NCBI GenBank assembly: GCA_002392965.1
Contig: DGIA01000010.1
Span: 65,722 to 129,721 of the forward strand
DNA: 64,000 bases
DNA from: Bacteroidales bacterium UBA3834
GTDB lineage: Bacteria > Bacteroidota > Bacteroidia > Bacteroidales > P3
Direction of reading: 5' to 3'
Shown: in pieces, positions 1-64,000 of the stretch
Position numbering within the stretch: the stretch's first letter is position 1
Layout of the letters: each line of letters opens with the position of its first letter
Made by a program: the position numbers and the translations under genes
Notes under the pieces: generated by a model
Databases searched by the model: none
Seen by the model: only the letters and a program-made list of their open reading frames with translations
Told to the model about the DNA's origin: nothing

Positions 1-258
1 AGACGGAGTGCATCTCGTTTCCTCGTATGGTAATCAGTTCTACATAGATGACCGCACGGCGAACCTGCCCCATTCGGATCAGTCCTGTCCAGCAAACAAG
101 GAGAAGAAGGTGCAGATGATTCCGAAATTGCCCCCCAGTCAGGCACAATACGGGTTGCCTACGCCTCCTATCGCCATAATTTCGGCTCAGACCAATGATG
201 CGGTGCAGACACATATGGTAAAGACAGATTGTTTCTCGTACGAATAAAAACTGATGTT

Positions 259-1566
259 ATGAAAATCCGATTGTTTCTCATAATGATTATGTTGCTCGGC
301 CTGATGCCGACGGTGGCACAGCCGGTGGTGCACGTGAACAGCCGCGACACGGTGCGCTACGGCGACCCGTGGTACACCTTCAAACCCTTGCCGGCACTGA
401 ACTATGTCGCACAGTATGGCGGCCAGTTGTTTCTAAAACCTTATCCTAATACGAGATTTGCTCAAGTATATACATCCAGCAAAACGTTGCTATACGGAAT
501 TGCAGTAACGATGGATTCTTTGCCTGCCCAAGAAGACGGTGCGTGGCTCAGTTGTTGGCGGGGTATATTCACCCATCCCGGACCGCCACCACTGCTAACG
601 GAGTATGTGTGTTTCGACAGTGTGTCTCATATGGACTCCATCAGCACATGGAGCCCGCCGTTGCTGAAGCAGTGTGTGTTCGAGTACCAGGTGGGCGGGG
701 CCGGCAGCGACGGGGTCTATAAATCCACCACCCCTGTCAACTGCTTCGAATTCTATTTCGACGAACCGTTGTCACTTGTCCCGCAGGACACCTTCCTCAT
801 TGGCAGCTATTCCAACATGGCAAATCCATATCATTTTTTGGCTTATGCAGGGGTTGACAGGGACGGTGCCAGCCAAAATTGGATGGAAATAAATATATTG
901 AGTGGATGCGCTCAAGGCGCTTATGACACTTCTGCACGTTCTGCCGACCATTATCGCTATCTGTGTTCTCTCTATCCAAATAATGATTATATCTGCAACA
1001 CGGATGGAAGGGGGAGATTATTTTGGTTTTGGGGGATGGTGTTTCCCATCACGGAGCGGAGGTGCACCAAGCCGTGGGGGCTGGAGGTGGATTCGGCGTC
1101 GCGGATGGTGAGGTGGGACCACGATGCCGACGGGGTGCTGTTCCAACTGTCGCTGTGTGCCGACGGTACGCTGCCCGACAACGGGTATATTGTCACCACC
1201 ACGGACACGATGCTCTCCTTCGCGACGCTGCCGTCGCTTTCGCCCGACACGGTGTATCGTCTCTACCTGCGCAAGCAATGCGACTTCAGCACCTCGCGAC
1301 CTGTTACGGTGTGGAGCGACTGGAGCGAGCCGGTGGTGCTCAACCGCAACGCCGGAGGCGGGACCGAAGGGATACCTACAATCGGGCAGGAGAGGGTGAA
1401 AATCTATGCCGAGGGTGGCCGCATCGTGGTGGAGGGTGCCGAAGGGATGGAAGTGAAAGTATATGACGTGAAAGGCATCCAAGTCGCCAACCGAGACCTG
1501 CCTCCCGGAGTGTATATGGTGAAAGTGGACGATCTGCCTGCCCGACGGGTGGTGGTGCTACGGTAG
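259..1566 (+). CDS. Secreted protein of unknown function with T9SS (Por) C-terminal sorting domain
   Basis: Signal peptide MKIRLFLIMIMLLGLMPTVAQP. The C-terminal ~70 aa (KIYAEGGRIVVEGAEGMEVKVYDVKGIQV...GVYMVKVDDLPARRVVVLR) fits the T9SS CTD pattern. Paralog of 20769-22091. Start set at ATG 259 rather than track start 229. Confidence 0.7.
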   Translation: MKIRLFLIMIMLLGLMPTVAQPVVHVNSRDTVRYGDPWYTFKPLPALNYVAQYGGQLFLKPYPNTRFAQVYTSSKTLLYGIAVTMDSLPAQEDGAWLSCWRGIFTHPGPPPLLTEYVCFDSVSHMDSISTWSPPLLKQCVFEYQVGGAGSDGVYKSTTPVNCFEFYFDEPLSLVPQDTFLIGSYSNMANPYHFLAYAGVDRDGASQNWMEINILSGCAQGAYDTSARSADHYRYLCSLYPNNDYICNTDGRGRLFWFWGMVFPITERRCTKPWGLEVDSASRMVRWDHDADGVLFQLSLCADGTLPDNGYIVTTTDTMLSFATLPSLSPDTVYRLYLRKQCDFSTSRPVTVWSDWSEPVVLNRNAGGGTEGIPTIGQERVKIYAEGGRIVVEGAEGMEVKVYDVKGIQVANRDLPPGVYMVKVDDLPARRVVVLR

Positions 1567-1635
1567 TGTAGGCAGAAGGGTTTGGTCCTCTCTTGTGGAA
1601 TGGCAAATTTATTTTGCCATTCCCATGCTTTTTTG

Positions 1636-1643
1636 TATCTTTG
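1636..1643 (+). promoter_or_regulatory. Bacteroidota -7 box TAnnTTTG (TATCTTTG) upstream of ffh
   Basis: Exact consensus match 27 nt upstream of ATG 1671. Confidence 0.55.
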
Positions 1644-1670
1644 CATCGCAATTGATATGCACGGAAAATT

Positions 1671-2996
1671 ATGTTTGAGAACCTTAGTAGTAAGATAGAG
1701 AAAGCGTTACATACCCTGCGAGGCAAGGGTACGATTACCGATATCAATGTGGCAGAGACCGTCAAGGAGGTGCGCAAGGCACTGCTGGACGCCGATGTCA
1801 GCTATCCCATCGCCAAGGAGTTCACCGACAAGGTGAAGGCTGAGGCCATGGGCCGCAATGTCATCCAGAGCATCGAGCCCGGTCAGCTGATGGTGAAGAT
1901 TGTGCATGAGAAGCTGACGGAGTTGATGGGATCGGAGGCCGTGGATATCAATATCAAAGGGCAGCCGGCAGTGGTGCTTATAGCCGGCCTGCAGGGTTCG
2001 GGTAAAACGACTTTCAGCGCCAAACTGGCCAACATGTTGCGCACGAAAAGAGCCAAGAACGTGATGCTGGTGGCGGGCGACGTCTATCGTCCGGCGGCCA
2101 TTGGCCAGTTGCAGACTTTGGGTCGGCAGATTGCCGTTCCCGTCTATACCGAAGCCGGCAACATGAATCCCGTGCAGATTGCACAAAACGCCGTGAAGGA
2201 GGCAAAACAGAAAGGTGTGGATGTGGTGATTGTGGATACCGCCGGCCGTCTGGCCGTCGATGAGGAGATGATGAACGAGATTGCCGCCCTGAAGCGCGAA
2301 TTGCATCCGCAAGAGACGCTCTTTGTGGTGGATTCGATGACGGGTCAGGATGCTGTGAACACAGCCAAGGCGTTCAACGACAGGTTGGATTTCGACGGTG
2401 TGGTGCTGACCAAGCTCGACGGTGACACTCGAGGCGGTGCGGCGCTCACGATACGCTACACGGTGCAGAAACCCATCAAGTTTGTGGGTATCGGTGAGAA
2501 GATGGATGCCCTCGATGTGTTCCACCCCGACCGCATGGCCAATCGCATTCTGGGAATGGGCGATGTGGTGAGTCTGGTGGAGCGGGCACAGGAGCAGTAT
2601 GATGAAGCCGAAGCAAGGAAGATATCCAAGAAGTTGATGCGCAACGAGTACAACTTCGACGACTTCCTGTCGCAGTTAGCACAAATCAAGAAGATGGGGT
2701 CGATGAAAGACCTCATGGGAATGATCCCGGGCATGGACAAGCTGACGAAGAACGTGGAAATCAGTGATGACGCCTTCAAGCCGATAGAGGCCATGATTGG
2801 GTCGATGACGCCCTATGAGCGCCAGAATCCCAGTTGCCTGAACGGCAGCCGCAAACAGCGCATCGCCGCCGGCAGCGGACGCAGCATCCAGGAACTGAAC
2901 CGCTTCTTGAAGCAGTTTGAGGACACTCGCAAAATGATGAAGATGGTGTCCCGAAACGGTGGCCGTGTTCCTGCAATGGGAAAAAAACGCCGATAA
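1671..2996 (+). CDS. ffh: Signal recognition particle protein Ffh
   Basis: SRP54 G-domain motifs GLQGSGKTT, DTAGR and TKLDGD. Met-rich M domain (MGSMKDLMGMIPGM). 441 aa. Confidence 0.97.
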   Translation: MFENLSSKIEKALHTLRGKGTITDINVAETVKEVRKALLDADVSYPIAKEFTDKVKAEAMGRNVIQSIEPGQLMVKIVHEKLTELMGSEAVDINIKGQPAVVLIAGLQGSGKTTFSAKLANMLRTKRAKNVMLVAGDVYRPAAIGQLQTLGRQIAVPVYTEAGNMNPVQIAQNAVKEAKQKGVDVVIVDTAGRLAVDEEMMNEIAALKRELHPQETLFVVDSMTGQDAVNTAKAFNDRLDFDGVVLTKLDGDTRGGAALTIRYTVQKPIKFVGIGEKMDALDVFHPDRMANRILGMGDVVSLVERAQEQYDEAEARKISKKLMRNEYNFDDFLSQLAQIKKMGSMKDLMGMIPGMDKLTKNVEISDDAFKPIEAMIGSMTPYERQNPSCLNGSRKQRIAAGSGRSIQELNRFLKQFEDTRKMMKMVSRNGGRVPAMGKKRR

Positions 2997-3021
2997 AGGA
3001 TAGATGATAAATACATAAGAT

Positions 3022-3900
3022 ATGGTACAGTTATTGGACGGCAAGGCCATGGCCTTGCAAATCAAGGAAGAGATAGCCAATGAGGTGCGCAGCCTGACCG
3101 CGGAAGGTCATCGTGCGCCCCACCTGGCCGCTGTTATTGTCGGTACCGACGGCGCCAGTATGACTTATGTGGCCAATAAAGAGAAATCGAGCCACGAGGT
3201 GGGATTCACGTCGAGTGTCTATCGCATGTCGGAGACCACGACGGAGAGGCAGCTGCTGGAGACGATAGATTTTCTGAACAATGACCCTGACATTGACGGC
3301 TTCATCGTCCAACTGCCTCTGCCCAAGCATATCAACGAGCAAAAGGTGATTGACGCCATTTCGCCTGACAAGGATGTTGATGGCTTCACACCGGTGAACA
3401 TCGGCCGCATGGTGCTGGGCGAAGAGTGTTTCACGCCTGCCACACCTATGGGGATCTGCACGCTGCTTAAGCGCTACGGTATCGAGACTGCTGGAAAGCA
3501 TTGTGTGGTGTTGGGACGGTCGAACATTGTGGGCACTCCGGTGGCCAATCTTTTAAGCCGCAAGGGCTTCGACTGCACTGTGACCATGTGCCATAGCAAG
3601 ACCAAGAATCTGAAGGAGCTGTGCCTGCAGGCCGACATCTTGGTTGTGGCTATCGGCAAGCCGGAACTTGTTACGGCCGACATGGTGAAGGATGGTGCTG
3701 TGGTGGTAGATGTGGGAATCCACCGTGTGGAAGATGCCTCGAAGAAGAACGGCTACCGCGTCATCGGTGACGTGAAGCATTGTGAGGTGGATGCCAAATG
3801 CAGTTGGGTGACGCCGGTGCCCGGCGGTGTAGGCCCGCTGACGATAGTGAGCCTGCTGCAGAACACGATGCAGGCTTATCGCCGCCATGAAAACAAGTGA
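3022..3900 (+). CDS. folD: Bifunctional methylenetetrahydrofolate dehydrogenase/cyclohydrolase FolD
   Basis: 292 aa. Typical FolD blocks: [58 protein letters not shown]. Confidence 0.95.
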
Positions 3901-3904
3901 TAAT

Positions 3905-3934
3905 AAAGAAGCCGTCCGAGAGGACGGCTTCTTT
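3905..3934. terminator. Bidirectional intrinsic terminator hairpin between convergent folD and the lipoprotein gene
   Basis: AAAGAAGCCGTCC-GAGA-GGACGGCTTCTTT is a perfect 13-bp stem flanked by A/T runs on both sides. Confidence 0.85.
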
Positions 3935-3953
3935 ATTATGGTTTTAGGAATTT

Positions 3954-4445
3954 TTATTGTTCGATGTCGATGGCGTAGGTGACGGGTTTGGTGATGACAA
4001 CGCGGAAACGCATGGTCAAGAGTTCATTGCGCTGGGTGAGATAATCGTCCAGGTCGCTGACCATGAAAGTGATCATGCCGTTTGAAATATCGAAACGGAG
4101 GTTGACAGGACGATAGACTGTAGCACCTGTACCATCGGTGAACTGGCGTGAATAGACGTAGGGCAGAGGCTCTTGGTATTCAGTGCTGCCCGAGGAGAGA
4201 AGGAGATAGACATTGACGTTGCCCTCTCTCAGCACATCGGGTGTGATGGCGGAACACCGGTAGTCGTAGTACAGAATACCCACATCGCGGGTGTCGTCCC
4301 AAAGGTCGTTGGTGATGATGACGGTGTTGTCAACGATGGTCTGTGTGCTGTCGATCAGGTAGGTCTTTGTCTTGCTGCAAGAGGAAAACAGCAGGCACAA
4401 GGCGGCAGCGGCCATCAGGAATCCTTTAAAGATTGTCTTTTTCAT
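3954..4445 (-). CDS. Lipoprotein, function unknown
   Basis: Signal peptide plus lipobox (LLFSSC). 163 aa with no recognised domain. Own TAnnTTTG box upstream. Confidence 0.6.
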   Translation of the reverse strand: MKKTIFKGFLMAAAALCLLFSSCSKTKTYLIDSTQTIVDNTVIITNDLWDDTRDVGILYYDYRCSAITPDVLREGNVNVYLLLSSGSTEYQEPLPYVYSRQFTDGTGATVYRPVNLRFDISNGMITFMVSDLDDYLTQRNELLTMRFRVVITKPVTYAIDIEQ

Positions 4446-4508
4446 GGTTTGGTGTATTTCTGTTTTGTTTTTAAAACGTGATTATGTTGCCTTTATTGTT
4501 TTCGGGTG

Positions 4509-4516
4509 CAAAATTA
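4509..4516 (-). promoter_or_regulatory. -7 box (TAATTTTG on the minus strand) upstream of lipoprotein gene 3954-4445
   Basis: Exact TAnnTTTG match 63 nt upstream of the start. Confidence 0.5.
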
Positions 4517-4643
4517 CAGAATAAATGTGAAGAAAATTCCGATATAAGACATAATTTTATGAAAAAAAGTGTGTTTCCACGTAACAAAACATTTCTTTTT
4601 GCGTTATTGAGACAAAATACAAGTGATAATTTAGTGCACGAGT

Positions 4644-5504
4644 ATGAGACAACTGAAGATTACGCATTCTATTACCAACCGCGATATCAAGTCGTTGGAT
4701 AAATACCTGCAGGACATTTGCAGCGAGGAACTGTTGACGCCCGAGCAGGAGGTTCAGCTGGCGCAGCGAATCAAGCAGGGAGATCAGGCGGCATTGGAAC
4801 GTTTGACGAAGGCCAACCTGAGATTCGTGGTATCGGTGGCTAAGCAGTATCAGAACCAGGGTCTGTCGCTGCCCGACTTGATCAATGAGGGTAATGTGGG
4901 ATTGATTAAGGCTGCCAAGCGATTTGATGAGACGCGTGGATTCAAGTTTATCAGTTATGCCGTGTGGTGGATTCGTCAGAGCATTTTGCAGGCTATTGCT
5001 GAGAACTCGCGCATCGTGCGTCTGCCGAGCAACCAGCTGGGAGCCCTCAACAAGTTGAAGAAGGAAATCAGCAAACTGGAGCAGCAGTTGGAACGTCCGC
5101 CATCGGAAGAGGAACTGGCCGAAATGTTGGATATCCCTGAGGATAAGATTAAGGCCATTATGGGTATCAGTGGACGTCATGTAAGCATCGATGCACCTTT
5201 GGCCAGCGACGAGGATGTGAACTTTGTGGATGTGTTGCCAAACGAGGATACCCCTCCTACGGACAGCAAATTGATGCAAGAGAGTTTGTCTCAGGAGATA
5301 GAACGCTGCCTCTCGACGCTCACGGAATATGAGCGTGAAGTTATCAAAATGTATTTCGGTATCGGGTTGCCGCATCCGTTGAGTCTCGACGAGATAGCCA
5401 TGAAGTTCAACCTGACTCGTGAACGAGTGCGTCAAATCAAGGAAAAAGGTATCAAGCGACTGAAGACCAGTAGTAAAAGCAAGCACCTGAAGGCGTATTT
5501 GTAG
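4644..5504 (+). CDS. rpoD: Primary RNA polymerase sigma factor (short Bacteroidota SigA/RpoD)
   Basis: Sigma-70 regions 2-4: [54 protein letters not shown]. The 286-aa size is typical of Bacteroidota sigma A. Confidence 0.93.
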
Positions 5505-5516
5505 GCGAAATGTGAA

Positions 5517-6137
5517 ATGGATATAATCCTTAAATATTTCCCGGAATTGACGGAGCGGCAACGCGAACAGTTTGCCGCTCTGTTGCCATTATATGAGGAG
5601 TGGAATTCGCAGATTAATGTCATCTCCCGTAAGGACATGGATCATTTCTATGAACACCATGTGCTGCATTCGCTTGCCATAGCCAAGGTGATTCGGTTCA
5701 AGCCGATGGCCGAGGTGTTGGACGTAGGGACCGGCGGTGGTTTCCCCGGGGTGCCGTTGGCCATCATGTTTCCCGACAGCCGCTTCACGTTAATTGATTC
5801 TATCGGCAAGAAGATTAAGGTCGTCAATGATGTGGTGGAGCAAATTGGTCTTCTGAACACCCATGTGCATCAGATCAGGGCCGAACAGTTGGAGGGTGAG
5901 TACGACTTCATCGTATCCCGTGCAGTCACTACGTTGGGTGAGTTTGTGCCCTGGGTGAAGAAAAAAATATCAAAAACACAGTATCATCCGCTGCATAACG
6001 GTATCCTTTATCTCAAAGGCGGTGATTTGACCAATGAGTTGTTCCCATTCCGTCACAAGGTAAAAACATGGGACATCACGGAATGGTTTTCGGAGGAATA
6101 CTTCGAGACCAAGAAGGTGATTTACTTGCCGCTATAA
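5517..6137 (+). CDS. rsmG: 16S rRNA (guanine527-N7)-methyltransferase RsmG
   Basis: 206 aa. SAM motif VLDVGTGGGFPGVPLAI and GidB-like layout. Confidence 0.9.
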   Translation: MDIILKYFPELTERQREQFAALLPLYEEWNSQINVISRKDMDHFYEHHVLHSLAIAKVIRFKPMAEVLDVGTGGGFPGVPLAIMFPDSRFTLIDSIGKKIKVVNDVVEQIGLLNTHVHQIRAEQLEGEYDFIVSRAVTTLGEFVPWVKKKISKTQYHPLHNGILYLKGGDLTNELFPFRHKVKTWDITEWFSEEYFETKKVIYLPL

Positions 6138-6140
6138 TAG

Positions 6141-7130
6141 TTAGAGTCGTACGCCGATGAAAATGTGGGATTGCCATTTAATATTGTGGATTTCTATCTC
6201 ACGACTATCTCCGATAGTGGAGAAATTGAAAACCATGTTTGATCCCATAAACCATTGCCCAATATTATAGACAAGAGCACCGCGTGCGGTGATTATAACC
6301 TCAGGAAAACGAAATGGCACAGCATGCGCACCATTGAGATGGTAGTGTCGTTCGCTATAAATGATGAAAGAGGGGACCGTTGAGATGTGCAACAATAAGC
6401 CTTTGAATGGGACGTAATTATAACCATAACCGGCTCCAAGGCTGATTTCTTGCGAAAAAAGACTGAATGGTATGGTTTGGGGCTGCAGGTTGTCGTTCAC
6501 GTGAACGGTTCGCCACTGATAGGAAAGACCAGCCAGAAGACTCCCACAACTGCGTTGCTGCAGGAAAGATTGAGAGAAAGCTGCCGGATGGCTGAAGCGA
6601 CGATAGTTGAATGCATAGTAGGTATTAAAGTTGAATATTTCTTGCGATACAATTCCAACGGGAAGATTGAATATGATGCTGTCCTCAATGGAAGCGTTTC
6701 CGCTGAAAGAACTGGACTTGTGATAAACTGCCTCAAATCCGAATCGGTTGTAATAGGTTGAAAAAGTCCATTCATAGTCATTATATTTCCCTGCAAGTGC
6801 TTCGGGGTTAAGCGATAGATTGATGGAGAGTCCTCGGTATCCTGCGCCAATGCTGTAGGAGGTTTTACGATAGGAACTTAGGTTGCAATTGAAATGGCGG
6901 ACACCATCATGTCCAGACACCAAAAGACTTGCTCCCGAAAGGTTCATTCGCCCTTTAATATTCCAATGTGTGGAAAAGGATGAAATGTAGGTTGTGTCAA
7001 TATCTGCTACACCAGTGAGTGTCTTCCAGGATTGTGTTACCCATTGATAACTGTTATTAGGAAATGTATTCTGTGCCGATAGATTGTTAAGACACAGTAG
7101 GATAATCAACAATAGCGACTGGCGATGCAT
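6141..7130 (-). CDS. Predicted outer-membrane beta-barrel protein, function unknown
   Basis: Signal peptide MHRQSLLLIILLCLNNLSAQ. Alternating aromatic/polar pattern with an aromatic-rich C-terminus. AT-richer than its neighbours. Start moved to ATG 7130. Confidence 0.55.
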   Translation of the reverse strand: MHRQSLLLIILLCLNNLSAQNTFPNNSYQWVTQSWKTLTGVADIDTTYISSFSTHWNIKGRMNLSGASLLVSGHDGVRHFNCNLSSYRKTSYSIGAGYRGLSINLSLNPEALAGKYNDYEWTFSTYYNRFGFEAVYHKSSSFSGNASIEDSIIFNLPVGIVSQEIFNFNTYYAFNYRRFSHPAAFSQSFLQQRSCGSLLAGLSYQWRTVHVNDNLQPQTIPFSLFSQEISLGAGYGYNYVPFKGLLLHISTVPSFIIYSERHYHLNGAHAVPFRFPEVIITARGALVYNIGQWFMGSNMVFNFSTIGDSREIEIHNIKWQSHIFIGVRL

Positions 7131-7148
7131 TTTTTGTTGAAGACTCAA

Positions 7149-8081
7149 CTATTGGATGAGTTTTCGGATGATGTCGTCGGTGCTGATGCCTTCAGCCTCG
7201 GCGTAGTAGTTGCGCACGATACGATGTCGCAATACATTGATTGCGACGGCATTGACATCTTCGGCATCGGGAGAGTATTTGCCTTGCAAAGCTGCATGGC
7301 AGCGTGCTCCGATGATAAGGTACTGCGAGGCGCGGGGGCCAGCTCCCCATGAGATGTATTTATTTTCGCCACGAGTGGATCGGACAAGTTGTACGGCATG
7401 TTCCACGACATTGTCGGCGACAGGCATACGGCTGATGGACTGCTGGATGGACAGAATATCTTCGGCGGAGAGCACCTGGTTAACTTTGGTTGTGGGTGCA
7501 ACTGTGGTCTGTTTGACAATTTGCACCTCTTCGTCGAGTGTCGGGTAATCGAGGCGGACATTGAACATGAATCGGTCGAGCTGTGCTTCCGGCAAAGGAT
7601 AGGTCCCCTCCTGCTCAATGGGATTTTGGGTGGCCAGCACGAAAAAGGGGGAGGGTAGGGAATAGGTGGTGCCGTGAGCGGTGACACGCCGTTCCTGCAT
7701 AGCTTCCAGGAGGGCGGCCTGTGTCTTGGGGGGAGTGCGGTTGATTTCATCGGCCAATACGATTCCGGCGAAGATAGGTCCTTTTACAAATCGAAACTGG
7801 CGGTTTTCATCCAGTATTTCGCTACCTGTGATGTCGGAGGGCATCAGGTCGGGGGTGAACTGGATGCGGTTGAAGGTGAGTCCAAGTGTATGGGAAAGCG
7901 TATTGACAATAAGTGTTTTTGCCAACCCTGGGACACCCAGCAAAAGGCAATGCCCATTGCCGAAGATGGCTGTGAGAAGGCTGTCGATAGTTTCGTCTTG
8001 ACCGACAATGATTTTGCCGATCTCCAGTTTCAATTGTTTGTATTGGGAGACCAAAAGGTCCAATTGTTCTTTGTCGCTCAT
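7149..8081 (-). CDS. MoxR-family AAA+ ATPase
   Basis: Walker A LLLGVPGLAKT and Walker B VLADEINR. 310 aa, MoxR-like throughout. Its start overlaps the upstream gene's stop by 1 nt. Confidence 0.9.
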   Translation of the reverse strand: MSDKEQLDLLVSQYKQLKLEIGKIIVGQDETIDSLLTAIFGNGHCLLLGVPGLAKTLIVNTLSHTLGLTFNRIQFTPDLMPSDITGSEILDENRQFRFVKGPIFAGIVLADEINRTPPKTQAALLEAMQERRVTAHGTTYSLPSPFFVLATQNPIEQEGTYPLPEAQLDRFMFNVRLDYPTLDEEVQIVKQTTVAPTTKVNQVLSAEDILSIQQSISRMPVADNVVEHAVQLVRSTRGENKYISWGAGPRASQYLIIGARCHAALQGKYSPDAEDVNAVAINVLRHRIVRNYYAEAEGISTDDIIRKLIQ

Positions 8082-9418
8082 TACTTCAGATTTTCAAATA
8101 CGCAATCCTTGAATTCGTCGCTCAGGTGTATGTAGGTGATTCCCATCTGGCGGCGGGCCCACTGGCGTAGTTTTTCCTGTTTGGCATTGGCCAAGGCTGC
8201 GTTATAGATGTTGTCGTAGTCATCGGTGAGGTTGGCGCGATGGGCAGCGTGTTTCTTGTTCAGGCGAACGATGCGGTAGGCATCGCGGTTGTCGCTGGTT
8301 TTCATCGCTGTGGCATTGCTTATTTGCCCTTCGTCCATGCCGGTGATACCCACGTTGTAATATTTTTCATTGATGACTTGTTTGTCGAAGCGTGTGCTTC
8401 CGTCGGGAGCTACTGCGGTGCCTCCTTGCTTGGCGTTGGCGGCGGTGCTGTATTGCCGTGCGGCATCCTCGAAGCTGATGTGTCCGGCACGGATTTCAGA
8501 GGCGATGCTGTCCAATTGCATACGTGCTCTCAGCAGGTCGTCGGAAGAAACTTTCGGGATGATAAGGATATGTCGTGCGTTGACGGTATTGCCACGGCGT
8601 TCGATGAGTTGGATGATGTGGAACCCGAACTGGGTCTCGATGATGGGCGACACTTCGCCGGGTTTGAGAGCGAATGCTGCTGCTTCAAATTCACTGACCA
8701 TTTTGCCACGGGCAAAAAAGCCAAGTTCACCGCCCTTCTTCGCCGATCCCGGGTCCTGGGAATAGAGGGTGGCGAGCATGGAGAATTTTTCTCCTTTCAG
8801 CACTCGTTCGCGTAACTCAGCCAGCTGGGTACGCACGCGATCCCTTTCGGCTTCCGATATTTCCGGTTGTATCTCAATCTCCGAAAATTCATACCGTTCC
8901 GGTATGGTGGGTAGGCTGTCGGCGGGCAGGCTGTTGAAGAAATCGGACACCTCGCGCGGGGTGACTTTGATGTCGCCGGTAATTTTGTATTGCACACGTC
9001 CGGAAATAAGGTAGTTGCGTATCATGCGCTCGTATTGCTCCTTGAGTTCGTCATAGGAAAAACCTGTGGCCTCTCTCAACGCCTCCTTGGAACCGTACTG
9101 CATCAAGTCGTTCTGGATGTATTCCTGTACATACTGGTTCACTTCATCGTCGCTTACCTCAGCATCCACGCTATCTACCTCTCCCTTGTGTATAAGTAGC
9201 TGGTTGAGAATAAGGTTTTCGAGGATGGCGCATCGGTTTTCTTGTCGTTTTTCGTTGCCTATGCGGAGGCGCATCTGGGCGTAGGAGCGGTCTATGTCTG
9301 AGTATTTGATGATGTTGCGTCCCACAACGGCGGCCACACCGTCGATGATGGTCTCCTGTGCAAGGATGGTCGGAATGCAAAGGAGTAGCAAGACAATTGT
9401 GGTGAATATTTTCTTCAT
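8081..9418 (-). CDS. SurA-like periplasmic chaperone / parvulin peptidyl-prolyl isomerase
   Basis: Signal peptide, SurA-N-like region and a parvulin domain (ARHILI...GGELGFFARGKMV.EFE...FGFHIIQL). Confidence 0.85.
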   Translation of the reverse strand: MKKIFTTIVLLLLCIPTILAQETIIDGVAAVVGRNIIKYSDIDRSYAQMRLRIGNEKRQENRCAILENLILNQLLIHKGEVDSVDAEVSDDEVNQYVQEYIQNDLMQYGSKEALREATGFSYDELKEQYERMIRNYLISGRVQYKITGDIKVTPREVSDFFNSLPADSLPTIPERYEFSEIEIQPEISEAERDRVRTQLAELRERVLKGEKFSMLATLYSQDPGSAKKGGELGFFARGKMVSEFEAAAFALKPGEVSPIIETQFGFHIIQLIERRGNTVNARHILIIPKVSSDDLLRARMQLDSIASEIRAGHISFEDAARQYSTAANAKQGGTAVAPDGSTRFDKQVINEKYYNVGITGMDEGQISNATAMKTSDNRDAYRIVRLNKKHAAHRANLTDDYDNIYNAALANAKQEKLRQWARRQMGITYIHLSDEFKDCVFENLK

Positions 9419-9421
9419 GGT

Positions 9422-10273
9422 TTATTTGTATCGTTTTACGTCTCCGTTTTTCTCCGCCTCGTCCAGCAAGTCGGCCTGCAGGTGGCCAAGGATGTCCAGT
9501 TTGCGATGGTTGAGGATAATGGAACGGATATTGTCGGTTTGTAGTTCGAGTGGTGAAAGCTCGTCGGTGACCTTGTAGTCGATGATTCGCACTAGATAGG
9601 TGGTGCTGTCGTCGGTGAGTTGTATGGTACGGTTCTGTCGCAGATAAAGACTCTCGTTGTAGGTGGTGATGGGGACAGCTCCTTGCAGGGCAAAAAATGA
9701 CATCCAGCTGTCGGCATCATAATATCCGCTCAATCCGTGGCGACGTGAAGTGGCTTCAAGATCAACAATGTCGGACTCGTTGAAGTCGTTCTTCCACAAG
9801 GTCTTTTTGAGTTTCGCAATGATAGGCGATTTGGTTGGCGCCTTGACATAAACGGCTTTGACAATGGTGTTCTTGAGTTTGAATTCCTCACGGTGCTGTT
9901 CGTAGTATTCTTCGATTTGGTTGTCAGTGACGTTGGTGTCGAGCAGTTGGTTGACAATCTGCTGTTCGTAGGCGTAGATGAGTAGGCTGTTTTTATACTC
10001 GCGCAACTGCCGTTCAAAGTTGTCGTTGATATTCTTTTCCGCTTTGGAAAGCAGTACAGTCTGCCGTATCCATTGGTCGATATAGTTGTCAACAATGGTG
10101 GTGCTGTCTTCTGTGCTGACACCCTCGCCGACCAGTCCGGCCAGGTCATTGCGGTGCAGTTCGTGGTCGTAGGCTCGGGCCACTATTGGCGAGGCATCGC
10201 CTGTCTGGCGGTGACAGGCGGATAATGTCAGCAGCAGTGCCAGCAGACTAATAGCTAATCGTGCGGAGGACAT
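9422..10273 (-). CDS. Lipoprotein, possibly a SurA-N-like chaperone domain protein
   Basis: Lipobox LTLSAC. Lies between two PPIase genes in the same operon and overlaps the upstream gene by 26 nt. No catalytic motif seen. Confidence 0.5.
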   Translation of the reverse strand: MSSARLAISLLALLLTLSACHRQTGDASPIVARAYDHELHRNDLAGLVGEGVSTEDSTTIVDNYIDQWIRQTVLLSKAEKNINDNFERQLREYKNSLLIYAYEQQIVNQLLDTNVTDNQIEEYYEQHREEFKLKNTIVKAVYVKAPTKSPIIAKLKKTLWKNDFNESDIVDLEATSRRHGLSGYYDADSWMSFFALQGAVPITTYNESLYLRQNRTIQLTDDSTTYLVRIIDYKVTDELSPLELQTDNIRSIILNHRKLDILGHLQADLLDEAEKNGDVKRYK

Positions 10274-12359
10274 CGCGGTGTATCTTCACATTGTATTTTG
10301 CCTTTAATTGCTCGTTCAGGCGTTTCTCCAGTTCGTTCTGGTATCCGTTGAGGTAGTAGCCTCGTGCCGAACGGAGGTCTTTCAGCGAGCGTGGCAGGAT
10401 TTCCTCCACAGCCACTATGCGGTAGCCTTTCTGCTGGGGCTGGATGTAGGTGCCTTCTTGCCATTGGTTGGCCTCAAGCAGTTTCTGTCGGGTTTGCTCC
10501 ACCAAATCCACGCTGACCTCCACCAAGTCGTCCGACGGATACTTCTTGCGGTTGATATTCTTCATCAGCAAGGCTTTCATTTCGCTGCTCCCTTTGCTTT
10601 TCAAACGGGCTTTTTCAACCACTTGCCGGGCTTTTTCAGCTGCGAGGGCATCGCTGTTGGCCACGGAGAGCATGGTCACCCTTGCCCTTGGATGGAAGAA
10701 ATAGATGGAGTCGTCGGGATTGTTTAGGTTCTTGGTACGGCTTTCGCGGTTGTAGAACTGGACGAAGCCTGCTGTGTCGCGTAGGGCGGCACTCCAGATC
10801 ATGCGGTCGTTATAGTTGAATATCATCAGGCCGCGGCGGTATTCGTTGACAAGTTCCGCGAATTCCTCGTTTTCATTTTCCAGTTGGCTGTCGGCATAGT
10901 CGATGGAGACGCTGTCGAGAAACTCTGTGTATTTGCCTCGCACATAGTAATCGATTGCCACCACATTGATCCTTTTTTGGTTCTTCTTTATGTAGTGGGC
11001 CACGTCGAGTGCCGTGTAGCGTTTGGCGGGGGTGATGACCAGGGGCGTGGTGTCCTTGAAGATGGAGTCTTTGAAGCGCCACTGTCCCGTAATCACAGAG
11101 TCGGACACGTGGGCAATCAGATAGTCGAGCGTGGCCATCATTTTCACGGGCTCGGCGCTGGCTTTTTTCTTGCCTTTCTTGGCTTTGGTGGCTTTCGGCT
11201 GTTCCACGGGAGTCGTTGTGCAATCCACAATGCCGTATTTGCGGCGGCAGTCGGCGGCGAAGGTGGTGCGGGAGGCGGTGCCACGCTGATCGCGGGTCAT
11301 CTTCTGCTTGTAGTAGCCTTCCAGGTTCTTGAGTGGCGGCAGGGTGTCGCGCTTGATGAGTTTCACAATGTGCCAGCCGTACTGGGTGAAGAAAGGTTTG
11401 GAGAACTCTCCCTCCTTCATGTTGACGATGGCATGGATGTATTCCGGCGGCAGCTGTGTCAAGGTGGCGTTGGCCAGTACACCGCCCTCCTCGGCCGTGG
11501 TGCGGTCGTCGCTCTGCCGTGCAAGGCGCTCGAAACTTACGCCGTTTTGCAACTGCTGGTAGATCTTGTTGATGTCAAGTGCTCTCTCGTTGGAGTCTTT
11601 GCTGTGAAGCCAGATGTGGGCCATGGTGACCTCCCCGTAGAGTCCCTCCACGCGGTCAAGCAGTTTGATGAGGTGATAGCCGTATTGTGTTCTGACCGGC
11701 ATGCTCACTTCTCCTACCTTGAGGGCATAGGCTGCGTTCTCGAACGGATAGACCATGTTGAATACCGAGAAATACCCCAGATCGCCCTCCTCGGGACGCG
11801 AAGGGGCCTGCGGGTTGAAGCGGTGCAGTACTTCGGACGTGACTGCATGAAAGTCTTCTCCATCCTCAACGATGCGTTTGCGTAGCGCCATGATGTAGTT
11901 GTAGGCGCGAAGGGTGTCGTCGGGCGTGGCGTCTTTCTGCACCGGTATCAGCAGATGGGCGGCACGGAGTGAGGTGTGGTTGCGCTCGTAGGCTTCGGCC
12001 AGTAGGCGCTCCATGACGGTTGAGTCGGTCAGGTAGGGCGCTGCCAGTTCCTTGCGGTATTGGCTCAGCTCCTTCCTCAGGCGGGCCATGGTGTCGAAAC
12101 CCTGAGCCAGCGCGTCGCGTTCTTTGGCGCGGAAGAGGGCGTAGAGCTCGGCGTATTCCTCGAGGGCAAGGCGTTTCTCGGTTTCGGTGACGCCTTTCTT
12201 CTCTGCCAGTTGGTTGCCTACGTTGGCGTTGAATTCCTTCATGAATTCCGATTGGCGGATTTTTTGTCCATCCACTTCAATCACGATAGGGTCGTTTTGT
12301 GCCTGTAGTGAAAGGGAGGAGAGCGCAGCAACGGTTAATATGAGAATGATTTTTTTCAT
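10248..12359 (-). CDS. PpiD/SurA-like parvulin peptidyl-prolyl isomerase (two parvulin-like domains)
   Basis: Signal peptide MKKIILILTVAALSSLSLQAQ. Parvulin signatures YGYHLIKL and YGWHIVKL. Start set at ATG 12359. Confidence 0.8.
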   Translation of the reverse strand: MKKIILILTVAALSSLSLQAQNDPIVIEVDGQKIRQSEFMKEFNANVGNQLAEKKGVTETEKRLALEEYAELYALFRAKERDALAQGFDTMARLRKELSQYRKELAAPYLTDSTVMERLLAEAYERNHTSLRAAHLLIPVQKDATPDDTLRAYNYIMALRKRIVEDGEDFHAVTSEVLHRFNPQAPSRPEEGDLGYFSVFNMVYPFENAAYALKVGEVSMPVRTQYGYHLIKLLDRVEGLYGEVTMAHIWLHSKDSNERALDINKIYQQLQNGVSFERLARQSDDRTTAEEGGVLANATLTQLPPEYIHAIVNMKEGEFSKPFFTQYGWHIVKLIKRDTLPPLKNLEGYYKQKMTRDQRGTASRTTFAADCRRKYGIVDCTTTPVEQPKATKAKKGKKKASAEPVKMMATLDYLIAHVSDSVITGQWRFKDSIFKDTTPLVITPAKRYTALDVAHYIKKNQKRINVVAIDYYVRGKYTEFLDSVSIDYADSQLENENEEFAELVNEYRRGLMIFNYNDRMIWSAALRDTAGFVQFYNRESRTKNLNNPDDSIYFFHPRARVTMLSVANSDALAAEKARQVVEKARLKSKGSSEMKALLMKNINRKKYPSDDLVEVSVDLVEQTRQKLLEANQWQEGTYIQPQQKGYRIVAVEEILPRSLKDLRSARGYYLNGYQNELEKRLNEQLKAKYNVKIHRDVLRTISY

Positions 12360-12392
12360 TGTTGGTCTTGACTGGAGTTTCAACTATCTTTT

Positions 12393-13865
12393 TTAACGCG
12401 AGTAGTTAGGTGCTTCGCGGGTGATGGCTATGTCGTGCGGATGGCTCTCGGTGCGGCCGGCGTCGGTGATGCGGATGAACTTGGCTTTCTGCAGGTCTGT
12501 GATGGTGCGGCTGCCGGTGTAGCCCATGCCGGCTTTGAGGCCGCCGACCAGCTGGTAGAGGATTTCGCTGAGAGTGCCTTTATAGGGTACACGTCCCACC
12601 ACGCCTTCGGGTACGAGTTTCTTGGCGTCGGTTTCCTTGTCCTGGAAGTAGCGGTCCTTGCTACCCGCCTGCATGGCCTCGAGGGAACCCATGCCGCGGT
12701 AGCTTTTGAACTTGCGGCCTTCATAGATGATGGTTTCTCCGGGAGCCTCGTCGGTGCCGGCCACCAGTGAGCCCACCATGACGGTGCTGGCACCTGCAGC
12801 CAGGGCTTTGACCACATCGCCGCTGTAGCGGATGCCGCCGTCGGCGATGACGGGCACGTCGAATCCTTTCTGCTTCAGGGCGCCGCACACCTCGCAGATG
12901 GCAGTGAGCTGCGGTACGCCTATGCCGGCGATGATGCGGGTGGAGCAGATGCTTCCGGGACCGATACCCACTTTAATGGCGTCGGCGCCGGCTTCCGCCA
13001 GCATCAACGCCGCCTCGCCGGTGGCGATGTTGCCCACCACCACGTCGATGTCGGGATATTTGGCTTTGACAGATTTGAGCGCTTTGACCACGTTGGCGCT
13101 GTGTCCGTGGGCGGTGTCGATGACGATGGCGTCGGCGCCGGCCTTCACCAAGGCATCTACACGGTCCATCATGTCGGGCGTGATGCCCACGCCGGCGGCC
13201 ACGCGGAGCCGGCCGTTGCTGTCTTTGCAGGCCATTGGGCGCTCCTTAGTCTTCATGATGTCGCGATAGGTGATCAGACCCATGAACTGGCCTTTCTCGT
13301 TCACCACTGGAAGTTTCTCGATTTTGTGCTGTTGCAGTATGTCGGTGGCTTCGGCGAAAGTGGTGCCTTCGTGGGTGGTGATCAGTTTGGTGATCATGAT
13401 TTCACTCAGGGGGCGCTCCATGTCGCGCTCAAAGCGCAGGTCGCGGTTGGTCACCATGCCGATCAGCATCCGGTTCTCATCAACGATAGGGATGCCGCCG
13501 ATGCCGTATTCCTCCATCAGGTGCAGGGCGTCCTTCACCTTGGCGTCCTTGTTGAGGGTCACCGGGTCGATAATCATGCCGTTCTCGGCACGTTTCACTT
13601 TGCGCACTTCGTTGGCTTGCCGCTCGATGCTCATGTTCTTATGCAGCACGCCGATGCCGCCTTCCTGAGCCATGCCGATGGCCATTGCGGCTTCGGTCAC
13701 GGTGTCCATGGCGGCGCTTACAAGCGGGGTGTTGAGTGTGATGCGTCTGGAAAAACGCGACGCAACGGTGACTTCGCGGGGAATCACCTCGGAATAAGCG
13801 GGGACGAGCAGAACGTCGTCGTAAGTAAGGCCTTCGCCAATGAATTTAGTGGTGTCTGTAAACAT
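12393..13865 (-). CDS. guaB: IMP dehydrogenase
   Basis: Catalytic loop [11 protein letters not shown], tandem CBS insert and GGIRYSGD. About 490 aa. Start set at ATG 13865. Confidence 0.96.
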
Positions 13866-13899
13866 ATTGCGCAATAATTTTATTATCTAAAATAAAATG

Positions 13900-13907
13900 C
13901 AAAAATA
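13900..13907 (-). promoter_or_regulatory. -7 box (TATTTTTG on the minus strand) upstream of guaB
   Basis: Exact consensus match 34 nt upstream of ATG 13865. Confidence 0.55.
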
Positions 13908-14030
13908 TACCTTTTTTCGGAAATGGCAAAATAAAAATGTGATTCGGTTGGTAACATGTTGATTATGACGATGGTTTTTTGTGGTGTCGTGGTGACAAGC
14001 CACCTGCTCCGTGTCATCTTCGTTACGGAA

Positions 14031-14066
14031 CCGTCTCACCTCCGTCAATCGACGGAGGTGAGACGG
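14031..14066. repeat. Perfect 16-bp inverted repeat (hairpin) at the edge of a tandem array
   Basis: CCGTCTCACCTCCGTC-AATC-GACGGAGGTGAGACGG. The right arm is the first unit of the array at 14051-14113. Confidence 0.9.
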
Positions 14067-14113
14067 AGTTAAGACGGAGGTGAGACGGAGGTGAGACGGA
14101 GTTGATGCGGAGG
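14051..14113. repeat. Tandem array, 11-bp period (GACGGAGGTGA / GACGGAGTTAA), about 5.5 units
   Basis: Read directly from the sequence. Lies between guaB and the 3' end of the GH2 gene. Confidence 0.9.
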
Positions 14114-14149
14114 AACTGCTTTGTTTGAATCGGGGAGAGGAACGATGTA

Positions 14150-16279
14150 TTATTGTCGGCGGGTGTGGCGAAGCATCACTTCGTTGAGGGTTCGGATGGT
14201 TATGCTTACACGGCTTATGTCGGCATTGGGGTCGGTGGGAACGAGGGTGGTGGTGATGCTTTCTCCGGCTTTGAGATCGAAGAAGTTGTGTGTGAAATGG
14301 CCGTCGATGTGAGGGTCGGTGTCGATATAGACGTCATAGAGGTCGCTCTCGGCCTTGATGGTTACCACGAGGCTGCCGTCGCTCTGCCAAGCCTGGCTGA
14401 TGTTGTACCTGGCTTCGGGGTAGGTGCGGTCCTTGGGGAGGATGCTGTAGTATTGCTCCCATTTCTTGAGGTCAACATTGTCGGCATAGAGGGCCTGCGC
14501 TCGGTAGTGGAGGGCCTTCCAGTTGCCGTAGTAGTCGATGGAGGACCAGGAGGCCACCGGCCAGCAGTCGTTGAGCTGCCAGTAGAGGGTGCCCATGCAA
14601 CGGGACGGCGTGTCGCCGCTGACAACAAATTGCTTGATGTGCTGGAAGATGCCGTAGCCGACGCCCCAGGCCTGCAGCAGCTGGCTGACGTAGCAATAGT
14701 CTTCGAGGTCAAGGGTCTTGCTGTCGAAGCCGTAGTAGCGCAGCATGGCCTTGTCTATTATCTCGCGGCCGCGGCCGTGCTTCTGGTGGTTTCTTAATGT
14801 GGGTGAGTCGATGCTGAGCTGGTCGTCGGGGCAGAAGCGGCGGATGGTGGTGATAAGCGGGTAGCTCTGGAAGCCATATTCGGACATGAAGCGGCCGGTC
14901 TTCTCGGCATATTTTTCAAAGGGCTCCTCTCCCCACCAGACGCCCCAGTAGTGGCTGTCGCCGTGGGTGACGCACTCGGGGTGGCCCCAGCCGTAGAGCG
15001 GCGAGGTGGTGATGTAGGGGCGCTGCAGCGGGTCGCAATCTCGGACGGCTTGTGCCAGAATGCTGGTTGTGCTGGTGTTGCAGGAAGTGCAGGAATAGCC
15101 GAAGATGGTGTCCATGGCTTTCTCCAGGCGGGTGCGTTGCTCGGGAGTCCAGTTGAATTGGCCCTGCCAGCCCCAGTCTTCCCAGCCGTTCTTCACCTCG
15201 TTGTTGCCGCACCAGAGGACGACGCAGGGATGCTTGGCGATGCGGCTTATCTGCTGGCGTGCCTCTTCGCGGATGCTCTGCAGCATATCAGGACTGTCGG
15301 GGTAGGGAGTTCCTGCGAAGATGAAGTCCTGCCACACCATGAGGCCCAGCGAGTCGCAGAGGTCGTAGAAGTAATCGTGCTCGTAGATGCCGCCGCCCCA
15401 CACGCGCAGCATGTTGAATCCCGCCTCCTTGGCGGAGACGAGCAGGTGGCGGTAGCGGGCGCGGTTGGCGCTGTCGAGGACGGGGAAGCTGTGCACCGGT
15501 ATCCAGTTGGCTCCCTTGACGAAGATGGGCTTGCCGTCTTTGTAGAAAGTGAAGCTCTGGCCGATGGAGTCTTGCTCTTGGCGTAATTCGACTTTGGATA
15601 TAGTATTTATAGTGTCTATAGTGTCTATAGTGGGGCGATTGTTTGTGATATACACCGGTTTCCAGATGCCGCATGTGGTCAGTTTGGGACCCCAGTCCCA
15701 GCCCTGCTGGTAGGGTGCTATACGGGTAAAGGCACGTCGTTCGGGGAGGGTGATGCCGTATTCCGCCTCGCGAACAGAGTCGTCCAAGGGCTCGAATATT
15801 ATCATTATTGGCACAGAATCCTTGTAGACAAACTGCTTCTTCATCTGTTTTGCACCAGGCAACGGAATCTCATACCGGCGGAACATATTGTCCATTGTTT
15901 CAATGTTTGATGGAACAATTATCGTGCCGCTCATAGTGTCTTCAGGGTATGGATTGCCAATCCAGAGACTTGCCTTTCCGGCTATACCTTCAAACACAAG
16001 CCAGAGGGTGTCACCCTTCGGTAGTTTGTTGTATCGGAGATGGGTGCGGTATACCCACACGCTGTCGCCTACCCAGCGCACCGAGTCCTCGTTGGTTCCA
16101 TAGTAGGGGTCCGATATAAGGCCGTTGGCCATCAGGTCGGTGTGGATGAATCCCGGCACCGTGGCGGGGTACTCCTGCCCGTTGTATTCAAACTGCCAGT
16201 CGGTCAGTTCCAACTTGTCGGGCTTTGTCGTGCATGCCGCCAGCAGCAGCGGCAGGAGAAGGATGGATAGGCGTTTCAT
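14150..16279 (-). CDS. Glycoside hydrolase family 2, beta-mannosidase-like lipoprotein
   Basis: Lipobox LLAAC. The GH2 acid/base block VVLWCGNNE and the nucleophile block MSEYGFQS are both intact. Confidence 0.8.
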   Translation of the reverse strand: MKRLSILLLPLLLAACTTKPDKLELTDWQFEYNGQEYPATVPGFIHTDLMANGLISDPYYGTNEDSVRWVGDSVWVYRTHLRYNKLPKGDTLWLVFEGIAGKASLWIGNPYPEDTMSGTIIVPSNIETMDNMFRRYEIPLPGAKQMKKQFVYKDSVPIMIIFEPLDDSVREAEYGITLPERRAFTRIAPYQQGWDWGPKLTTCGIWKPVYITNNRPTIDTIDTINTISKVELRQEQDSIGQSFTFYKDGKPIFVKGANWIPVHSFPVLDSANRARYRHLLVSAKEAGFNMLRVWGGGIYEHDYFYDLCDSLGLMVWQDFIFAGTPYPDSPDMLQSIREEARQQISRIAKHPCVVLWCGNNEVKNGWEDWGWQGQFNWTPEQRTRLEKAMDTIFGYSCTSCNTSTTSILAQAVRDCDPLQRPYITTSPLYGWGHPECVTHGDSHYWGVWWGEEPFEKYAEKTGRFMSEYGFQSYPLITTIRRFCPDDQLSIDSPTLRNHQKHGRGREIIDKAMLRYYGFDSKTLDLEDYCYVSQLLQAWGVGYGIFQHIKQFVVSGDTPSRCMGTLYWQLNDCWPVASWSSIDYYGNWKALHYRAQALYADNVDLKKWEQYYSILPKDRTYPEARYNISQAWQSDGSLVVTIKAESDLYDVYIDTDPHIDGHFTHNFFDLKAGESITTTLVPTDPNADISRVSITIRTLNEVMLRHTRRQ

Positions 16280-16283
16280 TTGT

Positions 16284-16313
16284 CTTAACTACTGTCTCCT
16301 TAACTACTGTCAC
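16284..16313. repeat. CTTAACTACT-family repeat, two 15-bp units (CTTAACTACTGTCTC / CTTAACTACTGTCAC)
   Basis: Fills the whole gap between the DMT gene stop and the GH2 gene start. Confidence 0.9.
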
Positions 16314-16687
16314 TTTGTTTTCCAGAAAGCAAATACCACGGCCAGCAGGATGAAGACGAAACTGACGAGGTGGTTCCAGCGGATGGGCTCGCTCTTGAAG
16401 ACGGTGGCCACGATGACGGTGAAGACGGTCAGGGAGACGCACTCGGCCAGAATCTTGAGTTGCATCAGCGAGAAGGGGCCGCCGTTGATCTGGCTGCCGA
16501 TGCGGTTGGCAGGAATCATAAAGCTGTACTCGAAGAAGGCCACGCCCCACGAGGTGAGGATGATGAGTATCAGCGGCCAGCTGGTGTTGATTTTCAGCTC
16601 GGTGAGCTTGAGGTTGCCGTACCAGGCAAAGGTCATGAAGACGTTGCTGACGATGAGCAGCAATATCGTGATTAATCCCTTAGGCAT
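16310..16687 (-). CDS. Small DMT-superfamily membrane protein (DUF486-like)
   Basis: 125 aa with four predicted TM helices. The sequence resembles the DUF486/DMT half-transporter family (from memory). Confidence 0.7.
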   Translation of the reverse strand: MPKGLITILLLIVSNVFMTFAWYGNLKLTELKINTSWPLILIILTSWGVAFFEYSFMIPANRIGSQINGGPFSLMQLKILAECVSLTVFTVIVATVFKSEPIRWNHLVSFVFILLAVVFAFWKTK

Positions 16688-16725
16688 TGTCTTAACTACT
16701 TAACTACTGACTACTTAACTACTAA
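16688..16725. repeat. CTTAACTACT-family repeat (TGTCTTAACTACTTAACTACTGACTACTTAACTACTAA)
   Basis: Lies between the cinA stop (which it overlaps) and the DMT gene start. Positions 16699-16725 are the inverted partner of 17935-17961. Confidence 0.9.
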
Positions 16726-17931
16726 ATGCATCAGCATTGCAAAGGCTTGGTTGGTGCTGCGGTCGATGTTCTGCTGTCGGCGGTTGGCGCCGAACTGCAG
16801 CAGTTTGGCCTCGGTGTGTGTGGCGTCGGCGACGGCAATCCACACGGTGCCTACAGGCTTCTCGGGAGTGCCGCCGTCGGGGCCGGCGATGCCGGTGGTG
16901 GCGATGGCCAGGTCGGCGCCGAGGCGCTGGCGCACACCTTCCGCCATCTCGCGGACGGTCGCCTCGCTCACGGCTCCGTGGGCCTCCAGGGTGCTGTGCT
17001 TCACGCCGAGGGTGCTTTCCTTCACCTCGTTGCTGTAGGCGACGATGCCGCCTTTGAAGTAGGCCGAAGCGCCGGCTTGGGCGGTGAGCAGACGGGCGAT
17101 GTTGCCGCCAGTGCAGCTCTCGGCGGTGGCCAGCGTGAGGCCGCGTCCGATGAGGGTCTTGTGCACCAGCTCGTCGAGGGTCTCGCAGTCTTCGCCCACG
17201 ATGTATTTGCCGGCCAGGTCGTACAGCCCTTTGAGGATTGCGGGGTCGTAGCCGCCGTGCACGGTGAGGCGCAGCTTGGTGAGGCCGGCCACGGGCAGGT
17301 AGGCCAGCTTGATGTTCTTGGGCAGGGAGAGTTCCCAAGGCTCGATGAGGTCGGAGAGGAAGCTCTCGCCGATGCCTTGCACGAGGATGTTCTTGGTAAT
17401 GATGATGTCGGTATGGAAGGTCTCCTGCAGCTTGGGCAGCACGCGGTTGCGCATGAGCCACTCCATCTCGAAGGGCACTCCGGGCAGCGAGACGAGCGCT
17501 TTACCCTCGCGGGCAAACCACATGCAGGGGGCGGTGCCGAGGTCGTTGTTGAGTACCTCGCAGCACTTAGGCACCAATGCTTGTGCACGGTTGACGGGCG
17601 TGAGCTCATAGCCACGGCTCTCGAAGATGCGCTTCACGTTGTCCAGCGCCACCTGGCTTTCCACCAGCTCGCTGTCGAAGTATTCGCACAGCAGCTTCTT
17701 GGTGATGTCGTCCTTGGTGGGGCCGAGGCCGCCGGTGACCAGCACGGCGTCGCTGTCGCGCAACGCCTCATCGACAGCCACCCAGATGTCGTTATAGACG
17801 TCGCCCACCACGAGGGTTTTGCAGACGTCCATGCCCGCTGCGGTGAGCATTCGGCTCATCGTCGAGGCGTTGGTGTTGACGACCTGCCCGATGAGCAGTT
17901 CGTCGCCTATGTTGATGATGGTGATGTTCAT
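16711..17931 (-). CDS. cinA: CinA-family competence/damage-inducible protein (MoCF-binding plus NMN deamidase PncC-like domains)
   Basis: N-terminal IGDELLIGQVVNTNA and VLVTGGLGPTKDD. C-terminal LATAESCTGG...GVAY... The 406-aa size is typical. Confidence 0.9.
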   Translation of the reverse strand: MNITIINIGDELLIGQVVNTNASTMSRMLTAAGMDVCKTLVVGDVYNDIWVAVDEALRDSDAVLVTGGLGPTKDDITKKLLCEYFDSELVESQVALDNVKRIFESRGYELTPVNRAQALVPKCCEVLNNDLGTAPCMWFAREGKALVSLPGVPFEMEWLMRNRVLPKLQETFHTDIIITKNILVQGIGESFLSDLIEPWELSLPKNIKLAYLPVAGLTKLRLTVHGGYDPAILKGLYDLAGKYIVGEDCETLDELVHKTLIGRGLTLATAESCTGGNIARLLTAQAGASAYFKGGIVAYSNEVKESTLGVKHSTLEAHGAVSEATVREMAEGVRQRLGADLAIATTGIAGPDGGTPEKPVGTVWIAVADATHTEAKLLQFGANRRQQNIDRSTNQAFAMLMHLVVK

Positions 17932-17934
17932 TTT

Positions 17935-17964
17935 TTAGTGGTTAAGTAGTCAGTAGTTAAGACG
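17935..17964. repeat. CTTAACTACT-family repeat, inverted orientation (TTAGTGGTTAAGTAGTCAGTAGTTAAGACG)
   Basis: Begins 4 nt upstream of the cinA ATG. 26 of 27 nt are complementary to 16699-16725. Confidence 0.9.
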
Positions 17965-17991
17965 ATACCGCAGGAGCGGGAACCGTCTCGG

Positions 17992-18522
17992 CTACCGTTT
18001 TTCCATTGTCGGTTTTCTGTCGTATTCTTCGTAAGCGTAGTCAAGTCCACTCTCTTCGTCCTGCATCGGCTCGCTGAGTTTCACCAATGTGAATTCCGAC
18101 ATATCGATGGTTGGGAAATAGACGTCGGCTTCGTAGTCGCGGTAAACGCGTGTGATATAGAGCCGGTTGGTGAACGGCAGCAGGGCTTTGTAGATGGCGG
18201 CGCCGCCCATCACGAAGACTTCGTCGTCGTAGTCTTTCAGGACGTTGAACAGCTGGTTCACGCTGTGCGCCACCGTGGCTCCAGGGGCTTCGAAGTCGGG
18301 GTTGTTGGTCATCACGATGTTCTGGCGTCCGGGCAGGGGCTTCTTGGGAAGGCTGTCCCATGTGCGGCGCCCCATGACCACAGGATGGCCGGTGGTGAGT
18401 TGCTTGAAACGCTTGAGGTCGCCGCTGAGGTGCCAGAGCAGGTCGTTGTCTTTGCCTATGGCGCCATTCTGCGCGATGGCCACTATGATGCTAAGCATGG
18501 GTTTCTTGTTTATGTTGATCAT
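17992..18522 (-). CDS. folA: Dihydrofolate reductase
   Basis: LSIIVAIAQNGAIGKDNDLLW, VVMGRRTWDSLP and VMGGAAIY motifs. The start could instead be the internal Met at 18498. Confidence 0.93.
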   Translation of the reverse strand: MININKKPMLSIIVAIAQNGAIGKDNDLLWHLSGDLKRFKQLTTGHPVVMGRRTWDSLPKKPLPGRQNIVMTNNPDFEAPGATVAHSVNQLFNVLKDYDDEVFVMGGAAIYKALLPFTNRLYITRVYRDYEADVYFPTIDMSEFTLVKLSEPMQDEESGLDYAYEEYDRKPTMEKR

Positions 18523-18537
18523 ATTTTTCTTTTTTGG

Positions 18538-18593
18538 GAGTTAAAGAAGTTAAAGGAAGTTATCGCGCTTCGCGCTAGAAGTTAAAGACAATA
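18538..18593. repeat. About 54-bp dispersed element: GTTAAAGAA repeats flanking a GC hairpin (ATCGCGCTTCGCGCTA)
   Basis: GAGTTAAAGAAGTTAAAGGAAGTTATCGCGCTTCGCGCTAGAAGTTAAAGACAAT. A near-identical copy lies at 62907-62960. Confidence 0.9.
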
Positions 18594-18625
18594 CTTTCTG
18601 TAGGCAAAATTGCGAAATGAACATT

Positions 18626-18669
18626 TGTCTTTAACTTCTTTAACTTCTCTAACTTCTTTAACTTCTCTG
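18626..18669. repeat. Tandem array, 9-bp period (AACTTCTTT / AACTTCTCT), inverted relative to 18538-18593
   Basis: TGTCTTTAACTTCT (18626-18639) is the exact reverse complement of AGAAGTTAAAGACA in the element to its left. Confidence 0.9.
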
Positions 18670-18671
18670 AT

Positions 18672-19796
18672 TCAATTTCCATTAAAAACTTTTGTCGCTC
18701 GTTCGAATATGCCGTTGCACCAGGCAAGGGCGAGGCCGTAGTTGCTCACGGGAACGCCGGCTTCGAGCGCCGGAAGCAGACGGGCTTTCACCTGCTGGGC
18801 GGTGATGACGCATCCGCCGCATTGTATCACCAGCGCGTATTGTGAGAGGTGGGCAGGAAGGGGCGACTGTCCGCCGATGACTTCGCAAAGCAGCTCTTTG
18901 CCGGTGGCTTTGCGGAGGGCGGCGGGCAGTTTCACGCGGCCGATGTCCTCGCAGGTGACGTTGTGGGTGCAGCTTTCGAGCAGCAGCACGCGGTCGCCGT
19001 CCTTGAGGTTGCCTATCTTGCGGGTGCCTTGAAGGTATTCGAGGAAAAGCCCTTTCTGGCGCGCCAGCACCACGCTGAAGGAGGTGAGGGGCACTGCGTC
19101 GGGCACTATGGCGGCCACCTGCTTGAAGGCCTGGCTGTCGGTAACGACCAGGGCCGGCGGTTCTTTCAATGCCGCCAGGGTCGAGGTCAGCTCGTCGGGC
19201 TGGCAGAAGAAGGCTTGGGCGTGGAGGTCCATCAGGTCGCGCAGCACCTGCACCTGCGGCAGTATCATGCGGCCTTCGGGGGCCGAACTGTCGATGGGGG
19301 TCACCAATACCACGGTGTCGCCAGGAGCGATGATGTCGCCCAGGAGAGAGCGTCCGCGGTAGGCGCTTTCGGGCAGGGCCTCTTTTATTTGTGCGATCAG
19401 GGCTTCCTTGTCGATGGGTGCGGATTTGGTGAGCACTTTGAGCAGCGGTGTGCCGTGCTCTGTGCACCAGCGCTCCACCATCTCCTCCGGCTCGCCGTAG
19501 CAGCCTTCGGTGTAGAGCAGCAGAGCCAGGTCCACTTCGGCCAGGGCGGCCATGCTCTTCTCCACACGCATACGGCCCAGCTCGCCTTCGTCGTCGATGC
19601 CGGCGGTGTCGATGAGCACCACGGGGCCGATGCCGCCGATCTCCATGCTCTTGCGCACGGGGTCGGTGGTGGTGCCGGCGGTGTCGCTGACAATGGCGAT
19701 CTGCTGGCCGGTCAGCCAGTTGATCATGGTGCTTTTGCCGACATTGCGCCGGCCGAAGAATCCGATGCGCGGTTTCAGTTCGTTCCCTTTTTTCAT
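18672..19796 (-). CDS. hydF: [FeFe]-hydrogenase H-cluster maturation GTPase HydF
   Basis: G1 GRRNVGKST and G3 DTAG. C-terminal cluster ligands CTH...HCGGC-type (ESCTHNVTCED...VIQCGGCVIT). Start set at ATG 19796 because the track's N-terminal extension runs through the promoter region. Confidence 0.85.
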   Translation of the reverse strand: MKKGNELKPRIGFFGRRNVGKSTMINWLTGQQIAIVSDTAGTTTDPVRKSMEIGGIGPVVLIDTAGIDDEGELGRMRVEKSMAALAEVDLALLLYTEGCYGEPEEMVERWCTEHGTPLLKVLTKSAPIDKEALIAQIKEALPESAYRGRSLLGDIIAPGDTVVLVTPIDSSAPEGRMILPQVQVLRDLMDLHAQAFFCQPDELTSTLAALKEPPALVVTDSQAFKQVAAIVPDAVPLTSFSVVLARQKGLFLEYLQGTRKIGNLKDGDRVLLLESCTHNVTCEDIGRVKLPAALRKATGKELLCEVIGGQSPLPAHLSQYALVIQCGGCVITAQQVKARLLPALEAGVPVSNYGLALAWCNGIFERATKVFNGN

Positions 19797-19800
19797 GGTG

Positions 19801-19808
19801 CAAAAGTA
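19801..19808 (-). promoter_or_regulatory. -7 box (TACTTTTG on the minus strand) immediately upstream of hydF
   Basis: Exact match ending 4 nt from ATG 19796. This implies a leaderless or near-leaderless mRNA. Confidence 0.45.
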
Positions 19809-19863
19809 CGAATTAAATCGCACACGCGTGTAGAAAGTTTTCAACCTTGTGTGGGAAAAGTCG

Positions 19864-19871
19864 TATCTTTG
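19864..19871 (+). promoter_or_regulatory. -7 box (TATCTTTG) upstream of ORF 19881-20360
   Basis: Exact match 9 nt upstream of ATG 19881. Divergent from the hydF box. Confidence 0.45.
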
Positions 19872-19880
19872 CATCTGGAT

Positions 19881-20360
19881 ATGAAAAGGAGAGTTGCCAT
19901 AATCGGTTTGCTGATAGTGTGTTGCGTGGCTCTAGGGCAAGAAAACGGAGTCACGTTGAAGCCCAATTATCGCAAGATTGCGCGGGTGGTGAAGTCGCCT
20001 TTGAGCCCTTATTTCCTCGACTCGCTGCAGGCACGCTTCTTCCGTTGCGACACCGCCATGACGGTTGACGACCTGCGATGCCTTTATTACGGCGACACAC
20101 TCTACAGCCTTGTGAATGCAGCCGCCATCTATGACCGCAGGTGCCGCCGGTTCGGCCGTGACTCCCGCCAGGCGAACGATGCCTGGTGGCAGTACCAGAT
20201 GCTTGTCACGGCGATATGGAGTACGGGTGACGGGAGCAGGCGCAGGCCGCTGCATGTTGCGTGCCCGGAGGATGCTAGACTTGCGTCGGAAGGGTATGAC
20301 AGCGCCTTGTGGTTCAAGATGAAGGGGAAGCGCAAGTTCTGTGTGTCGCCACAGCGGTGA
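19881..20360 (+). CDS. Small secreted protein, function unknown (possibly DUF4919-like)
   Basis: This is the 3' part of track ORF 18849-20360. Only this part has a signal peptide (MKRRVAIIGLLIVCCVALGQ) and a TAnnTTTG box 9 nt upstream. The rest of that ORF is antisense to hydF. Confidence 0.55.
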   Translation: MKRRVAIIGLLIVCCVALGQENGVTLKPNYRKIARVVKSPLSPYFLDSLQARFFRCDTAMTVDDLRCLYYGDTLYSLVNAAAIYDRRCRRFGRDSRQANDAWWQYQMLVTAIWSTGDGSRRRPLHVACPEDARLASEGYDSALWFKMKGKRKFCVSPQR

Positions 20361-20366
20361 TACTGT

Positions 20367-20455
20367 GTTACCCTTTAGTTACACCTTGGTTACATAGGAG
20401 CTACTCCTTAGGGAGCATAGCGTTGGTATAGGGTTGGTATAGGGTTGGTATAGCC
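20367..20455. repeat. Two adjoining 11-bp-period arrays (GTTACCCTTTA-type, then GGTTGGTATAG x3.5)
   Basis: Read directly. Intergenic, downstream of ORF 19881-20360. Confidence 0.9.
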
Positions 20456-20700
20456 ATTCTGCTTGTATTGTGTTGGGAATTAAATGATTATGGGAATCGG
20501 CAATGTGTACAAGTCTATTGGCATGCCATAGTATGCAGAATTACAATAGGTTGCAGCGTTGTCTATGATTCTGGAACAGCCTTAAACTGTGTGCAAAGAT
20601 ACGAATTATTTTTGATATGTGCAAGTTGTTTTTGAGTTAAACTTATTTATCTGAAATACAGTGTGTTGTGTTTTTTTTTTCTTGCGAATAAAAAAAGTTG

Positions 20701-20708
20701 TATTTTTG
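20701..20708 (+). promoter_or_regulatory. -7 box (TATTTTTG) upstream of T9SS-cargo gene 20769-22091
   Basis: Exact match. It lies inside a 24-mer identical to the kamD promoter segment (42331-42354). Confidence 0.55.
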
Positions 20709-20768
20709 CAGTCGTGAAGGTGGGGTGAACCTGTGGGAATGGAAAACTGCAATATAATTGTTATAATA

Positions 20769-22091
20769 ATGAAAAAGGTATTGTTTATCCTGTCGTTAAT
20801 TGCTGTGGCAGGCAGCGCTATGGCCCAGGGCGGCTTTTATCATCAGGTCGGCGACACGGTGCGCGGCAAAAGCCCCATCTACCACTACGAAAAGGGTTGG
20901 TGGCCAGTCCTCAACGCGATAGGCCATACCGACAGCGTAATCGGTACTTTCGGCGCGTTCGGCTACATGAAACACACCACCAATACCCCGCTGAGGGTGA
21001 TTGGCATTGCCTCGACGGTGGCGCGACTTGACAAGAGTAATCCGACGAACATGCAAGAAGATCTGGACACCAGCATCGACGGCACATTGTACTATGTGCT
21101 GTCAGACGCCACCGCCGGCGGCCTGGTGGAGAGAGCACGCGTCTGCTGGACGGATGATTACGCGACCCATCCCAAACGCTACATGGAGCTGCCGAGAAGG
21201 GGAGGTGGGGTTTCATGCGACCTGATGCAAGACTTCACGGCCATCGTCTCGCTGCGCGAATACTATTTCGACAGCGCCATCACCGTCACCGACTCATTCT
21301 ACCTGGGTTGTGCAACCACTGATCCAACCGTCACCGATTTCGATGGCTTTTCCTATATTGCGTCACACATGTGGGACTACTGCGCCTATGCTGTTTCTCC
21401 TGACGACACCCCAAACCCAAGTATAAAAGATTGTGCAACGGAGGTTCCGGAGTTCACCTATTATGATTCATCAAGGCTCGATAACCAATGGCACCACTTC
21501 ACACACAAGAGATTCCAGCTGATTTTTCCCATCATAGAAGTGGATACCTTCTGTGTCACGCCCGAAGATCCGCAGGTGGTGTATAGGGACAGCGTGAAGG
21601 TGAGGGTGGCATGGACGGACAACAGCAATACCGGCTGGGAGGTGTCGCGCACGGTGCCGAACGGCAACCCCGATGCGGGCCTGATTACTTCGACGTCGGT
21701 GCCCTACATCGAATACACCGACATCGACGATGACAGCAGCTATCACGTCTATGTGCGCGGACATTGCGCGACGGGTGTGTGGACGGGCTGGAGCTCGCCC
21801 TGCACCATCGACACGATTTCCTCTCCAGACCCACACGAGGCTATCGCGGACATCAAAGCCGCTGACTTCACCCTTTCCCCCAACCCGGCCAAGGGCATGG
21901 TGACCCTGAGATGTGCCGAATCCATGCAGGGGAGCGTCGAGATTATCGACATGCAGGGCAAGAGCTGGTGCAGGAAACCGCTAGCCGGCCAGATGACGGA
22001 GATGGACGTGAGTGCATTGCCCGCCGGCGCCTATCTGGTGCGCATAGCCACCGAAAAAGGAAGCACGACGAAGAAACTTTCCGTCGAATAG
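20769..22091 (+). CDS. Secreted protein of unknown function with T9SS C-terminal sorting domain (paralog of 259-1566)
   Basis: Signal peptide MKKVLFILSLIAVAGSAMAQ. The C-terminus FTLSPNPAKGMVTLRC...VEIIDMQGKS...GAYLVRIATEKGSTTKKLSVE is CTD-like. Shares blocks with ORF 259-1566: DTVR, (L/V)xGIAxT and E(F/Y)YFD. Confidence 0.7.
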   Translation: MKKVLFILSLIAVAGSAMAQGGFYHQVGDTVRGKSPIYHYEKGWWPVLNAIGHTDSVIGTFGAFGYMKHTTNTPLRVIGIASTVARLDKSNPTNMQEDLDTSIDGTLYYVLSDATAGGLVERARVCWTDDYATHPKRYMELPRRGGGVSCDLMQDFTAIVSLREYYFDSAITVTDSFYLGCATTDPTVTDFDGFSYIASHMWDYCAYAVSPDDTPNPSIKDCATEVPEFTYYDSSRLDNQWHHFTHKRFQLIFPIIEVDTFCVTPEDPQVVYRDSVKVRVAWTDNSNTGWEVSRTVPNGNPDAGLITSTSVPYIEYTDIDDDSSYHVYVRGHCATGVWTGWSSPCTIDTISSPDPHEAIADIKAADFTLSPNPAKGMVTLRCAESMQGSVEIIDMQGKSWCRKPLAGQMTEMDVSALPAGAYLVRIATEKGSTTKKLSVE

Positions 22092-22157
22092 AGCGCCAGG
22101 CCCACACGCGTGCGCCTGCAGAAGCGGGCGGTTCGGTAAAACGGTGGCTTATTCTCC

Positions 22158-24611
22158 CTATCGCAGTTCCACAACGGTGATGCCCTCGCCGCCGAGTTCC
22201 AGCTTCTCGGGGTGGAAGGAGCGTACGTCGCGGCTGGCACGCAGTTCGTCGCGGATTATCTGCATCAATATGCCGTAGCCTTTGCCGTGCAGGATACGCA
22301 CTTCCTTCTCGGAAAGCAGGAGCGCGTTGTCGAGGAACTGGTGGAGAAGGGCAATGGCCTCTTCGGCGCGATGGCCGCGCAGATCGAGTGTGGGGTTGAA
22401 GTGGGCGCGCTTTTCGTTGATGTCGTCGTAGATGCTGTGGCTTACACTCACCGTTGGCTTCGAGGAGGGTATTTTCTGCTTGGCGGTGCCCGAGAGGCGG
22501 CTCAGAGGGATGGTTATGCGGATGCTGTTGCTCTCGACGACGGCTTTCTTGCCTTTGATTTCCACCACTTGACCGAAGGTCTCTTCGCCGTCGATGCGCA
22601 CGATGCTGCCCACAAGAATGGGCGTTTCTTTATCTCTAACCGAATTGTCCGAATTAATCCGAACTTGGCTTTTTCGGGTTCTTTCGGATTGTTCGGTTAG
22701 AGCTTTGGTGTTCTGTTCTGTGGCTTCTGCCAAGGCTTCGCGGGCCTTGCGGGTGGCTTCTTTCTCGGCTTTGGCGCTCTTGATGTCGCTGATGGTGCGC
22801 TCCACGGTGCGGTTGGCGTCGGAGAGAATCTGTTGGGCCTCGCGCCGTGCGCTGCCAATGATTTCGTGGCGTCGTGCCTGGAGGTTGTCGTTCAGGCGTT
22901 GATACTTTTGAGTTACCTCGTTGAGGAAGTCGTCGGCCACGCGCAACTCCTCTTTCTGGCGCGCTATCTCGCGCTTGTCGATCTCCAGTTGCTGCAGCTG
23001 GTGCTCAAAGTTGAGCTGCTCGCGGCCCACTTTCTCGCCGGCTTTGTCGAGCACTTCTTTGGGGAAGCCGATGCTTTCTGCGATCTCGAAGGCGAAACTG
23101 GAACCCGGATGGCCCACAGCCAACCGGTAGAGCGGCCGCATGGCCTCGGTGTCGAAGAGCATGGCGCCGTTGACCACTCCGGGCATGCGGTCGGCCAGCA
23201 GCTTCAGGTCGGCGAAGTGGGTCGTCACCACCCCGAAGGCCCCTTTGCCGTGGAGTTCTTCCAGCACCGCTTCGGCGATGGCGCATCCGCTTCGCGGTTC
23301 TGTGCCGCCCCCCAGCTCGTCGAGTAGGAAGAGGGTGTCGTCCTTGGCTTCGGAGAGGAGAGCCTTCATGTTTTGTAGATGGGAGGTGTAGGTGGAGAGG
23401 TCGTTGTCGATGCTCTGCTGGTCGCCGATGTCGATGAATATGCTGCCGAACATGCCGCACTCCGACGTGGGTCGCAGCGGCACCGGCATGCCACATTGCA
23501 GCATGTATTGTATCAGTCCTACGGCTTTGAGACATACCGACTTGCCACCGGCGTTGGGGCCGGAGATGATGAGGATTCTTTGCGGTTGGAGGTCGGAGGT
23601 CGGAGGTCGGAGTTGGAGGTTGAATGGGACGACGGCGTCGTGTTTTTGGAGGTAGAGAATCGGGTGCCGTGCATCCATCCATTCTATGCGTGGTTCGGCG
23701 TGCAGTATGGGCACGGTGGCGTTGAGTTCCACCGCCACCCGTGCTTTTGCCCTCAGGAAGTCTATCCTTGCCAGGAAGCGGTAGGCCTCGTCGAGTTGTG
23801 GCAGCAGCGGACGCAGACGGTCGCTGAAGGCTAGCAAGATGCGCTGTATCTCGTGCCGTTCGTCGAATTCCAGCTCCCGCAGGTCGTTGCCGAGCTCCAC
23901 CACCTCGCTGGGTTCCACGAAGGCCGTCTGTCGAGTGGCGCTCTCGTCCTGTATCAGGCCGCGAATCTTGCGGCGGTGGGTGGTGAGCAGGGGGATGACG
24001 GGGCGTCCGTCGCGTATTGTCACCTCGGCGTCAGAAGGAGCCCAGCCCTCGCGTTTGGCACGCGCCAGGGTGCTGTTGACCTGAGCGTCCACCTCCGCTG
24101 CCTTACGGGCTTTGGTGCGCCGTATCTCGGCGAGTGTGGGGGAGGCGTTGTCGAAGAGTTCGCCGTGGTCGTCGATGAGTTTGCCAAGCAGCGAGTTGAT
24201 GATGTTGAGCTGCGAGCTTTTGCCGCCGTATCCCAGTTCCACCTCGATGGCTTCGTTGCGCAAAGCCTCATACTGCATGTGCTCCTCGGCGGTGAGGAAA
24301 TGGTAGCATTCTCGTATGGTGCGCAGCGAGAGCTTGAGGTCGAAGAGGCTCTCCATCGGAATGACCGTGTTGCCCACGCGCAGGTGGGTGAGTATCGGAG
24401 TGAGGTCGATGAAGTCCTGCTGGGGGAATCCGTTCTCCATGAGCACTATCTGGCGCATCTCCTCCACAATCTTCAGTTCATGGCTCAGCGTCTCATAGTC
24501 GGTCATGTAGTGCATCTCGTCCGTCATGCGGACGGCGAGGGCGTTGGTGCATTGCTCTGCCACCATCTGGCGGATGCGGTCGAATCCCAGTTTCTGTTCA
24601 ATATTGTACAT
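22158..24611 (-). CDS. mutS2: Endonuclease MutS2 (MutS-II ATPase with C-terminal Smr domain)
   Basis: Walker A GPNAGGKS and DELGGGTEP. C-terminal Smr (LDLRGHRAEEA...ILHGKGYGIL). 817 aa. Confidence 0.93.
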   Translation of the reverse strand: MYNIEQKLGFDRIRQMVAEQCTNALAVRMTDEMHYMTDYETLSHELKIVEEMRQIVLMENGFPQQDFIDLTPILTHLRVGNTVIPMESLFDLKLSLRTIRECYHFLTAEEHMQYEALRNEAIEVELGYGGKSSQLNIINSLLGKLIDDHGELFDNASPTLAEIRRTKARKAAEVDAQVNSTLARAKREGWAPSDAEVTIRDGRPVIPLLTTHRRKIRGLIQDESATRQTAFVEPSEVVELGNDLRELEFDERHEIQRILLAFSDRLRPLLPQLDEAYRFLARIDFLRAKARVAVELNATVPILHAEPRIEWMDARHPILYLQKHDAVVPFNLQLRPPTSDLQPQRILIISGPNAGGKSVCLKAVGLIQYMLQCGMPVPLRPTSECGMFGSIFIDIGDQQSIDNDLSTYTSHLQNMKALLSEAKDDTLFLLDELGGGTEPRSGCAIAEAVLEELHGKGAFGVVTTHFADLKLLADRMPGVVNGAMLFDTEAMRPLYRLAVGHPGSSFAFEIAESIGFPKEVLDKAGEKVGREQLNFEHQLQQLEIDKREIARQKEELRVADDFLNEVTQKYQRLNDNLQARRHEIIGSARREAQQILSDANRTVERTISDIKSAKAEKEATRKAREALAEATEQNTKALTEQSERTRKSQVRINSDNSVRDKETPILVGSIVRIDGEETFGQVVEIKGKKAVVESNSIRITIPLSRLSGTAKQKIPSSKPTVSVSHSIYDDINEKRAHFNPTLDLRGHRAEEAIALLHQFLDNALLLSEKEVRILHGKGYGILMQIIRDELRASRDVRSFHPEKLELGGEGITVVELR

Positions 24612-24645
24612 AGTAGTTAAGAGGATAGTAGTTAAGTAGTTGAAG
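24611..24645. repeat. CTTAACTACT-family repeat, inverted orientation (TAGTAGTTAAGAGGATAGTAGTTAAGTAGTTGAAG)
   Basis: Lies between the mutS2 start and the amidase gene stop. Confidence 0.85.
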
Positions 24646-24656
24646 AAAATGTTTTG

Positions 24657-25409
24657 TTAGTCGAAATCGAGATATAGGGGCCAATGTTGGCGGAAGGTGT
24701 CCAGCTTTCCCTTGTCGAGGGTGACGGTGACGAGTTGGTCAACGCCGGCTTCGGCTTCTGCCAGGGGAAATCCTTTGAAGTCGATGAGGGCGCTGTTGCC
24801 GGTGTAGTTGCCACCTACGCCATCCACTCCGCTTCGGTTGCATCCCAGCACGTAGCAGAGGTTCTCGATGGCGCGGGCCTTGATCAGGGTGGTCCATGCC
24901 TGGTGGCGGCTGCCCGGCCAGTTGGCACAGACGAGCAGTAGGTCGTAGTCGAGATGGTCGTTGCGCAGCCACTTGGGGAAGCGGAGGTCGTAGCAGACGG
25001 CGGGTTTGATCTTCCATCCTTTGTATTCGAACACCTTGCGCTGTGTGCCGCGGCAGATGATGTCGTACTCGCCGCTGACGCGGAAGGTGTGGGCTTTGTC
25101 GTAGGTGCCGTAGGTGCCGTCGGGAAAGATCCAGTGCAGGCGGTTGTAGCATTTTCCTTTTTCTTTAACAATCCAGGTGCCAACAAACAGCAGGTCGTGC
25201 TTGGAGGCCATCTCCTGTGCCCAGCGCAGGGTCGGACCTTCGGGCACTTCGGCCAGGGCTGCCATGTGGTCGCCGAAGCCGGTGGTGAAGGTTTCCGGGA
25301 CCACAAAGATGTCGCTCCTGGGCGCCGTGGCCAGCACCTTTTCAACATTGCGGCGGTTGGCTTCGGCATCGCCCCAGACGATATTCTGCTGGTAGAAGGT
25401 TACGACCAT
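24657..25409 (-). CDS. Nitrilase-superfamily amidohydrolase (omega-amidase YafV-like)
   Basis: CN-hydrolase triad context: VVPETF (Glu), a Lys region, and VCYDLRFP (Cys). 250 aa. Confidence 0.85.
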   Translation of the reverse strand: MVVTFYQQNIVWGDAEANRRNVEKVLATAPRSDIFVVPETFTTGFGDHMAALAEVPEGPTLRWAQEMASKHDLLFVGTWIVKEKGKCYNRLHWIFPDGTYGTYDKAHTFRVSGEYDIICRGTQRKVFEYKGWKIKPAVCYDLRFPKWLRNDHLDYDLLLVCANWPGSRHQAWTTLIKARAIENLCYVLGCNRSGVDGVGGNYTGNSALIDFKGFPLAEAEAGVDQLVTVTLDKGKLDTFRQHWPLYLDFD

Positions 25410-26308
25410 TGCTTTGCTTGTTCTAAATCGGTTAGTAGCTGATGCTGTAAGGCTTCGGCGGTGTTGAAGCGTACAATGTCGCGCAGGCGGTGCAGGAACT
25501 CCACGGTGACGGTTTGGCCATAGAGGTCGCCGTGGAAGTCGAGGAGGTGCGCTTCCAAAAGCGGTTTCTCTACGCCGAAGGTTGGGGCTGCGCCGAGGTT
25601 GGCCATGCCTGCGTGACCGTTGATTCGCACGGCATAGACACCTTCCTTGGGCAGCATCTTGCGGGTGCCGTCCAGCGAGATGTTGGCCGTCGGGAAACCC
25701 AGAGTGTGGCCCACGCCGCGTCCGTGCTGCACCGTGCCGCTGACGCTGTAGGGACGTCCCAGTAGGGTGGCGGTCTCCTCGACGGCACCGCTTGTCAGAC
25801 TCTCGCGTATGCGGCTTGAACTGATGGGCTCACCGTCCAACAGGAATGGCACTCCGCGTTGGAGCGTGAAACCCAGCTCGGTGGCCAGCTGCGGCAGTCG
25901 GTCGAAGTCGTCGTTCTGCTTTGAGCCGAAGCGACTGTCGTATCCCAGCAGCAGGGCGCGCATATTCAACTCCTTATATAGTATGGTCGCCATCTCGCAG
26001 GCACTCAAGCGGGCCACCTCGGCAGTGAAGGGTATCACGGCCACATATTTCATGCCTGCCTCAAAGAGGAGCTTCAGGTGCTCCTCCGGGTCGTCGAGCC
26101 AGTACTCGCTGTCGCGGCGGCCGAGGACGAAGGAGGGATGCGATGTGAGCGTTACTGCTAAAGTGGAAAGTTGGGGGTGGAAAGAGGTTAATTGTGACAG
26201 AAGGTGCTGGTGGCCGAGATGCACGCCGTCGAAGACACCGACGGTGACGGCTGTTTCTTCGTGGATAGCTTCGATTGGCCCGTTTATATCGTAGAGTTGG
26301 AAGGTCAT
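25400..26308 (-). CDS. ribF: Bifunctional riboflavin kinase / FAD synthetase
   Basis: VGVFDGVHLGHQHLL, GFPTANI and the kinase C-terminus LEAHLLDFHGDLYG. Start set at ATG 26308, which forms an ATGA overlap with the upstream stop. The track's 125-aa N-extension overlaps the upstream gene. Confidence 0.92.
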   Translation of the reverse strand: MTFQLYDINGPIEAIHEETAVTVGVFDGVHLGHQHLLSQLTSFHPQLSTLAVTLTSHPSFVLGRRDSEYWLDDPEEHLKLLFEAGMKYVAVIPFTAEVARLSACEMATILYKELNMRALLLGYDSRFGSKQNDDFDRLPQLATELGFTLQRGVPFLLDGEPISSSRIRESLTSGAVEETATLLGRPYSVSGTVQHGRGVGHTLGFPTANISLDGTRKMLPKEGVYAVRINGHAGMANLGAAPTFGVEKPLLEAHLLDFHGDLYGQTVTVEFLHRLRDIVRFNTAEALQHQLLTDLEQAKQWS

Positions 26309-27531
26309 TTCAGACGGAAGGATGGTTTGAAGAGTACGGAGCAGCCGAAGGAATACTGCAAGCGGCGCTCGTCGGGATAGTAGTAGCCCGATGCCTCGAG
26401 CCGGAGCATGCAAGGTTGGTGCCCCGAAGTCCAAATGTGCGAGGCTTTGGCGACGAGCACCTGCGTACGGTTGAATAATAGGGTGGGGGTGAGCGCCGAG
26501 AGATTGCTGAAAAGCCAGCTGCCTAGCAGAGGTACGAAGTCCTTGCCGTACCAATAGCTCATGGTCAGTTCTGTCTCCGACTTCTCTCGCGGGAAGCGCA
26601 GGTTCAGCTCGGGATAGACACCCCAGCCCGATGAAAACGGAACCGCGGGGTTTCCGCGCTGGTTGTACCACATCGTGCGGCAACTGAGGTCGATATAGAT
26701 GTTACCTGCATCATAGGATCCACCCAAGCCTGTGGAGAGGTTGAAGTTGTTGTTGATCCGGTGGCTCACTGCCATATTCTGCCCACCTTCGTGCTGGCCG
26801 ACAGCGTGGAATGGCAGGTAGAGTTGTACTTCGCCCCAATACGTCCGCAGTTTGCCTGACAGGCCTGCTGTGAAACGCTCGGGTACTGTGCTTTGGTTCC
26901 AGATATATTCACGCCAGTCAACCCATAGGTCGGCCTCGGCATGACTACCCTCATAGGTCAGTTCTACACCCGCCTCGGGGTCGGCCACATAGAGCAGGTC
27001 GGGGTCGTAGAGCGGCAGTGGCAGCAGGTGTGTGCTGTTGCCCAAGCTGCCGAGGGTGAGCTGCAGATGTTCGTTGAAGGTCATCCTTGCCTGCAACCAG
27101 GGCAGCAAGTGGAGACGGTTGATACTGTAGGTATTTACTGGCCAAGGATTGGTGCTTAGAAGGGAGGGGTAGTTGCGGGCTCCCCATAGGTTCAGCCAAT
27201 GGAAGCCGCCCTCGAGTGTAAAACCTTTCCCCCACAGCAATTCATGATTCTTCCACAACACCAGTCGCGGCCTCAGAACGAACCCCGGCAGGGTGTAGCC
27301 GCTGATGCGGTTGCCGAAGTATTCGTTGTCGATAAAGAACACCTGACCGTCGATGTCGAGCGAAAGCCAACCGAAGACGGTGGTGTCTATGTGGTCGGGT
27401 GCGTAGGGAGGGGGAGTGTCTGTTGTTGCATTGGGACGAATGGGTTCAATGGATTGAGTGGGTTTGGCATGGGCGGTGCCCGTCAAACCCACTAAACCTA
27501 TTAAGCCTATCAGACCCAGCAATCGCCTCAT
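26305..27531 (-). CDS. Predicted outer-membrane beta-barrel protein, function unknown
   Basis: Signal peptide ending TGTAHA and a beta-strand-like alternating pattern. 4-nt overlaps with both neighbours suggest operon membership. Confidence 0.55.
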   Translation of the reverse strand: MRRLLGLIGLIGLVGLTGTAHAKPTQSIEPIRPNATTDTPPPYAPDHIDTTVFGWLSLDIDGQVFFIDNEYFGNRISGYTLPGFVLRPRLVLWKNHELLWGKGFTLEGGFHWLNLWGARNYPSLLSTNPWPVNTYSINRLHLLPWLQARMTFNEHLQLTLGSLGNSTHLLPLPLYDPDLLYVADPEAGVELTYEGSHAEADLWVDWREYIWNQSTVPERFTAGLSGKLRTYWGEVQLYLPFHAVGQHEGGQNMAVSHRINNNFNLSTGLGGSYDAGNIYIDLSCRTMWYNQRGNPAVPFSSGWGVYPELNLRFPREKSETELTMSYWYGKDFVPLLGSWLFSNLSALTPTLLFNRTQVLVAKASHIWTSGHQPCMLRLEASGYYYPDERRLQYSFGCSVLFKPSFRLK

Positions 27532-28655
27532 TTGCCCAGCGCTTTGACGATAGCCTCTTCGATGGCGGCGCCGCGCAAGTCGCGGGCCAGGATGGTGCCG
27601 TCAGGGCCGATGAGCATAATCTGCGGGATGCCGTTGACGCCGTAGGTGTCGGTTGCGGTGCGGGTGCTATCGACCAGTTGGGGATAGGTGATGCCGAGGT
27701 CGGCCATCACCTTCTCATGGGCGGCCTTGCGGGCTGCCGCATCGCCGCGTTCCCACACGTTGAGGCCCACGATGACGAGACCTTTCTTCTGGTATTTCTT
27801 CCACAGCGGCACCAGATGGTCCTTGATTTCAGCACGGCAGGGACCGCACCAGCTGGCATAGAAATCCACCAATGCCAGCTTGCCGTCGATGAGGTCGCTC
27901 AGCTTGCCGTCCATGCCTTGGATGTCGGTGTAATGCTTTCCGGCCGAGGTGGCGTCGATGGCTCGCAGCTGGCTGAGGCGAGCTTGCACTTGTTTGCTGT
28001 TGGCTACATTGGGCGAAGCTGTACGGACGATGCTGTCAAGCTCGTTATAGGTGAACTCGCCCACTTGTACGATATCCTCCATGGCCATCACGCCCAGCAG
28101 GTTGTCCTTGTTCTCGTTATAGAGTTTCCAGTTGGCTTCGAGCATGCGCGCGTTGCCCAGGGCTTCGAGGCTGTCGAGCACACGCTCGGCATCGGCGCGC
28201 TCTTGAGCATTGGTGGCAGCGTAGTAGAGGGGGAGCCATTCTTCCATACCCTCCTCGACATCGCTCAGTTCGAGGCTGTGTTTGAAGGCAAAATACTTGT
28301 CGTTGAGAGGAGTGCCGCCAATGCTGTCGTTCACAATGACGATGTTGCCGGGTTCCACTACGACATAGAGAAAGTAGGGCAGGTTGGGGCCGCCGATGGC
28401 AGCCATCCAGGGCTCCTCGACAGTGCCGCGGAAGGAGAACTTGCCGTTGGCCACGACGACGCTGTCCACGGGGCCTTCGCCATCGCTGCATGTTCCGGTT
28501 GCACCGGCATTAGACACATTAAGCATATACAGCTGTTGGCCTTCCAGTTCGGGGAGATCCACGTTGCCGTTGACGGTGAACTGATTCTTGTTGCCACAAC
28601 TGGTCAGAAGACTGAGTAATATTGTGGCACAGATGATTACATTGTATTTTTTCAT
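27528..28655 (-). CDS. TlpA-family thiol:disulfide oxidoreductase lipoprotein (thioredoxin fold)
   Basis: Lipobox LLTSC. Thioredoxin motif FYASWCGPC in the C-terminal domain. Start set at ATG 28655, downstream of the -7 box. Confidence 0.85.
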   Translation of the reverse strand: MKKYNVIICATILLSLLTSCGNKNQFTVNGNVDLPELEGQQLYMLNVSNAGATGTCSDGEGPVDSVVVANGKFSFRGTVEEPWMAAIGGPNLPYFLYVVVEPGNIVIVNDSIGGTPLNDKYFAFKHSLELSDVEEGMEEWLPLYYAATNAQERADAERVLDSLEALGNARMLEANWKLYNENKDNLLGVMAMEDIVQVGEFTYNELDSIVRTASPNVANSKQVQARLSQLRAIDATSAGKHYTDIQGMDGKLSDLIDGKLALVDFYASWCGPCRAEIKDHLVPLWKKYQKKGLVIVGLNVWERGDAAARKAAHEKVMADLGITYPQLVDSTRTATDTYGVNGIPQIMLIGPDGTILARDLRGAAIEEAIVKALGK

Positions 28656-28679
28656 GATGGTTTTGTTGATTCTGAAGTG

Positions 28680-28687
28680 CAAAGATA
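28680..28687 (-). promoter_or_regulatory. -7 box (TATCTTTG on the minus strand) upstream of the operon of TlpA-like gene, outer-membrane protein gene, ribF and amidase gene
   Basis: Exact match 24 nt upstream of ATG 28655. Confidence 0.55.
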
Positions 28688-28757
28688 CATTTTTTTTTAT
28701 AATTGGCAGCGCCTTTTTATATTGCTATAACCTTAAAATGGAGAGCCATCGTTGTAT

Positions 28758-28831
28758 GGTACCCTTAGGTTGCACTTAGGTTATACCTAGGTTACACTTA
28801 GGTTATACCTAGGTTACGCTCAGGGTATAGC
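28758..28831. repeat. Tandem array, 11-bp period with 22-bp higher order (GGTTACACTTAGGTTATACCTA)
   Basis: Read directly. Lies in the divergent intergenic region between the TlpA-like operon and ORF 28944. Confidence 0.9.
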
Positions 28832-28911
28832 AGAAATGCAACGATGTGAAGGCCATAGGGGCGGCGGCGGATGATAATTGTTAAAAAAACGTGCATGTTG
28901 TTTTTTTTGTT

Positions 28912-28919
28912 TACCTTTG
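28912..28919 (+). promoter_or_regulatory. -7 box (TACCTTTG) upstream of ORF 28944-30254
   Basis: Exact match 24 nt upstream of ATG 28944. Confidence 0.5.
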
Positions 28920-28943
28920 CATTTTCAAAAGTGTAGTGAGGAG

Positions 28944-30254
28944 ATGATTATGATAGAACGCAGAATGCTGACAATGAGTTTGAAATGGGTGATTCCGCTG
29001 ATGGTGGCAGTCGCCTTTTCGCTGCAATTGCCGGCGCAACAGTCGGGTCTCTATGTTCCCTCAGCCAAGCCGGTACGTAATATGCAGAAGGCTTTGACCA
29101 ATCCTGAGGTGTTCCACCTGCTGCTCAAGTGCAGCGACGGGGAGGAGAGTTACTCCGAGAGGGACCTCGACTTACTTGATTCGGCCTATGGTATCGCCTT
29201 TGCGATTGACAATCCGATGTACTACACGATGACCATCGAAGGATATGGTGGTGCCGACGAAGACCTCGTCCGGAAACGGGTGGCCTCGGTTTATCGCTAT
29301 TTTGCCATGCGTAGTCATGCGGCATTTCCCATCCGGTTGGCACGCAATAAGATCCATTGCTCGTGTCAAGGCGATACTTCCGAGGTGTTGCGCTTCGAGG
29401 TGCCGGTGACGATGTCGGTTTATAACGTGGCTGAGTTGCCCGAGGCCAGACGACTTCTGAACAAGAGCATCGATCTTGAAGGCACGGTGCTGGTCACCTT
29501 CCGCAACAATCCCGACGAGTGTGTTGGTTCCGCACGTGGATGTTATGTGCCGCAACACGACACAGTGGTGCGCGGCTACTATTCCTCGCTGCTACTCGGC
29601 AAGGGTTCTGTCTATGCAGTAGATAACACGAAGGATACCTGCCCGGGGGGCATGAGTATCAAGATGGAAGACCATCTGAACTATCGCAATGTGGTGGAGT
29701 CCTATCATCTGATACCTCATCGCAAGCAACTGCTGGTAATGGCCGGATATATCGTGGTTACTGCCCAGTTGCCGGTGAAGGCCGACTCATGTACCGAGGC
29801 CCAGAAGGACAGTATCTTTGTCCGCATCCCGGTCACACAGGAGCAGATTGACGCCAAGCTGAAGTTCTTTGCCAAAGTGAGAACGGCAAAAGGAGTGGAG
29901 TACAAGCAACTGCCTACGCGCAAGATGCCCGGCAAAGGACAGCTCGGCCTGCAGGCACCGGTGAATATCACCCAGCTGGACACCATCTACCTCGGCAAAC
30001 GCATACAGGACAAGGAGGTGTCGAAATATTTCTACGAAGTGAACAGCCCCACCGAGGCGTCGGCTTTCTCTGTGGGCAGCCGGTTCTACGTGGCGTCGCG
30101 GCCCGACAAGAACGGTGAACCTGAGTTGAAGAAACCTTTGCGGCAGCTGTTCCGCATCGTGCCTGAGCAGGAGGACGAGGCCCCCTTTGCAGGCAAGTCC
30201 GGAAGGGGTAAGGATAAACGCAAAGTGATGAATCCTGAAGAAATAATTGATTGA
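28944..30254 (+). CDS. Hypothetical secreted protein
   Basis: Long ORF with codon usage like its neighbours. Signal-like MSLKWVIPLMVAVAFSLQLPAQQ. Start is uncertain (ATGs at 28944, 28950, 28965 and 28974), and the track start 28878 lies upstream of the -7 box. Confidence 0.5.
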   Translation: MIMIERRMLTMSLKWVIPLMVAVAFSLQLPAQQSGLYVPSAKPVRNMQKALTNPEVFHLLLKCSDGEESYSERDLDLLDSAYGIAFAIDNPMYYTMTIEGYGGADEDLVRKRVASVYRYFAMRSHAAFPIRLARNKIHCSCQGDTSEVLRFEVPVTMSVYNVAELPEARRLLNKSIDLEGTVLVTFRNNPDECVGSARGCYVPQHDTVVRGYYSSLLLGKGSVYAVDNTKDTCPGGMSIKMEDHLNYRNVVESYHLIPHRKQLLVMAGYIVVTAQLPVKADSCTEAQKDSIFVRIPVTQEQIDAKLKFFAKVRTAKGVEYKQLPTRKMPGKGQLGLQAPVNITQLDTIYLGKRIQDKEVSKYFYEVNSPTEASAFSVGSRFYVASRPDKNGEPELKKPLRQLFRIVPEQEDEAPFAGKSGRGKDKRKVMNPEEIID

Positions 30255-30257
30255 ACA

Positions 30258-31076
30258 ATGGCATACTTACAAACGGATGTTACGAAAGTAACGACACGTG
30301 TATTGCAGAATATGAAACTCCACGGCGAGAAAATCGCCATGTTGACGGCGTACGACTATTCGATGGCCTCGCTGCTGGAGAGTACCAAGATTGATGTGGT
30401 GTTGGTTGGTGACTCGGCCGCCAATGTGATGGAAGGCCACAAAACCACCCTCCCTATCACGCTTGACGAGATGATTGTCTATGCCACCTCGGTGGTGCGC
30501 GCCATCAACCGGGCCCTTGTGGTGGTGGATATGCCTTTTGGCACCTATCAGGGCAACTCGAAGCAGGCTCTGGCTTCGGCTATTCGTATCATGAAAGAGA
30601 CGGGGGCCGACGCCATCAAACTGGAAGGCGGTGAGGAGGTGCTGGAAAGTGTGCAGCGCATTCTTTCGGCAGGTATTCCGATAATGGGTCATCTTGGCTT
30701 GACTCCGCAGAGTATCAATAAATTTGGTACCTATGCTGTGCGTGCCACAGAACAAGAAGAGGCCGACCGGGTGAAGAAAGATGCCTTGATATTGCAGGAG
30801 GCGGGGTGCTTCGCACTGGTGCTGGAGAAGATCCCGGCCAAGCTGGCTGGCGAGATCACTTCCGAATTGAAGATTCCGACCATCGGTATCGGTGCGGGAC
30901 AGCAGACGGACGGTCAGGTGTTGGTGCTGCAGGATATGCTGGGCATCACACGCCAGTTCAAGCCGCGCTACTTACGCACCTATGGCACTTTCGGGGAGGA
31001 TATCGCCAATGCTGTCCGCCATTACATCAGCGATGTGAAGAGCGGAGATTTCCCCAGCGAGAAAGAGCAATATTAA
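30258..31076 (+). CDS. panB: 3-methyl-2-oxobutanoate hydroxymethyltransferase
   Basis: MLTAYDY, VGDS, KLEGG and GHLGLTPQS motifs. 272 aa. Confidence 0.95.
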
Positions 31077-31360
31077 TTAAGGATTTCAGATGTGAGTTCC
31101 TTGCTGAGCAGGGCCTGGTGCATAGGCAGCAGGTCGCTGTAGGAACCTTGTTTGACGACGCATGAACCGTGGCAATGCACGAGGATGGCGCATTGTTCGG
31201 CTTGTTCCTCGGTGTGGCGGCAGATGTCAACCAACGCTTTGATGACATAGTCGAAGGTGTGCACGTCATCGTTGTAGAGCACCAGAGAGCAACCGCTGTC
31301 CTCGAGAGTGTCCACTTCTTCGTCCGCCTGGGGACTTACGTATGGTTTCTGCTCACTCAT
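31073..31360 (-). CDS. clpS: ATP-dependent Clp protease adaptor ClpS
   Basis: [14 protein letters not shown]...EQA....VH..G core. Start set at ATG 31360, forming an ATGA overlap with the ispF stop. Confidence 0.9.
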
Positions 31361-31830
31361 GAATTTTCGATTAATGCAACGCATTGTGCGCTGATACCCT
31401 CTTCTCGGCCTTCGAAACCGAGATGTTCGGTGGTAGTGGCTTTGACGGATACTTGGTTGATGTCGATACCCAGAGTGTCGGCTATATTTTTCCGCATGAG
31501 AGGTATGTGCGGAGCCATCTTGGGACGTTGGGCGACGATGGTAGCGTCGATGTTGGCAATGTGATAGCCGTGGGTAGATAGAAGATGGGCAACATGTGCC
31601 AAAAGTTTGAGGCTGCTGATGCCTTTGTACTGTGGGTCAGTATCGGGAAAATGCTTGCCGATGTCGCCCAATGCGGCGGCGCCGAGGAGGGCATCGCAGA
31701 TGGCGTGGAGCAAAACATCGGCATCGCTATGGCCAATCAGGCCATGGGTGTGCGGAATTTTCACGCCGCCAATCCATAATGGCAGACCTTCGCCCAACGC
31801 GTGAACGTCATATCCGGTACCGATTCTCAT
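31357..31830 (-). CDS. ispF: 2-C-methyl-D-erythritol 2,4-cyclodiphosphate synthase
   Basis: [28 protein letters not shown] and GDIG..FPDTD. 157 aa. Confidence 0.96.
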
Positions 31831-33002
31831 TCTGTGGGTTTCAAGTCCAGCGAAAGCTGGATGCGTATGGTGTTGGCTAGAGGATTGGTGGAAAGTTTGG
31901 TGGTAGGGATGAGGTATGCGAAGTCGAAGGAAATGATGTTGTAGCGTAGCCCCACGCCGACAGTGGCATATTGGCGCCCACCTTTGTTCTCATGTTCGAA
32001 AAAGTAGCCGGCACGCACCGCGAATGTTTCGGCATACCAATATTCGGCACCGGCCGAGAGTTGGACTTCCTGCAACTCCTCGTTGAATCCGCCGGGGGCG
32101 TCGCCGAAGCTTTGGATGGCGCCGGCGATGACTCCGATATTGTTGTATTCGGTGAGCGACTGGATGCTGTCGATGCTATAGGTACGGAATTTAGGTGTGG
32201 GAACCAGCAGTTTGTTAAGGTCGAGCAGTACAGAAATCTTGTTGTAGTCGTCAATCTTGTTGGTGTAACGTCCACCGACACGAAGGTTGGCAGGCAGGAA
32301 CTCTTGGTTGTTGTTGTCCTCGCTGTAGCGCAACTTGGCACCGAGGTTGGAAATAAAGGCGCCGAGGGCATAGTTTTGGGATTTGTCGATGGTGTTCTGG
32401 TAGTAAAGACCGATGTCGGCGGCTACCGAGTTGGCAGCGTGGCTGGTGGAATTCCCGCTTTCGCCGTAGATGGTTTGGCCATTGGTAAGGTCGCTGCGAA
32501 TGAAGCGTCCTGAAGCACCAAGGGAGAGATTGTCGGTGACTTTCAAAGCATAGGTGAGGTCGAAAGCAAGTTCGTTCGGGTGCAGGTCGGTGACCTTGTT
32601 GCCTTCGATGTCAGTCATCTCAATATCACCGAGGGTGAAATAGGTGAGGCTGGCAGCCACAGTGCCACGGCTGCCCAGATGGTAGTAGCCACCAAGGTAG
32701 AGCAGGTCCATATCGCCTACCTTGAGGTTACGCAGCCACGGGGTAAAGGTGGTGCTGATGCCGAAAGTGTTTTCTGTGAATGCGAATTTGGCGTTGTTCC
32801 AGTGAGCCGAATAGGCGTCGGGAGTCGATGCCACACCGACGTCGCCCATACCACTCGACACGGCGTCGGGGGCGATGAGCAGAATAGGCATACCGGTGGA
32901 AATGTAGTTTTGTTTGCTGACCTGCCCCAACCAGGAAGTTTGTTGTGCGTAGTGTGTGCTTCCCAGTGCGAGTAATAAGGTCAAAAGGCACAGTTTCTTC
33001 AT
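31827..33002 (-). CDS. porV: T9SS outer-membrane channel protein PorV (LptO)
   Basis: 391 aa with signal peptide and the N-terminal block [18 protein letters not shown] typical of PorV. It lies directly downstream of porU, as in Porphyromonas gingivalis. Confidence 0.8.
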
Positions 33003-33053
33003 TCTTGATGGATTGTTTGTGCTAAATAACGGAATGTGTATTTTTTTATTGTA

Positions 33054-36000
33054 TCAACGAACTACACATTTTGTTGTTCTCTGTTGCACTGTGCCGTCAC
33101 TGTCGGTCACAATGATTCGGGCAAGGTAGAGCCCTGGTGGCACAGCCCCGAGGTCCCATACCACAGGTCCTACTACGTAGCCATCGGCCGAAAGAGGTGG
33201 GGTTTGGGTGGCGACAATCTGTCCATAGGAGTTGAAAATCTGTAGCTCGGCAGTGGCAACACGGGCGCTGTTGTTCACCTCCAGCATGAATCGGGCACTG
33301 CCGGATGCTGGATTGGGCCAGCAGTGCAGGTCTGAGATGTTGAGAGTATCGGCGTTTTGTACGGTGAAATTGATGGTGGCTGAAGCCGAGATGCCGTAAA
33401 TGTTCCATGCCTTGAGGGTCAGTGTATGTTTGCCGGGGTCCAGGTCGCGGAAAGAATAAACTACCGTGCCGCTGCCCACCTGTGCCAAGTCGGGTTGGAA
33501 CAGGTCGTTGAGCACCACCAGGCTCCCAGGGTTGTCGTCGAGCACGGCGGTGATATCATGCCCGAGGCCGGCGCCGGCATTGATGCCTGCCGAGTCGCAG
33601 AGGAGTGCAATCAAGGTGGGATTGTTGTCGGTCAACCCGCCCGAGCGGAAATGAGTGTCTCCGATAAAGAGTTGTATGGTGGGGGCGAGGGTGGAAATAT
33701 CGGCTGTGTCGTTCATTCCGCCCAGTAGTAAGCGGCTATAGCAACCTGTGGCATGGTCGTAGGCCGATCGGGCATAGTGGCTCAGCTTGGCATAATCGTA
33801 TTGATATGCAACATCCTTGGGCACGATGAAGGAGTATTCGAATTGTCCTTCGGATACCGGGTGGCTGCCTCGATAGATGATGTTTTTCTGTTGGGTAAAG
33901 CTCACCTCGGTGCCTGGATTGTCGTTGGCCAAGGTCTTGGTTATTACAGTCCGGTCGAAAACGATAGGGTACAATGTGCCTTCGAAGTCGTCAATTCTCT
34001 GTCCCGATGTGTCTTGAATTTCGCCGCTTATGGTGACCCGGGAGAGCACTGTGGCTGTGTCGTCCACTCCCTCAGTGACGGGCTGTCGGTTGATCTGCGT
34101 CACTACCACCCGGTTTTCAGGTTGGCTGAGGTGCAGGGCAGGGTCACCGATGAGGTTGATGCAAGGCGACACGGTGGAGGTGCGGTTTTTGGCCATGCGC
34201 AAGGCGTCGCCGATGGTGTATCGTGGGTCGAGGGCAAAGCGTACTACGTCGTTGTTGAAGCGTTCTGTATGGCTGATAGGTCGCGAGGAACTGACCACGC
34301 CGATGAAAGCCGCCGGGGCCAGAATGCACGCTTCCGATCCGCACAAGCCGTCCAGATTATCATATCGGCCGTAGGAACAGGTGCTTGTCACAAACAGCGG
34401 CAACCGGTCTGTGTTGCCGTAGGAGGCGATGTCGCTGAATTCCATATATCGTTCGGTACCCAGGTAGTTGGTCGATCCGTGACCGATATAGTTGATTAAG
34501 AGGCATCCGTTGTTCATGCGTTGGCGCAGGGCATTGTTGAGGTCTGGATAATAGGAGCCGATGGCGCCGCTGCTCTGGTGGTAGGAGTCGGCATAGAGTT
34601 TGTCAATATTGATATGTGGATGGGCATCGTTGATGCTGCGTGCCACCACTTCGCTCGAGTGGGCAAAAGCGCTGTCGTAGGGTTTCCCCGGGTCCGCGTC
34701 GTCGGCCAGCAAGGCCACGTAGTTGCGCCAATCACCCCGTTGGCGGTCGTCGGCCAAATCGCGGCGGGTCAGATACCCTTCGATTTTATCCACCAGATGG
34801 GTGGCTTCGCTCAGGTTCTTGGCGGGCAGACGTCCTACCCCCACATTCAGGGTGTCCGAACTGCCTCCACGGGCGTTCTCTCCCAGATATCCCATCATGT
34901 CGTCGCTGCTGTAGGACATGCCGTCCTCGTCGAAAGAGTAGGTGGTTTCGTATGTGACCACGGTGGGTAGGCTGTTTCCCAGCAGGTCCCGATTGTCATA
35001 GGTGCCTTTGCCCATCAGCAGCAGGTAGCGTGGCGCATGTTCTGGATGCGAGGCCTTGAGGTGGCGCAACAGCGAGCGGATGGCCATAGGGTCGGCCTTG
35101 CCCGAAGAGAACTCGTTGAATACCTGGACGTCGGTGGTTACCAGGACATCCATGCCGTCGAACAGTTCGTGCAGCATGGCCACCCGCTGGGCTTGCGACA
35201 GCAGCGATGGATGGCTCACCACCACCAGGTCGGCGGCAGCGCTGCCATGCAGGTTCTGGTTGGCCAAGGATGAAATGGAGGCGGGGGTCAGATAGAGGCT
35301 TCCGTCGAAAGCGACATAGCATCTCGCTTCGTCGGTGTTGTCGCTCCATGTTCCCGAGGTGACAGCTATTTCCCGTTCCTCTCCGGCATGGGTCACGTCC
35401 CACACACGTAGCCCCGAAGGGGCATTGCCCATGCGGAAGCGTGCTGCTCCGCCCAAGGCTTGGTCGTTGCGCACCATCAGCTGGCCGCTTCCGAATGTCA
35501 GCGGCGCATGGCTGTTGAGTTCGATGAAATCCAGATAGCCTGCTGCCGAGCTCTCGTTCGGGTTGTATGAGAGGTTGAAGGTGAATGAACTTGCCGTTGT
35601 GTTGATTTCGTCCAGGGTGGTTACATGCACTGTCCGGTTGGGGATGGAAACGGTGTTGGAATAGTTGGTGGTGCCGATGCTGAAAGAGGCTGTGAGCGTG
35701 CTTTTGCTGGCCAACGCATAGCGCAGCCGCACTCGTCCGTCCGCGTTTCCGGCCACGCTCAGGTTGAAACTACGGCTCGGTATCGAAGAGTTGAACTTCT
35801 CGCCCATCCACAACTGCCCTGTGCCAAAGATGTTCACCAAATCGTTGTCGATATGGGTCACCGAGGTGAACGAGGTCACTTCCGAGGTGGCTTCGGGCAC
35901 GTTGCCAGACACAGCGATGTGACGCACGGTGGTGGCCGAAGTGGTCAGGTAGTAGTAGTTGCACGTGGCGTAGGCATGATGTTCAAACTCCCATCGGTCG

Positions 36001-36356
36001 TCGTTTTGTGAATAACTCCATTTTTCGGCACCTTCACCGAAGAAAAGCACTTCGTCGCCGCTGTCGAAACGTCCGTTGCCGTTGTTGTCCCGCACGTCGA
36101 TGGTCACGGGCTGCAAGTCGGCATAGGAGGTCTGACGGTTGTCGATGGAGAGCATGCCGCCTCCGCGTCCGAAAAGGCCGATGCTGTCGATGCTTGTTCC
36201 CTGCAGCGCAGGCAGGTCGCTCACCGTCAGGCGGTACATGCCTGCCTGCGTCGCCGTCAGTCGCCACCACCGGCCTGTGGCCAGTACCGAGGCCTCCTGG
36301 GCTTCGACGCACAACGCCGCCATACACAGCATCAGATATATAATAATCCTCTTCAA
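33054..36356 (-). CDS. porU: T9SS C-terminal signal peptidase/sortase PorU (peptidase C25-like)
   Basis: 1100 aa with signal peptide. Gingipain/C25-like central region (YLLLMGKGTYD...INYIGHGS...VTSTCSYG) and its own C-terminal beta-sandwich. Adjacent to porV. Confidence 0.8.
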   Translation of the reverse strand: MKRIIIYLMLCMAALCVEAQEASVLATGRWWRLTATQAGMYRLTVSDLPALQGTSIDSIGLFGRGGGMLSIDNRQTSYADLQPVTIDVRDNNGNGRFDSGDEVLFFGEGAEKWSYSQNDDRWEFEHHAYATCNYYYLTTSATTVRHIAVSGNVPEATSEVTSFTSVTHIDNDLVNIFGTGQLWMGEKFNSSIPSRSFNLSVAGNADGRVRLRYALASKSTLTASFSIGTTNYSNTVSIPNRTVHVTTLDEINTTASSFTFNLSYNPNESSAAGYLDFIELNSHAPLTFGSGQLMVRNDQALGGAARFRMGNAPSGLRVWDVTHAGEEREIAVTSGTWSDNTDEARCYVAFDGSLYLTPASISSLANQNLHGSAAADLVVVSHPSLLSQAQRVAMLHELFDGMDVLVTTDVQVFNEFSSGKADPMAIRSLLRHLKASHPEHAPRYLLLMGKGTYDNRDLLGNSLPTVVTYETTYSFDEDGMSYSSDDMMGYLGENARGGSSDTLNVGVGRLPAKNLSEATHLVDKIEGYLTRRDLADDRQRGDWRNYVALLADDADPGKPYDSAFAHSSEVVARSINDAHPHINIDKLYADSYHQSSGAIGSYYPDLNNALRQRMNNGCLLINYIGHGSTNYLGTERYMEFSDIASYGNTDRLPLFVTSTCSYGRYDNLDGLCGSEACILAPAAFIGVVSSSRPISHTERFNNDVVRFALDPRYTIGDALRMAKNRTSTVSPCINLIGDPALHLSQPENRVVVTQINRQPVTEGVDDTATVLSRVTISGEIQDTSGQRIDDFEGTLYPIVFDRTVITKTLANDNPGTEVSFTQQKNIIYRGSHPVSEGQFEYSFIVPKDVAYQYDYAKLSHYARSAYDHATGCYSRLLLGGMNDTADISTLAPTIQLFIGDTHFRSGGLTDNNPTLIALLCDSAGINAGAGLGHDITAVLDDNPGSLVVLNDLFQPDLAQVGSGTVVYSFRDLDPGKHTLTLKAWNIYGISASATINFTVQNADTLNISDLHCWPNPASGSARFMLEVNNSARVATAELQIFNSYGQIVATQTPPLSADGYVVGPVVWDLGAVPPGLYLARIIVTDSDGTVQQRTTKCVVR

Positions 36357-36436
36357 AATGAGTAAGAATCCCTTTGGTGCTATTAATTCTTATTTATTTA
36401 AACAGTTTCCTTAACGACTTTTCTCTTTTTTTATTG

Positions 36437-36444
36437 TATCTTTG
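36437..36444 (+). promoter_or_regulatory. -7 box (TATCTTTG) upstream of the MATE transporter gene
   Basis: Exact match 27 nt upstream of ATG 36472. Confidence 0.55.
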
Positions 36445-36471
36445 CACCGCAATATTTATGCCACACGTAGC

Positions 36472-37812
36472 ATGAACATCGAGCTATCAGGCCATTATGG
36501 CTACCGACGGATGATAAGATCGGTCCTGCCGAGCATCGCGATGGTGCTTGTGACGAGCATCTACAGCATCGTGGATGGTTTCTTTGTGGCCAATTTTGCC
36601 GGCAAGACGGGCTTTGCAGCCATCAACCTCACCTTTCCGGCCATCATGATGATAGGCTCCCTGGGATTGATGATCGGCACAGGTGGCGCAGCCCTGGTGG
36701 CGAAAATCAAAGGTGAAGGCTATCCCGAGAAGGCCAACCGTGTGTTCACCATGCTGGTGCAGTTCGGCTTGGCACTCGGGGTGCTGCTGGGCGTCGCGCT
36801 GGCCATCGGGGCACCCGTCGTGGCGCGGTGGTTGGGAGCCGACGAGCCGATGATGGACGAGTGTGTGACCTATATCCGCCTGAATATGATTGGTATGCCG
36901 GGCTTTGTGCTGCAATGTGCCTTCCAGTCGTTCTATATGGCGGCCGAACGGCCACAACTGGGTACGTTGATGTCGATAGTGGCTGGTGTGGTCAATGTGC
37001 TGCTCGATGCGGTGCTGGTGTGGGGATTGGGCTTGGGGGTGGCTGGTGCGGCGCTGGCCACTGCGGCAGGTTGCCTGGTCGGCGGCCTCTTCCCGCTCTA
37101 CTATTTCTCCTCCCGCCGCAACCGCGGGTCGCTGCGTATCATCCCGACGCGCATCCTCTGGCCTTACGTCGGCAAGGCCTGTGCCAACGGATTGTCCGAG
37201 TATGTGGGCAGTATAGCCATGAATATCGTCACCATGTGCTACAACCTGCAGCTGATGCGCTATCTGGGCGAGGACGGAGTGTCGGCCTACGGTGTGGTGA
37301 TGTACATCGCCTTCATCTTCGCCGCCGTTTTTATCGGATACAACATCGGCATCACACCCATCATCGGCTACCACTATGGTGCCGCCGACGTGCGCGAGCA
37401 ACGGTCGCTGTTCTTCAAGTCGCTGACCGTTATCGGGGTGCTGGGCGTGCTGATGACCCTCACGGCCGAACTCTTCGCCGGGCAGCTGGCAAGGGTGTTC
37501 GTGGGTTACGATGCCGACCTTACCGCCTTGACCATCAAGGCTATGCGTCTCTATATGCTGGCCTTCCTCATCACCGGATGCAATATGTTTGTCTCGGCTC
37601 TCTTCACAGGCCTGAACAACGGGGTGGTGAGCGCTGTGGCATCCTTCACCCGCACCTTGGTGTTCGAGTTGGCTTGCGTGTGGATTCTGCCTGCGCTTGT
37701 GGGCATCGACGGCATCTGGTTCTCGTGGGGTATCGCCGAGCTGCTCAGCCTCTTCCTCTGCGGTTTCCTTGTGGCCCGCTTCGCTCCGCAACTGCTACGC
37801 CGACAGAGGTAG
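36472..37812 (+). CDS. MATE-family efflux transporter
   Basis: About 446 aa with 12 predicted TM helices and a MatE-like repeat pattern. Start set at ATG 36472, downstream of the -7 box at 36437-36444. Confidence 0.88.
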   Translation: MNIELSGHYGYRRMIRSVLPSIAMVLVTSIYSIVDGFFVANFAGKTGFAAINLTFPAIMMIGSLGLMIGTGGAALVAKIKGEGYPEKANRVFTMLVQFGLALGVLLGVALAIGAPVVARWLGADEPMMDECVTYIRLNMIGMPGFVLQCAFQSFYMAAERPQLGTLMSIVAGVVNVLLDAVLVWGLGLGVAGAALATAAGCLVGGLFPLYYFSSRRNRGSLRIIPTRILWPYVGKACANGLSEYVGSIAMNIVTMCYNLQLMRYLGEDGVSAYGVVMYIAFIFAAVFIGYNIGITPIIGYHYGAADVREQRSLFFKSLTVIGVLGVLMTLTAELFAGQLARVFVGYDADLTALTIKAMRLYMLAFLITGCNMFVSALFTGLNNGVVSAVASFTRTLVFELACVWILPALVGIDGIWFSWGIAELLSLFLCGFLVARFAPQLLRRQR

Positions 37813-37847
37813 TATAACTGTTTGATAATTAATCATGAATGGCGTAT

Positions 37848-37910
37848 GACCTAGTATTGCCCTAGTATTACCCTAGTACTACCCTAGTACTACCCTAGTA
37901 TAAACCTAGG
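37848..37910. repeat. Tandem array, 11-bp period (CCTAGTATTGC / CCTAGTACTAC), about 5.5 units
   Basis: Read directly. Lies between the MATE gene stop and tRNA-Arg. Confidence 0.9.
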
Positions 37911-38087
37911 TCTTTTTGGTGTTGGATTTTGGGGAATGGAACGATAATGCACTTTGTCAATTACATTTATCTATATTTAAATATGACAATCAGTATCTGG
38001 CCGGAATATTGGGAATGATAGGGATTTGAATTTTTTTTCATCGTGACACAATAATAATTTCCAGGTCGTGTTATTATGAGCGAATCT

Positions 38088-38164
38088 GGCCCCGTAGTTC
38101 AGCTGAATAGAACGTCGGATTCCGGTTCCGAAAGTCGTGGGTTTGAATCCCGCCGGGGTCACCA
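38088..38164 (+). tRNA. tRNA-Arg (anticodon CCG)
   Basis: Hand-folded cloverleaf. Acceptor stem GGCCCCG/CGGGGTC, D stem GTTC/GAAC, anticodon stem TCGGA/TCCGA. The loop TTCCGGT gives U33 and anticodon CCG. T stem GTGGG/CCCGC with loop TTTGAAT. Discriminator A and an encoded CCA. Confidence 0.93.
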
Positions 38165-38218
38165 ATAGAGCGCCAACCGTCACTGAATATGGCAGTTGGC
38201 GCTTAATAATGAAAAGTT

Positions 38219-39094
38219 ATGAGCAAATCCACCCATCCTTTTATGCAATTGCTGGTCATGTTGGCTATGTCGCTCGGCATGCTCGTCGTGGTCAGTCTTC
38301 CCGAAGTGGTGCTTGTCGCTATGGGGGTCGATGTGATGTCGCGCCCCGTTCTGATGTGGACCCAGGCTGTCACACAGTTGCTTACCTTTCTTGTGCCGGT
38401 CGTCTTGATGACGATTATCTACTATCGAGGCCGCCAGCGCGAATATTACCGGCTGGAGTTCGGCGCCCGGAAGTGGTACTATGCCCTGACGGGTGTCGTG
38501 GTGATGTTGCTGGTGGTGCCTGTAAACGACTGGCTCATGGTGTGGAATGATTCGTGGAACCTTGGTCGGGTGGGGGAATTGCTCCGCTCGCTTCAAGATG
38601 CGACAGAAGGCGTTCTTGAGCAGATTATGGGAACCGACAGCGTTGGCGGTTTGGTCGCCAACCTGGTGGTTGTGGCCTTGCTGCCTGCTGTGTGCGAGGA
38701 AGTCTTCTTCCGTGCCGGCATCCAGAATTTGTTGCAGCGCTGGTTCTCCGCCGACGGGCGTAAGCCTTGGGGTACTCATGTGGCTGTATGGGTGACTGCC
38801 TTGATTTTCAGTCTTGGACATGGGGAGCTCTTCTCATTCATGCCTCGCTTGGTATTGGGTGCGGTGTTGGGTTACCTTTATGTCGGCAGCGGTTCCATCC
38901 TGCCCAATATGCTGGCTCACTTTTTCAACAACGCTTTGGTGGTGGTGCTCTACTGGCTAGTGGCACGCGGGGGGCTCGACATCGATCCGGAAGCCCCGCT
39001 GGCTGTCGGCGGGTTACTCACCGCCTGTTGCACCTTTGCCGCTGTGGCGGTGTTTGTCGTAACATTTGGTAAAAAACTAAAAATTAGCCGATAG
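38219..39094 (+). CDS. CPBP-family intramembrane glutamic endopeptidase (CAAX protease-like)
   Basis: Multi-pass membrane protein with motifs EEVFFRAG, FSLGHG and HFFNN. Confidence 0.8.
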   Translation: MSKSTHPFMQLLVMLAMSLGMLVVVSLPEVVLVAMGVDVMSRPVLMWTQAVTQLLTFLVPVVLMTIIYYRGRQREYYRLEFGARKWYYALTGVVVMLLVVPVNDWLMVWNDSWNLGRVGELLRSLQDATEGVLEQIMGTDSVGGLVANLVVVALLPAVCEEVFFRAGIQNLLQRWFSADGRKPWGTHVAVWVTALIFSLGHGELFSFMPRLVLGAVLGYLYVGSGSILPNMLAHFFNNALVVVLYWLVARGGLDIDPEAPLAVGGLLTACCTFAAVAVFVVTFGKKLKISR

Positions 39095-39252
39095 AGAGGC
39101 GGCCGCAAGGTGCCCGAACGGGGGAAAGGAATGTAAAATAAAGAAAAAAAAGAGTTGTTGCAATTGGGTGAAATTTAGTTGGTTGGATGTGTGTGAAATG
39201 TTAAAATGGAGGGAAATGAAAAAAAAATAATTTCCATTTGAAAAAAAAGTAT

Positions 39253-39260
39253 TAATTTTG
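39253..39260 (+). promoter_or_regulatory. -7 box (TAATTTTG) upstream of the HU gene
   Basis: Exact match 53 nt upstream of ATG 39314, preceded by A-tracts. Confidence 0.55.
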
Positions 39261-39313
39261 CAGTCCGATTTTGTTTGAAAAACAAGTTAGTAACATTAAA
39301 AATAACAGAAAAA

Positions 39314-39598
39314 ATGACAAAGGCAGAAATCGTAGCTGAAATAGCTCAGAAAACCGGTATCGAGAAAGTTGCCATCCAGGCTACCGTCGAGGAGTTCATG
39401 ACTGTCATCAAAGAGAGCCTCTCCGAGGGTGAGAACGTCTATCTGCGTGGTTTTGGTAGCTTCATCGTGAAGAAACGTGCTGAGAAGACTGGCCGTAACA
39501 TCAGCAAGAACACCACCATCATCATCCCGGCCCACAACATCCCCGCTTTCAAGCCCGCCAAGACTTTCATGCAGGATGTGAAAAAGAAAGTGAAATAA
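39314..39598 (+). CDS. hup: HU-family DNA-binding protein
   Basis: MTKAEIVAEIAQKTG...V.LRGFGSF.VKKRAEK.GRNI..N....IPAH..P.FKP. Start set at ATG 39314 (94 aa). Confidence 0.92.
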   Translation: MTKAEIVAEIAQKTGIEKVAIQATVEEFMTVIKESLSEGENVYLRGFGSFIVKKRAEKTGRNISKNTTIIIPAHNIPAFKPAKTFMQDVKKKVK

Positions 39599-39620
39599 GT
39601 TTTTTAAATAGTCATTAGCA

Positions 39621-39710
39621 ATGCCTAACGGAAAAAAGCATAAACGTCACAAAATGTCCACGCACAAGCGTAAAAAACGCCTGCGCAAGAACAGACATAA
39701 GAAGAAATAA
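39621..39710 (+). CDS. 29-aa highly basic peptide, possibly ribosomal protein bS22-like
   Basis: Not in the ORF track because it is too short. ATG at 39621 to TAA at 39708-39710 encodes MPNGKKHKRHKMSTHKRKKRLRKNRHKKK. A long hairpin terminator follows. The KR.K.MS..K..K.LR..R pattern resembles mycobacterial bS22 as I remember it. Confidence 0.45.
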   Translation: MPNGKKHKRHKMSTHKRKKRLRKNRHKKK

Positions 39711-39760
39711 GGTCTGATTCTGTTTGACAGGACAGACGACATTTCTTCACCTAAAGACTA

Positions 39761-39810
39761 AAACAAATTACACACCACCTGTCACGGGTTGGTATGTAGT
39801 TTGTTTTTTA
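39761..39810 (+). terminator. Long hairpin plus T-run downstream of HU and the small basic ORF
   Basis: AAACAAATTACACACCA ... TGGTATGTAGTTTGTTT is a 17-nt stem with one mismatch and one G-U pair, followed by TTTTTATT. Confidence 0.7.
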
Positions 39811-39843
39811 TTGTGTGTTTGAACTAGAGGAAACTGATTTTAA

Positions 39844-41397
39844 GTGGAAAAAGAACTCATTATATCGCGTCAGGAAGATGGCGTGCAGATAGCCCTTACC
39901 GAGGATAAACGTCTGGTGGAGTTGCATAAGGAGCAGCCCGGAGGACAATTCGCCGTGGGTGACATCTATTTTGGCAAGGTCAAGAAAATCATGCAGGGCC
40001 TCAATGCCGCCTTTGTTGATATAGGTGGCGACAAAGAGGGTTTTATGCACTATCTTGATCTTGGCCCCGATTATAACTCCGTGGATAAGTACCTACGGTT
40101 GGCCATGAATGGCGACAAAGGTGCTGCCACGTTGTCCAACTTCAAGATTGAACCTGTGTTGGAAAAGGTGGGCAATTTCGGCAATGTGTTGAAGGTGGGA
40201 CAGCCCATCCTTGTACAAGTAACCAAAGAGCCCATATCCACCAAAGGCCCCAAGGTGACTGGTGACATCAGCATTGCAGGTCATTATCTGGTACTTACAC
40301 CTTTCAGCAACAAGATATCCATCTCGCAGAAAATCAAAGGTTCGGAGGAACGTAACCGTCTGCGCCGTCTGATGCAGAGCATACGACCGCAGAATTTTGG
40401 AGTCATTGTCCGCACCGTTGCCGAGGGTAGAAGTGTGGCTGAGCTTGATGCCGACTTGCGTCAGTTGATGGACTGCTGGAAGCAAATGTCTGAGAAACTC
40501 AAGCATGTCAGCGCCCCATGCAAAGTGCACGCCGAGCTTGATACAACCTCGGCATTGTTGCGTGATGTGCTGACCGATGATTTCTCCAGCATCTATGTCG
40601 ATGACGCCGCTCTCTGTGAGGAGGTGCGCCGTGCAGTCAAGGTGATGGCACCAGGCAAGGAGGATATGGTGAAACACTACAAGATGGAGACTCCCATCTT
40701 CGAGCAGTTTGGTGTACAGCGTGATATCCGACGTGCTTTCGGCCGCATAGTGACCATTCGCTCCGGAGTCTATCTCTATATAGAGCATACCGAGGCCATG
40801 CATGTCATCGATGTCAACAGCGGCAACCATATCAAGGCTGGAAGCGGTCAGGAAGACACGGCTCTGCAGGTGAACATCGAGAGCGGTATCGAGATTGCCC
40901 GCCAGTTGCGTTTGCGTGACATGGGCGGCATTGTTATCATCGATTTCATCGACATGGACAAGGCCGAGAACCGCAAGAAACTGTTCGACGTGATGACCGA
41001 AGCCATGCGCCCCGACAAAGCCCGTCATACCATATTGCCTCTGAGTAAATTTGGTTTGATGCAGATCACTCGTCAGCGCGTACGTCCTGCGATGGAGGTC
41101 GATGTACAGGAGAAGTGCCCCATGTGTGACGGTACAGGACATATCAAGCAGAGTATGGTGGTGGTGGATGAAATAGAGGCTTCTTTGAGACATCTTGCCA
41201 CCGCCCAGCAGGAACGACATCTGACGCTCATCACGCACCCCTATATTTATGCCTATCTCACCAAAGGGTGGCTCAAAAGCCCTTACCGTCGCTGGCAACG
41301 GGCTTATCATGTACGTCTCAAGATGAAACAGTCGGAGAAGTACGGATTGTTGGAGTTCAGGTTCTTCCATGGCAATGGCGATGAGATACAGATGTAA
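39844..41397 (+). CDS. rng: Ribonuclease G / RNase E-G family endoribonuclease
   Basis: S1 domain (GDIYFGKVKKIMQGLNAAFVDIG), catalytic block DVNSG and IIIDFIDM. 517 aa with a GTG start. Confidence 0.9.
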   Translation: MEKELIISRQEDGVQIALTEDKRLVELHKEQPGGQFAVGDIYFGKVKKIMQGLNAAFVDIGGDKEGFMHYLDLGPDYNSVDKYLRLAMNGDKGAATLSNFKIEPVLEKVGNFGNVLKVGQPILVQVTKEPISTKGPKVTGDISIAGHYLVLTPFSNKISISQKIKGSEERNRLRRLMQSIRPQNFGVIVRTVAEGRSVAELDADLRQLMDCWKQMSEKLKHVSAPCKVHAELDTTSALLRDVLTDDFSSIYVDDAALCEEVRRAVKVMAPGKEDMVKHYKMETPIFEQFGVQRDIRRAFGRIVTIRSGVYLYIEHTEAMHVIDVNSGNHIKAGSGQEDTALQVNIESGIEIARQLRLRDMGGIVIIDFIDMDKAENRKKLFDVMTEAMRPDKARHTILPLSKFGLMQITRQRVRPAMEVDVQEKCPMCDGTGHIKQSMVVVDEIEASLRHLATAQQERHLTLITHPYIYAYLTKGWLKSPYRRWQRAYHVRLKMKQSEKYGLLEFRFFHGNGDEIQM

Positions 41398-42133
41398 TAA
41401 AAGGAGATGTGAGAGGTTAGGGGTGAAAAGATGCTATATTATAGTGTCCTTTTTGCTCATTGTTTTTCACTTGTCGTCTAATACCGTTCAAGCACAGGTA
41501 CGCACCCGCGGCATCGATGTGTCTAAATTCCAGGGTACTGTGAACTGGACCAAGGTGGCCAAGGATTCGACCATAAAGTTTGTCTATATCCGCGCTACAG
41601 AAGGCACTTCGATACAGGATGCCTACTACAAGACCAACCTTACCAAGGCCAAGAAGGCAGGCCTGCTGGTGGGTAGTTATCATGTCTATAGCAGCAAAAC
41701 CACGGCTTACCAACAGATGGCCAACATGCGTAAGATGGTGAAGAAGAGTGAACAAGATCTTGTTCCTGTGCTTGATATCGAAGGACATCATTCAGGACGT
41801 CTCTATATGGAGCGTGTCGATAAACTGCTGGAGCTTATGGAGCGGGAGTATGGTGTGAAGCCGATGATTTACACTTCCGAGAAGGTCTATAAAACCCATT
41901 TTGCGATAAAGAAATATTCCAAGTATCATATCTTCATCGCCAATTACCGAGGGTATCCTACCACACGTTTTACCTTGTGGCAATATACCGAAAAGGGGCA
42001 TTGCAATGGAATCTCAGGTTTTGTGGATTTCAACCGTTTCCACCGCAACCACAGCCTCAGTGACATCAAAATGCCGAAGCCTAAGAAGAAAACTGCAGCT
42101 ACGGATAGCACTGCCACTACAGCGGGAAAATAA
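41369..42133 (+). CDS. GH25 lysozyme (muramidase), secreted
   Basis: RGIDVSKFQG.VNW..V and FVYIRATEG are typical GH25 N-terminal catalytic blocks. Signal-like IIVSFLLIVFHLSSNTVQAQ. Start is uncertain: ATGs at 41369-41381 overlap the rng 3' end, and GTG 41423 is also possible. Confidence 0.8.
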   Translation: MAMAMRYRCNKRRCERLGVKRCYIIVSFLLIVFHLSSNTVQAQVRTRGIDVSKFQGTVNWTKVAKDSTIKFVYIRATEGTSIQDAYYKTNLTKAKKAGLLVGSYHVYSSKTTAYQQMANMRKMVKKSEQDLVPVLDIEGHHSGRLYMERVDKLLELMEREYGVKPMIYTSEKVYKTHFAIKKYSKYHIFIANYRGYPTTRFTLWQYTEKGHCNGISGFVDFNRFHRNHSLSDIKMPKPKKKTAATDSTATTAGK

Positions 42134-42342
42134 AGAAGGTCGGCCTTAAGGATGGTTGTTTGAGACGAGCTTTTTGAGGTTGAAATGATGTTATTCTCGG
42201 CATTATGAATGTCTGGAATGAGTTTAAGTGTTATGTTAATTCTGCTGATTTCAAGCTGACGCCAACACTTCAAAATGGAGTGTATTTGAGGTGTTTTTGT
42301 GAAATTGGATTACTTTTTTGTTTAGTATTGTAAAAAAAGTTG

Positions 42343-42350
42343 TATTTTTG
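42343..42350 (+). promoter_or_regulatory. -7 box (TATTTTTG) upstream of kamD
   Basis: Exact match 49 nt upstream of ATG 42400. A TTTG at 42317-42320 sits in the -33 position. Confidence 0.6.
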
Positions 42351-42399
42351 CAGTTCCAAATTATGGTGCAAAAACGATAAACTAACAATACGAATTACA

Positions 42400-43956
42400 A
42401 TGCAGAAAAGTAAAGTAGGACTTGATTTTACGGAAGTTGAGCATGCTCGTTCGGTGGCAAAAAAGATTGCCGGACAGGTGCAGGACTTCGTGGAAGACTA
42501 CACTACCGTGGCTGTGGAGCGTACATTGTGCCGCTTCCTCGGCATCGACGGTGTTGATGAAAACGAGGTTCCCATGCCCAATGTTGTGGTGGAAGAGTTG
42601 AAGAGCAAAGGATTGCTCGGCGAAGGAGTGATGTTTTATGTGGGCAACGCGATGGTGGAAACCGGCAAGAATCCGCAGGAAATAGCGGAGGCCATCGCTG
42701 TTGGTAAGCTGGATATCACCAAGCTGCCTGTCCATTCGAAAGCAGAGATTGACAAGGCTTTGCAGCCGGTGATTGAGAAGACCATAGAGCGAGTGAGGGG
42801 AAACCGACTGCGTCGAGAGAAATACATTGAGACTATCGGCGAGGGCTCCAAGCCCTATCTCTACATCATTGTCGCTACAGGCAACATCTATGAGGATGTG
42901 GTGCAGGCCCAAGCCGGTGCCCGTCAAGGTGCCGACATTATCGCCGTCATACGCACCACGGGTCAGTCGCTGCTTGATTACGTGCCCTATGGTGCCACCA
43001 CCGAAGGCTTTGGCGGCACTTTCGCTACTCAGGAAAACTTCCGCATCATGCGCAAGGCTCTTGATGAGGTCGGCGAGGAGGTGGGACGCTACATCCGCCT
43101 CTGCAACTACTGCTCGGGTCTTTGCATGCCGGAAATCGCCGCCATGGGTGCACTCGAAGGCCTCGACGTGATGCTCAACGATGCACTCTACGGCATCCTG
43201 TTCCGCGACATCAACATGCAGCGTACGCTGATTGACCAATATTTCAGCCGCATAATCAATGGATTTGCGGGTGTGATTATCAATACCGGTGAGGATAACT
43301 ACCTGACCACCGCCGATGCCTATGAAGAGGCTCATACGGTGTTGGCATCGGACTTCATCAACGAGCAGTTGGCCTTTATGGCAGGTCTTCCCAGCGAACA
43401 GCAGGGGCTTGGCCATGCCTTTGAAATGGATCCTATGCTCGAGAACGGGTTCCTTTACGAGCTGGCACAGGCTCAGATGCTGCGTGAGATATTCCCCAAC
43501 GCACCGCTGAAATACATGCCGCCTACCAAGTTTATGACCGGCAATATCTTCCGCGGACATATTCAGGATGCATTGTTCAATATCATTGGTCAGTGGACCC
43601 ATCAGGGACTGCAGCTGCTGGGTATGCCCACCGAGGCTATCCACACCCCCTTCATGAGTGACCGTTATTTGAGTATCGAAAACGCTAAGTATATCTTCAA
43701 CAACATGAAGGATATCGGCGAGGAGGTGGAGTTCAAGGATGGCGGCATCATCAAGAACCGTGCACAGAAAGTGTTGCACGACGCCACCAAGCTGCTTGAA
43801 GCCATGGAGAGCGAAGGCCTATTCACCGCACTGGAGAAGGGTATTTTCGCCAATGTGAAGCGTCCGAAGAATGGAGGCAAAGGCCTCGACGGTGTCACTC
43901 TTAAGGGTGAGCATTATTTTAACCCGTTTGTTGAACTTATGAAAGGAAGGAAATAA
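42400..43956 (+). CDS. kamD: D-lysine 5,6-aminomutase alpha subunit
   Basis: Near-colinear with the Clostridium sticklandii KamD sequence as I remember it. Shared blocks: VIRTTGQSLLDYVPYGATTEGFGGT.ATQENFR.MR.ALD, RLCNYCSGLCMPEIAAMGA, INTGEDNYLTTADA.EEAHTVLAS. Start set at ATG 42400, after the -7 box. Confidence 0.92.
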   Translation: MQKSKVGLDFTEVEHARSVAKKIAGQVQDFVEDYTTVAVERTLCRFLGIDGVDENEVPMPNVVVEELKSKGLLGEGVMFYVGNAMVETGKNPQEIAEAIAVGKLDITKLPVHSKAEIDKALQPVIEKTIERVRGNRLRREKYIETIGEGSKPYLYIIVATGNIYEDVVQAQAGARQGADIIAVIRTTGQSLLDYVPYGATTEGFGGTFATQENFRIMRKALDEVGEEVGRYIRLCNYCSGLCMPEIAAMGALEGLDVMLNDALYGILFRDINMQRTLIDQYFSRIINGFAGVIINTGEDNYLTTADAYEEAHTVLASDFINEQLAFMAGLPSEQQGLGHAFEMDPMLENGFLYELAQAQMLREIFPNAPLKYMPPTKFMTGNIFRGHIQDALFNIIGQWTHQGLQLLGMPTEAIHTPFMSDRYLSIENAKYIFNNMKDIGEEVEFKDGGIIKNRAQKVLHDATKLLEAMESEGLFTALEKGIFANVKRPKNGGKGLDGVTLKGEHYFNPFVELMKGRK

Positions 43957-43958
43957 AG

Positions 43959-44747
43959 ATGAGCGAAGGATTGTATTCGATGGAGGCAAAGGACTATGAC
44001 AAAACCCTTGACCTCACCAAGATAAAGCCGTATGGCGACACTATGAACGACGGTAAGGTGCAGTTGAGCTTCACCCTGCCGGTGCCTGCGGGTGCAGAAG
44101 CCGAAGAGGCAGCCAAGCAGTTGCTGAAAAAAATGGGTTTCGAAAATCCCCTGGTTGTCTATCAGAAGGAACTGACAGCAGGCTTCTGTTTCATGAACTG
44201 TTACGGTTCACTGACCCATACTGTGGATTATACCAGCATTCATGTGCCCAAAGTGGAATCGACTACTATGGATATGCATGAGTGTGACGAATATATCCGT
44301 GAGCACATAGGCCGAAAGATAGTTATTGTTGGAGCCTCGACGGGTACCGATGCCCACACGGTGGGTATCGATGCCATTATGAACATGAAAGGTTATGCCG
44401 GCCACTATGGGCTGGAGCGCTATGACATGATTGACGCCTACAATCTCGGCAGCCAGGTTCCCAATGAGGAGTTTATCGCCAAGGGTATCGAGCTGCATGC
44501 TGATGCCTTGATAGTCAGTCAGACCGTTACCCAGAAAGATGTTCATATCAAGAACCTCACCGAGTTGGTTGAGATGCTTGAAGCTGAAGGTCTGCGAGAC
44601 AAGGTAATTCTCATCTGCGGAGGTCCCCGTATCAGCCATGAGCTGGCTAAGGAACTGGGATATGATGCAGGTTTCGGCCCCAATACTTTTGCCGATGACG
44701 AGGCTTCATACATTGCCCAGGAAATGGTTGCACGCGGCTGGAAATAA
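43959..44747 (+). CDS. kamE: D-lysine 5,6-aminomutase beta subunit (B12-binding)
   Basis: 262 aa. Cobalamin DxHxxG motif (TDAHTVGIDAI). Lies 2 nt after kamD. Confidence 0.9.
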   Translation: MSEGLYSMEAKDYDKTLDLTKIKPYGDTMNDGKVQLSFTLPVPAGAEAEEAAKQLLKKMGFENPLVVYQKELTAGFCFMNCYGSLTHTVDYTSIHVPKVESTTMDMHECDEYIREHIGRKIVIVGASTGTDAHTVGIDAIMNMKGYAGHYGLERYDMIDAYNLGSQVPNEEFIAKGIELHADALIVSQTVTQKDVHIKNLTELVEMLEAEGLRDKVILICGGPRISHELAKELGYDAGFGPNTFADDEASYIAQEMVARGWK

Positions 44748-44804
44748 GGCTGCTGTAACGGCATTTAATCTGATAACAAGACAACGTAATAAACAACTAT
44801 AACA

Positions 44805-45464
44805 ATGGAAAAAGAACAAATTAAACCCTTTATTGCCAAACGTGCGGCTCAGGAATTGCACGACGGCGATGTCGTCAACCTTGGTATCGGTCTTCCGACC
44901 TTGATTCCCAACTATCTGCCAGCCGGCGTGAAAGTCGTGCTTCAGAGTGAGAACGGCATGATTGGCATGGGACCCACCCCCGAAGAAGGTAAGGAAGACC
45001 CCTGGTTTATTAACGCGGGTGGTGGATTTGTGACACCGGTCGAGGGAGCTTCGACTTTTGACAGTGCCACTTCTTTCGGCATTATCCGTGGCGGTCACGT
45101 TGATGTGAGTGTTCTTGGCGCCATGCAGGTGGATGAAGAGGGTGACTTGGCCAATTGGATGATTCCTGGCAAGAAAACCCCTGGTATGGGTGGCGCCATG
45201 GACCTTCTGGTGGGTGCTAAAAAGGTTATCCTTGCCATGGAACATACCGCCAAGGGCAATCCCAAGATCTTGAAAAAATGCACGCTGCCTTTGACTGCCA
45301 AAGGACAGGTGAATATGATTATCACGGAGATGGGTGTCATGGAAATTACCCCCAAGGGTATTGTTCTAACCGAAATCAATCCCGAGTTCACCGTCGAACA
45401 GGTGCAAGCTGCCACTGAGGCAACGCTGATTATCAGCCCTGATTTGAAAAAGATGAATGCTTGA
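44805..45464 (+). CDS. 3-oxoacid / acetoacetate CoA-transferase subunit B
   Basis: 219 aa. GDVVNLGIGLPT, SENG (catalytic Glu) and GMGGAMDL motifs of AtoA/ScoB. No subunit A gene in the window. Confidence 0.9.
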   Translation: MEKEQIKPFIAKRAAQELHDGDVVNLGIGLPTLIPNYLPAGVKVVLQSENGMIGMGPTPEEGKEDPWFINAGGGFVTPVEGASTFDSATSFGIIRGGHVDVSVLGAMQVDEEGDLANWMIPGKKTPGMGGAMDLLVGAKKVILAMEHTAKGNPKILKKCTLPLTAKGQVNMIITEMGVMEITPKGIVLTEINPEFTVEQVQAATEATLIISPDLKKMNA

Positions 45465-45465
45465 T

Positions 45466-46071
45466 ATGAAAAAGATTTTCATGGTTGCTGTTGCACTGCT
45501 GTGTCTGTCGGGCACAGCAGTGGCGCAGCGCCACATTGAATTCCGTTGGCACGGTATTTATCTTGTGGGCGATGTGACCTACGGTATGAATGTGAACCGT
45601 GCGGTAGGGGAGGGGTGTATGGTCGGTGATACATTGTCGGCTATTATGCCCACATTCACGGCGGGTTACCAGTTCCGTAAGGAAGCAGGTGTCGGCCTGG
45701 GTTTCAGTTATGTGGCTGATCCGACAGGTGCCTATACCCAGATGCCTCTCTTTGTTGAGTTGCGAAGTCATTATTTGCGTAGTCGCCTGACTCCTTATAC
45801 TGTCATGCAGGTGGGCTACACTTTGCCTCTCGGTTTGTCTTCGCAGCCCAACCCTATTAGCAACAAGATAGAAGAGGGTGGCCTGTATGTGGGTTTCGAA
45901 GTAGGCGGACGTTATGCTATTAGCCGTTCAACGGCCATTGCTGTTCATGCATCCTACCGTCTTCTGCAGTCGAATAGTGTGATTCGCAGCATGGAAGGGG
46001 TTTCTTTGCTGGCAGACCCCGTGGTACTCCATGTGGTGGGTGGCGGTATGTCATTCTATTTTGGTAATTAA
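45466..46071 (+). CDS. Small outer-membrane beta-barrel protein (porin-family-like)
   Basis: Signal peptide MKKIFMVAVALLCLSGTAVAQ. About 200 aa with alternating strands and a C-terminal aromatic residue (SFYFGN). Lies 1 nt after the preceding gene. Confidence 0.6.
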   Translation: MKKIFMVAVALLCLSGTAVAQRHIEFRWHGIYLVGDVTYGMNVNRAVGEGCMVGDTLSAIMPTFTAGYQFRKEAGVGLGFSYVADPTGAYTQMPLFVELRSHYLRSRLTPYTVMQVGYTLPLGLSSQPNPISNKIEEGGLYVGFEVGGRYAISRSTAIAVHASYRLLQSNSVIRSMEGVSLLADPVVLHVVGGGMSFYFGN

Positions 46072-46073
46072 TC

Positions 46074-48464
46074 ATGTTGGTGCATAGGGGGGCGGCTTTG
46101 GGGCTAATGGTCTTGGTTTGTGTTTTCTCCAGCCAGGCCCAGCCGTGGAGATCCCGTGCCAATGTCGCCGCCTATTATGATGAATCCGCCGTTGAAAAGA
46201 GTGGATACAGGAAATCACCCTATTTCCAAGAATTGACAGACCGATGGCAGCAGCAGCCAACAGACTCTTCCTTGATTTACATACGTCAGTTGGATGCCGA
46301 TAAGACATGGAAATACTACCATGTCTTTCTTAATGTTCGCTGTGGACATGCTGTGCGGGTACTGCTGAACGGGAAAGAAATAGGCTATGGCACCGACTCC
46401 CGTCATTGGAATGAATTCCTTCTGGATCAGTACTTGAAATATGGCAAGCCCAACGAACTCACTATTGAAGCCTTGAAAAAGCCGCGAAGTGCTTTGTTGG
46501 AGGACACATCTCTTTCAGTCGGGTTGAACGGCGAGCCTTTTCTGCTTTTCAAGAACGATCCCAATATTTCTGATTTTACCATCCAGACGGATTACAATTC
46601 TACTACTACTGAAGGTGTTTTTACTCTTTCTGCCAATGTTTTTTGTGGTCGGAAGAAAGGAAAATACTATGTCGAGGTTCTCCTTTGGGATGCCAAAGGC
46701 CATGAATTCGACCGCATGGGGCGATGGGTGGTCTTCAAAGGGAAGGATGAGGAAGTCTTGGAAATCAGCCGTTCATGGGCGGGTGTGGAACCATGGACAG
46801 CAGATACTCCGGTGCTCTACACTGCTGTCATCCGTCTTCGCAACGAGAAAATGGAAGAAGAAGAACTTGTTGGTGCCCGTTTTGGTTTCCGGCGAGTCGA
46901 AGTGAAGGACGGATTGCTTCAGGTCAACGGAACGCCAGTCATGCTCAAGGGGGTTACATACGGTATTGAACATACCGAGGGCATGGCTTCAAGGGAACGA
47001 ATGCAGCGTGATGTCATTGAAATGAAGAATCATAATGTCAATGCCGTCCATACCGCCCGTTTCTCACCTATGGATCCTTGGTTCTATGAACTTTGCGATA
47101 GCTACGGTCTCTATGTTATCTGCGATGCCAATCTCTTGCCCTTGTCAGAACGGCACCATGCCGTCGCCACCGATCGCGATTTTATTCCCCTCTTCGAACA
47201 GCAGGTAGAACACCTCTATGGAAAATACAAAAACCACACCAGCATTATTGCCTGGTCGTTAGGTAATTCGCTCGACAACGGTGTGTGTATGAATGCAGCC
47301 TACAGGCACTTGAAAACCATTGACAAAACTCGTCCTGTCATCTTTTCCGGTGCAGGTCATTCTGAATCAACCGATGTTATCGCCCTGCGCTATCCCGACC
47401 TCCGTAGCCTTCAGCAATCGCTTTCCAATCCTGGTACCCGTCCGTTATTGATGCTCTCTTCCGTCGATTCGGCTCGATTTTCCCGTTTGAGTGCTCTTTG
47501 GCAAATGGTTATAGACCGCTACCAACTGCAAGGCGGATTTGTCGATTCATGGCCGTTATCTACAGAACAATGGTCTGTGTTACACCAACTCTATAGCCCC
47601 TTTGAGGTTCGTAAATCTAAGATTTCCAACGATGAAGCTGAATTTATCGTCACCAATCGTTGCGATTTTTCCAGTCTCAGTCGCTATTCGTTGGAATACA
47701 ATATCTTCACCACCCATAACCCCGCTGTTGCGGGTGGCGATCTTCCTCTTGCGCTCTCCCCTGGAGAAAGCGACAAAATCACCCTTCGAATCCCGCCTTT
47801 CACCTTGCAACCCGATGAAGAGGTTTATGTTCGTTTTTCCCTAAATCATCGTCTTAAACCTGGTGAGATTGCCAAACCCCGTGAGGCTGGTAGCCGCCTG
47901 TTCAAGCTTTCTCCTGAGAAAACCCAAGACCCTGTTCTTGCCGATACGGTCGCGGACACACTGCACCCAGCACACGTCGCTCCTCGTGCATCCCGGAACA
48001 CAGCCATCCGTTCCATCTCGCTTTCACGCAAACCCAACACACCATACAACATTGGTGCCGACACGATACTCTTTGACGGCAGTAAAGGTGTCATTGACGA
48101 CCTTTCGCATGGTTGGCTCGGTTTTTCCGGCAATCCGCCATCCTTCCATGTTACCCTTGCAGACACGCTCAATGTCAGCAAGCTAACCCTTCGATTTGCA
48201 CATACTCCGCTCTCCTGGGCCTTTGCACCAGTGAGCGTTTCTATAGTTCTCCCCACCGACACCATCAACTTCAAGACTCCGTTTGATCCGGCACTTGAGC
48301 AGGAGAACGAACCTCGTGTGGCCGAACTGCAGATTCCCATAGAGAAAAGTGGTATCACCCACTTCGAAATCATCCCTCACTCATTCCCTGCCATACCCGA
48401 ATGGCACCATGCCAAAGGTCTCAAGCCTTGGCTTCTCATCGATGAAATAGAGATAAGCGAATAG
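46074..48464 (+). CDS. GH2 (LacZ-like) family protein lacking both catalytic glutamates, likely a non-catalytic pseudoenzyme
   Basis: Signal peptide and the GH2 sugar-binding/Ig/TIM layout. NHTSIIAWSLGNS aligns with LacZ NHPSVIIWSLGNE. TRPLLMLSSVDSA aligns with LacZ TRPLILCEYAHA. LQGGFVDSW aligns with LQGGFVWDW. Confidence 0.8.
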   Translation: MLVHRGAALGLMVLVCVFSSQAQPWRSRANVAAYYDESAVEKSGYRKSPYFQELTDRWQQQPTDSSLIYIRQLDADKTWKYYHVFLNVRCGHAVRVLLNGKEIGYGTDSRHWNEFLLDQYLKYGKPNELTIEALKKPRSALLEDTSLSVGLNGEPFLLFKNDPNISDFTIQTDYNSTTTEGVFTLSANVFCGRKKGKYYVEVLLWDAKGHEFDRMGRWVVFKGKDEEVLEISRSWAGVEPWTADTPVLYTAVIRLRNEKMEEEELVGARFGFRRVEVKDGLLQVNGTPVMLKGVTYGIEHTEGMASRERMQRDVIEMKNHNVNAVHTARFSPMDPWFYELCDSYGLYVICDANLLPLSERHHAVATDRDFIPLFEQQVEHLYGKYKNHTSIIAWSLGNSLDNGVCMNAAYRHLKTIDKTRPVIFSGAGHSESTDVIALRYPDLRSLQQSLSNPGTRPLLMLSSVDSARFSRLSALWQMVIDRYQLQGGFVDSWPLSTEQWSVLHQLYSPFEVRKSKISNDEAEFIVTNRCDFSSLSRYSLEYNIFTTHNPAVAGGDLPLALSPGESDKITLRIPPFTLQPDEEVYVRFSLNHRLKPGEIAKPREAGSRLFKLSPEKTQDPVLADTVADTLHPAHVAPRASRNTAIRSISLSRKPNTPYNIGADTILFDGSKGVIDDLSHGWLGFSGNPPSFHVTLADTLNVSKLTLRFAHTPLSWAFAPVSVSIVLPTDTINFKTPFDPALEQENEPRVAELQIPIEKSGITHFEIIPHSFPAIPEWHHAKGLKPWLLIDEIEISE

Positions 48465-48466
48465 TA

Positions 48467-49459
48467 ATGAAAAAGATAATTTCAATTTTCAATTTCCAAT
48501 TCTTCATTCTTGCGGTAGGTCTGCTGCTTACCTCCTGTGAGGTTGATTTCTCCCCCAATGCCGCTTGGAAGGAGGTTCCCGTTGTTCATTGCCTGCTCGA
48601 TCAAGACGACGACACCACATGGGTCCGTGTTGAGAAATGCTTCCTCGGTGAAGGCAATATCTATACCTATGGTGCCGTCAGCGATTCGATTAACTACCCG
48701 AAGGATTCTATTATTGTCCGCTTGTTGGCTTTCGATTATTGGGGACGTTGCGATACCATTCCTTTTACTTACACCATTACCTCGCGTCGTGATGGACAGT
48801 TCGCGTCAGTCAACCAGCCTCTTTATTATTCTACCGAGAGTCTAGACGGCAACAAGAGCTACCAGCTCGAAGTCCTCCATGCCTCCTCGGGGCGCATTAT
48901 CGCCTCCACCGATCGAGTACCCCTCATTCGTCAAACTGCCGAAAAACTCATCCGCGAACCTTCCAACAACGACATCTTCCGATTTGTCGGACGTTATGGA
49001 TGCCACATGGTGTGGGACGTGATGGAAAACGCCCGTCTCTACCAGCCTCTTGTGCGCTTCTATTATGCCGAGAATGGAGACACCCTCCACGTGGATCTCA
49101 AGTGCGCCTCCATTCCCTCGGGCAACGGCTCCAGCATCCTCTCCTGCAACTACTCCCGCGACGCCTTCCTCAGCGAACTCTACACCCAGCTCAAGGACGA
49201 CCCCAACCCCAAGCAATACCTCAAGACCGTCGATATCTTTATTACTGCCTGCGACGAGAATCTTAACACCTACCTCACCTCCTTGTCCTCTTCATCCGAC
49301 AATGGACGTGAGGCATACTCCAACATCCACGGAGGAGTGGGCATTTTTGCCGCCCGTCGCACCCATCTCTACCGTAACTATCGCGCCGACTCCAGTATTA
49401 TCTCCGGCAGCGGTTATGGTTTGGTCTATTACCTCGACTCCCTCGACATCGGTTTTTAA
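48467..49459 (+). CDS. Lipoprotein, DUF4249-like
   Basis: Lipobox LLLTSC. The overall pattern and the C-terminal NIHGGVGIFAA block resemble DUF4249 (from memory). Lies 2 nt after the GH2-like gene. Confidence 0.55.
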   Translation: MKKIISIFNFQFFILAVGLLLTSCEVDFSPNAAWKEVPVVHCLLDQDDDTTWVRVEKCFLGEGNIYTYGAVSDSINYPKDSIIVRLLAFDYWGRCDTIPFTYTITSRRDGQFASVNQPLYYSTESLDGNKSYQLEVLHASSGRIIASTDRVPLIRQTAEKLIREPSNNDIFRFVGRYGCHMVWDVMENARLYQPLVRFYYAENGDTLHVDLKCASIPSGNGSSILSCNYSRDAFLSELYTQLKDDPNPKQYLKTVDIFITACDENLNTYLTSLSSSSDNGREAYSNIHGGVGIFAARRTHLYRNYRADSSIISGSGYGLVYYLDSLDIGF

Positions 49460-49613
49460 ACAGATGTCCGTAACATTCTCCTCTGTCTCTTTTTCGTCTT
49501 TCCAATGTCTCAACACCACCAAGTGGTGGTGCTGATGTGGTTTTGATGTCTCCCCACTGAATCGATTACCCTCTGATATTGTGTATTTTTTCTTGTCATA
49601 TAAAAAAAATGTG

Positions 49614-49621
49614 TATCTTTG
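49614..49621 (+). promoter_or_regulatory. -7 box (TATCTTTG) upstream of tig
   Basis: Exact match 52 nt upstream of ATG 49674. Confidence 0.55.
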
Positions 49622-49673
49622 CATTTTATAATAAAAATAAAGATAATTAAAAATCAATAAAATACATTAACCA

Positions 49674-51029
49674 ATGAACATCTCAAGAGAGAATTTAAGC
49701 GAACTGGAACTCCGTATCAAGGTTGATATCGAGGAAAAAGACTACAATGAAAACGTAACCAAACAGCTGAAAGACTATCAAAAGAAGGCTACCGTCCCCG
49801 GCTTCCGCAAAGGCATGGCCCCGATGGGACTCATCCAGCGCATGTACAAGGCCGCCATCGTGAGCGACGCTGTGCAGAATGAGATCAACAGCAGCCTTTT
49901 CAAATACATTGATGACGAGAAACTACACATCCTCGGCATGCCTATGTCGAATGACGAGATGACCGGCGAGGTGGATTTCGCCAAGCAGCAGTCGTTTACT
50001 TTCTATTTCGATGTTGCCGTTGCCCCCGAGTTTGAAATCGACTGGAGCAAGGTGAATGTGGTGTATAACCAGATCAAGGTGACCTCCAAGGAGGTGGAAG
50101 CCGAGATAGAGAACGTGACCAACCGCTACGGCAAGTTCGAGACCCCCGAGACTGTGGGTAAGGGCGACATCATGTACGGCAAGCTCGTCGAGCTCGACAA
50201 GAAGGGCAATGTGAAAGAGGGTGGTGTGGATACCTTCGTGAGCCTCAACCTGCTCAACCTCAAGGACGAGGCTCTGCTGCCTCTGTTCGAGGGCAAGAAG
50301 GCCGAGGAGAAGATTGTCTTCAACCTCTACAAGGCTTTCCCCGTGGCCGACATCGAGCGCGCCCTGCACATCGACACCGACGCCGCCAAGAAGTTTAAAT
50401 CCGACGTGGAGCTGACCCTCAGCGGCATCTCCCGCATCATCCCCCACGACATCGACGAGGACCTCTTCAAGAAGGTGTTCCCCGACCAGAAAATCAAAGA
50501 TGCCGACGCCTTCACCAAGGCCATGAAGAAGGAGTTCGAGAAGGCCAATGCCGAGCAGAGCGACTTCCTGTTTGTGAACCAGGTGCGCAAGGCCCTCGTC
50601 GAGAACTTCGACAAACCCCTGCCCGAGAACTTCCTCAAACGTTGGTTCGCCAGCCGTGGTGAGAAAGATATGACCCCCGAGAGCATCGAGGCCGACTGGA
50701 CGGAGAAATACCTGCCTTCGCTGAAGTGGGAACTCATCGAGAGTAAGCTCGAGGCCATCCAGCCCGTCGAGCCCACCAACAACCAGATAGTCGATTACAT
50801 CAAGGACATCCTGCGCCGCAACGACAACAAGGCCGAGGGTGAAACCAAGGAGCAAACCGAGGATCGCCTCGAGAAGGCCGCCCGCAGCATCGCCGCCGAC
50901 CGCAAGAACGTGCAGCAGCTCATCGACCGCCTCTATGCCGAAAACCTTGCCAAGCTCTTCAAAGACCAGCTCAAACCCACCGTTGAGAAGGTCTCTGCCA
51001 AAGAGTTTGCCGAGCGTGCTCAAAATTAA
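49674..51029 (+). CDS. tig: Trigger factor
   Basis: 451 aa. N-terminal ribosome-binding region with VPGFRKGMAP (the GFRxGxxP signature). Acidic, lysine-rich, Tig-like composition. Confidence 0.9.
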   Translation: MNISRENLSELELRIKVDIEEKDYNENVTKQLKDYQKKATVPGFRKGMAPMGLIQRMYKAAIVSDAVQNEINSSLFKYIDDEKLHILGMPMSNDEMTGEVDFAKQQSFTFYFDVAVAPEFEIDWSKVNVVYNQIKVTSKEVEAEIENVTNRYGKFETPETVGKGDIMYGKLVELDKKGNVKEGGVDTFVSLNLLNLKDEALLPLFEGKKAEEKIVFNLYKAFPVADIERALHIDTDAAKKFKSDVELTLSGISRIIPHDIDEDLFKKVFPDQKIKDADAFTKAMKKEFEKANAEQSDFLFVNQVRKALVENFDKPLPENFLKRWFASRGEKDMTPESIEADWTEKYLPSLKWELIESKLEAIQPVEPTNNQIVDYIKDILRRNDNKAEGETKEQTEDRLEKAARSIAADRKNVQQLIDRLYAENLAKLFKDQLKPTVEKVSAKEFAERAQN

Positions 51030-51032
51030 ACC

Positions 51033-52244
51033 ATGAAAAAGATATTATTGCCCATTTTGCTTGCCTGCTGCTGTGTGACGGCTCAGGCTCAGGAAAACGA
51101 CGGTCTCGTCTATCCGAACACTTTCTATGCTTCGTTCGGTGTGGGAGGATTCTCCTATGCCCATTCGTCGGAAAGCGCCTTTGGTGCCCCGTCGGCCAAC
51201 CTCACCGCTGGTGTGTGGCTTACGGCGCCGATGGCGTTCCAGATTTCCCTCGACGGAGTGATGGGCAATAATGCGGCCGGCAAGAGCTCTCTGTTCATGT
51301 TTGCCGACGCCGAATTCAAGTGGGATGCCAACTCCACCCTGTTCCATGTCTATAACAAAAACTACCTCAAGCCCATTCCGTTCTATCCTCTGATTGGCAT
51401 GGGTTGTGTGTGGCTCAAGGACATGGCTTCGGGTGCTGCCACTCGTGACAACTCCTTCTCCATGATGCTGGGATTACAGGCCCCCCTGCGCATTTCGGGC
51501 ATGATGGATGCGGTGTTGCAGTACAAGTGCTTCTTCCTGACCCAGGGTTTCGATGGGTCAGCGGGTGACAACTATATGCACACTGTCGGCGTGGGACTGC
51601 AGTTCCGTCAGGCCGACGACCCCTACCACCGTCGCACAGAGCGCTACACTCGCGGATTGGCTGAAGACTGGTTCTTCGGTCTCGGTCTCGGCCCCAACTA
51701 TTCGGCTTTCGACCTCTTCAGTAACCCTTATTCCGGAGGCTTGTCCATGATTGGATTGGCTCCTGAATTCATGATGGGACGCAATTTCAGCAATTTCTGG
51801 ACCATCCGTGTCATGTTGGGAGGCTTGACCGCCCACGAACAGTACGACACTTTGACGAAGGAGCCCGGCGACGCATACCGTTTTGCATTCCTGCACAGCG
51901 ACTTGATGATTAACATCAGCACTCTGGTTACCAAGGGCAGGGGAGTCAATCTCAATGTGATGCCCTATCTGGGTGCCGGTCCCGTCTGGCGTTTCGACAA
52001 CGCCATCTACGATGTCGCCGCCAATGTGGGTGTCATGCTCCGCTACTATCTGAGTCAGAAGAGCGACCTCTACCTCGATTGTCGTTATGTGGTGGTTCCG
52101 CCCCATATTGGTGGCGGTACGGCCCCCTCGGGCAATTTCTACAGTGTCGGTCTGCCCAGCCTGACAGCGGGTTACATCTTCAATTTCGGGCACAATACCA
52201 CCCGCTACCGTATGCCTCTCAACAAGTGCGCGGCGAGCCTGTAA
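51033..52244 (+). CDS. Predicted outer-membrane beta-barrel protein, function unknown
   Basis: Signal peptide MKKILLPILLACCCVTAQAQ. Gly/aromatic-rich strand pattern. 403 aa. Confidence 0.55.
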   Translation: MKKILLPILLACCCVTAQAQENDGLVYPNTFYASFGVGGFSYAHSSESAFGAPSANLTAGVWLTAPMAFQISLDGVMGNNAAGKSSLFMFADAEFKWDANSTLFHVYNKNYLKPIPFYPLIGMGCVWLKDMASGAATRDNSFSMMLGLQAPLRISGMMDAVLQYKCFFLTQGFDGSAGDNYMHTVGVGLQFRQADDPYHRRTERYTRGLAEDWFFGLGLGPNYSAFDLFSNPYSGGLSMIGLAPEFMMGRNFSNFWTIRVMLGGLTAHEQYDTLTKEPGDAYRFAFLHSDLMINISTLVTKGRGVNLNVMPYLGAGPVWRFDNAIYDVAANVGVMLRYYLSQKSDLYLDCRYVVVPPHIGGGTAPSGNFYSVGLPSLTAGYIFNFGHNTTRYRMPLNKCAASL

Positions 52245-53409
52245 GCGCTTGCTCTATACGACACAGGCAGTCGGTCAGGACGGCACGTGGACAGCCGAGA
52301 TTCATACGGAAACAACCCCGATATTGTTCACCTCCAAAAGTGGTCCCATCGTTTAGGGCCACTTTTGCTTTGTTGATGAGCAGCTCTTTCAGTTGCTCGT
52401 GCGAGAGACCGTAGTTGTTGAAATCGAGCCAGGCGAGGTAGGAGGCCTCGGGGAGGACAGCCTTCACCTTCGGCATCCGGGTCGATAGGAATTCGTCCAG
52501 CGTCTGAACGTTCTCGTTCAGGTATTCCAGCATCTGCCGCAGCCACTCGTCACCCTCTTTGAAGGCGGCTTCGGCGGCGGTGAAGGCGAAGATGTTGCCT
52601 CCTGCCACACCCAGGGCGTCGAGCCAGCCGAAGAAGCGCTTCCGGAGGTCGGGGTTGGCAATATGGCACACCGAGCTGCCGAGGCCGGCAATGTTGAAAG
52701 TCTTGCTGGGGGCCATGAAGGTGATGGCGGGTCCTCCCGCAGAGGAATTGTCGCTGACGGTGCTGTAACTTACATGCTGGTGTCCTGGGAGGGTGAGGTC
52801 GGCATGGATTTCGTCACTGATGACCAACACATTGTGGCGCTCGCAAATCTCTGCTATGCGCTGCAGCACCTCCTTGCCCCACACCGTGCCGGCCGGGTTG
52901 TGTGGGTTGCTCATTATGAATACCTTGCAGCCGTCGGCCTTGCGTTCAAAATCGTCGAAATCAATAGCAAAGCGACCATCCTCTATCTTCAAGGGACTGC
53001 ACACCAGCGTCCTTCCACTATCCTTCGGCAGGTTGAGGAAAGGAGGATAGACGGGCGTGGTTACCAGCACCTTGTCTCCCGGTTGCGTCAGGCAGAGCAG
53101 GGCATAGGCGATACCCGCCACGATGCCCGGGATAAAATGAAGACTCTCTTTGGTGGTATTGATGCGGTAATGCTTCTGCAGCCATGCGGTCACCGCCTGC
53201 CAATAGGAGTCGGAAGGCATGGTGTAGCCCAATACCTCGTGGTCGCATCGGCGGCGGATGGCTTCCATCACAAAGTCGGGCGAACGGAAGTCCATATCGG
53301 CCACCCACATGGGTGTCAGGTCGTCACGCCCATACATCGCCGGCAGGGCATCCCACTTGAAGCAGTCGGTGCCTCTGCGCTCAATTATCTCGTCGAAATT
53401 GTATTTCAT
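52219..53409 (-). CDS. PLP-dependent cystathionine beta-lyase / C-S lyase (MalY/PatB family)
   Basis: Aminotransferase class I/II fold. MalY/PatB-like blocks: KW...YG.DDL.PMWVADMDF, SNPHNPAG.VW, ISDEIH.DL. PLP Lys context in MAPSKTFN. Confidence 0.88.
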   Translation of the reverse strand: MKYNFDEIIERRGTDCFKWDALPAMYGRDDLTPMWVADMDFRSPDFVMEAIRRRCDHEVLGYTMPSDSYWQAVTAWLQKHYRINTTKESLHFIPGIVAGIAYALLCLTQPGDKVLVTTPVYPPFLNLPKDSGRTLVCSPLKIEDGRFAIDFDDFERKADGCKVFIMSNPHNPAGTVWGKEVLQRIAEICERHNVLVISDEIHADLTLPGHQHVSYSTVSDNSSAGGPAITFMAPSKTFNIAGLGSSVCHIANPDLRKRFFGWLDALGVAGGNIFAFTAAEAAFKEGDEWLRQMLEYLNENVQTLDEFLSTRMPKVKAVLPEASYLAWLDFNNYGLSHEQLKELLINKAKVALNDGTTFGGEQYRGCFRMNLGCPRAVLTDCLCRIEQALTGSPRTC

Positions 53410-53441
53410 ATTACAAACTCATAATTCATAACCCATAACTC

Positions 53442-53909
53442 CTAATATTTTTTAGGGTTCATCTGGTTATATTCGTCGAAAAGATGCAGGCATTCCTCGC
53501 GGTCCATCTCCGTGAGCAGATCCCCCAGTCGGTCGCGGCCTCCAAAGAGGCCGTCGAAATGTTCGTCGCGGAAACCAATGCGGGCATTGTCGGCGATGCT
53601 GCAACCGTAATACACCCTGCTGATGTTGGCCCAAAGAATGGCGCAGAGGCACATGTGGCAGGGCTCGCCGGTGGTGTAAAGCGTGCACCCTGCAAGGTCG
53701 TGGGTGCCCAATGCTTCGCCGGCCTGTCGTATGGCCATGATCTCGCCGTGGGCGGTGGCGTCGTGGTCCTTCAGCACGCGGTTGTGGGCTTTGGCCAGCA
53801 CCACGCCGTTCTTCACGATGACACAGCCGAACGGGCCGCCGTGCCCTTGCCTGATGCCTTCGCGAGCCTCCGCGATGGCCATCTGCATATATTCGTGGTG
53901 TTTTCCCAT
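53442..53909 (-). CDS. CDA-fold nucleoside/nucleobase deaminase (guanine deaminase or TadA-like)
   Basis: 155 aa. Zinc motifs HGEIMAI and PCHMCLCAI. Confidence 0.88.
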   Translation of the reverse strand: MGKHHEYMQMAIAEAREGIRQGHGGPFGCVIVKNGVVLAKAHNRVLKDHDATAHGEIMAIRQAGEALGTHDLAGCTLYTTGEPCHMCLCAILWANISRVYYGCSIADNARIGFRDEHFDGLFGGRDRLGDLLTEMDREECLHLFDEYNQMNPKKY

Positions 53910-53911
53910 CG

Positions 53912-54832
53912 TCAGTCGAGTTCTACGGCCGGCCAGCCGTAATCCTGGTAGTAGTGGACATTCAGGGCGTTCTTTTTGACATACTCCTGCAGCTGTCCTT
54001 TGCGGACGGCCTCGCGCAGCTGCTCGCTGGAATGGATATTCTCATAGATGTCGAAGTAGCTGCCGAAGATACGCTTGGCACTGGCCGTGTTGCCGGCACC
54101 ATCTACCGTCTGCTCGAATCCGGTAACAGTGTATTTCCCCTCCTCTTTGCTCATGGTCATCACGCCGCTGTGGTTGCCGCCGGAGACACACTTCAGCGTG
54201 TCGTCCGCCACGTTGTACCACATCACCCAGAAGTCGCCCATAAAGAGTTCCTCCTCCTCGTGCACCATCATCAGCACAGGGATACAAAGTTCGCCTTTCT
54301 GGTACTGACCGCCGATTTCACGCACCAGATAGTCGCTGATGGCCTCGCGCACGGCCTGCTCCTCGCGGTTGATGGCTATGTGGCGGATGCAGTCGGCCTT
54401 GTGTCCGTCGAAGTCGGCAATCAGCCATTTTCCGCCCACCTTCTCCATCGCCAGCTTGTGCTCCTCTACGTCGGATGTGGGATCGAACGAGCCGTCCTCC
54501 CATTTCTGACGAACGCTTATGGTGGCTGTGGCGTGGGACTTGTCGGTCAATTCGATACCGACAACGTCGAAGTCGGCTATGGTGCCGCCGTTGCCGGTGA
54601 CAAAGTAATAGAGCCATTCATGATCCATGGCCTCGAACTCCGGCAGGCGGTTGAACATCGTGTCGAGCACATTGTAGAAGTCCTCTGTCATATAGTCCTT
54701 AGAAGCCTCCTGCAACTCGTGGTCGGGGATATACCGGCATAGCTCCGCTGCACGTTTTTTCAGTTGCTCTTCATTGTTCGCACATGCCGCCAGCAACAAG
54801 GCGGAAAGGATGATTGTGAGTGCTTTTTTCAT
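53912..54832 (-). CDS. Lipoprotein, function unknown
   Basis: Start set at ATG 54832 (MKKALTIILSALLLAAC lipobox). The track's 35-aa extension lacks signal features. Confidence 0.55.
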   Translation of the reverse strand: MKKALTIILSALLLAACANNEEQLKKRAAELCRYIPDHELQEASKDYMTEDFYNVLDTMFNRLPEFEAMDHEWLYYFVTGNGGTIADFDVVGIELTDKSHATATISVRQKWEDGSFDPTSDVEEHKLAMEKVGGKWLIADFDGHKADCIRHIAINREEQAVREAISDYLVREIGGQYQKGELCIPVLMMVHEEEELFMGDFWVMWYNVADDTLKCVSGGNHSGVMTMSKEEGKYTVTGFEQTVDGAGNTASAKRIFGSYFDIYENIHSSEQLREAVRKGQLQEYVKKNALNVHYYQDYGWPAVELD

Positions 54833-54858
54833 TGTTATATGAGTTTTATACGTGATTG

Positions 54859-55143
54859 TCAGTTTATCGGGCAGCTCAGCGGACTCGTCAGCTCGCATCC
54901 CCTGTTCCGCGCCAGCCAGAGGGCTGCATACGAGCATGTGGCCTCCACGCGGCCTCCGCGACGTTCTATCTCCTCCACAGCCCTTCGCACCAGCTCCGAG
55001 GCCACACCCTGTCCTCGCAGACGGTCATCCACATACGTGTGGTTGATGACAAATACGCCCTCGCGCTCGGGAAAAGTCACTTCCCCCACCTCCTCGCCAT
55101 CCACGACGGCGGCTATCCGGTTCTTATAAGTGATATATTCCAT
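54859..55143 (-). CDS. Small GNAT-family N-acetyltransferase (YjdJ-like)
   Basis: 94 aa. Acetyl-CoA-binding block RLRGQGVASELVRRAVE and a C-terminal CSY. Confidence 0.75.
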   Translation of the reverse strand: MEYITYKNRIAAVVDGEEVGEVTFPEREGVFVINHTYVDDRLRGQGVASELVRRAVEEIERRGGRVEATCSYAALWLARNRGCELTSPLSCPIN

Positions 55144-55229
55144 TAAATTGAAAATTGAGAAATCAACTCCAAAAAAGTTATGACTTTTTGGAAATTGATT
55201 CCAGAAAAGTCATATTTTTCGACACTAAA

Positions 55230-56471
55230 TTACATCCCTCCTTTCGTTAATTCATTATAAAGGGCAACACCCTTTACCGTCAACAGGTATTTCTGCCTTG
55301 GATGATTGGGTCGGTCGGGGTATTTCCGACGCACAAACTTCTCCTGTAATGCAGGTTCAAGATGGATATCCACAAAGCTCTGTCGGTGCTTGAGTTTTTT
55401 GATATTCATCATCTGGCTGATGCTTAATTCATCGTTGCCTATAATCCGCACAAGTTCAATGATGTCCTCGTTGTTTGTATAAAACTTACTATCTGGACTT
55501 AAGTTTATTATAGATGAGCTTATACGGTACTTGTACGGTGCTTGTTTGGTACTTGTACGGAGCTTGTCCTCTACCCGCTCATTAGTTATCTGGTGATTGG
55601 GCATCTCACCCTCAGGCATCTTCCACTCTTCCGGTGGATTAATCATCATATATCGATTCTTCAAGATGTTTTTCTCGCCAAGAAGCAAATTACGGAAGAA
55701 TCGAATCAAGAATAGCGGTTCATATTCTATGCCTTTGGCCACGTTGCGGTAGTTGGCTCGCACCAATGCGTTTCTGAAATACCACGAGTGGTTGGCAAAG
55801 AGGTCGTTGTTGACGCTGAAACCCAACATACGCAGATATTTGATGGTAAAGAGTGCAGTCGTTCGGGTATTTCCTTCCCTGAACGGGTGGATCTGCCATA
55901 TTCCCGACACAAAACGGGCAATATGTTCCACCATACTGTCTTTATCCATATCCGTATAAGAGAACTGACGTTCCCTATCCAGATCGTACTCCAGCGCCAT
56001 TCGCAAGTCTTGCCAGCGGCCATACAGTACAGAGTCGCCTCGCAACACCCATTCTTTTTTCGAGATGTCGTACTCGCGGAAATGCCCGGCATGTTTGAAC
56101 ACCCCTTCAAAGATAGCGCGATGGATGGCTGCCAATCCTGCCACGCTATAGGTGAAAGCATCTGTCTGCAGAAGTTTCGAAATGTTACTTGAAACCCTAT
56201 CGGCCTCTTCCTTGTCAGCATCATCGTCGTCGTGGGTAGTCTTCGTGATGTAGTATTGCTTCACCAATTCACGAGCCTCATCGATGGTAATTTCCCCTTC
56301 GATGTTTCTGCGGGCGGTATCTTGCAAATACTCCGATGTCTTTAATCCATCGACGGCCTGCAAGCCGATGGCAACGCTCCAAGCCTCCGCTCTTTCACGT
56401 TGTGCCGGCTCCCCCTGACGTATATACTCGTCAAAATCTATATATCCGTCCTTATCGTTGCTCATATTCAA
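55230..56471 (-). CDS. Fic/DOC-family protein with VbhA-like N-terminal domain and non-canonical Fic motif
   Basis: Fido core HPFREGNTRTTA, against the canonical HxFx(D/E)GNGRxxR. N-terminal QRERAEAWSVAIGLQAVDGL...GEITIDEA resembles the VbhA antitoxin fold. C-terminal winged-helix-like tail. Confidence 0.85.
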   Translation of the reverse strand: MNMSNDKDGYIDFDEYIRQGEPAQRERAEAWSVAIGLQAVDGLKTSEYLQDTARRNIEGEITIDEARELVKQYYITKTTHDDDDADKEEADRVSSNISKLLQTDAFTYSVAGLAAIHRAIFEGVFKHAGHFREYDISKKEWVLRGDSVLYGRWQDLRMALEYDLDRERQFSYTDMDKDSMVEHIARFVSGIWQIHPFREGNTRTTALFTIKYLRMLGFSVNNDLFANHSWYFRNALVRANYRNVAKGIEYEPLFLIRFFRNLLLGEKNILKNRYMMINPPEEWKMPEGEMPNHQITNERVEDKLRTSTKQAPYKYRISSSIINLSPDSKFYTNNEDIIELVRIIGNDELSISQMMNIKKLKHRQSFVDIHLEPALQEKFVRRKYPDRPNHPRQKYLLTVKGVALYNELTKGGM

Positions 56472-56530
56472 ATATTATCTTTCCAATTTTCACTTACACA
56501 TTCCCGCATTCAATATTATTATTTCCGGTG

Positions 56531-56538
56531 CAAAGATA
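56531..56538 (-). promoter_or_regulatory. -7 box (TATCTTTG on the minus strand) upstream of the Fic gene
   Basis: Exact match 59 nt upstream of ATG 56471. Confidence 0.55.
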
Positions 56539-56605
56539 CGGGTTTTATTTAAAATAAATATTCAATTTCACTCACGCATTTACACATTAACGCATTCTAT
56601 TTGAC

Positions 56606-56650
56606 CCCTTAACCGTGAACCCTTAACCATACCGCCGACCTCAGTTTAAG
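56606..56650. repeat. 14-bp-period CCTTAACC-type units plus tail ACCGCCGACCTCAGTTTAAG (copy 1)
   Basis: Related to 56701-56763. Confidence 0.8.
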
Positions 56651-56700
56651 ATTTCCCGCATTCTCTTTGAATCATGTGCTGTGGCGTCGGCTCTGCCGAC

Positions 56701-56763
56701 AACCATTAATCATGAACCGTGAATCATGAACCATTAATCATACTGCCCGACCTCGGTTCAAAC
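56701..56763. repeat. Tandem array, 14-bp period (AACCATTAATCATG / AACCGTGAATCATG), plus tail ACTGCCCGACCTCGGTTCAAAC (copy 2)
   Basis: Read directly. The tail matches the tail of copy 1 with a few substitutions. Confidence 0.85.
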
Positions 56764-56827
56764 AATCAATTGTTCAAGATTTATATTCCATCTATATAAC
56801 GGAGAAAGACGTAAAATATTGTGCAGC

Positions 56828-56854
56828 AAAAAGGACCGCCAAATAAGGCGGCCC
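56828..56854 (-). terminator. Intrinsic terminator about 100 nt downstream of the GIY-YIG gene
   Basis: The minus strand reads GGGCCGCC-TTATTT-GGCGGTCC followed by TTTTTGC. That gives an 8-bp stem including one G-U pair. Confidence 0.65.
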
Positions 56855-56952
56855 CGTTTCAATTAATAATAGGGTTTATAAAAGTATTACTTCTTTTCTT
56901 TCCAATAATCCGATTTCAGTAATCTTTCGTATTTCTCCCGTGTAATTGGTAA

Positions 56953-58236
56953 TTAATTATCAAATGATATTGAATATTGTGCAGGGTTGTTTGTGTATGA
57001 TGAAAACTGGTTCAGCCTCTTCACCGGAATGAACTTATCAATCCAACCATTCTTTCGGGATGCTTCATAGGCCCCCTTATATCTCTTGACAAATTCTGAA
57101 CGTGTTGAGCAATTCCGCGCAGCATCTCTGCATGCTTCGTATGTCCATTTTCGAGGAGATACTTTAGGAATAGGTTTCTCAAACCAGTAGTAATCATCTA
57201 ACCACTTGTTCTGGGATGCAGTTTGATAGGCATGATGGTTGCCTTTGCCAAAATCCCAACGTGTTTTGTACTTTCGTGCCTCATTATAGCATGTCTCGTA
57301 TGTCCATTTCCTATTGCCGAGAGTGCTGAACCAGACGTAATCATCAATCCATCCTTTTCGTAATGCTTTTGCATATGCCGATTGACAATTGGCGCTGAAT
57401 TCTGTTCTTGAATTGTATTTTCGGGCTTCATCATAACACTCTTTTTTTGTCCATTTACGTGCAGCACCTCCAATTGAACCATGGCCAATTCCTGTTTTAG
57501 CTCGATTCAACAAAATCCAACCATTCTTCTCATAATGCTTTACAACCTCATCTTCATATTTCTGAGCTTCGGCAACAGTACAATTATCATACCAATATTT
57601 AGGTTCGGGCACACTTGTTTTATGGTCTCTTGCAAAGATTAAAACCGGCGAATTTGACTTTCCAAACGAGTTGATTCCTAAGTGCTGCAAATGCCGTCTT
57701 TCTTTGTCATCGGTAAGACCGACATACACGACATTAAACTCCTTGAACTCATAAGAATATACACACCGTATTCTTTCCTTCAAGTCAATTTTTGAAGGAA
57801 TGAAATCCTCCATCCAGCCATTTTTAATGGCGATATAATAGACGAATTGATTCCCTTTGTAGAATTCAGTTCTGCTTGAATATTTTTTCGCCTCCTCCTT
57901 CACTCTATCATAGTCATTCCAGTATCCTTTTGGTTTGAATTGTAGAGTCATCCAATCGTAATCATCAAGCCAACCTCTTTGTAAAGCTTTTGCATATGCG
58001 CCACTACACTTTTTTTGGAATTCTAATCTAGTAGTATACTTTTGTGCTTCTTTATAGCAGGCGTCATACGTCCATCGTATTGAACGGAGGCCACGAACAA
58101 ACCAAGTGTAGTCTTTTATCCACTTATGTCTTATTGCAGCATTGTGTGCTCGAGGATGTTTTTCTGCAAATTCAGAAGAACATCTGCATGTTTTGGCCAA
58201 TTCATAACACTCGTCATATGTCCAAATGTGTCTCAT
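56953..58236 (-). CDS. GIY-YIG nuclease-domain protein flanked by six ~43-aa sequence repeats
   Basis: Core at aa 156-246 (nt 57499-57771): VYSYEFKEFNVVYVGLTDDKERRHLQH...YEDEVVKHYEKNGWILLN. Three repeats lie N-terminal to it and three C-terminal. Their consensus is (K/R)WTYE.C..EA.KY..R.EF.....AY..A...GW.DDY.WF. Confidence 0.7.
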   Translation of the reverse strand: MRHIWTYDECYELAKTCRCSSEFAEKHPRAHNAAIRHKWIKDYTWFVRGLRSIRWTYDACYKEAQKYTTRLEFQKKCSGAYAKALQRGWLDDYDWMTLQFKPKGYWNDYDRVKEEAKKYSSRTEFYKGNQFVYYIAIKNGWMEDFIPSKIDLKERIRCVYSYEFKEFNVVYVGLTDDKERRHLQHLGINSFGKSNSPVLIFARDHKTSVPEPKYWYDNCTVAEAQKYEDEVVKHYEKNGWILLNRAKTGIGHGSIGGAARKWTKKECYDEARKYNSRTEFSANCQSAYAKALRKGWIDDYVWFSTLGNRKWTYETCYNEARKYKTRWDFGKGNHHAYQTASQNKWLDDYYWFEKPIPKVSPRKWTYEACRDAARNCSTRSEFVKRYKGAYEASRKNGWIDKFIPVKRLNQFSSYTNNPAQYSISFDN

Positions 58237-58239
58237 ATC

Positions 58240-58707
58240 CTATTCTCCTTTCTTCACAAAGTCCAGTTGCATTCCCAAAGCAGAAGCGATACGACAAAGA
58301 ATGTCTAATCCTGGGGAATATTTACCCTGTTCAATACGGCTCATGTTGGCAGGTGTAATACCCGCTTTCTGAGCAACTGTTTTTGCATCCAAGCCTTGCT
58401 CTTCCCGTAATTCTTTTATCCTATGCCCTATACGCTCGCGGTCGGCATTTCTATCTTGACCTGCGAACATTGGCATTTCATAACCAAGAACGTGAAGTTG
58501 GCGTGTGAGATAATTGAAATAATCATCTCGCTCTAATTTGAAATAATTGTCAGTAATTGTACAAATTGCATCTGAATATTCTTTTGATAGAAGTAGTGGC
58601 ATTGTACTACTGAATCCGATAATGTAAACACCTCCTTGTGGGTGTTCTACCCTAACTTGCGAAGTTCCGTTCTTCGCTTCTTGCATTGATAAAATCTTTG
58701 TTTCCAT
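58240..58707 (-). CDS. XRE-family helix-turn-helix regulator with unassigned ~85-aa N-terminal domain
   Basis: C-terminal HTH_XRE: IGHRIKELREEQGLDAKTVAQKAGITPANMSRIEQGKYSPGLDILCRIASALG. Its stop lies 3 nt before the GIY-YIG start. Confidence 0.8.
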   Translation of the reverse strand: METKILSMQEAKNGTSQVRVEHPQGGVYIIGFSSTMPLLLSKEYSDAICTITDNYFKLERDDYFNYLTRQLHVLGYEMPMFAGQDRNADRERIGHRIKELREEQGLDAKTVAQKAGITPANMSRIEQGKYSPGLDILCRIASALGMQLDFVKKGE

Positions 58708-58755
58708 TACGATACGTTTTTAATGTGTTCGACACTTATATAATGAAATTCGATG

Positions 58756-58763
58756 CAAAGATA
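58756..58763 (-). promoter_or_regulatory. -7 box (TATCTTTG on the minus strand) upstream of the XRE / GIY-YIG gene pair
   Basis: Exact match 48 nt upstream of ATG 58707. Confidence 0.55.
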
Positions 58764-58842
58764 CGAATAATTATCAAATTAGATAATTGTTTTAAGTATT
58801 TTTAATATTGAAAAACGTGAAGTAAAATACAGCCAATATCCC

Positions 58843-60015
58843 TTAGAACAACTTTCCCCTTTTTCCAAACGCCTTTTCGTATTCCTCTTTCAGATTATCT
58901 TTTGTAAGCGGTTCTTTCTCTTGCTCAATCTTACGGAGGCGGAGTTCGATGGCTCTTTTGCTACGGTCAAATAGTTTGGCCAACTCCTCAATGGTTGTCC
59001 TTTTCATAAACAAAGTCCATAATTTCTCGTCGTCCCCTGCCGTCCATTTTGCACCGTGATTGGCATACTTCTGACGCATTTTGTTTTCTGATGATGGTGA
59101 TGGCGACTCGGGGTTTGGGCATTCCTTCTTTGTCGAATAACTTTGCTTACTGGGTATCACGCCACGGACACCACCTTTGGGATTTGGTACATCGCCGTTG
59201 TAGCGAGGTATCAAGTGCATGTGGACGTGAAAGACCGATTGGCCAGCGGCTTCTCCCACGTTTATTCCGACATTATATCCGTCAGGATGGAAACGTTCAT
59301 CCACTTTCTGCCTGACGTATTGCAGCATCACGTTCATTGCTTCTCGCTCGTGGTGCGTGAGGTCGAAATAAGACGCGACATGCCGTTTGGGAACGATGAG
59401 CGCGTGCCCAGGAGAAACTGGGTAACCATCATAGAAGGCCACACAAGTAGCCGTCTCGCATATCACTTCCACCCGACGAGCCAACCTACAGAACGGGCAG
59501 GTCTCTCCTTCGGTGCGGGGAAGCTTGTTGAAATGATTGTATTGGTATAGTTCATAGGAACTGTTACTCACCAAACTCTTATAGGGTAGCTTTACGTTGC
59601 ATTGGTAGGTGTACTGTTTATGGATGGCATGAAGCCGGAAGCCTTCTTCCTCCAAGTCGCGACGAACTGCATAATAGGCCGTTCCCGTTGGCTTCAGCAA
59701 ATTCGAGACATTCATCAACACCTCCGCCTGTGCGTAAGGTTCAAGAACATTAAGAACATAATTGCAGATGATGGTGTCGAATTGTCCTGTGGGATAATCG
59801 GGGCGATAATAATAGTCGTATCCGACAATATCCAAACCTTGCCGTTTCAACTCATCCGTATCATATCCAAAACCACATCCGAAGTCGAGGATGCGACCTT
59901 TCAGAAGTCCTTTGCCCAAAAGATAACGTGTGGGAACAGATAGGTCTGTCCGCTTGATGGCAGTCAAATATGGATGGTTTATCTTCTCTGGCTCTATGTG
60001 TGTCAGTTTCTCCAT
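58843..60015 (-). CDS. Fusion protein: class I SAM-methyltransferase, histidine-triad (HIT) hydrolase/transferase and C-terminal HTH-like tail
   Basis: MTase motif I ILDFGCGFGYD (nt 59860-59892). HIT block CPFC...HALIVPKRH...HVHMHLIPR (HxHxHxx at nt 59206-59229). Tail AKWTAGDDEKLW..IEELAKLFDRSKRAIELRLRKI is Myb/SANT- or sigma-r4-like. Confidence 0.8.
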   Translation of the reverse strand: MEKLTHIEPEKINHPYLTAIKRTDLSVPTRYLLGKGLLKGRILDFGCGFGYDTDELKRQGLDIVGYDYYYRPDYPTGQFDTIICNYVLNVLEPYAQAEVLMNVSNLLKPTGTAYYAVRRDLEEEGFRLHAIHKQYTYQCNVKLPYKSLVSNSSYELYQYNHFNKLPRTEGETCPFCRLARRVEVICETATCVAFYDGYPVSPGHALIVPKRHVASYFDLTHHEREAMNVMLQYVRQKVDERFHPDGYNVGINVGEAAGQSVFHVHMHLIPRYNGDVPNPKGGVRGVIPSKQSYSTKKECPNPESPSPSSENKMRQKYANHGAKWTAGDDEKLWTLFMKRTTIEELAKLFDRSKRAIELRLRKIEQEKEPLTKDNLKEEYEKAFGKRGKLF

Positions 60016-61079
60016 AGTTCGAATCCCATGTTTTGTGCAATTTGGTTCATCGGGTTAAATGTACGGGCAAAGCAGCTCCGTAGTGTTGTATTATCCATCT
60101 GGATCAACTCTTGTGGTGTGCATCCAAGAGTGATGTAGTCCTCAAGTATTTCTTGCCCACGATAGTTCTCCTTGATACAAACACGAACAGCATTTTGTTG
60201 TGTGGTTGCAAGTTTCAACAGGTATTGGTCAAGGTCGGGTAAACGGTCGCCCTTTGAAGAGTTTACGCTGCCGTCGGCAGGAACAAGGTTCCACAGCAGA
60301 TTGTGCGAAACGAAACTCCATGGGATAAAATGGTCAAGGTCGTAATTGCCAACCACGATTGGCTTGTTGGTATAGATACATCTTTGATTATTGGAATGTT
60401 CGAGTACGAAATCCCAATAATTACGCTGCCGAGTTAAAGTTTGTCGGCTTTCTGATTTTATCAGTTTGCTGGCAATATTTGGCACATTAGGATTGCGTGC
60501 TTGTAGGAATGTTGAGAGATTCCAGTATGCATAGTCCTTTAATATGACGTAATTCTCTTTTAGATATGGGAGCCAACGTGAGTTCAATTCAACCCAAATC
60601 GTATCTTCGTCCTTAGTAAGTTTATATAGGCAATTGTTTTCAAGAGATTGCGAGCGGCGCATTATCTCTTTAGTGTCAGCAATATCAATCCACGGACGCA
60701 TGAACCAATAGGGTACGTTCTTAGGAAGAAAACCAAGTGTTTGTCTGACTAGTGTGTCATTCTTGTGTGAGTGCAACCACTTGCGTAGTTCGTTAAGGTT
60801 AATGTTCATTGGTAATTGATGCACTTCTTGAAGGGATATGATTGCATCTCGCAAAGAATCGCTTTTGCCGAACGATAACCGGAAATAACTCACGGGATAC
60901 CATGCATTGGCGACCATTTCCACCATGATGTCCCATATGTTCATTCGCGTCATATCATTCTTGACGTATAGGTCAAGAATTCCCATGAACCAATAAAACT
61001 TATAGGTGGCTGACGTATTCTTGAAAATGCGCGTCAACGGTTCAATCGTGAGAGTATTAGATGTCGGCAAGGTGTTCAT
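60003..61079 (-). CDS. HNH (His-Me finger) endonuclease-domain protein with unassigned ~230-aa N-terminal domain
   Basis: CIYTNKPIVVGNYDLDHFIPWSFVSHNLLWNLVPADGSVNSSKGDR (nt 60237-60383) fits the HNH/His-Me pattern. N-terminal ATYKFYWFMGILDLY... is unrecognised. Overlaps the downstream gene by 13 nt. Confidence 0.75.
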   Translation of the reverse strand: MNTLPTSNTLTIEPLTRIFKNTSATYKFYWFMGILDLYVKNDMTRMNIWDIMVEMVANAWYPVSYFRLSFGKSDSLRDAIISLQEVHQLPMNINLNELRKWLHSHKNDTLVRQTLGFLPKNVPYWFMRPWIDIADTKEIMRRSQSLENNCLYKLTKDEDTIWVELNSRWLPYLKENYVILKDYAYWNLSTFLQARNPNVPNIASKLIKSESRQTLTRQRNYWDFVLEHSNNQRCIYTNKPIVVGNYDLDHFIPWSFVSHNLLWNLVPADGSVNSSKGDRLPDLDQYLLKLATTQQNAVRVCIKENYRGQEILEDYITLGCTPQELIQMDNTTLRSCFARTFNPMNQIAQNMGFELWRN

Positions 61080-61086
61080 TTGAATT

Positions 61087-61947
61087 TTAATTCTTTAAAT
61101 GCTCATAAAGCTTAAGCCTCAGCACCTCGCCATTCTCAAACTCAAATTGGAACTTATTGCGATTGAACCTCGGATTGTTCTTGTGGATAATCCTATGGTA
61201 GTTGGGGCTGATAATAATGATGTTTGTGGAGTCGTTGTTCTGCGAACGGGTGAAATAATCAATGTGGTGTGCTTCTACTACACTATCTCCATATTCATCG
61301 CCAATTTTCTCGCCGCTAATTTCGTCGCGATAGTTGTAGAAACGCTTCAATGTTAGGATGATGCTGCGGTCAATCCTGCGATACTTCACCAGACGTTGTT
61401 TCTCTTCAACCGAAGCTGTTTTGTCTGCCATAAAGAATTTGTCGTCATCACTTTGCTCAAATAATTCTTCGGGCATATCTCTAAGTCGATTGGCAACTTG
61501 TTTAAACTCGGTATTGGGACAACACTCCATACAGAGAACATCGGAGTTGGGTGTAAGGTATAGCCGGATATATTCATGTATATCGTTTGGAAGCATGAGC
61601 TGGCGATGGTGATTCTCCTTCAGTTGACGCTTGGTGGATAGGTAAGAATAACTCTCGTGAAAGATACTGCGGAGCTTGGCAACTATTGGCGAGGTTGTGG
61701 AATATCGAATCTGTATAATATCTTTATGGCCAGGATACTTTCGTTGGTCGAAATTTTGATTCTTTAGAATTGCATCGAAAAACTCTCCGTCAATTAGTAT
61801 CTTTATCTGTTTTCCGGCTCCGTGTTTCAAAATGGATGCATCCCATTCCTTGAAGCGAACATAGACAGAAATGGGTATTGCCAGACCTTCGTTAAGGAGA
61901 GACCAGTTTACATCTTTCTGCAAAATAAAACCATCATCGTAATCCAT
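61087..61947 (-). CDS. HNH endonuclease with unassigned ~185-aa N-terminal (possibly DNA-binding) domain
   Basis: C-terminal VVEAHHIDYF...NIIIISPNYHRIIH (nt 61180-61380) is a McrA-type HNH. The usual Cys pair is absent (RFYNYRDEISGE). Start set at ATG 61947 because the track's extension to 62136 crosses the -7 box at 61994-62001. Confidence 0.75.
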   Translation of the reverse strand: MDYDDGFILQKDVNWSLLNEGLAIPISVYVRFKEWDASILKHGAGKQIKILIDGEFFDAILKNQNFDQRKYPGHKDIIQIRYSTTSPIVAKLRSIFHESYSYLSTKRQLKENHHRQLMLPNDIHEYIRLYLTPNSDVLCMECCPNTEFKQVANRLRDMPEELFEQSDDDKFFMADKTASVEEKQRLVKYRRIDRSIILTLKRFYNYRDEISGEKIGDEYGDSVVEAHHIDYFTRSQNNDSTNIIIISPNYHRIIHKNNPRFNRNKFQFEFENGEVLRLKLYEHLKN

Positions 61948-61993
61948 CAGAGTTGCATATTTCTGCTGCGTTTCATTTCTTTTTTTCAATCTG

Positions 61994-62001
61994 CAAAGAT
62001 A
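61994..62001 (-). promoter_or_regulatory. -7 box (TATCTTTG on the minus strand) upstream of the HNH / HNH / MTase-HIT operon
   Basis: Exact match 46 nt upstream of ATG 61947. A CAAA (the -33 TTTG on the minus strand) lies about 20 nt further upstream. Confidence 0.55.
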
Positions 62002-62225
62002 CACATTATTTCTGAATCGGCAAAAAATAATTATTCCTATATATCGTGATTGTGCTTCCTGACGTCCATCTTCCAGTTCCATTTCCCTAAGCGCTTCGGC
62101 AAAATCCTCATAGTGAGCATGCTCCGCAACGAGCACCTCGCCATCCTCTCTTCCCTCAAATCATACCGCAAACTCTATAAGCCTCGTAGAATGAGGAACT
62201 TGAATGAGTAAACGAAACAAAAAAT

Positions 62226-62372
62226 CTGACAGTCTGACAATCTGACAATCAAAAAAAAGATACCTGACACCTCTTTATATAATATATAATTAATTAATAA
62301 TTAATAATATATATAAAGAATAGAGGGTTTGTCACCCCTCAAAAATAGACTGTCAGACTGTCAGACTGTCAG
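62226..62372. repeat. About 147-bp imperfect palindrome: octamer arrays (CTGACAGT x3 / GACTGTCA x3) around an AT-only core
   Basis: CTGACAGTCTGACA is the exact reverse complement of TGTCAGACTGTCAG. The inner arms CCTCTTTATATA... / ...TATATAAAGAATAGAGG flank the core TAATTAATTAATAATTAATAATATATA. Confidence 0.9.
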
Positions 62373-62691
62373 AAATTAACCCATCAAATTCACCTAAAAG
62401 GCAATTATTCAATGAAATACGACATCACCAAACCCAAGACACCCATGATACCATCCCTCGGAAAAGGGTCCTTCACACCCCGCCAGGTTCAGGCGGTCGT
62501 CGAGTGGCTGGGAGCCCCGTAGGCTCCCCAATCTACCGCCATCGTCACTTATCGGCAGCCATCCGCCCCCATCGGCAGAACCCCACGGAAAAAGGTCGTA
62601 CTTTTGCATCGTGGTTCAGTCGGGAGGGTGCCGGCAAGGTTGTGGCTAACCTAGGTCAACCTTAGCTCTAACCTGTGGAATCCTTGGCACA

Positions 62692-62823
62692 TAACGAAAA
62701 CGAAAACCAAAACGATAACGAAAACGAATTAACCAAAACCAATACGATAACGAAAACAAATTAACGAAAACCAAAACGAAAACGATTTAACGAAAACCAT
62801 AACCAATAACGAAAACGAAAACG
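62692..62823. repeat. Low-complexity array of AACGAAAAC / AACCAAAAC / GATAACG units (about 6-bp base period, about 30-bp higher order)
   Basis: Read directly. Track ORF 62729-62959 (minus strand) merely reads through it. Confidence 0.9.
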
Positions 62824-62906
62824 GGATCCCAAGAATAAATTCAATCATCAAATTAGTGACCTGTGAACTGTGACCAGAGAGGTGGGAGAGGTGGTGAATA
62901 GTGAGG

Positions 62907-62960
62907 GAGTTAAAGAAGTTAAAGAAGTGATCGCGCTTCGCGCTAGAAGTTAAAGACAAT
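62907..62960. repeat. Second copy of the about 54-bp GTTAAAGAA / GC-hairpin element
   Basis: GAGTTAAAGAAGTTAAAGAAGTGATCGCGCTTCGCGCTAGAAGTTAAAGACAAT, compared with 18538-18593. It is flanked by direct repeats AGTGACCTGTGA..CCAGAGAG at 62855 and 62967. Confidence 0.9.
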
Positions 62961-63044
62961 GGCAGTAGTGACCTGTGACCAGAGAGTGGTTAACTAGTGA
63001 AGACAAATGAGGGAATGCGGTTGTTAATGTGTTATTGCGTTATT

Positions 63045-63190
63045 GTGTTTGCTCCAGCCCTCTGCACTTGGCCGCGCTAACGTCGCAGGCCGTGTCTCCA
63101 ATGGAACCAGACAGAATGTGTTTGCTCCAGCCCCTTACGCGATGCCGAGCTTGCGTCGCAGGCCGTGTCTCCGATGGAGCCAGGCAGAGT
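63045..63190. repeat. Two tandem 73-bp units (GTGTTTGCTCCAGCCC...GTCGCAGGCCGTGTCTCC.ATGGA.CCAG.CAGA.T)
   Basis: Units at 63045-63117 and 63118-63190. A partial third copy lies at about 63328-63387. Confidence 0.9.
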
Positions 63191-63792
63191 GTGGGAATGC
63201 TTTTTTAATGTGTTTTTCGCTTGGCTATTTTTTATTCAGCGGTGCTGACTCGCTATATATAATCATTATTAGCGGTGCTATTCACTGCATTCTGTTTTAT
63301 TTCCAAGGTGTTCATCACCCTTTCAGGGGTCGCAGGCATACCACGCAGGCCGTGTCTCCGATGGAGCCAGGCAGAGTGTGGGAATGCGTGAATTTGGGAA
63401 TATGTTAATGTGTGAATTGGTTTAATGGGATGAATGGGCGAGATGGGGATGGGGTTGGGGTTGGACGGCCGATAACGGCCGCCCATGGGTTGAGAGAGGG
63501 TTTTTAATTCGCGCGGCGCGAGGGTGTAATTTTTGATTTTTTTAGGTTGAAAGGGGTGAAAAAATTAACATGTGTTATGAAAAAAAGTATTAAAAAGTGA
63601 TATGGTGTTATCTGTTTGATATATTGTGTGTTGTGGTGGGGTTGAATATGCGAGAAGGAGGCGTTGAAATGTTAAATTATAGTTAAATAATCTGTGCCCG
63701 CCATTTAGCCCTTATTTTATATAATGACGCGTCGGGGTAGTAGCAACGGTATATCTTTAGGCCGGAGGAATGGCCGCCTCCATCAGGGTTTG

Positions 63793-63886
63793 TATATGGT
63801 TTCTATATGCTAACGTATATGCTTGGTATATGCTAAGTATATGGTAAGTATATGCTAACTATATGCTGGCAATATGCTATAGATAT
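63793..63886. repeat. Tandem array, 11-bp period (TATATGCTAAG-type), about 8 units
   Basis: Read directly. Lies about 50 nt upstream of the partial ORF at 63938. Confidence 0.9.
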
Positions 63887-63937
63887 CCGATGTCGCTGCC
63901 GGGAAACAAAAAACATTAACCATTAAAAAACAAAAAA

Positions 63938-64000
63938 ATGTCAAAAACTAGTAAAAATGTCCTCGGCGATCAAAGAGGACGGATTGGAAAAGTAGTCGGC
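63938..64000 (+). CDS. 5' fragment of an ORF running off the window (MSKTSKNVLGDQRGRIGKVVG...), possibly DUF6266-like
   Basis: ATG at 63938 with 21 open codons to the window edge. The G..G..GKVG.VVG-like N-terminus is reminiscent of a Bacteroidales DUF family (weak memory). Confidence 0.3.
   Translation, partial: MSKTSKNVLGDQRGRIGKVVG

Follow-up and report, generated by a model that had tools for sequence, protein, structure and literature searches.

What is a small regulator gene doing directly in front of a gene for a nuclease studded with repeats, and do the two belong together as a toxin and its regulator, as part of a larger defence operon, or in some other way? This question was raised by a locus of Bacteroidales bacterium UBA3834 (assembly GCA_002392965.1), from which we analyzed 64,000 nt of contig DGIA01000010.1 (positions 65,722 to 129,721). 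This whole stretch is called the window, and all coordinates refer to it. A preliminary description of the DNA had reported two minus-strand ORFs with a gap of 3 nt, and both were present at the coordinates claimed. The stop codon TAG of the XRE gene (58240-58242) is followed by GAT and then by the ATG of the nuclease gene at 58236. The features of the locus are as follows.

58770..58787, no strand assigned: 18-bp perfect palindrome ATTATC-N6-GATAAT, candidate XRE operator, at the left boundary of the DNA conserved among cassettes
58756..58763, minus strand: putative promoter -7 element TATCTTTG of the Bacteroidetes type TAnnTTTG, 49 nt before the start codon of the XRE gene
58240..58707, minus strand: XRE-family regulator, 155 aa (Pfam HTH_31/HTH_3, AlphaFold model)
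58444..58707, minus strand: XRE N-domain, aa 1-88, beta-beta-beta-alpha-alpha-beta (AlphaFold model)
58258..58431, minus strand: XRE C-terminal HTH, aa 93-150 (Pfam)
56953..58236, minus strand: predicted GIY-YIG nuclease, 427 aa, with three repeats on each side of the core and a short C-terminal tail (ORF, HMM, model, phrog_20046)
57787..58230, minus strand: N-terminal repeats R1 (58093-58230), R2 (57943-58080) and R3 (57787-57927) (HMM, model)
57460..57786, minus strand: GIY-YIG core, aa 151-259, with residues Y160, Y162, Y171, G173, R181, H185, E228 and N244
57016..57459, minus strand: C-terminal repeats R4 (57322-57459), R5 (57175-57312) and R6 (57016-57153) (HMM, model)
56889..56943, minus strand: 5' remnant of a third gene, right-hand flank of the nuclease slot (alignment to locus L027)
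56824..56855, minus strand: intrinsic-terminator-like hairpin GGGGCCGCC-TTATTT-GGCGGTCC followed by TTTTT, G+C-rich, kept in locus L016

Direct scans of the 427-aa nuclease against Pfam, NCBIfam, PADLOC and PDB sequences disclosed nothing significant. With the Pfam GIY-YIG model PF01541 the protein gave 14.8 bits, which is under the cut-off of 22.6, and this threshold was passed by its homologues P0009 (29.5 bits) and a Rhizobium phage protein (30.2 bits). It matched phrog_20046, a family whose function is unannotated, at 1.4e-39. A profile of the core revealed I-TevI (1mk0) as the best PDB match (E 2e-4), followed by UvrC, EndoII and SLX1, all matches being GIY-YIG proteins, and in the HMMER alignment of the core to I-TevI the tyrosine, Arg and His columns coincided. 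The core motifs comprise VYSY (aa 159-162), YVG (aa 171-173), R181, H185, E228 and N244. Out of these, the Arg and Glu of the core (R181, E228) are invariant across 27 diverse cores, as are Y160, Y171, G173 and N244; for H185 the conservation is at least 90%, as it is for Y160 and Y171 in 120 sequences. The modelled elements of the core (E155-164, E169-175, H178-185, H197-204, E213-220, H221-237) fit the beta-beta-alpha-alpha-beta-alpha fold of I-TevI or UvrC-N. Foldseek results for the nuclease were read from the target-normalised TM-scores of domain-sized matches and not from whole-model E-values, which were poor against the PDB because the protein has many domains; on this measure I-TevI reached 0.64-0.70 and UvrC 0.61. 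The structural neighbours in BFVD were viral GIY-YIG homing endonucleases. The proposal that the protein is a GIY-YIG nuclease was thus affirmed, as the catalytic set is intact and both profile and fold point to I-TevI as the closest PDB match. On its sequence and model, the protein is a predicted DNA endonuclease of the GIY-YIG superfamily with an intact I-TevI-like core, and for the gene and its relatives the annotation as hypothetical proteins can now give way to that of GIY-YIG nucleases resembling homing endonucleases.

Six repeats, three on either side of the core, had also been claimed. An HMM of the repeat, built mostly from proteins other than the window nuclease, detected in all six frames of the window exactly these six stretches (aa 3-48, 53-98, 104-150, 260-305, 309-354 and 362-407; 43-69 bits), confirming their positions. 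The repeats share 27-52% pairwise identity over 44-46 columns, and each was modelled as a three-helix module (in R1, helices H7-14, H20-26 and H28-36, with equivalents in the others). Whether the repeats form a solenoid or separate modules was answered by the model in favour of separate three-helix beads, the per-repeat pLDDT being about 90 and the overall pTM 0.35; a solenoid arrangement was rejected for these reasons. Searches of PDB sequences with the repeat profile and of the Pfam copy used with single repeats gave matches at chance level only, so that no known repeat was matched. A literature search for the repeat yielded no paper, and there was no solved structure and no name in this Pfam copy. 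PF26058, which appears among the precomputed Pfam matches of nuclease relatives, may be a recent Pfam model of the ~45-aa repeat.

The repeat occurs in 7,558 protein clusters (50% identity), with up to 21 copies per protein, its hosts being gut and rumen Bacteroidales and large phages. Its number and placement vary freely, from 3+3 to 11+0 or 0+11 around the core, and the relative P0011 exhibits a clean deletion of a single repeat, exactly R5. Within the repeat, buried aromatic and Ala residues are conserved, whereas the hypervariable parts are the exposed face of helix 3 and the loop leading into it (variable positions 22-27, 30, 31, 33 and 34). The nuclease has a pI of 9.4. Some relatives possess an N-terminal DUF723 module, and in one viral protein seven repeats are joined to DUF723/DUF4379 modules, zinc modules which have been described in phage homing endonucleases (PMC10448857). 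The repeat was found fused once to a helicase-methyltransferase, and some relatives consist of repeats only. The earlier suggestion that the repeats are arrayed DNA-reading modules is plausible in view of their variable number, the DUF723/DUF4379 partners and the helicase-methyltransferase fusion. The basic charge, together with the exposed hypervariable positions and the partner domains, suggests that the modules may bind DNA sequence-specifically.

The second protein of the locus had been described as an XRE regulator with a C-terminal HTH and an unassigned N-domain. Pfam indeed assigned the HTH to aa 93-150 (HTH_31, 1.5e-12; HTH_3, 2.5e-12), and the N-terminal ~88 aa matched nothing in Pfam or among PDB sequences, profile searches included. 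The AlphaFold model (pLDDT 92.8) showed C.AhdI, HipB and C.BclI as the structures closest to the HTH, with a target-normalised Foldseek TM-score of 0.89 for C.AhdI. The N-domain is strongly conserved and might contact nucleases or sense a signal. In PADLOC-DB 2.0 only generic HTH models were matched by the XRE protein.

The palindrome that lies in front of the XRE gene, at 58770-58787, is the single exact match within the window (chance expectation 0.07), and it varies little or not at all across nine cassettes from differing contexts. The -7 promoter motif of Bacteroidetes is TAnnTTTG. At 58756-58763, where a promoter had been claimed, the minus strand reads TATCTTTG and fits this motif; the element does not vary among the nine aligned cassettes, and the 5' UTR between it and the XRE gene is fully conserved. 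Since the assignment rests on the known Bacteroidetes consensus, we infer a promoter at this position. The terminator placed at 56828-56854 was recovered as a G+C-rich hairpin with a T-run at 56824-56855. A 17-nt direct repeat at the operator (58768-58784) and the nuclease stop (56954-56970) was judged to be due to chance, because its right-hand copy is coding sequence conserved in solitary homologues of the nuclease.

The XRE homologues, which amount to about 43 clusters, were mostly 78-96% identical, and a nuclease gene was located downstream in every one examined; a metagenome scan with a single XRE sequence gave only four loci. In all cassettes the regulator gene comes first and adjoins the nuclease gene, being translationally coupled to it or overlapping it, with overlaps of 1 or 4 nt at the junction in other cassettes. 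In related rumen bacteria, the XRE family precedes four unrelated kinds of nuclease, the other occupants of the slot being an I-TevI-like GIY-YIG/NUMOD1 nuclease, an HNH_3 nuclease and a CoiA_N protein, and the length of the XRE C-terminus tracks the type of nuclease downstream. These slot nucleases have relatives among phage homing endonucleases. The block of DNA homology between cassettes extends from -85 nt of the XRE gene to 5 nt before its stop codon, i.e., it starts at the palindromic operator and breaks off in the last XRE codons. On the right-hand side, 49 nt of the remnant are 90% identical to the start of the gene that follows the HNH_3 nuclease in L027. There, this third gene is intact and encodes a 349-aa HNH/transmembrane/repeat protein; the remnant in the window has lost the ATG, and its frame stops after 18 codons. 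The exchange of nuclease genes between fixed flanks is known from phage homing-endonuclease loci. That a nuclease gene always lay downstream of the XRE genes examined is better explained by a functional two-gene unit than by a simple landing site.

The family of the nuclease is large and uncharacterised, with members in chromosomes of gut and rumen Bacteroidales and in large phages; most of the family lacks the XRE gene. Relatives with 56-72% identity are encoded by solitary genes among housekeeping genes, with no adjoining XRE gene, and these solitary genes have 35% GC as against 50-55% GC of their flanks. Their insertion sites adjoin mreB, gldN and the diacylglycerol kinase gene. The DNA primase gene of a Rhizobium phage has a GIY-YIG nuclease gene on either side; of these two, the one examined encodes the core of the family and three repeats, and the window nuclease as a query matched five places in this phage genome. 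Members were also detected in Vibrio schizoT4 phages and on IMG/VR contigs. Members of the family behave like free-standing homing-endonuclease genes. Mobility by homing is what we infer only from their distribution and composition; seen at the cassettes were other nuclease genes replacing one another between conserved flanks.

The balance leans slightly towards reading the cassette as small, mobile and headed by an XRE repressor, with an exchangeable slot that in the window is occupied by a nuclease resembling homing endonucleases. It comprises the palindromic candidate operator, the putative promoter, the XRE gene, the nuclease gene and sometimes a third gene. An XRE dimer most likely sits on the palindrome over the promoter of its own gene, which would hold the transcription of the coupled nuclease gene low, in the manner of C proteins and phage repressors; a neutralisation of the nuclease by protein contact is probably not involved. 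The six flanking ~45-aa modules, as independent beads, would provide the nuclease with target recognition. The cassette may persist selfishly, it may persist because it excludes or wards off phages and other mobile DNA, or both may apply.

The genes further upstream suggest a different interpretation, a defence or restriction system of four to five genes directed against phages, in which XRE is a C protein timing the nuclease, and MTase-HIT and HNH_4 protect or serve as a second effector. The locus lies in a low-GC island with HNH proteins, the MTase-HIT fusion and a Fic protein that matches the PADLOC candidate PDC-S72 at 2e-123. The HTH of XRE is structurally nearest to C.AhdI and C.BclI, the gene order is M, C, R as in C-controlled restriction-modification operons, and the arrangement HNH_4/MTase-HIT/XRE/nuclease recurs in at least three chromosomal contexts (window, L021, L053). 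MTase-HIT was found upstream of the XRE gene in the window, L008 and L016 as well as in L021, L027, L029, L030 and L053, accompanied by HNH_4 wherever the contig extends far enough. However, it is absent from L017, L022/23, L024-26, L031-34, L035-38 and L052. The five-gene arrangement considered in the preliminary description is seen in about half of the cassettes; from the rest both upstream genes are missing, and the conserved cassette DNA starts just 85 nt upstream of the XRE gene, with the cassette having its own promoter. Furthermore, the methyltransferase part of MTase-HIT is a generic SAM-MTase (Methyltransf_23) and of no recognised DNA methyltransferase family, and the nuclease is swapped while MTase-HIT stays about 80% identical, which is hard to reconcile with a matched sequence specificity. 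These two facts, the generic methyltransferase and the independent exchange of the nuclease, lowered our estimate of a classical restriction-modification system. The nuclease did not match any model of PADLOC-DB 2.0 at E 0.01, and a defence role is therefore unsupported by that library. All in all, we regard the defence interpretation as unlikely.

Still less likely, in our estimation, is a type II toxin-antitoxin or addiction module, in which XRE would be an autoregulating antitoxin of HicB-like layout that binds the nuclease toxin, loss of the cassette being lethal. The gene order and the coupling or overlap in all cassettes would agree with it, as would the similarity of the HTH to HipB, HigA and other antitoxins, the mildly acidic N-domain (pI 5.2), a layout and length as in E. 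coli HicB, and the fact that no XRE gene of this family was encountered without a nuclease gene. The whole XRE model also aligned loosely to HicB3 (6u0i; 169 columns, Foldseek E 1.7e-3). But the N-domain has no sequence similarity to HicB and no match in Pfam or PDB sequences, and a HicA-like gene is absent. The idea of a dedicated regulator/toxin pair, put forward earlier, was not supported in that form by the comparison of the cassettes: XRE proteins 78-92% identical to that of the window are partnered with three unrelated nuclease families and a homologue of 43% identity with a fourth. Besides that of the window, three unrelated families are preceded by the XRE family. A specific neutralisation at the protein level is unlikely to survive such swaps. 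Moreover, the nuclease homologues of 56-72% identity live without an XRE partner, which argues that the enzyme is tolerated on its own. Very improbable is a domesticated, non-cutting derivative of a homing endonuclease that acts only as a sequence-specific DNA-binding protein, e.g., as a repressor. There is a precedent for this in CapR, which derives from T5orf172 endonucleases whose binding domains have been reused as regulators (PMC10448857), and the repeats-only relatives would suit it. Against it, all catalytic residues are invariant in the window protein and across 120 close and distant relatives, and the repeats-only proteins may be fragments. A bolder combination of two ideas, which we deem rather improbable as a whole, would make the repeat a TALE-like programmable DNA-reading module and the XRE cassette a plug-in platform for nuclease control. 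Positions 22-27, 30, 31, 33 and 34 of each repeat would then determine a few consecutive bases, long DNA targets would be spelled out by arrays of 3 to 21 repeats, and the XRE-led cassette would be an expression and control platform accepting homing-endonuclease-type nucleases of any family, with the N-domain of XRE as a possible sensor or general nuclease inhibitor. Such a platform, if real, would constitute a modular element, selfish or defensive, of a new kind.

With the exchangeable nuclease slot behind an XRE repressor as the favoured reading, the cassette is a clean natural example of the exchange of whole nuclease genes between fixed flanks in bacterial chromosomes, and it bears on the question of how cells tame or reuse homing endonucleases. 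Among the uncharacterised repeat families that accompany nucleases, the repeat is one of the larger. Modular DNA binding by it, if it occurs, would explain how these nucleases quickly change their targets, and might be of interest for the design of DNA-targeting proteins.

Compared with known systems, the XRE protein has in common with HicB the layout of an N-terminal ~85-aa alpha/beta domain (beta-beta-beta-alpha...beta) followed by a C-terminal XRE HTH. Since hhalign, when run with HicB of E. coli, aligned no more than the HTH, the protein was not filed as a HicB. It differs by an N-domain without detectable sequence similarity, by the lack of a HicA partner, by a gene order reversed relative to hicAB and by a partner that is a predicted DNA nuclease varying between cassettes. 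To C.AhdI and C.BclI, the HTH is nearly identical in fold (rmsd 0.6-0.8 Å over 60-64 residues). As in the case of C proteins, the XRE gene is located directly upstream of, and coupled to, a nuclease gene, and a palindromic site lies at the promoter, here as a candidate operator. Unlike C proteins, XRE has an additional N-terminal domain of 88 aa, the cassette contains no evident cognate DNA methyltransferase, and the downstream nuclease is interchangeable and of the homing-endonuclease type.

The nuclease itself shares the catalytic fold and residues with I-TevI and Seg-type enzymes, I-TevI being the best match by profile and structure, as well as the modular build of a nuclease with separable binding modules. 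The genes of both stand alone, occur in multiple copies in large phages and adjoin essential genes. The window protein differs by the lack of a zinc-finger linker and of NUMOD/IENR modules (no NUMOD module was found with Pfam). Its modules are undescribed three-helix repeats of 45 aa, of which the family has 3 to 21 copies per protein. Canonical GIY-YIG homing endonucleases carry their modules C-terminally only, whereas the window protein has them on both sides of a central core; in some relatives, the phage protein among them, the core resides at one end (0+11, 11+0). The window gene is furthermore chromosomal and follows an XRE gene, and its homing is predicted. T5orf172 homing endonucleases carry repeated CapR/DUF723/DUF4397 zinc-finger DNA-binding domains (Barth, Dunham and Seed 2023, PMC10448857). 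The repeat of the window protein, by contrast, has no zinc ligands and another, all-helical fold, its catalytic domain is I-TevI-like, and the hosts are Bacteroidales and their phages. Common to both are a nuclease of the GIY-YIG superfamily with tandem modules (DNA-binding in T5orf172 enzymes and predicted to be so here), the DUF723 modules of some relatives of the window protein, a number of repeats that changes by recombination, and sites at the boundaries of genetic exchange.

From 55.2 to 62.1 kb, the minus strand of the window contains six genes, in a stretch with a GC content of 39-47% compared with ~54% in the rest of the window. Domains were assigned by Pfam, a search in which the 349-aa protein gave no match. 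The genes and the adjacent signals are:

61087-62136, minus strand: 349-aa protein with an HNH-like motif at its C-terminus
60003-61079, minus strand: 358-aa HNH_4 protein
58843-60015, minus strand: 390-aa methyltransferase-HIT fusion (MTase-HIT)
58756-58763: Bacteroidetes-type -7 box TATCTTTG
58240-58707, minus strand: 155-aa XRE protein
56953-58236, minus strand: 427-aa GIY-YIG nuclease
56824-56855: hairpin followed by a T-run
55230-56471, minus strand: 413-aa Fic protein

The XRE stop codon and the nuclease ATG are separated by 3 nt. On re-reading of the sequence, the coordinates given in the preliminary description for this junction, the promoter box and the hairpin all proved correct. Over its final ~9 kb (~55200-64000) the window has 41-46% GC versus about 54% elsewhere, which suggests a horizontally acquired island continuing past the window end; between 62.1 and 64.0 kb no long ORF, Rfam match or tRNA match was found. 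The closest genome, the rumen MAG "uncultured Bacteroidetes bacterium RUG12227", harbors the same island with a nuclease and a Fic protein that are 96% and 98% identical, respectively. The window thus probably stems from a Bacteroidales organism of the rumen or gut. In PADLOC, the Fic protein hits the candidate defence family PDC-S72 (2e-123); it also has a Fic-like_C domain and, at its N-terminus, a segment weakly resembling the VbhA antitoxin (E 0.008). Between its gene and the nuclease-gene terminator, the 14-nt unit AACCATTAATCATG occurs in three tandem copies (56701-56742).

The window nuclease itself scores below the Pfam GIY-YIG threshold (14.8 bits). Its membership in the superfamily is secure, because the family is large (998 matches in a word-indexed search) and includes relatives that pass the threshold, e.g., P0009 (29.5 bits) and a Rhizobium phage protein (30.2 bits). 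Furthermore, Y160, Y171, G173, R181, E228 and N244 are invariant and H185 is nearly so in 27 diverse cores, and across 120 full-length relatives each of these seven positions reaches a conservation of 90% or more. When the PDB was searched with a core profile, the I-TevI catalytic domain came first (1mk0, E 2e-4), followed only by UvrC, T4 EndoII, UPF0213 and SLX1. The AlphaFold model (pLDDT 83.5) revealed a beta-beta-alpha-alpha-beta-alpha order in the core; its best domain-sized Foldseek matches were I-TevI (target-normalised TM 0.64-0.70) and UvrC-N, while its BFVD neighbours were viral GIY-YIG homing endonucleases.

The core is surrounded by six repeats of 27-52% mutual identity. When all six frames of the window were scanned with a repeat HMM built mostly from other proteins, the six copies were the sole matches. 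The AlphaFold model gives each copy three short helices at high confidence; the pTM of the whole nuclease model is only 0.35. This low value argues against a solenoid and for copies arranged like beads on a string, as far as the model goes. The conserved positions W3, C8, A12, Y15, F21, A28, Y29, A32, W37, L38, Y41 and W43 form the module core, positions 13, 14, 16 and 18 are Lys or Arg in most copies, and the hypervariable positions 22-27, 30, 31, 33 and 34 lie in a loop and on the exposed face of helix 3. The whole nuclease has a pI of 9.4. Neither the local Pfam copy nor the PDB sequences gave a match to the repeat; PF26058 is listed in precomputed annotations of relatives.

Searched with a profile built from the window's six repeats, a set of 1.84 billion representative proteins yielded 7,558 matches at E <= 1e-3 (5,011 at E <= 1e-10), with up to 21 repeats in a single protein. 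The same GIY-YIG core was present in 129 of the 139 new top representatives. Architectures in the family extend from 3+3 repeats on either side of the core through 5+5 and 7+4 up to 11+0 and 0+11; in one close relative, precisely repeat 5 is missing. The only non-nuclease partner among the top 150 representatives was found in P0287 (1086 aa), in which five repeats are fused with SNF2/ResIII helicase, Helicase_C and Methyltransf_8 domains. A 790-aa viral protein on IMG/VR contig 3300028805_000632 (L048, 3595-5967) combines seven repeats with about four DUF723/DUF4379 zinc-ribbon modules, which Barth et al. (PMC10448857) describe as DNA-binding domains that occur repeatedly in T5orf172 homing endonucleases of phages. 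The composition of this viral protein indicates that the repeat is shuffled among nuclease and binding modules of other kinds. From these two architectures and the variability of the repeat we infer a nucleic-acid-targeting module. The C-terminal domain of the 790-aa protein looks PD-(D/E)XK-like by eye.

Nuclease relatives at 56-72% identity stand alone, no XRE gene being present beside them in the loci read. One has an ABC/GntR operon on one side and gldN genes on the other, another is situated between two lipoprotein genes, one of which lies beside a diacylglycerol kinase gene, and a third adjoins mreB. These genes have about 35% GC where their flanks reach 50-55%, and are thus recent single-gene insertions. 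In Rhizobium phages the nuclease query matched five places per genome; there, a DNA primase gene is flanked by two GIY-YIG nuclease genes, and the copy examined consists of the core followed by three repeats. Members in Vibrio schizoT4 phages contain three repeats, the core and two repeats, and others were detected in BcepSauron and Lak megaphages and on IMG/VR contigs, one of them 393 kb long. Bacteroides jumbo phages are reported to be rich in stand-alone homing endonucleases, including GIY-YIG ones (PMC12880540). The family's distribution is the one that free-standing homing-endonuclease genes should show, with homing as a putative activity.

With 43 clusters, most of which are 78-96% identical to the window protein, the XRE family is small and closely knit. 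The model of the window protein (pLDDT 92.8) shows an N-terminal beta-beta-beta-alpha-alpha-beta domain, which was looked for in phages and not found there, and a C-terminal HTH whose closest structures are C.AhdI (rmsd 0.6-0.8 Å), HipB, ClgR and C.BclI. A perfect 18-bp palindrome, ATTATC-N6-GATAAT, at 58770-58787 constitutes the left edge of the conserved cassette DNA and is unique in the window (0.07 chance matches expected). It is conserved across nine cassettes, as are the -7 box and the entire 5' UTR. A 17-nt direct repeat (15/17 identical) at 56954-56970, at the nuclease stop codon, and 58768-58784, at the palindrome, brackets the cassette. It is probably due to chance, since its right-hand copy is part of a conserved coding region.

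Directly downstream of every XRE homologue with readable surroundings there is a nuclease gene, whose type differs among the numbered loci from other genomes:

Repeat-type GIY-YIG nuclease: window, L008, L009, L016, L017, L029
I-TevI-like GIY-YIG/NUMOD1 protein: L021, L031-34, L053
HNH_3 protein: L022/23, L027, L028, L030, L035-38, L052
CoiA_N protein (XRE only 43% identical): L024-26

The I-TevI-like and HNH_3 nucleases have phage homing-endonuclease relatives, and the chromosomal surroundings of the cassettes vary by locus. When the window is compared with cassettes that carry other nucleases, DNA homology extends from ~85 nt upstream of the XRE ATG to 5 nt before the XRE stop, and at the loci examined the XRE C-terminal length (155, 156 or 157 aa) follows the type of the downstream nuclease. 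Just past the window nuclease stop, 49 nt (within 56889-56943) match the beginning of a 349-aa gene at 90% identity. L027 has this gene intact (2108-3157), after its HNH_3 nuclease; the window copy is decayed. The L027 protein has a small HNH domain at its N-terminus as well as a hydrophobic segment and ~27-aa repeats (STEGTTLEILERINHADVVKQAQRAGV) in four tandem copies. The left-hand limits of homology and this right-hand remnant show that the nuclease ORF has been replaced between two conserved flanks. CoiA_N proteins occur twice around cassettes, as the second gene after a NUMOD1 nuclease (L031, 7559-8650) and in the slot itself (L024, 7474-8976, XRE 43% identical). In the rumen MAG RUG12008, an XRE/repeat-nuclease pair (L017, 12111-14408) lies at the margin of another low-GC island, which looks like a distinct mobile element because it carries a 765-aa DUF3987 protein.

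The preliminary description had also considered a five-gene system including the upstream operon. MTase-HIT, accompanied by HNH_4 if the contig reaches that far, does recur upstream of the XRE gene (window/L008/L016, L021, L027, L029, L030 and L053), at loci with three nuclease types and at least three chromosomal contexts. It is not present at L017, L022/23, L031-34, L035-38, L052 and L024-26, and the cassette has its own conserved promoter. The association is recurrent without being obligatory; the proposal is half right. The HNH_4 and MTase-HIT genes overlap (operon 58843-61079), the gene of the 349-aa protein with the HNH-like motif (61087-62136) lying upstream; the pair recurs at about 80% identity at different chromosomal sites in other genomes (L021, L053), and its sole PADLOC matches, both weak, were ThsC2 (HIT) and mad2.

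A C-controlled restriction or defence system formed together with this operon is an unlikely reading, as there are cassettes without the operon, the methyltransferase is generic and the nuclease is exchanged independently of it. That XRE protein and nuclease constitute a toxin-antitoxin pair seems less probable still, in view of the partner swapping and of nuclease homologues without XRE. A domesticated binder that no longer cuts is very improbable given the invariant catalytic residues.

We slightly favor, at somewhat better than even chances, a joint explanation in which the 427-aa protein would be an active, sequence-tolerant, site-directed DNA endonuclease that reads its target with the six three-helix modules, presumably through DNA binding. 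The XRE protein would repress the operon from the palindrome overlapping its promoter and so keep nuclease levels low, and the cassette would spread as a unit, swapping its nuclease by recombining at the XRE gene's 3' end; the element or the host may benefit. The feature noticed in the preliminary description is real. It is best classed as a GIY-YIG nuclease of homing-endonuclease-like character that carries an undescribed array of repeats and occupies the exchangeable nuclease slot of a cassette led by a regulator.

Follow-up and report, generated by a model that had tools for sequence, protein, structure and literature searches.

The window, a stretch of 64,000 nucleotides from Bacteroidales bacterium UBA3834, carries three adjacent open reading frames on its minus strand, referred to here as genes A, B and C. 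The initial annotation had described these reading frames and their spacing correctly, with a gap of 7 nt between genes A and B and an overlap of 13 nt between genes B and C, and the promoter box that it placed upstream of gene A is present on the minus strand. The features of the locus are as follows.

61994-62001, minus strand: Bacteroides-type -7 promoter box, TATCTTTG, 46 nt 5' of the gene A ATG
61087-61947, minus strand: gene A, 286 aa, open reading frame from the ATG that is also used by homologues
60003-61079, minus strand: gene B, 358 aa, open reading frame with a predicted mostly helical N-domain (about residues 1-230), a Cas9-type HNH domain and a helical tail
60237-60380, minus strand: HNH catalytic core of gene B, residues 234-281, motif YDLDHFIPWSF...WNL...NSSK
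58843-60015, minus strand: gene C, 390 aa, open reading frame
59521-59967, minus strand: predicted methyltransferase domain of gene C, residues 17-165, SAM motif I ILDFGCGFG and post-beta4 motif NVLEP
59137-59508, minus strand: predicted HIT domain of gene C, residues 170-293, with CPFC, HVHMHLIPR and a GGVRGVIP tail
58846-59136, minus strand: C-terminal tail of gene C, residues 294-390, variable, possibly a small HTH

Boxes identical to TATCTTTG also lie at 58756-58763 ahead of gene D and at 56531-56538 ahead of gene F, and none occurs inside A-B-C, so genes A, B and C plausibly form a single transcript at this locus. Since 36 matches to the promoter motif are observed in the window where 26 are expected, the motif alone is weak evidence. 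The region is AT-rich, as had been stated, with 38-48% GC compared with 55-58% GC on the low-coordinate side of the island. The locus appears to consist of two independent units that are transcribed together, namely gene A and the B-C pair.

Predicted domains of the three gene products

Judged from its sequence, gene B is a Cas9-type HNH nuclease, in agreement with the earlier assignment to the HNH/His-Me finger nucleases. It matches the PF13395 profile (HNH_4) over residues 234-281 (E 1.4e-10, 41.4 bits against a Pfam cutoff of 22), and its motif YDLDHFIPWSF aligns with YDVDHIVPQSF of the Cas9 HNH domain, the catalytic pair being aligned to Cas9 D839/H840. Across 21 homologues residues D249, H250, N264 and N273 do not vary, and in 42 distant family members their conservation is at least 90%; the HNH_4 profile is also matched by 39 of these 42. 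The family comprises 703 clusters (50% identity) at E<=1e-30. The N-domain of gene B has no match in Pfam, PDB or BFVD, and it has no similarity to known phosphorothioate (PT)-binding (SBD), SRA or SspB domains; for SBD and SRA the comparison covered both HMM and Foldseek.

Gene C is predicted to be a fusion of a class I SAM methyltransferase and a HIT domain with an optional HTH-like tail, and its homologues carry the NCBI name 'bifunctional class I SAM-dependent methyltransferase/HIT family protein'. Both domains had been recognized in the initial annotation and both are borne out by profile matches, to Methyltransf_23 (E 1.8e-12, 47.7 bits against a cutoff of 27) and to HIT PF01230 (E 8.5e-27, 94 bits against a cutoff of 21.5). 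SAM motif I, D44-F-G-C-G-x-G50, is invariant among homologues, as is the histidine triad (H263, H265 and H267 in 18 sequences). The HTH tail that had been proposed fares less well, as its similarity to HTH_10 is weak (E 0.014 for the tail alone to 0.09) and most homologues are 287-303 aa long, with the tail missing or different.

The methyltransferase domain had also been likened to TIGR04096 ('DNA phosphorothioation-associated putative methyltransferase'), a family for which we know of no function. The similarity exists (E 4e-17), but at 62.1 bits it falls below the curated cutoff of 150 and it spans only 80 of 478 model positions (residues 17-94 on positions 6-85), and by this comparison gene C is related to the family at the domain level only. 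The domain is 31-36% identical to the TIGR04096 methyltransferase domains of Synechocystis and Leptolyngbya, with which it shares motif I, the stretch that leads up to it and NV[IL]E; the post-beta4 motif NVLEP is common to TIGR04096 proteins. Unlike gene C, TIGR04096 proteins are 666-690 aa long and have additional domains at both termini but lack a HIT domain, although their genes are likewise found in clusters with B-type HNH genes. Gene C has no motif IV (D/N/S)PP(Y/F/W), no PCQ, no target-recognition domain and no N6_Mtase or DNA_methylase Pfam match, and the segment that follows beta4, NYVLNVLEPY, is typical of generic small-molecule methyltransferases.

Enzymes of the HIT family act on AMP-X bonds, Ap4A, 5'-AMP-DNA and nucleoside 5'-thiophosphates. 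Like Hint, Fhit and aprataxin, gene C has an intact HxHxH nucleotidyl-phosphoramidase/hydrolase core, and the PDB profile matches of its HIT domain are HIT proteins of the Hint, Fhit and Ap4A-phosphorylase type. From (d)NMPS, HINT1 produces (d)NMP and H2S, and it also hydrolyses P-N, P-F and acyl-AMP bonds (PMC8775712). Gene C differs from Hint, Fhit and aprataxin in that its HIT domain is fused to a methyltransferase, is operon-coupled to a nuclease and ends in the GGVRGVIP tail common to the phage family phrog_19494, which it matches at 2.8e-31. A phage-encoded PAPS-reductase-like gene adjoins a HIT gene of this subtype.

The N-terminal 150 residues of gene A are predicted to fold as a B3-like pseudobarrel, which would agree with the B3/EcoRII-N-type fold that had been suggested, as speculation, for this region. 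The best Foldseek matches of the AF2 model (pLDDT ~70-93) are the LlaJI.R1 N-domain (probability 0.98), FUS3, LEC2, VRN1 and NgoAVII, the top entries being 6c5d, 6j9b, 6j9c, 4i1k and 4rct; these B3 domains are matched with probabilities of 0.72-0.98 and target TM-scores of 0.47-0.54, at weak E-values of 0.015-0.3. The HNH nuclease that had been placed at the C-terminus remains a candidate. An invariant motif, EAHHID...N...SPNYHrIIH (HH-x(8)-NN-x(10)-PNYH-x(3)-H), and the HNH name given by JGI to three homologues point to an HNH-like motif without zinc-binding cysteines, whereas the region has no Pfam match even at E<=10, hhalign of gene A with the gene B family was negative, and the model of the region (pLDDT <50) gives no structural support. 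The putative arrangement of a B3-type pseudobarrel followed by a nuclease motif resembles that of the B3-like restriction enzymes EcoRII-N, BfiI-C, NgoAVII and LlaJI.R1. Gene A differs from these enzymes in that the cysteine-less HNH-like motif takes the place of a PD-(D/E)XK, PLD or McrB-type module, and in the absence of a cognate methyltransferase.

Conservation and setting of the B-C pair

The conserved unit is B-C, not A-B-C. In Bacteroidales genomes gene B lies directly 5' of gene C in all 80 loci that were found through gene C, over which identity ranges from 42 to 88% for gene B and from 68 to 92% for gene C. Starting from gene B, a C-type gene follows in 70 of 73 metagenome loci. In three Bacteroidales loci gene B is followed only by an unrelated 104-aa ORF. 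The partner of gene B is the methyltransferase-HIT fusion, a methyltransferase alone (7 loci) or a HIT protein alone (8 loci). Distances of genes B and C are correlated (r = 0.41, a value reached in 0 of 999 Mantel permutations), and the mean pairwise identity is 87% for gene C compared with 59% for gene B; slow evolution of gene C would fit a universal chemical substrate. In more than 150 loci from several Bacteroidales families neither gene is disrupted and the catalytic residues do not vary. B-C appears to be a widespread, translationally coupled two-gene module. The three-gene unit proposed in the initial annotation is not conserved, as gene A adjoins B-C in few of ~155 loci; neighbourhood conservation across Bacteroidales holds for B-C, and in other places gene A lies ahead of other systems. 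Outside Bacteroidales, homologues of gene B occur alone or beside unrelated small methyltransferases in Calothrix, Nostoc, S. meliloti, Francisella and Allochromatium.

The architecture of B-C has no name among PADLOC models, and none was found in the literature, which agrees with the earlier statement that no named defence system is built in this way. For gene C the nearest PADLOC model is the HIT protein ThsC2 (2e-12), which matches the HIT domain only, and neither ThsA nor ThsB of Thoeris was matched among six proteins of the locus. The defence-island setting that had been described is confirmed. B-C is always found among complete defence systems, flanked by complete Wadjet-like clusters, short pAgo with TIR-APAZ, Schlafen/AlbA, FRG (PDC-S15), OLD-like (PDC-M31) and Fic (PDC-S72) genes. 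A shared location in a defence island can arise without functional coupling, and at the present locus B-C seems to stand alone in the island, next to the unrelated single-gene nuclease A.

The statement that the window lacks dnd or ssp genes holds for ssp, as tblastn with SspA, SspB, SspC and SspD queries found no ssp gene in it, but it is misleading for the family, since B-type HNH genes reside in ssp operons in other phyla and immediately behind sspD in some Bacteroidales. Plasmids of cyanobacteria and Hymenobacter carry full-length homologues of gene B (~30% identity) inside ssp operons, as seen in 6 of 13 plasmid loci, and 3 of those 6 loci also encode a TIGR04096 methyltransferase, the closest relative of the methyltransferase domain of gene C; no HIT gene is present in the plasmid ssp loci. 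Among Bacteroidales, ssp genes adjoin B-C only at loci L006, L062, L071 and L083, and for more than 90% of B-C loci the surrounding 6-10 kb contain no ssp gene. In both L006 and L071, PADLOC identified SspB (1e-88) and SspC (E = 0) 5' of B-C. In a few loci B-C directly follows sspB-sspC-sspD or an sspD stump: SspD (5e-74) ends 4 nt ahead of gene B in L071, L083 is arranged alike, and sspD stumps lie just 5' of gene B in L006, L025 and L065. No Ssp or Dnd model of PADLOC matched gene A, B or C or the B-like protein of Hymenobacter.

SspABCD together with the restriction partners SspE or SspFGH is described as a PT-sensing defence system in the work of Xiong 2020 and Wang 2021, as cited in PMC12839542 and PMC12914056. 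B-C occupies the post-sspD position of the Ssp restriction partners in L071 and L083, and like them gene B is a predicted HNH-superfamily nuclease with an N-terminal sensor-like domain. The pair differs from Ssp systems in that genes B and C match no PADLOC model of SspE, SspF, SspG or SspH, B-C has no DUF262 NTPase, a methyltransferase/HIT partner is not known from Ssp systems, and most B-C loci, the window included, have no nearby ssp genes.

A second comparison is with the PT-dependent type IV enzymes ScoMcrA, SprMcrA and EcoWI, which combine an SBD/wHTH and sometimes an SRA domain with HNH and are frequent in dnd loci (PMC10853773). Gene B resembles these enzymes as an HNH protein with a putative N-terminal DNA-reading region that is genomically tied to PT genes and often occurs without PT modification genes. 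It differs from them in lacking similarity to SBD or SRA, in having an HNH of the Cas9-like HNH_4 subtype, in being tied to ssp rather than dnd, and in having a conserved enzymatic partner in Bacteroidales.

Alternative readings of the locus

Genes B and C could form a restriction-modification-like pair in which host DNA would carry a base or backbone methyl group added by the methyltransferase of C, while unmarked DNA would be cut by B. The translational coupling of a nuclease with a methyltransferase would fit such a pair, as would the controller-like gene for an XRE HTH protein of ~73 aa that lies 5' of gene B in 27 of 80 loci and also in Leptolyngbya, and a Francisella plasmid on which a B-like gene is followed 3 nt on by a gene for a 197-aa class I methyltransferase. 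This reading is nevertheless unlikely. The methyltransferase of C is of the generic small-molecule type (Methyltransf_23/11/25), with the missing motifs and target-recognition domain noted above; diversifying specificities would predict the reverse of the observed pattern, in which conservation is far stronger in C than in B; HIT-only partners would be unable to methylate; and some homologues of B have no methyltransferase at all.

Equally doubtful is a toxin-antitoxin or abortive infection system in which a latent toxic B is curbed by C, either because C degrades or methylates an activating nucleotide such as an Ap4A-type alarmone or because it modifies B, until infection disables or swamps C. 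A hydrolase and a methyltransferase could each inactivate a nucleotide ligand, which would fit the methyltransferase-only and HIT-only variants, and the large N-domain of B could bind such a ligand. The HIT domain of C belongs to the branch of Fhit, Hint and Ap4A phosphorylase, and ThsC2, its nearest PADLOC model, is a HIT protein. The module has no signal-producing enzyme, however, and nothing points to toxicity of B, which is widespread without C-type partners and in the three Bacteroidales loci mentioned above is accompanied only by the 104-aa ORF.

It is very unlikely that B-C has no defence function and consists of a selfish homing-type HNH gene, which would spread itself together with adjacent cassettes, and a hitch-hiking nucleotide-metabolism gene, or of a decaying ssp remnant. 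B-C and, separately, gene A do mark the 5' boundary of same-strand cassettes whose gene content varies greatly, and the sspD stumps show ongoing decay around the pair, yet B and C are co-inherited as intact genes with invariant catalytic residues, and no intron, intein or target-site context is found at B-C.

A three-component system in which the two HNH nucleases A and B cooperate with C is largely refuted by gene context and is highly improbable: the 7-nt gap, the 13-nt overlap and the lone promoter box point to joint transcription in the window, and a few divergent lineages (L073, L138, L140 and L154) do have gene A beside a B-type gene, but gene A is missing from ~150 of the 155 B-C loci, the order varies (A-B-C or B-C-A), and at sites where B-C is not nearby, gene A homologues with 73-83% identity lie 5' of Wadjet-like clusters, of a gene for a 1674-aa helicase or of other genes. 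Gene A is found ahead of unrelated cassettes in four other contexts. It is treated here as a putative independent, stand-alone restriction-type nuclease module that is plausibly co-transcribed with B-C at this locus.

Proposed role of B-C

The reading that we favour, with roughly an even prospect of being correct, is that B-C is an undescribed accessory or effector module of the Ssp repertoire that is mostly orphaned in gut and rumen Bacteroidales, where it would be autonomous in defence islands. The pairing itself, the catalytic motifs, the location in defence islands and the link to Ssp are observed, whereas we infer the defence function of the pair, the target of B and the substrate of C. 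B would be the effector: a novel N-domain would read DNA, including perhaps its PT status, and the Cas9-type HNH would nick or cut foreign DNA. C would be the highly conserved enzymatic partner, with both domains acting on nucleotide phosphoryl groups or on those at DNA 5' ends; the nucleotide- or DNA-end-directed HIT chemistry that this would require is plausible by analogy with other HIT enzymes, the reactions of HINT1 and the phage PAPS-reductase-like gene beside a HIT gene serving as precedents. The HIT domain would strip AMP from, or desulfurise, 5'-adenylylated or 5'-thiophosphorylated species, and the methyltransferase would transfer methyl to groups of this kind. Nicks made by B might thereby be kept from resealing, or PT and adenylate products that arise from nicking or PT insertion might be cleared. 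If either activity of C is enough, the lineages with only a methyltransferase or only a HIT protein would be explained. An end-capping or clean-up role of this kind is proposed for C from the chemistry of its families.

A more specific form of this proposal, which is a long shot, holds that C edits nick ends. The methyltransferase would methyl-cap a 5'-phosphate or 5'-thiophosphate while the HIT domain strips 5'-AMP or sulfur from intermediates of ligation or PT insertion, such that the nicks that B makes in invading DNA could not be resealed by the host or phage ligase, or PT marking of foreign DNA would be aborted. If nick-end editing is true, B-C would represent a defence principle of a new kind, the pairing of a nuclease with an anti-repair enzyme that modifies DNA ends, and no bacterial methyltransferase acting on DNA 5'-(thio)phosphate ends would have preceded that of gene C.

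Gene layout and the conserved unit

The initial annotation read genes A, B and C, from sequence alone, as a single three-gene unit, a candidate defence or DNA-modification system. ORF analysis of the window recovers all three genes at the coordinates proposed for them, with 7 nt separating A from B and a 13-nt overlap between B and C. These genes, those that follow them at lower coordinates, and the associated promoter boxes are as follows.

61994-62001, minus strand: Bacteroides-type -7 box TATCTTTG, ahead of A
61087-61947, minus strand: gene A, ORF with ATG start at 61947
60003-61079, minus strand: gene B, ORF
58843-60015, minus strand: gene C, ORF
58756-58763: identical -7 box ahead of D, motif match
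58240-58707: gene D, XRE HTH protein, 155 aa
56953-58236: gene E, 427 aa, with roughly 40-aa W/Y-rich repeats
56531-56538: identical -7 box ahead of F, motif match
55230-56471: gene F, Fic-family, PADLOC candidate PDC-S72 (2e-123)

The ATG at 61947 is taken as the start of A since about 120 homologues are 284-295 aa long and begin MDYD; the open frame itself runs further upstream, to a GTG at 62136. The single promoter box that had been proposed ahead of A is present and a motif scan of the window finds none inside A-B-C, though the motif is common there (36 matches versus 26 expected). Given boxes before A, D and F and none within A-B-C, the sequence looks like three separate transcription units, A-B-C, D-E and F. 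The region is AT-rich, as originally described, at 38-48% GC compared with 55-58% on the island's low-coordinate flank. A tRNA-linked island boundary was dropped from consideration because a search for such a boundary found no tRNA in 50000-64000. A 26-nt inverted repeat built of three octamers (TCTGACAR), whose arms at 62225-62250 and 62348-62373 are 92% complementary, encloses an AT-rich, palindromic spacer of 97 nt. This structure, some 280 nt ahead of A, could serve as an operator, be invertible or act as a site of recombination. A comparable octamer run (CTGCAACA) lies upstream of B in comparison locus L010.

Based on comparisons across genomes, the real conserved unit is the B-C pair, which is co-inherited and has intact catalytic residues. 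A scan with the C alignment, taking one genome per species, returned 80 Bacteroidales loci, and all 80 have a B homologue immediately ahead of C (identity to the proteins of the window is 42-88% for B and 68-92% for C). In the reverse scan, of metagenomes with the B alignment, a C-type gene follows B in 70 of the 73 loci having enough downstream sequence, and independent look-ups agree with this pairing. Pairwise distances of B and C are correlated (r = 0.41; 0 of 999 permutations as high), and C is much the slower-evolving of the two, with a mean pairwise identity of 87% versus 59% for B. The partner of B is a methyltransferase-HIT fusion in most loci, a methyltransferase alone in seven (e.g. 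163 aa in L125) and a HIT protein alone in eight (e.g. 137 aa in L143), while three divergent loci have an unrelated 104-aa ORF in its place. The pair is common in Bacteroidales of the human and animal gut, where a metagenome search gives thousands of clusters per protein, and cultured carriers include Phocaeicola plebeius DSM 17135, P. coprophilus DSM 18228 and Segatella buccae ATCC 33574.

Gene A, in contrast, adjoins B-C only in the lineage of the window and in four comparison loci (L073, L138, L140 and L154), in varying order, and homologues 73-83% identical to it are found without B-C nearby, upstream of a Wadjet-like cluster, a 1674-aa helicase or NOV_C/NERD genes. These neighbourhood statistics refute the three-gene system, which is now very improbable. 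Like B-C, A stands at the 5' edge of differing same-strand cassettes (L189-L192, with A at about 6001-6861; L186-L188; L004; L193-L195), namely a JetABCD-like Wadjet cluster, a 1674-aa primase/helicase/UvrD fusion and NOV_C/NERD genes. A possible role for A is as a marker of a favoured insertion point, or it may be a generic front-line nuclease. The slot directly upstream of B, which A occupies in the window, often holds other small single-gene nucleases of the T5orf172/GIY-YIG type (a 221-aa gene just before B in L024, L030, L043 and L049; L143, 4098-4949). The N-terminal 150 residues of A have a confident predicted fold whose top Foldseek matches are B3-type pseudobarrels (the LlaJI.R1 N-domain, probability 0.98, FUS3, LEC2, VRN1 and NgoAVII), which lends support to what had been a speculative guess. 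Assignment of its C-terminus as an HNH domain is based on an invariant cysteine-less motif, EAHHID...NN...SPNYHxIIH, but lacks profile or structural support, as no match was found in Pfam (E<=10, C-terminal 97 residues), by hhalign against the B family or in a PDB profile search.

The B nuclease and its partner C

The identification of B as an HNH nuclease stands. Its HNH domain is of the Cas9 type (PF13395, E 1.4e-10 in Pfam), the motif YDLDHFIPWSF...N...NSSK aligns with Cas9 D839/H840, and the catalytic residues are invariant among B homologues. Residues 1 to about 230 are predicted to be mainly helical, in a model with a mean pLDDT of 79 over the whole protein. Profile searches with a 42-member alignment gave no match for residues 1-230 in Pfam or PDB, and Foldseek searches of PDB and BFVD gave matches to the HNH part only. 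Homology of this domain to SspB/DUF4007 was rejected (hhalign probability 0.1%). The B family comprises 703 clusters (50% identity) at E<=1e-30, nearly all of 340-390 aa. Among the 42 aligned members two match Peptidase_S24 and one HTH_3, as in LexA/CI-like repressors, which hints at damage-inducible control; the carriers of these matches are likely P0459 (582 aa) and P0482 (529 aa), as no other member is unusually long. In another member, P0279 (453 aa), part of the N-domain is duplicated internally.

The description of C as a class I methyltransferase (Methyltransf_23, 1.8e-12) joined to a Hint/Fhit-type HIT domain (PF01230, 8.5e-27) is confirmed, and the histidine triad HVHMH is intact. Its proposed resemblance to TIGR04096, the [quoted passage not shown] family, is correct at the level of the domain (E 4e-17), whose closest relative is that of TIGR04096 proteins (31-36% identity), but does not extend to the full family, as C scores 62 bits against a cutoff of 150 and matches 80 of 478 model positions. 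Small methyltransferases of Francisella and Allochromatium were rejected as orthologues of this domain, the similarity (27-28%) being generic. The HTH tail attributed to C gives a weak match (E 0.014-0.09) and is absent or altered in most homologues. Since C lacks DNA-methyltransferase motif IV and a target-recognition domain, and is too conserved, it is probably not a classical DNA methyltransferase. The HIT subtype of C, with its GGVRGVIP tail, corresponds to phage family phrog_19494 (2.8e-31). In Streptomyces phage phiSASD1 (L179, 4123-5450), a PAPS-reductase-like protein, gp3, is followed directly by a HIT protein, gp4, that is 39% identical to the HIT domain of C, GGVRGVIP tail included; this is a second, independent pairing of a C-type HIT with a PP-loop enzyme. 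In Paraprevotella (L001, 8001-11871) a C homologue 71% identical to that of the window, and present on hundreds of contigs, lacks B; after 64 nt comes a 902-aa SF1 helicase (AAA_11/AAA_12) with DUF2726 that may be an alternative nuclease partner.

The tie to Ssp operons and the defence-island setting

The B-C pair is evolutionarily tied to operons of the DNA phosphorothioation (PT) system SspABCD. Full-length B homologues (about 30% identity, 98% coverage by tblastn) are found on plasmids of cyanobacteria, Hymenobacter, Allochromatium, Francisella, Methylorubrum and Sinorhizobium, and in 6 of 13 plasmid loci the B-like gene is inside or beside an ssp operon. These operons encode DUF4007 (SspB), the large ATPase SspC, the PAPS-reductase-like SspD and the cysteine desulfurase SspA, with SspF in addition in Hymenobacter. 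Three of the six also encode a TIGR04096 methyltransferase of 666-690 aa, and HIT is absent from all plasmid ssp loci with a B-like gene. In comparison loci L071 and L083 the order is sspB-sspC-(three small genes)-sspD-B-C, sspD ending 2-4 nt before B. L006, whose pair is the one most closely related to that of the window (87% identity for B, 92% for C), has, like L062, sspB-sspC and an OLD-like pair; directly before its B is an in-frame N-terminal sspD stump (about 8770-8930) with the PP-loop N-terminus MNVRHILGISGGKD. Short in-frame C-terminal sspD stumps lie just upstream of B in L025 (8832-8942) and L065 (216-326). Such stumps beside intact B-C show that ssp operons decay while B-C persists, and no ssp genes were found in the window by tblastn. 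Judged by these neighbourhoods, B-C occupies the position normally taken by Ssp restriction partners and has repeatedly outlived the modification genes.

The surroundings of B-C are hypervariable, with most genes in the same orientation, and representatives of the flanking clusters are complete known or candidate defence systems. Neighbours include a JetABCD-like Wadjet cluster, a short pAgo with TIR-APAZ, Schlafen/AlbA, FRG (PDC-S15), a CoiA-like protein and an OLD-like pair (PDC-M31). An XRE HTH gene of roughly 73 aa is upstream of B in 27 of the 80 loci, and in about 11 of the 80 a Fic gene (PDC-S72) comes after C with one to three variable positions to count, as for gene F of the window and in L016, L024, L026, L030, L041, L049, L067 and L080. 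B-C and Fic therefore seem to be conserved and to bracket a defence hotspot of variable content. D and E are coupled, with a spacing of 3 nt, and E matches phrog_20046 (1.4e-39), its GIY-YIG match being weak (E 0.037). L010 also has this D-E pair, at 90-96% identity, but after a B-C that is far more divergent, so D-E is a mobile cargo unit. As the initial annotation held, the architecture has no named system: PADLOC gave none for A, B or C and has no model for the B-C pair, and no description was found in the papers searched or read, including recent Dnd, BREX and gut-PT surveys (PMC10853773, PMC12839542, PMC12914056). B-C is best grouped, as a candidate, with the PT-associated nuclease effectors of defence islands.

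Possible function of the B-C module

The reading favoured here, with low to moderate confidence, is that a nuclease works together with an enzyme that processes nucleotides or DNA ends. B-C would be directed against invaders, with B nicking or cutting DNA. Because the domains of C are interchangeable and C is extremely conserved, both may act on one universal chemical group; the existence of HIT-only partners rules out methylation as the sole partner function. HIT chemistry concerns AMP-X bonds and 5'-AMP-DNA, and extends to nucleoside 5'-thiophosphates, which HINT1 turns into NMP and H2S (PMC8775712). Given that Ssp brings together a nickase, a PP-loop adenylating enzyme and a sulfur donor, the likely target is a phosphoryl group, either of nucleotides or at the 5' ends of nicked DNA, and C could either keep the nicks made by B unsealable or clear PT and adenylate products.

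Alternatively, B and C could be a restriction-modification-like pair, as the association of nuclease and methyltransferase would fit; the type of methyltransferase, the variants with HIT alone and the rate at which B changes relative to C have led us to down-weight the classical model, which is unlikely. A toxin-antitoxin or abortive-infection model, in which C would inactivate a nucleotide that activates, would accommodate interchangeable C domains but involve a module without a signal-producing enzyme, and has only a small chance of being correct. That B-C is a selfish element or a decaying remnant is quite improbable given that B and C are intact in more than 150 loci.

Genuinely new end-modifying chemistry by C is a possibility. 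A methyltransferase and a HIT hydrolase as interchangeable nuclease partners point to nucleotide or DNA-end chemistry, and we know of no characterised defence system that uses such chemistry. The tie to Ssp gives the long-unexplained TIGR04096 family a concrete partner, and B-C adds a candidate effector class to PT-based immunity.
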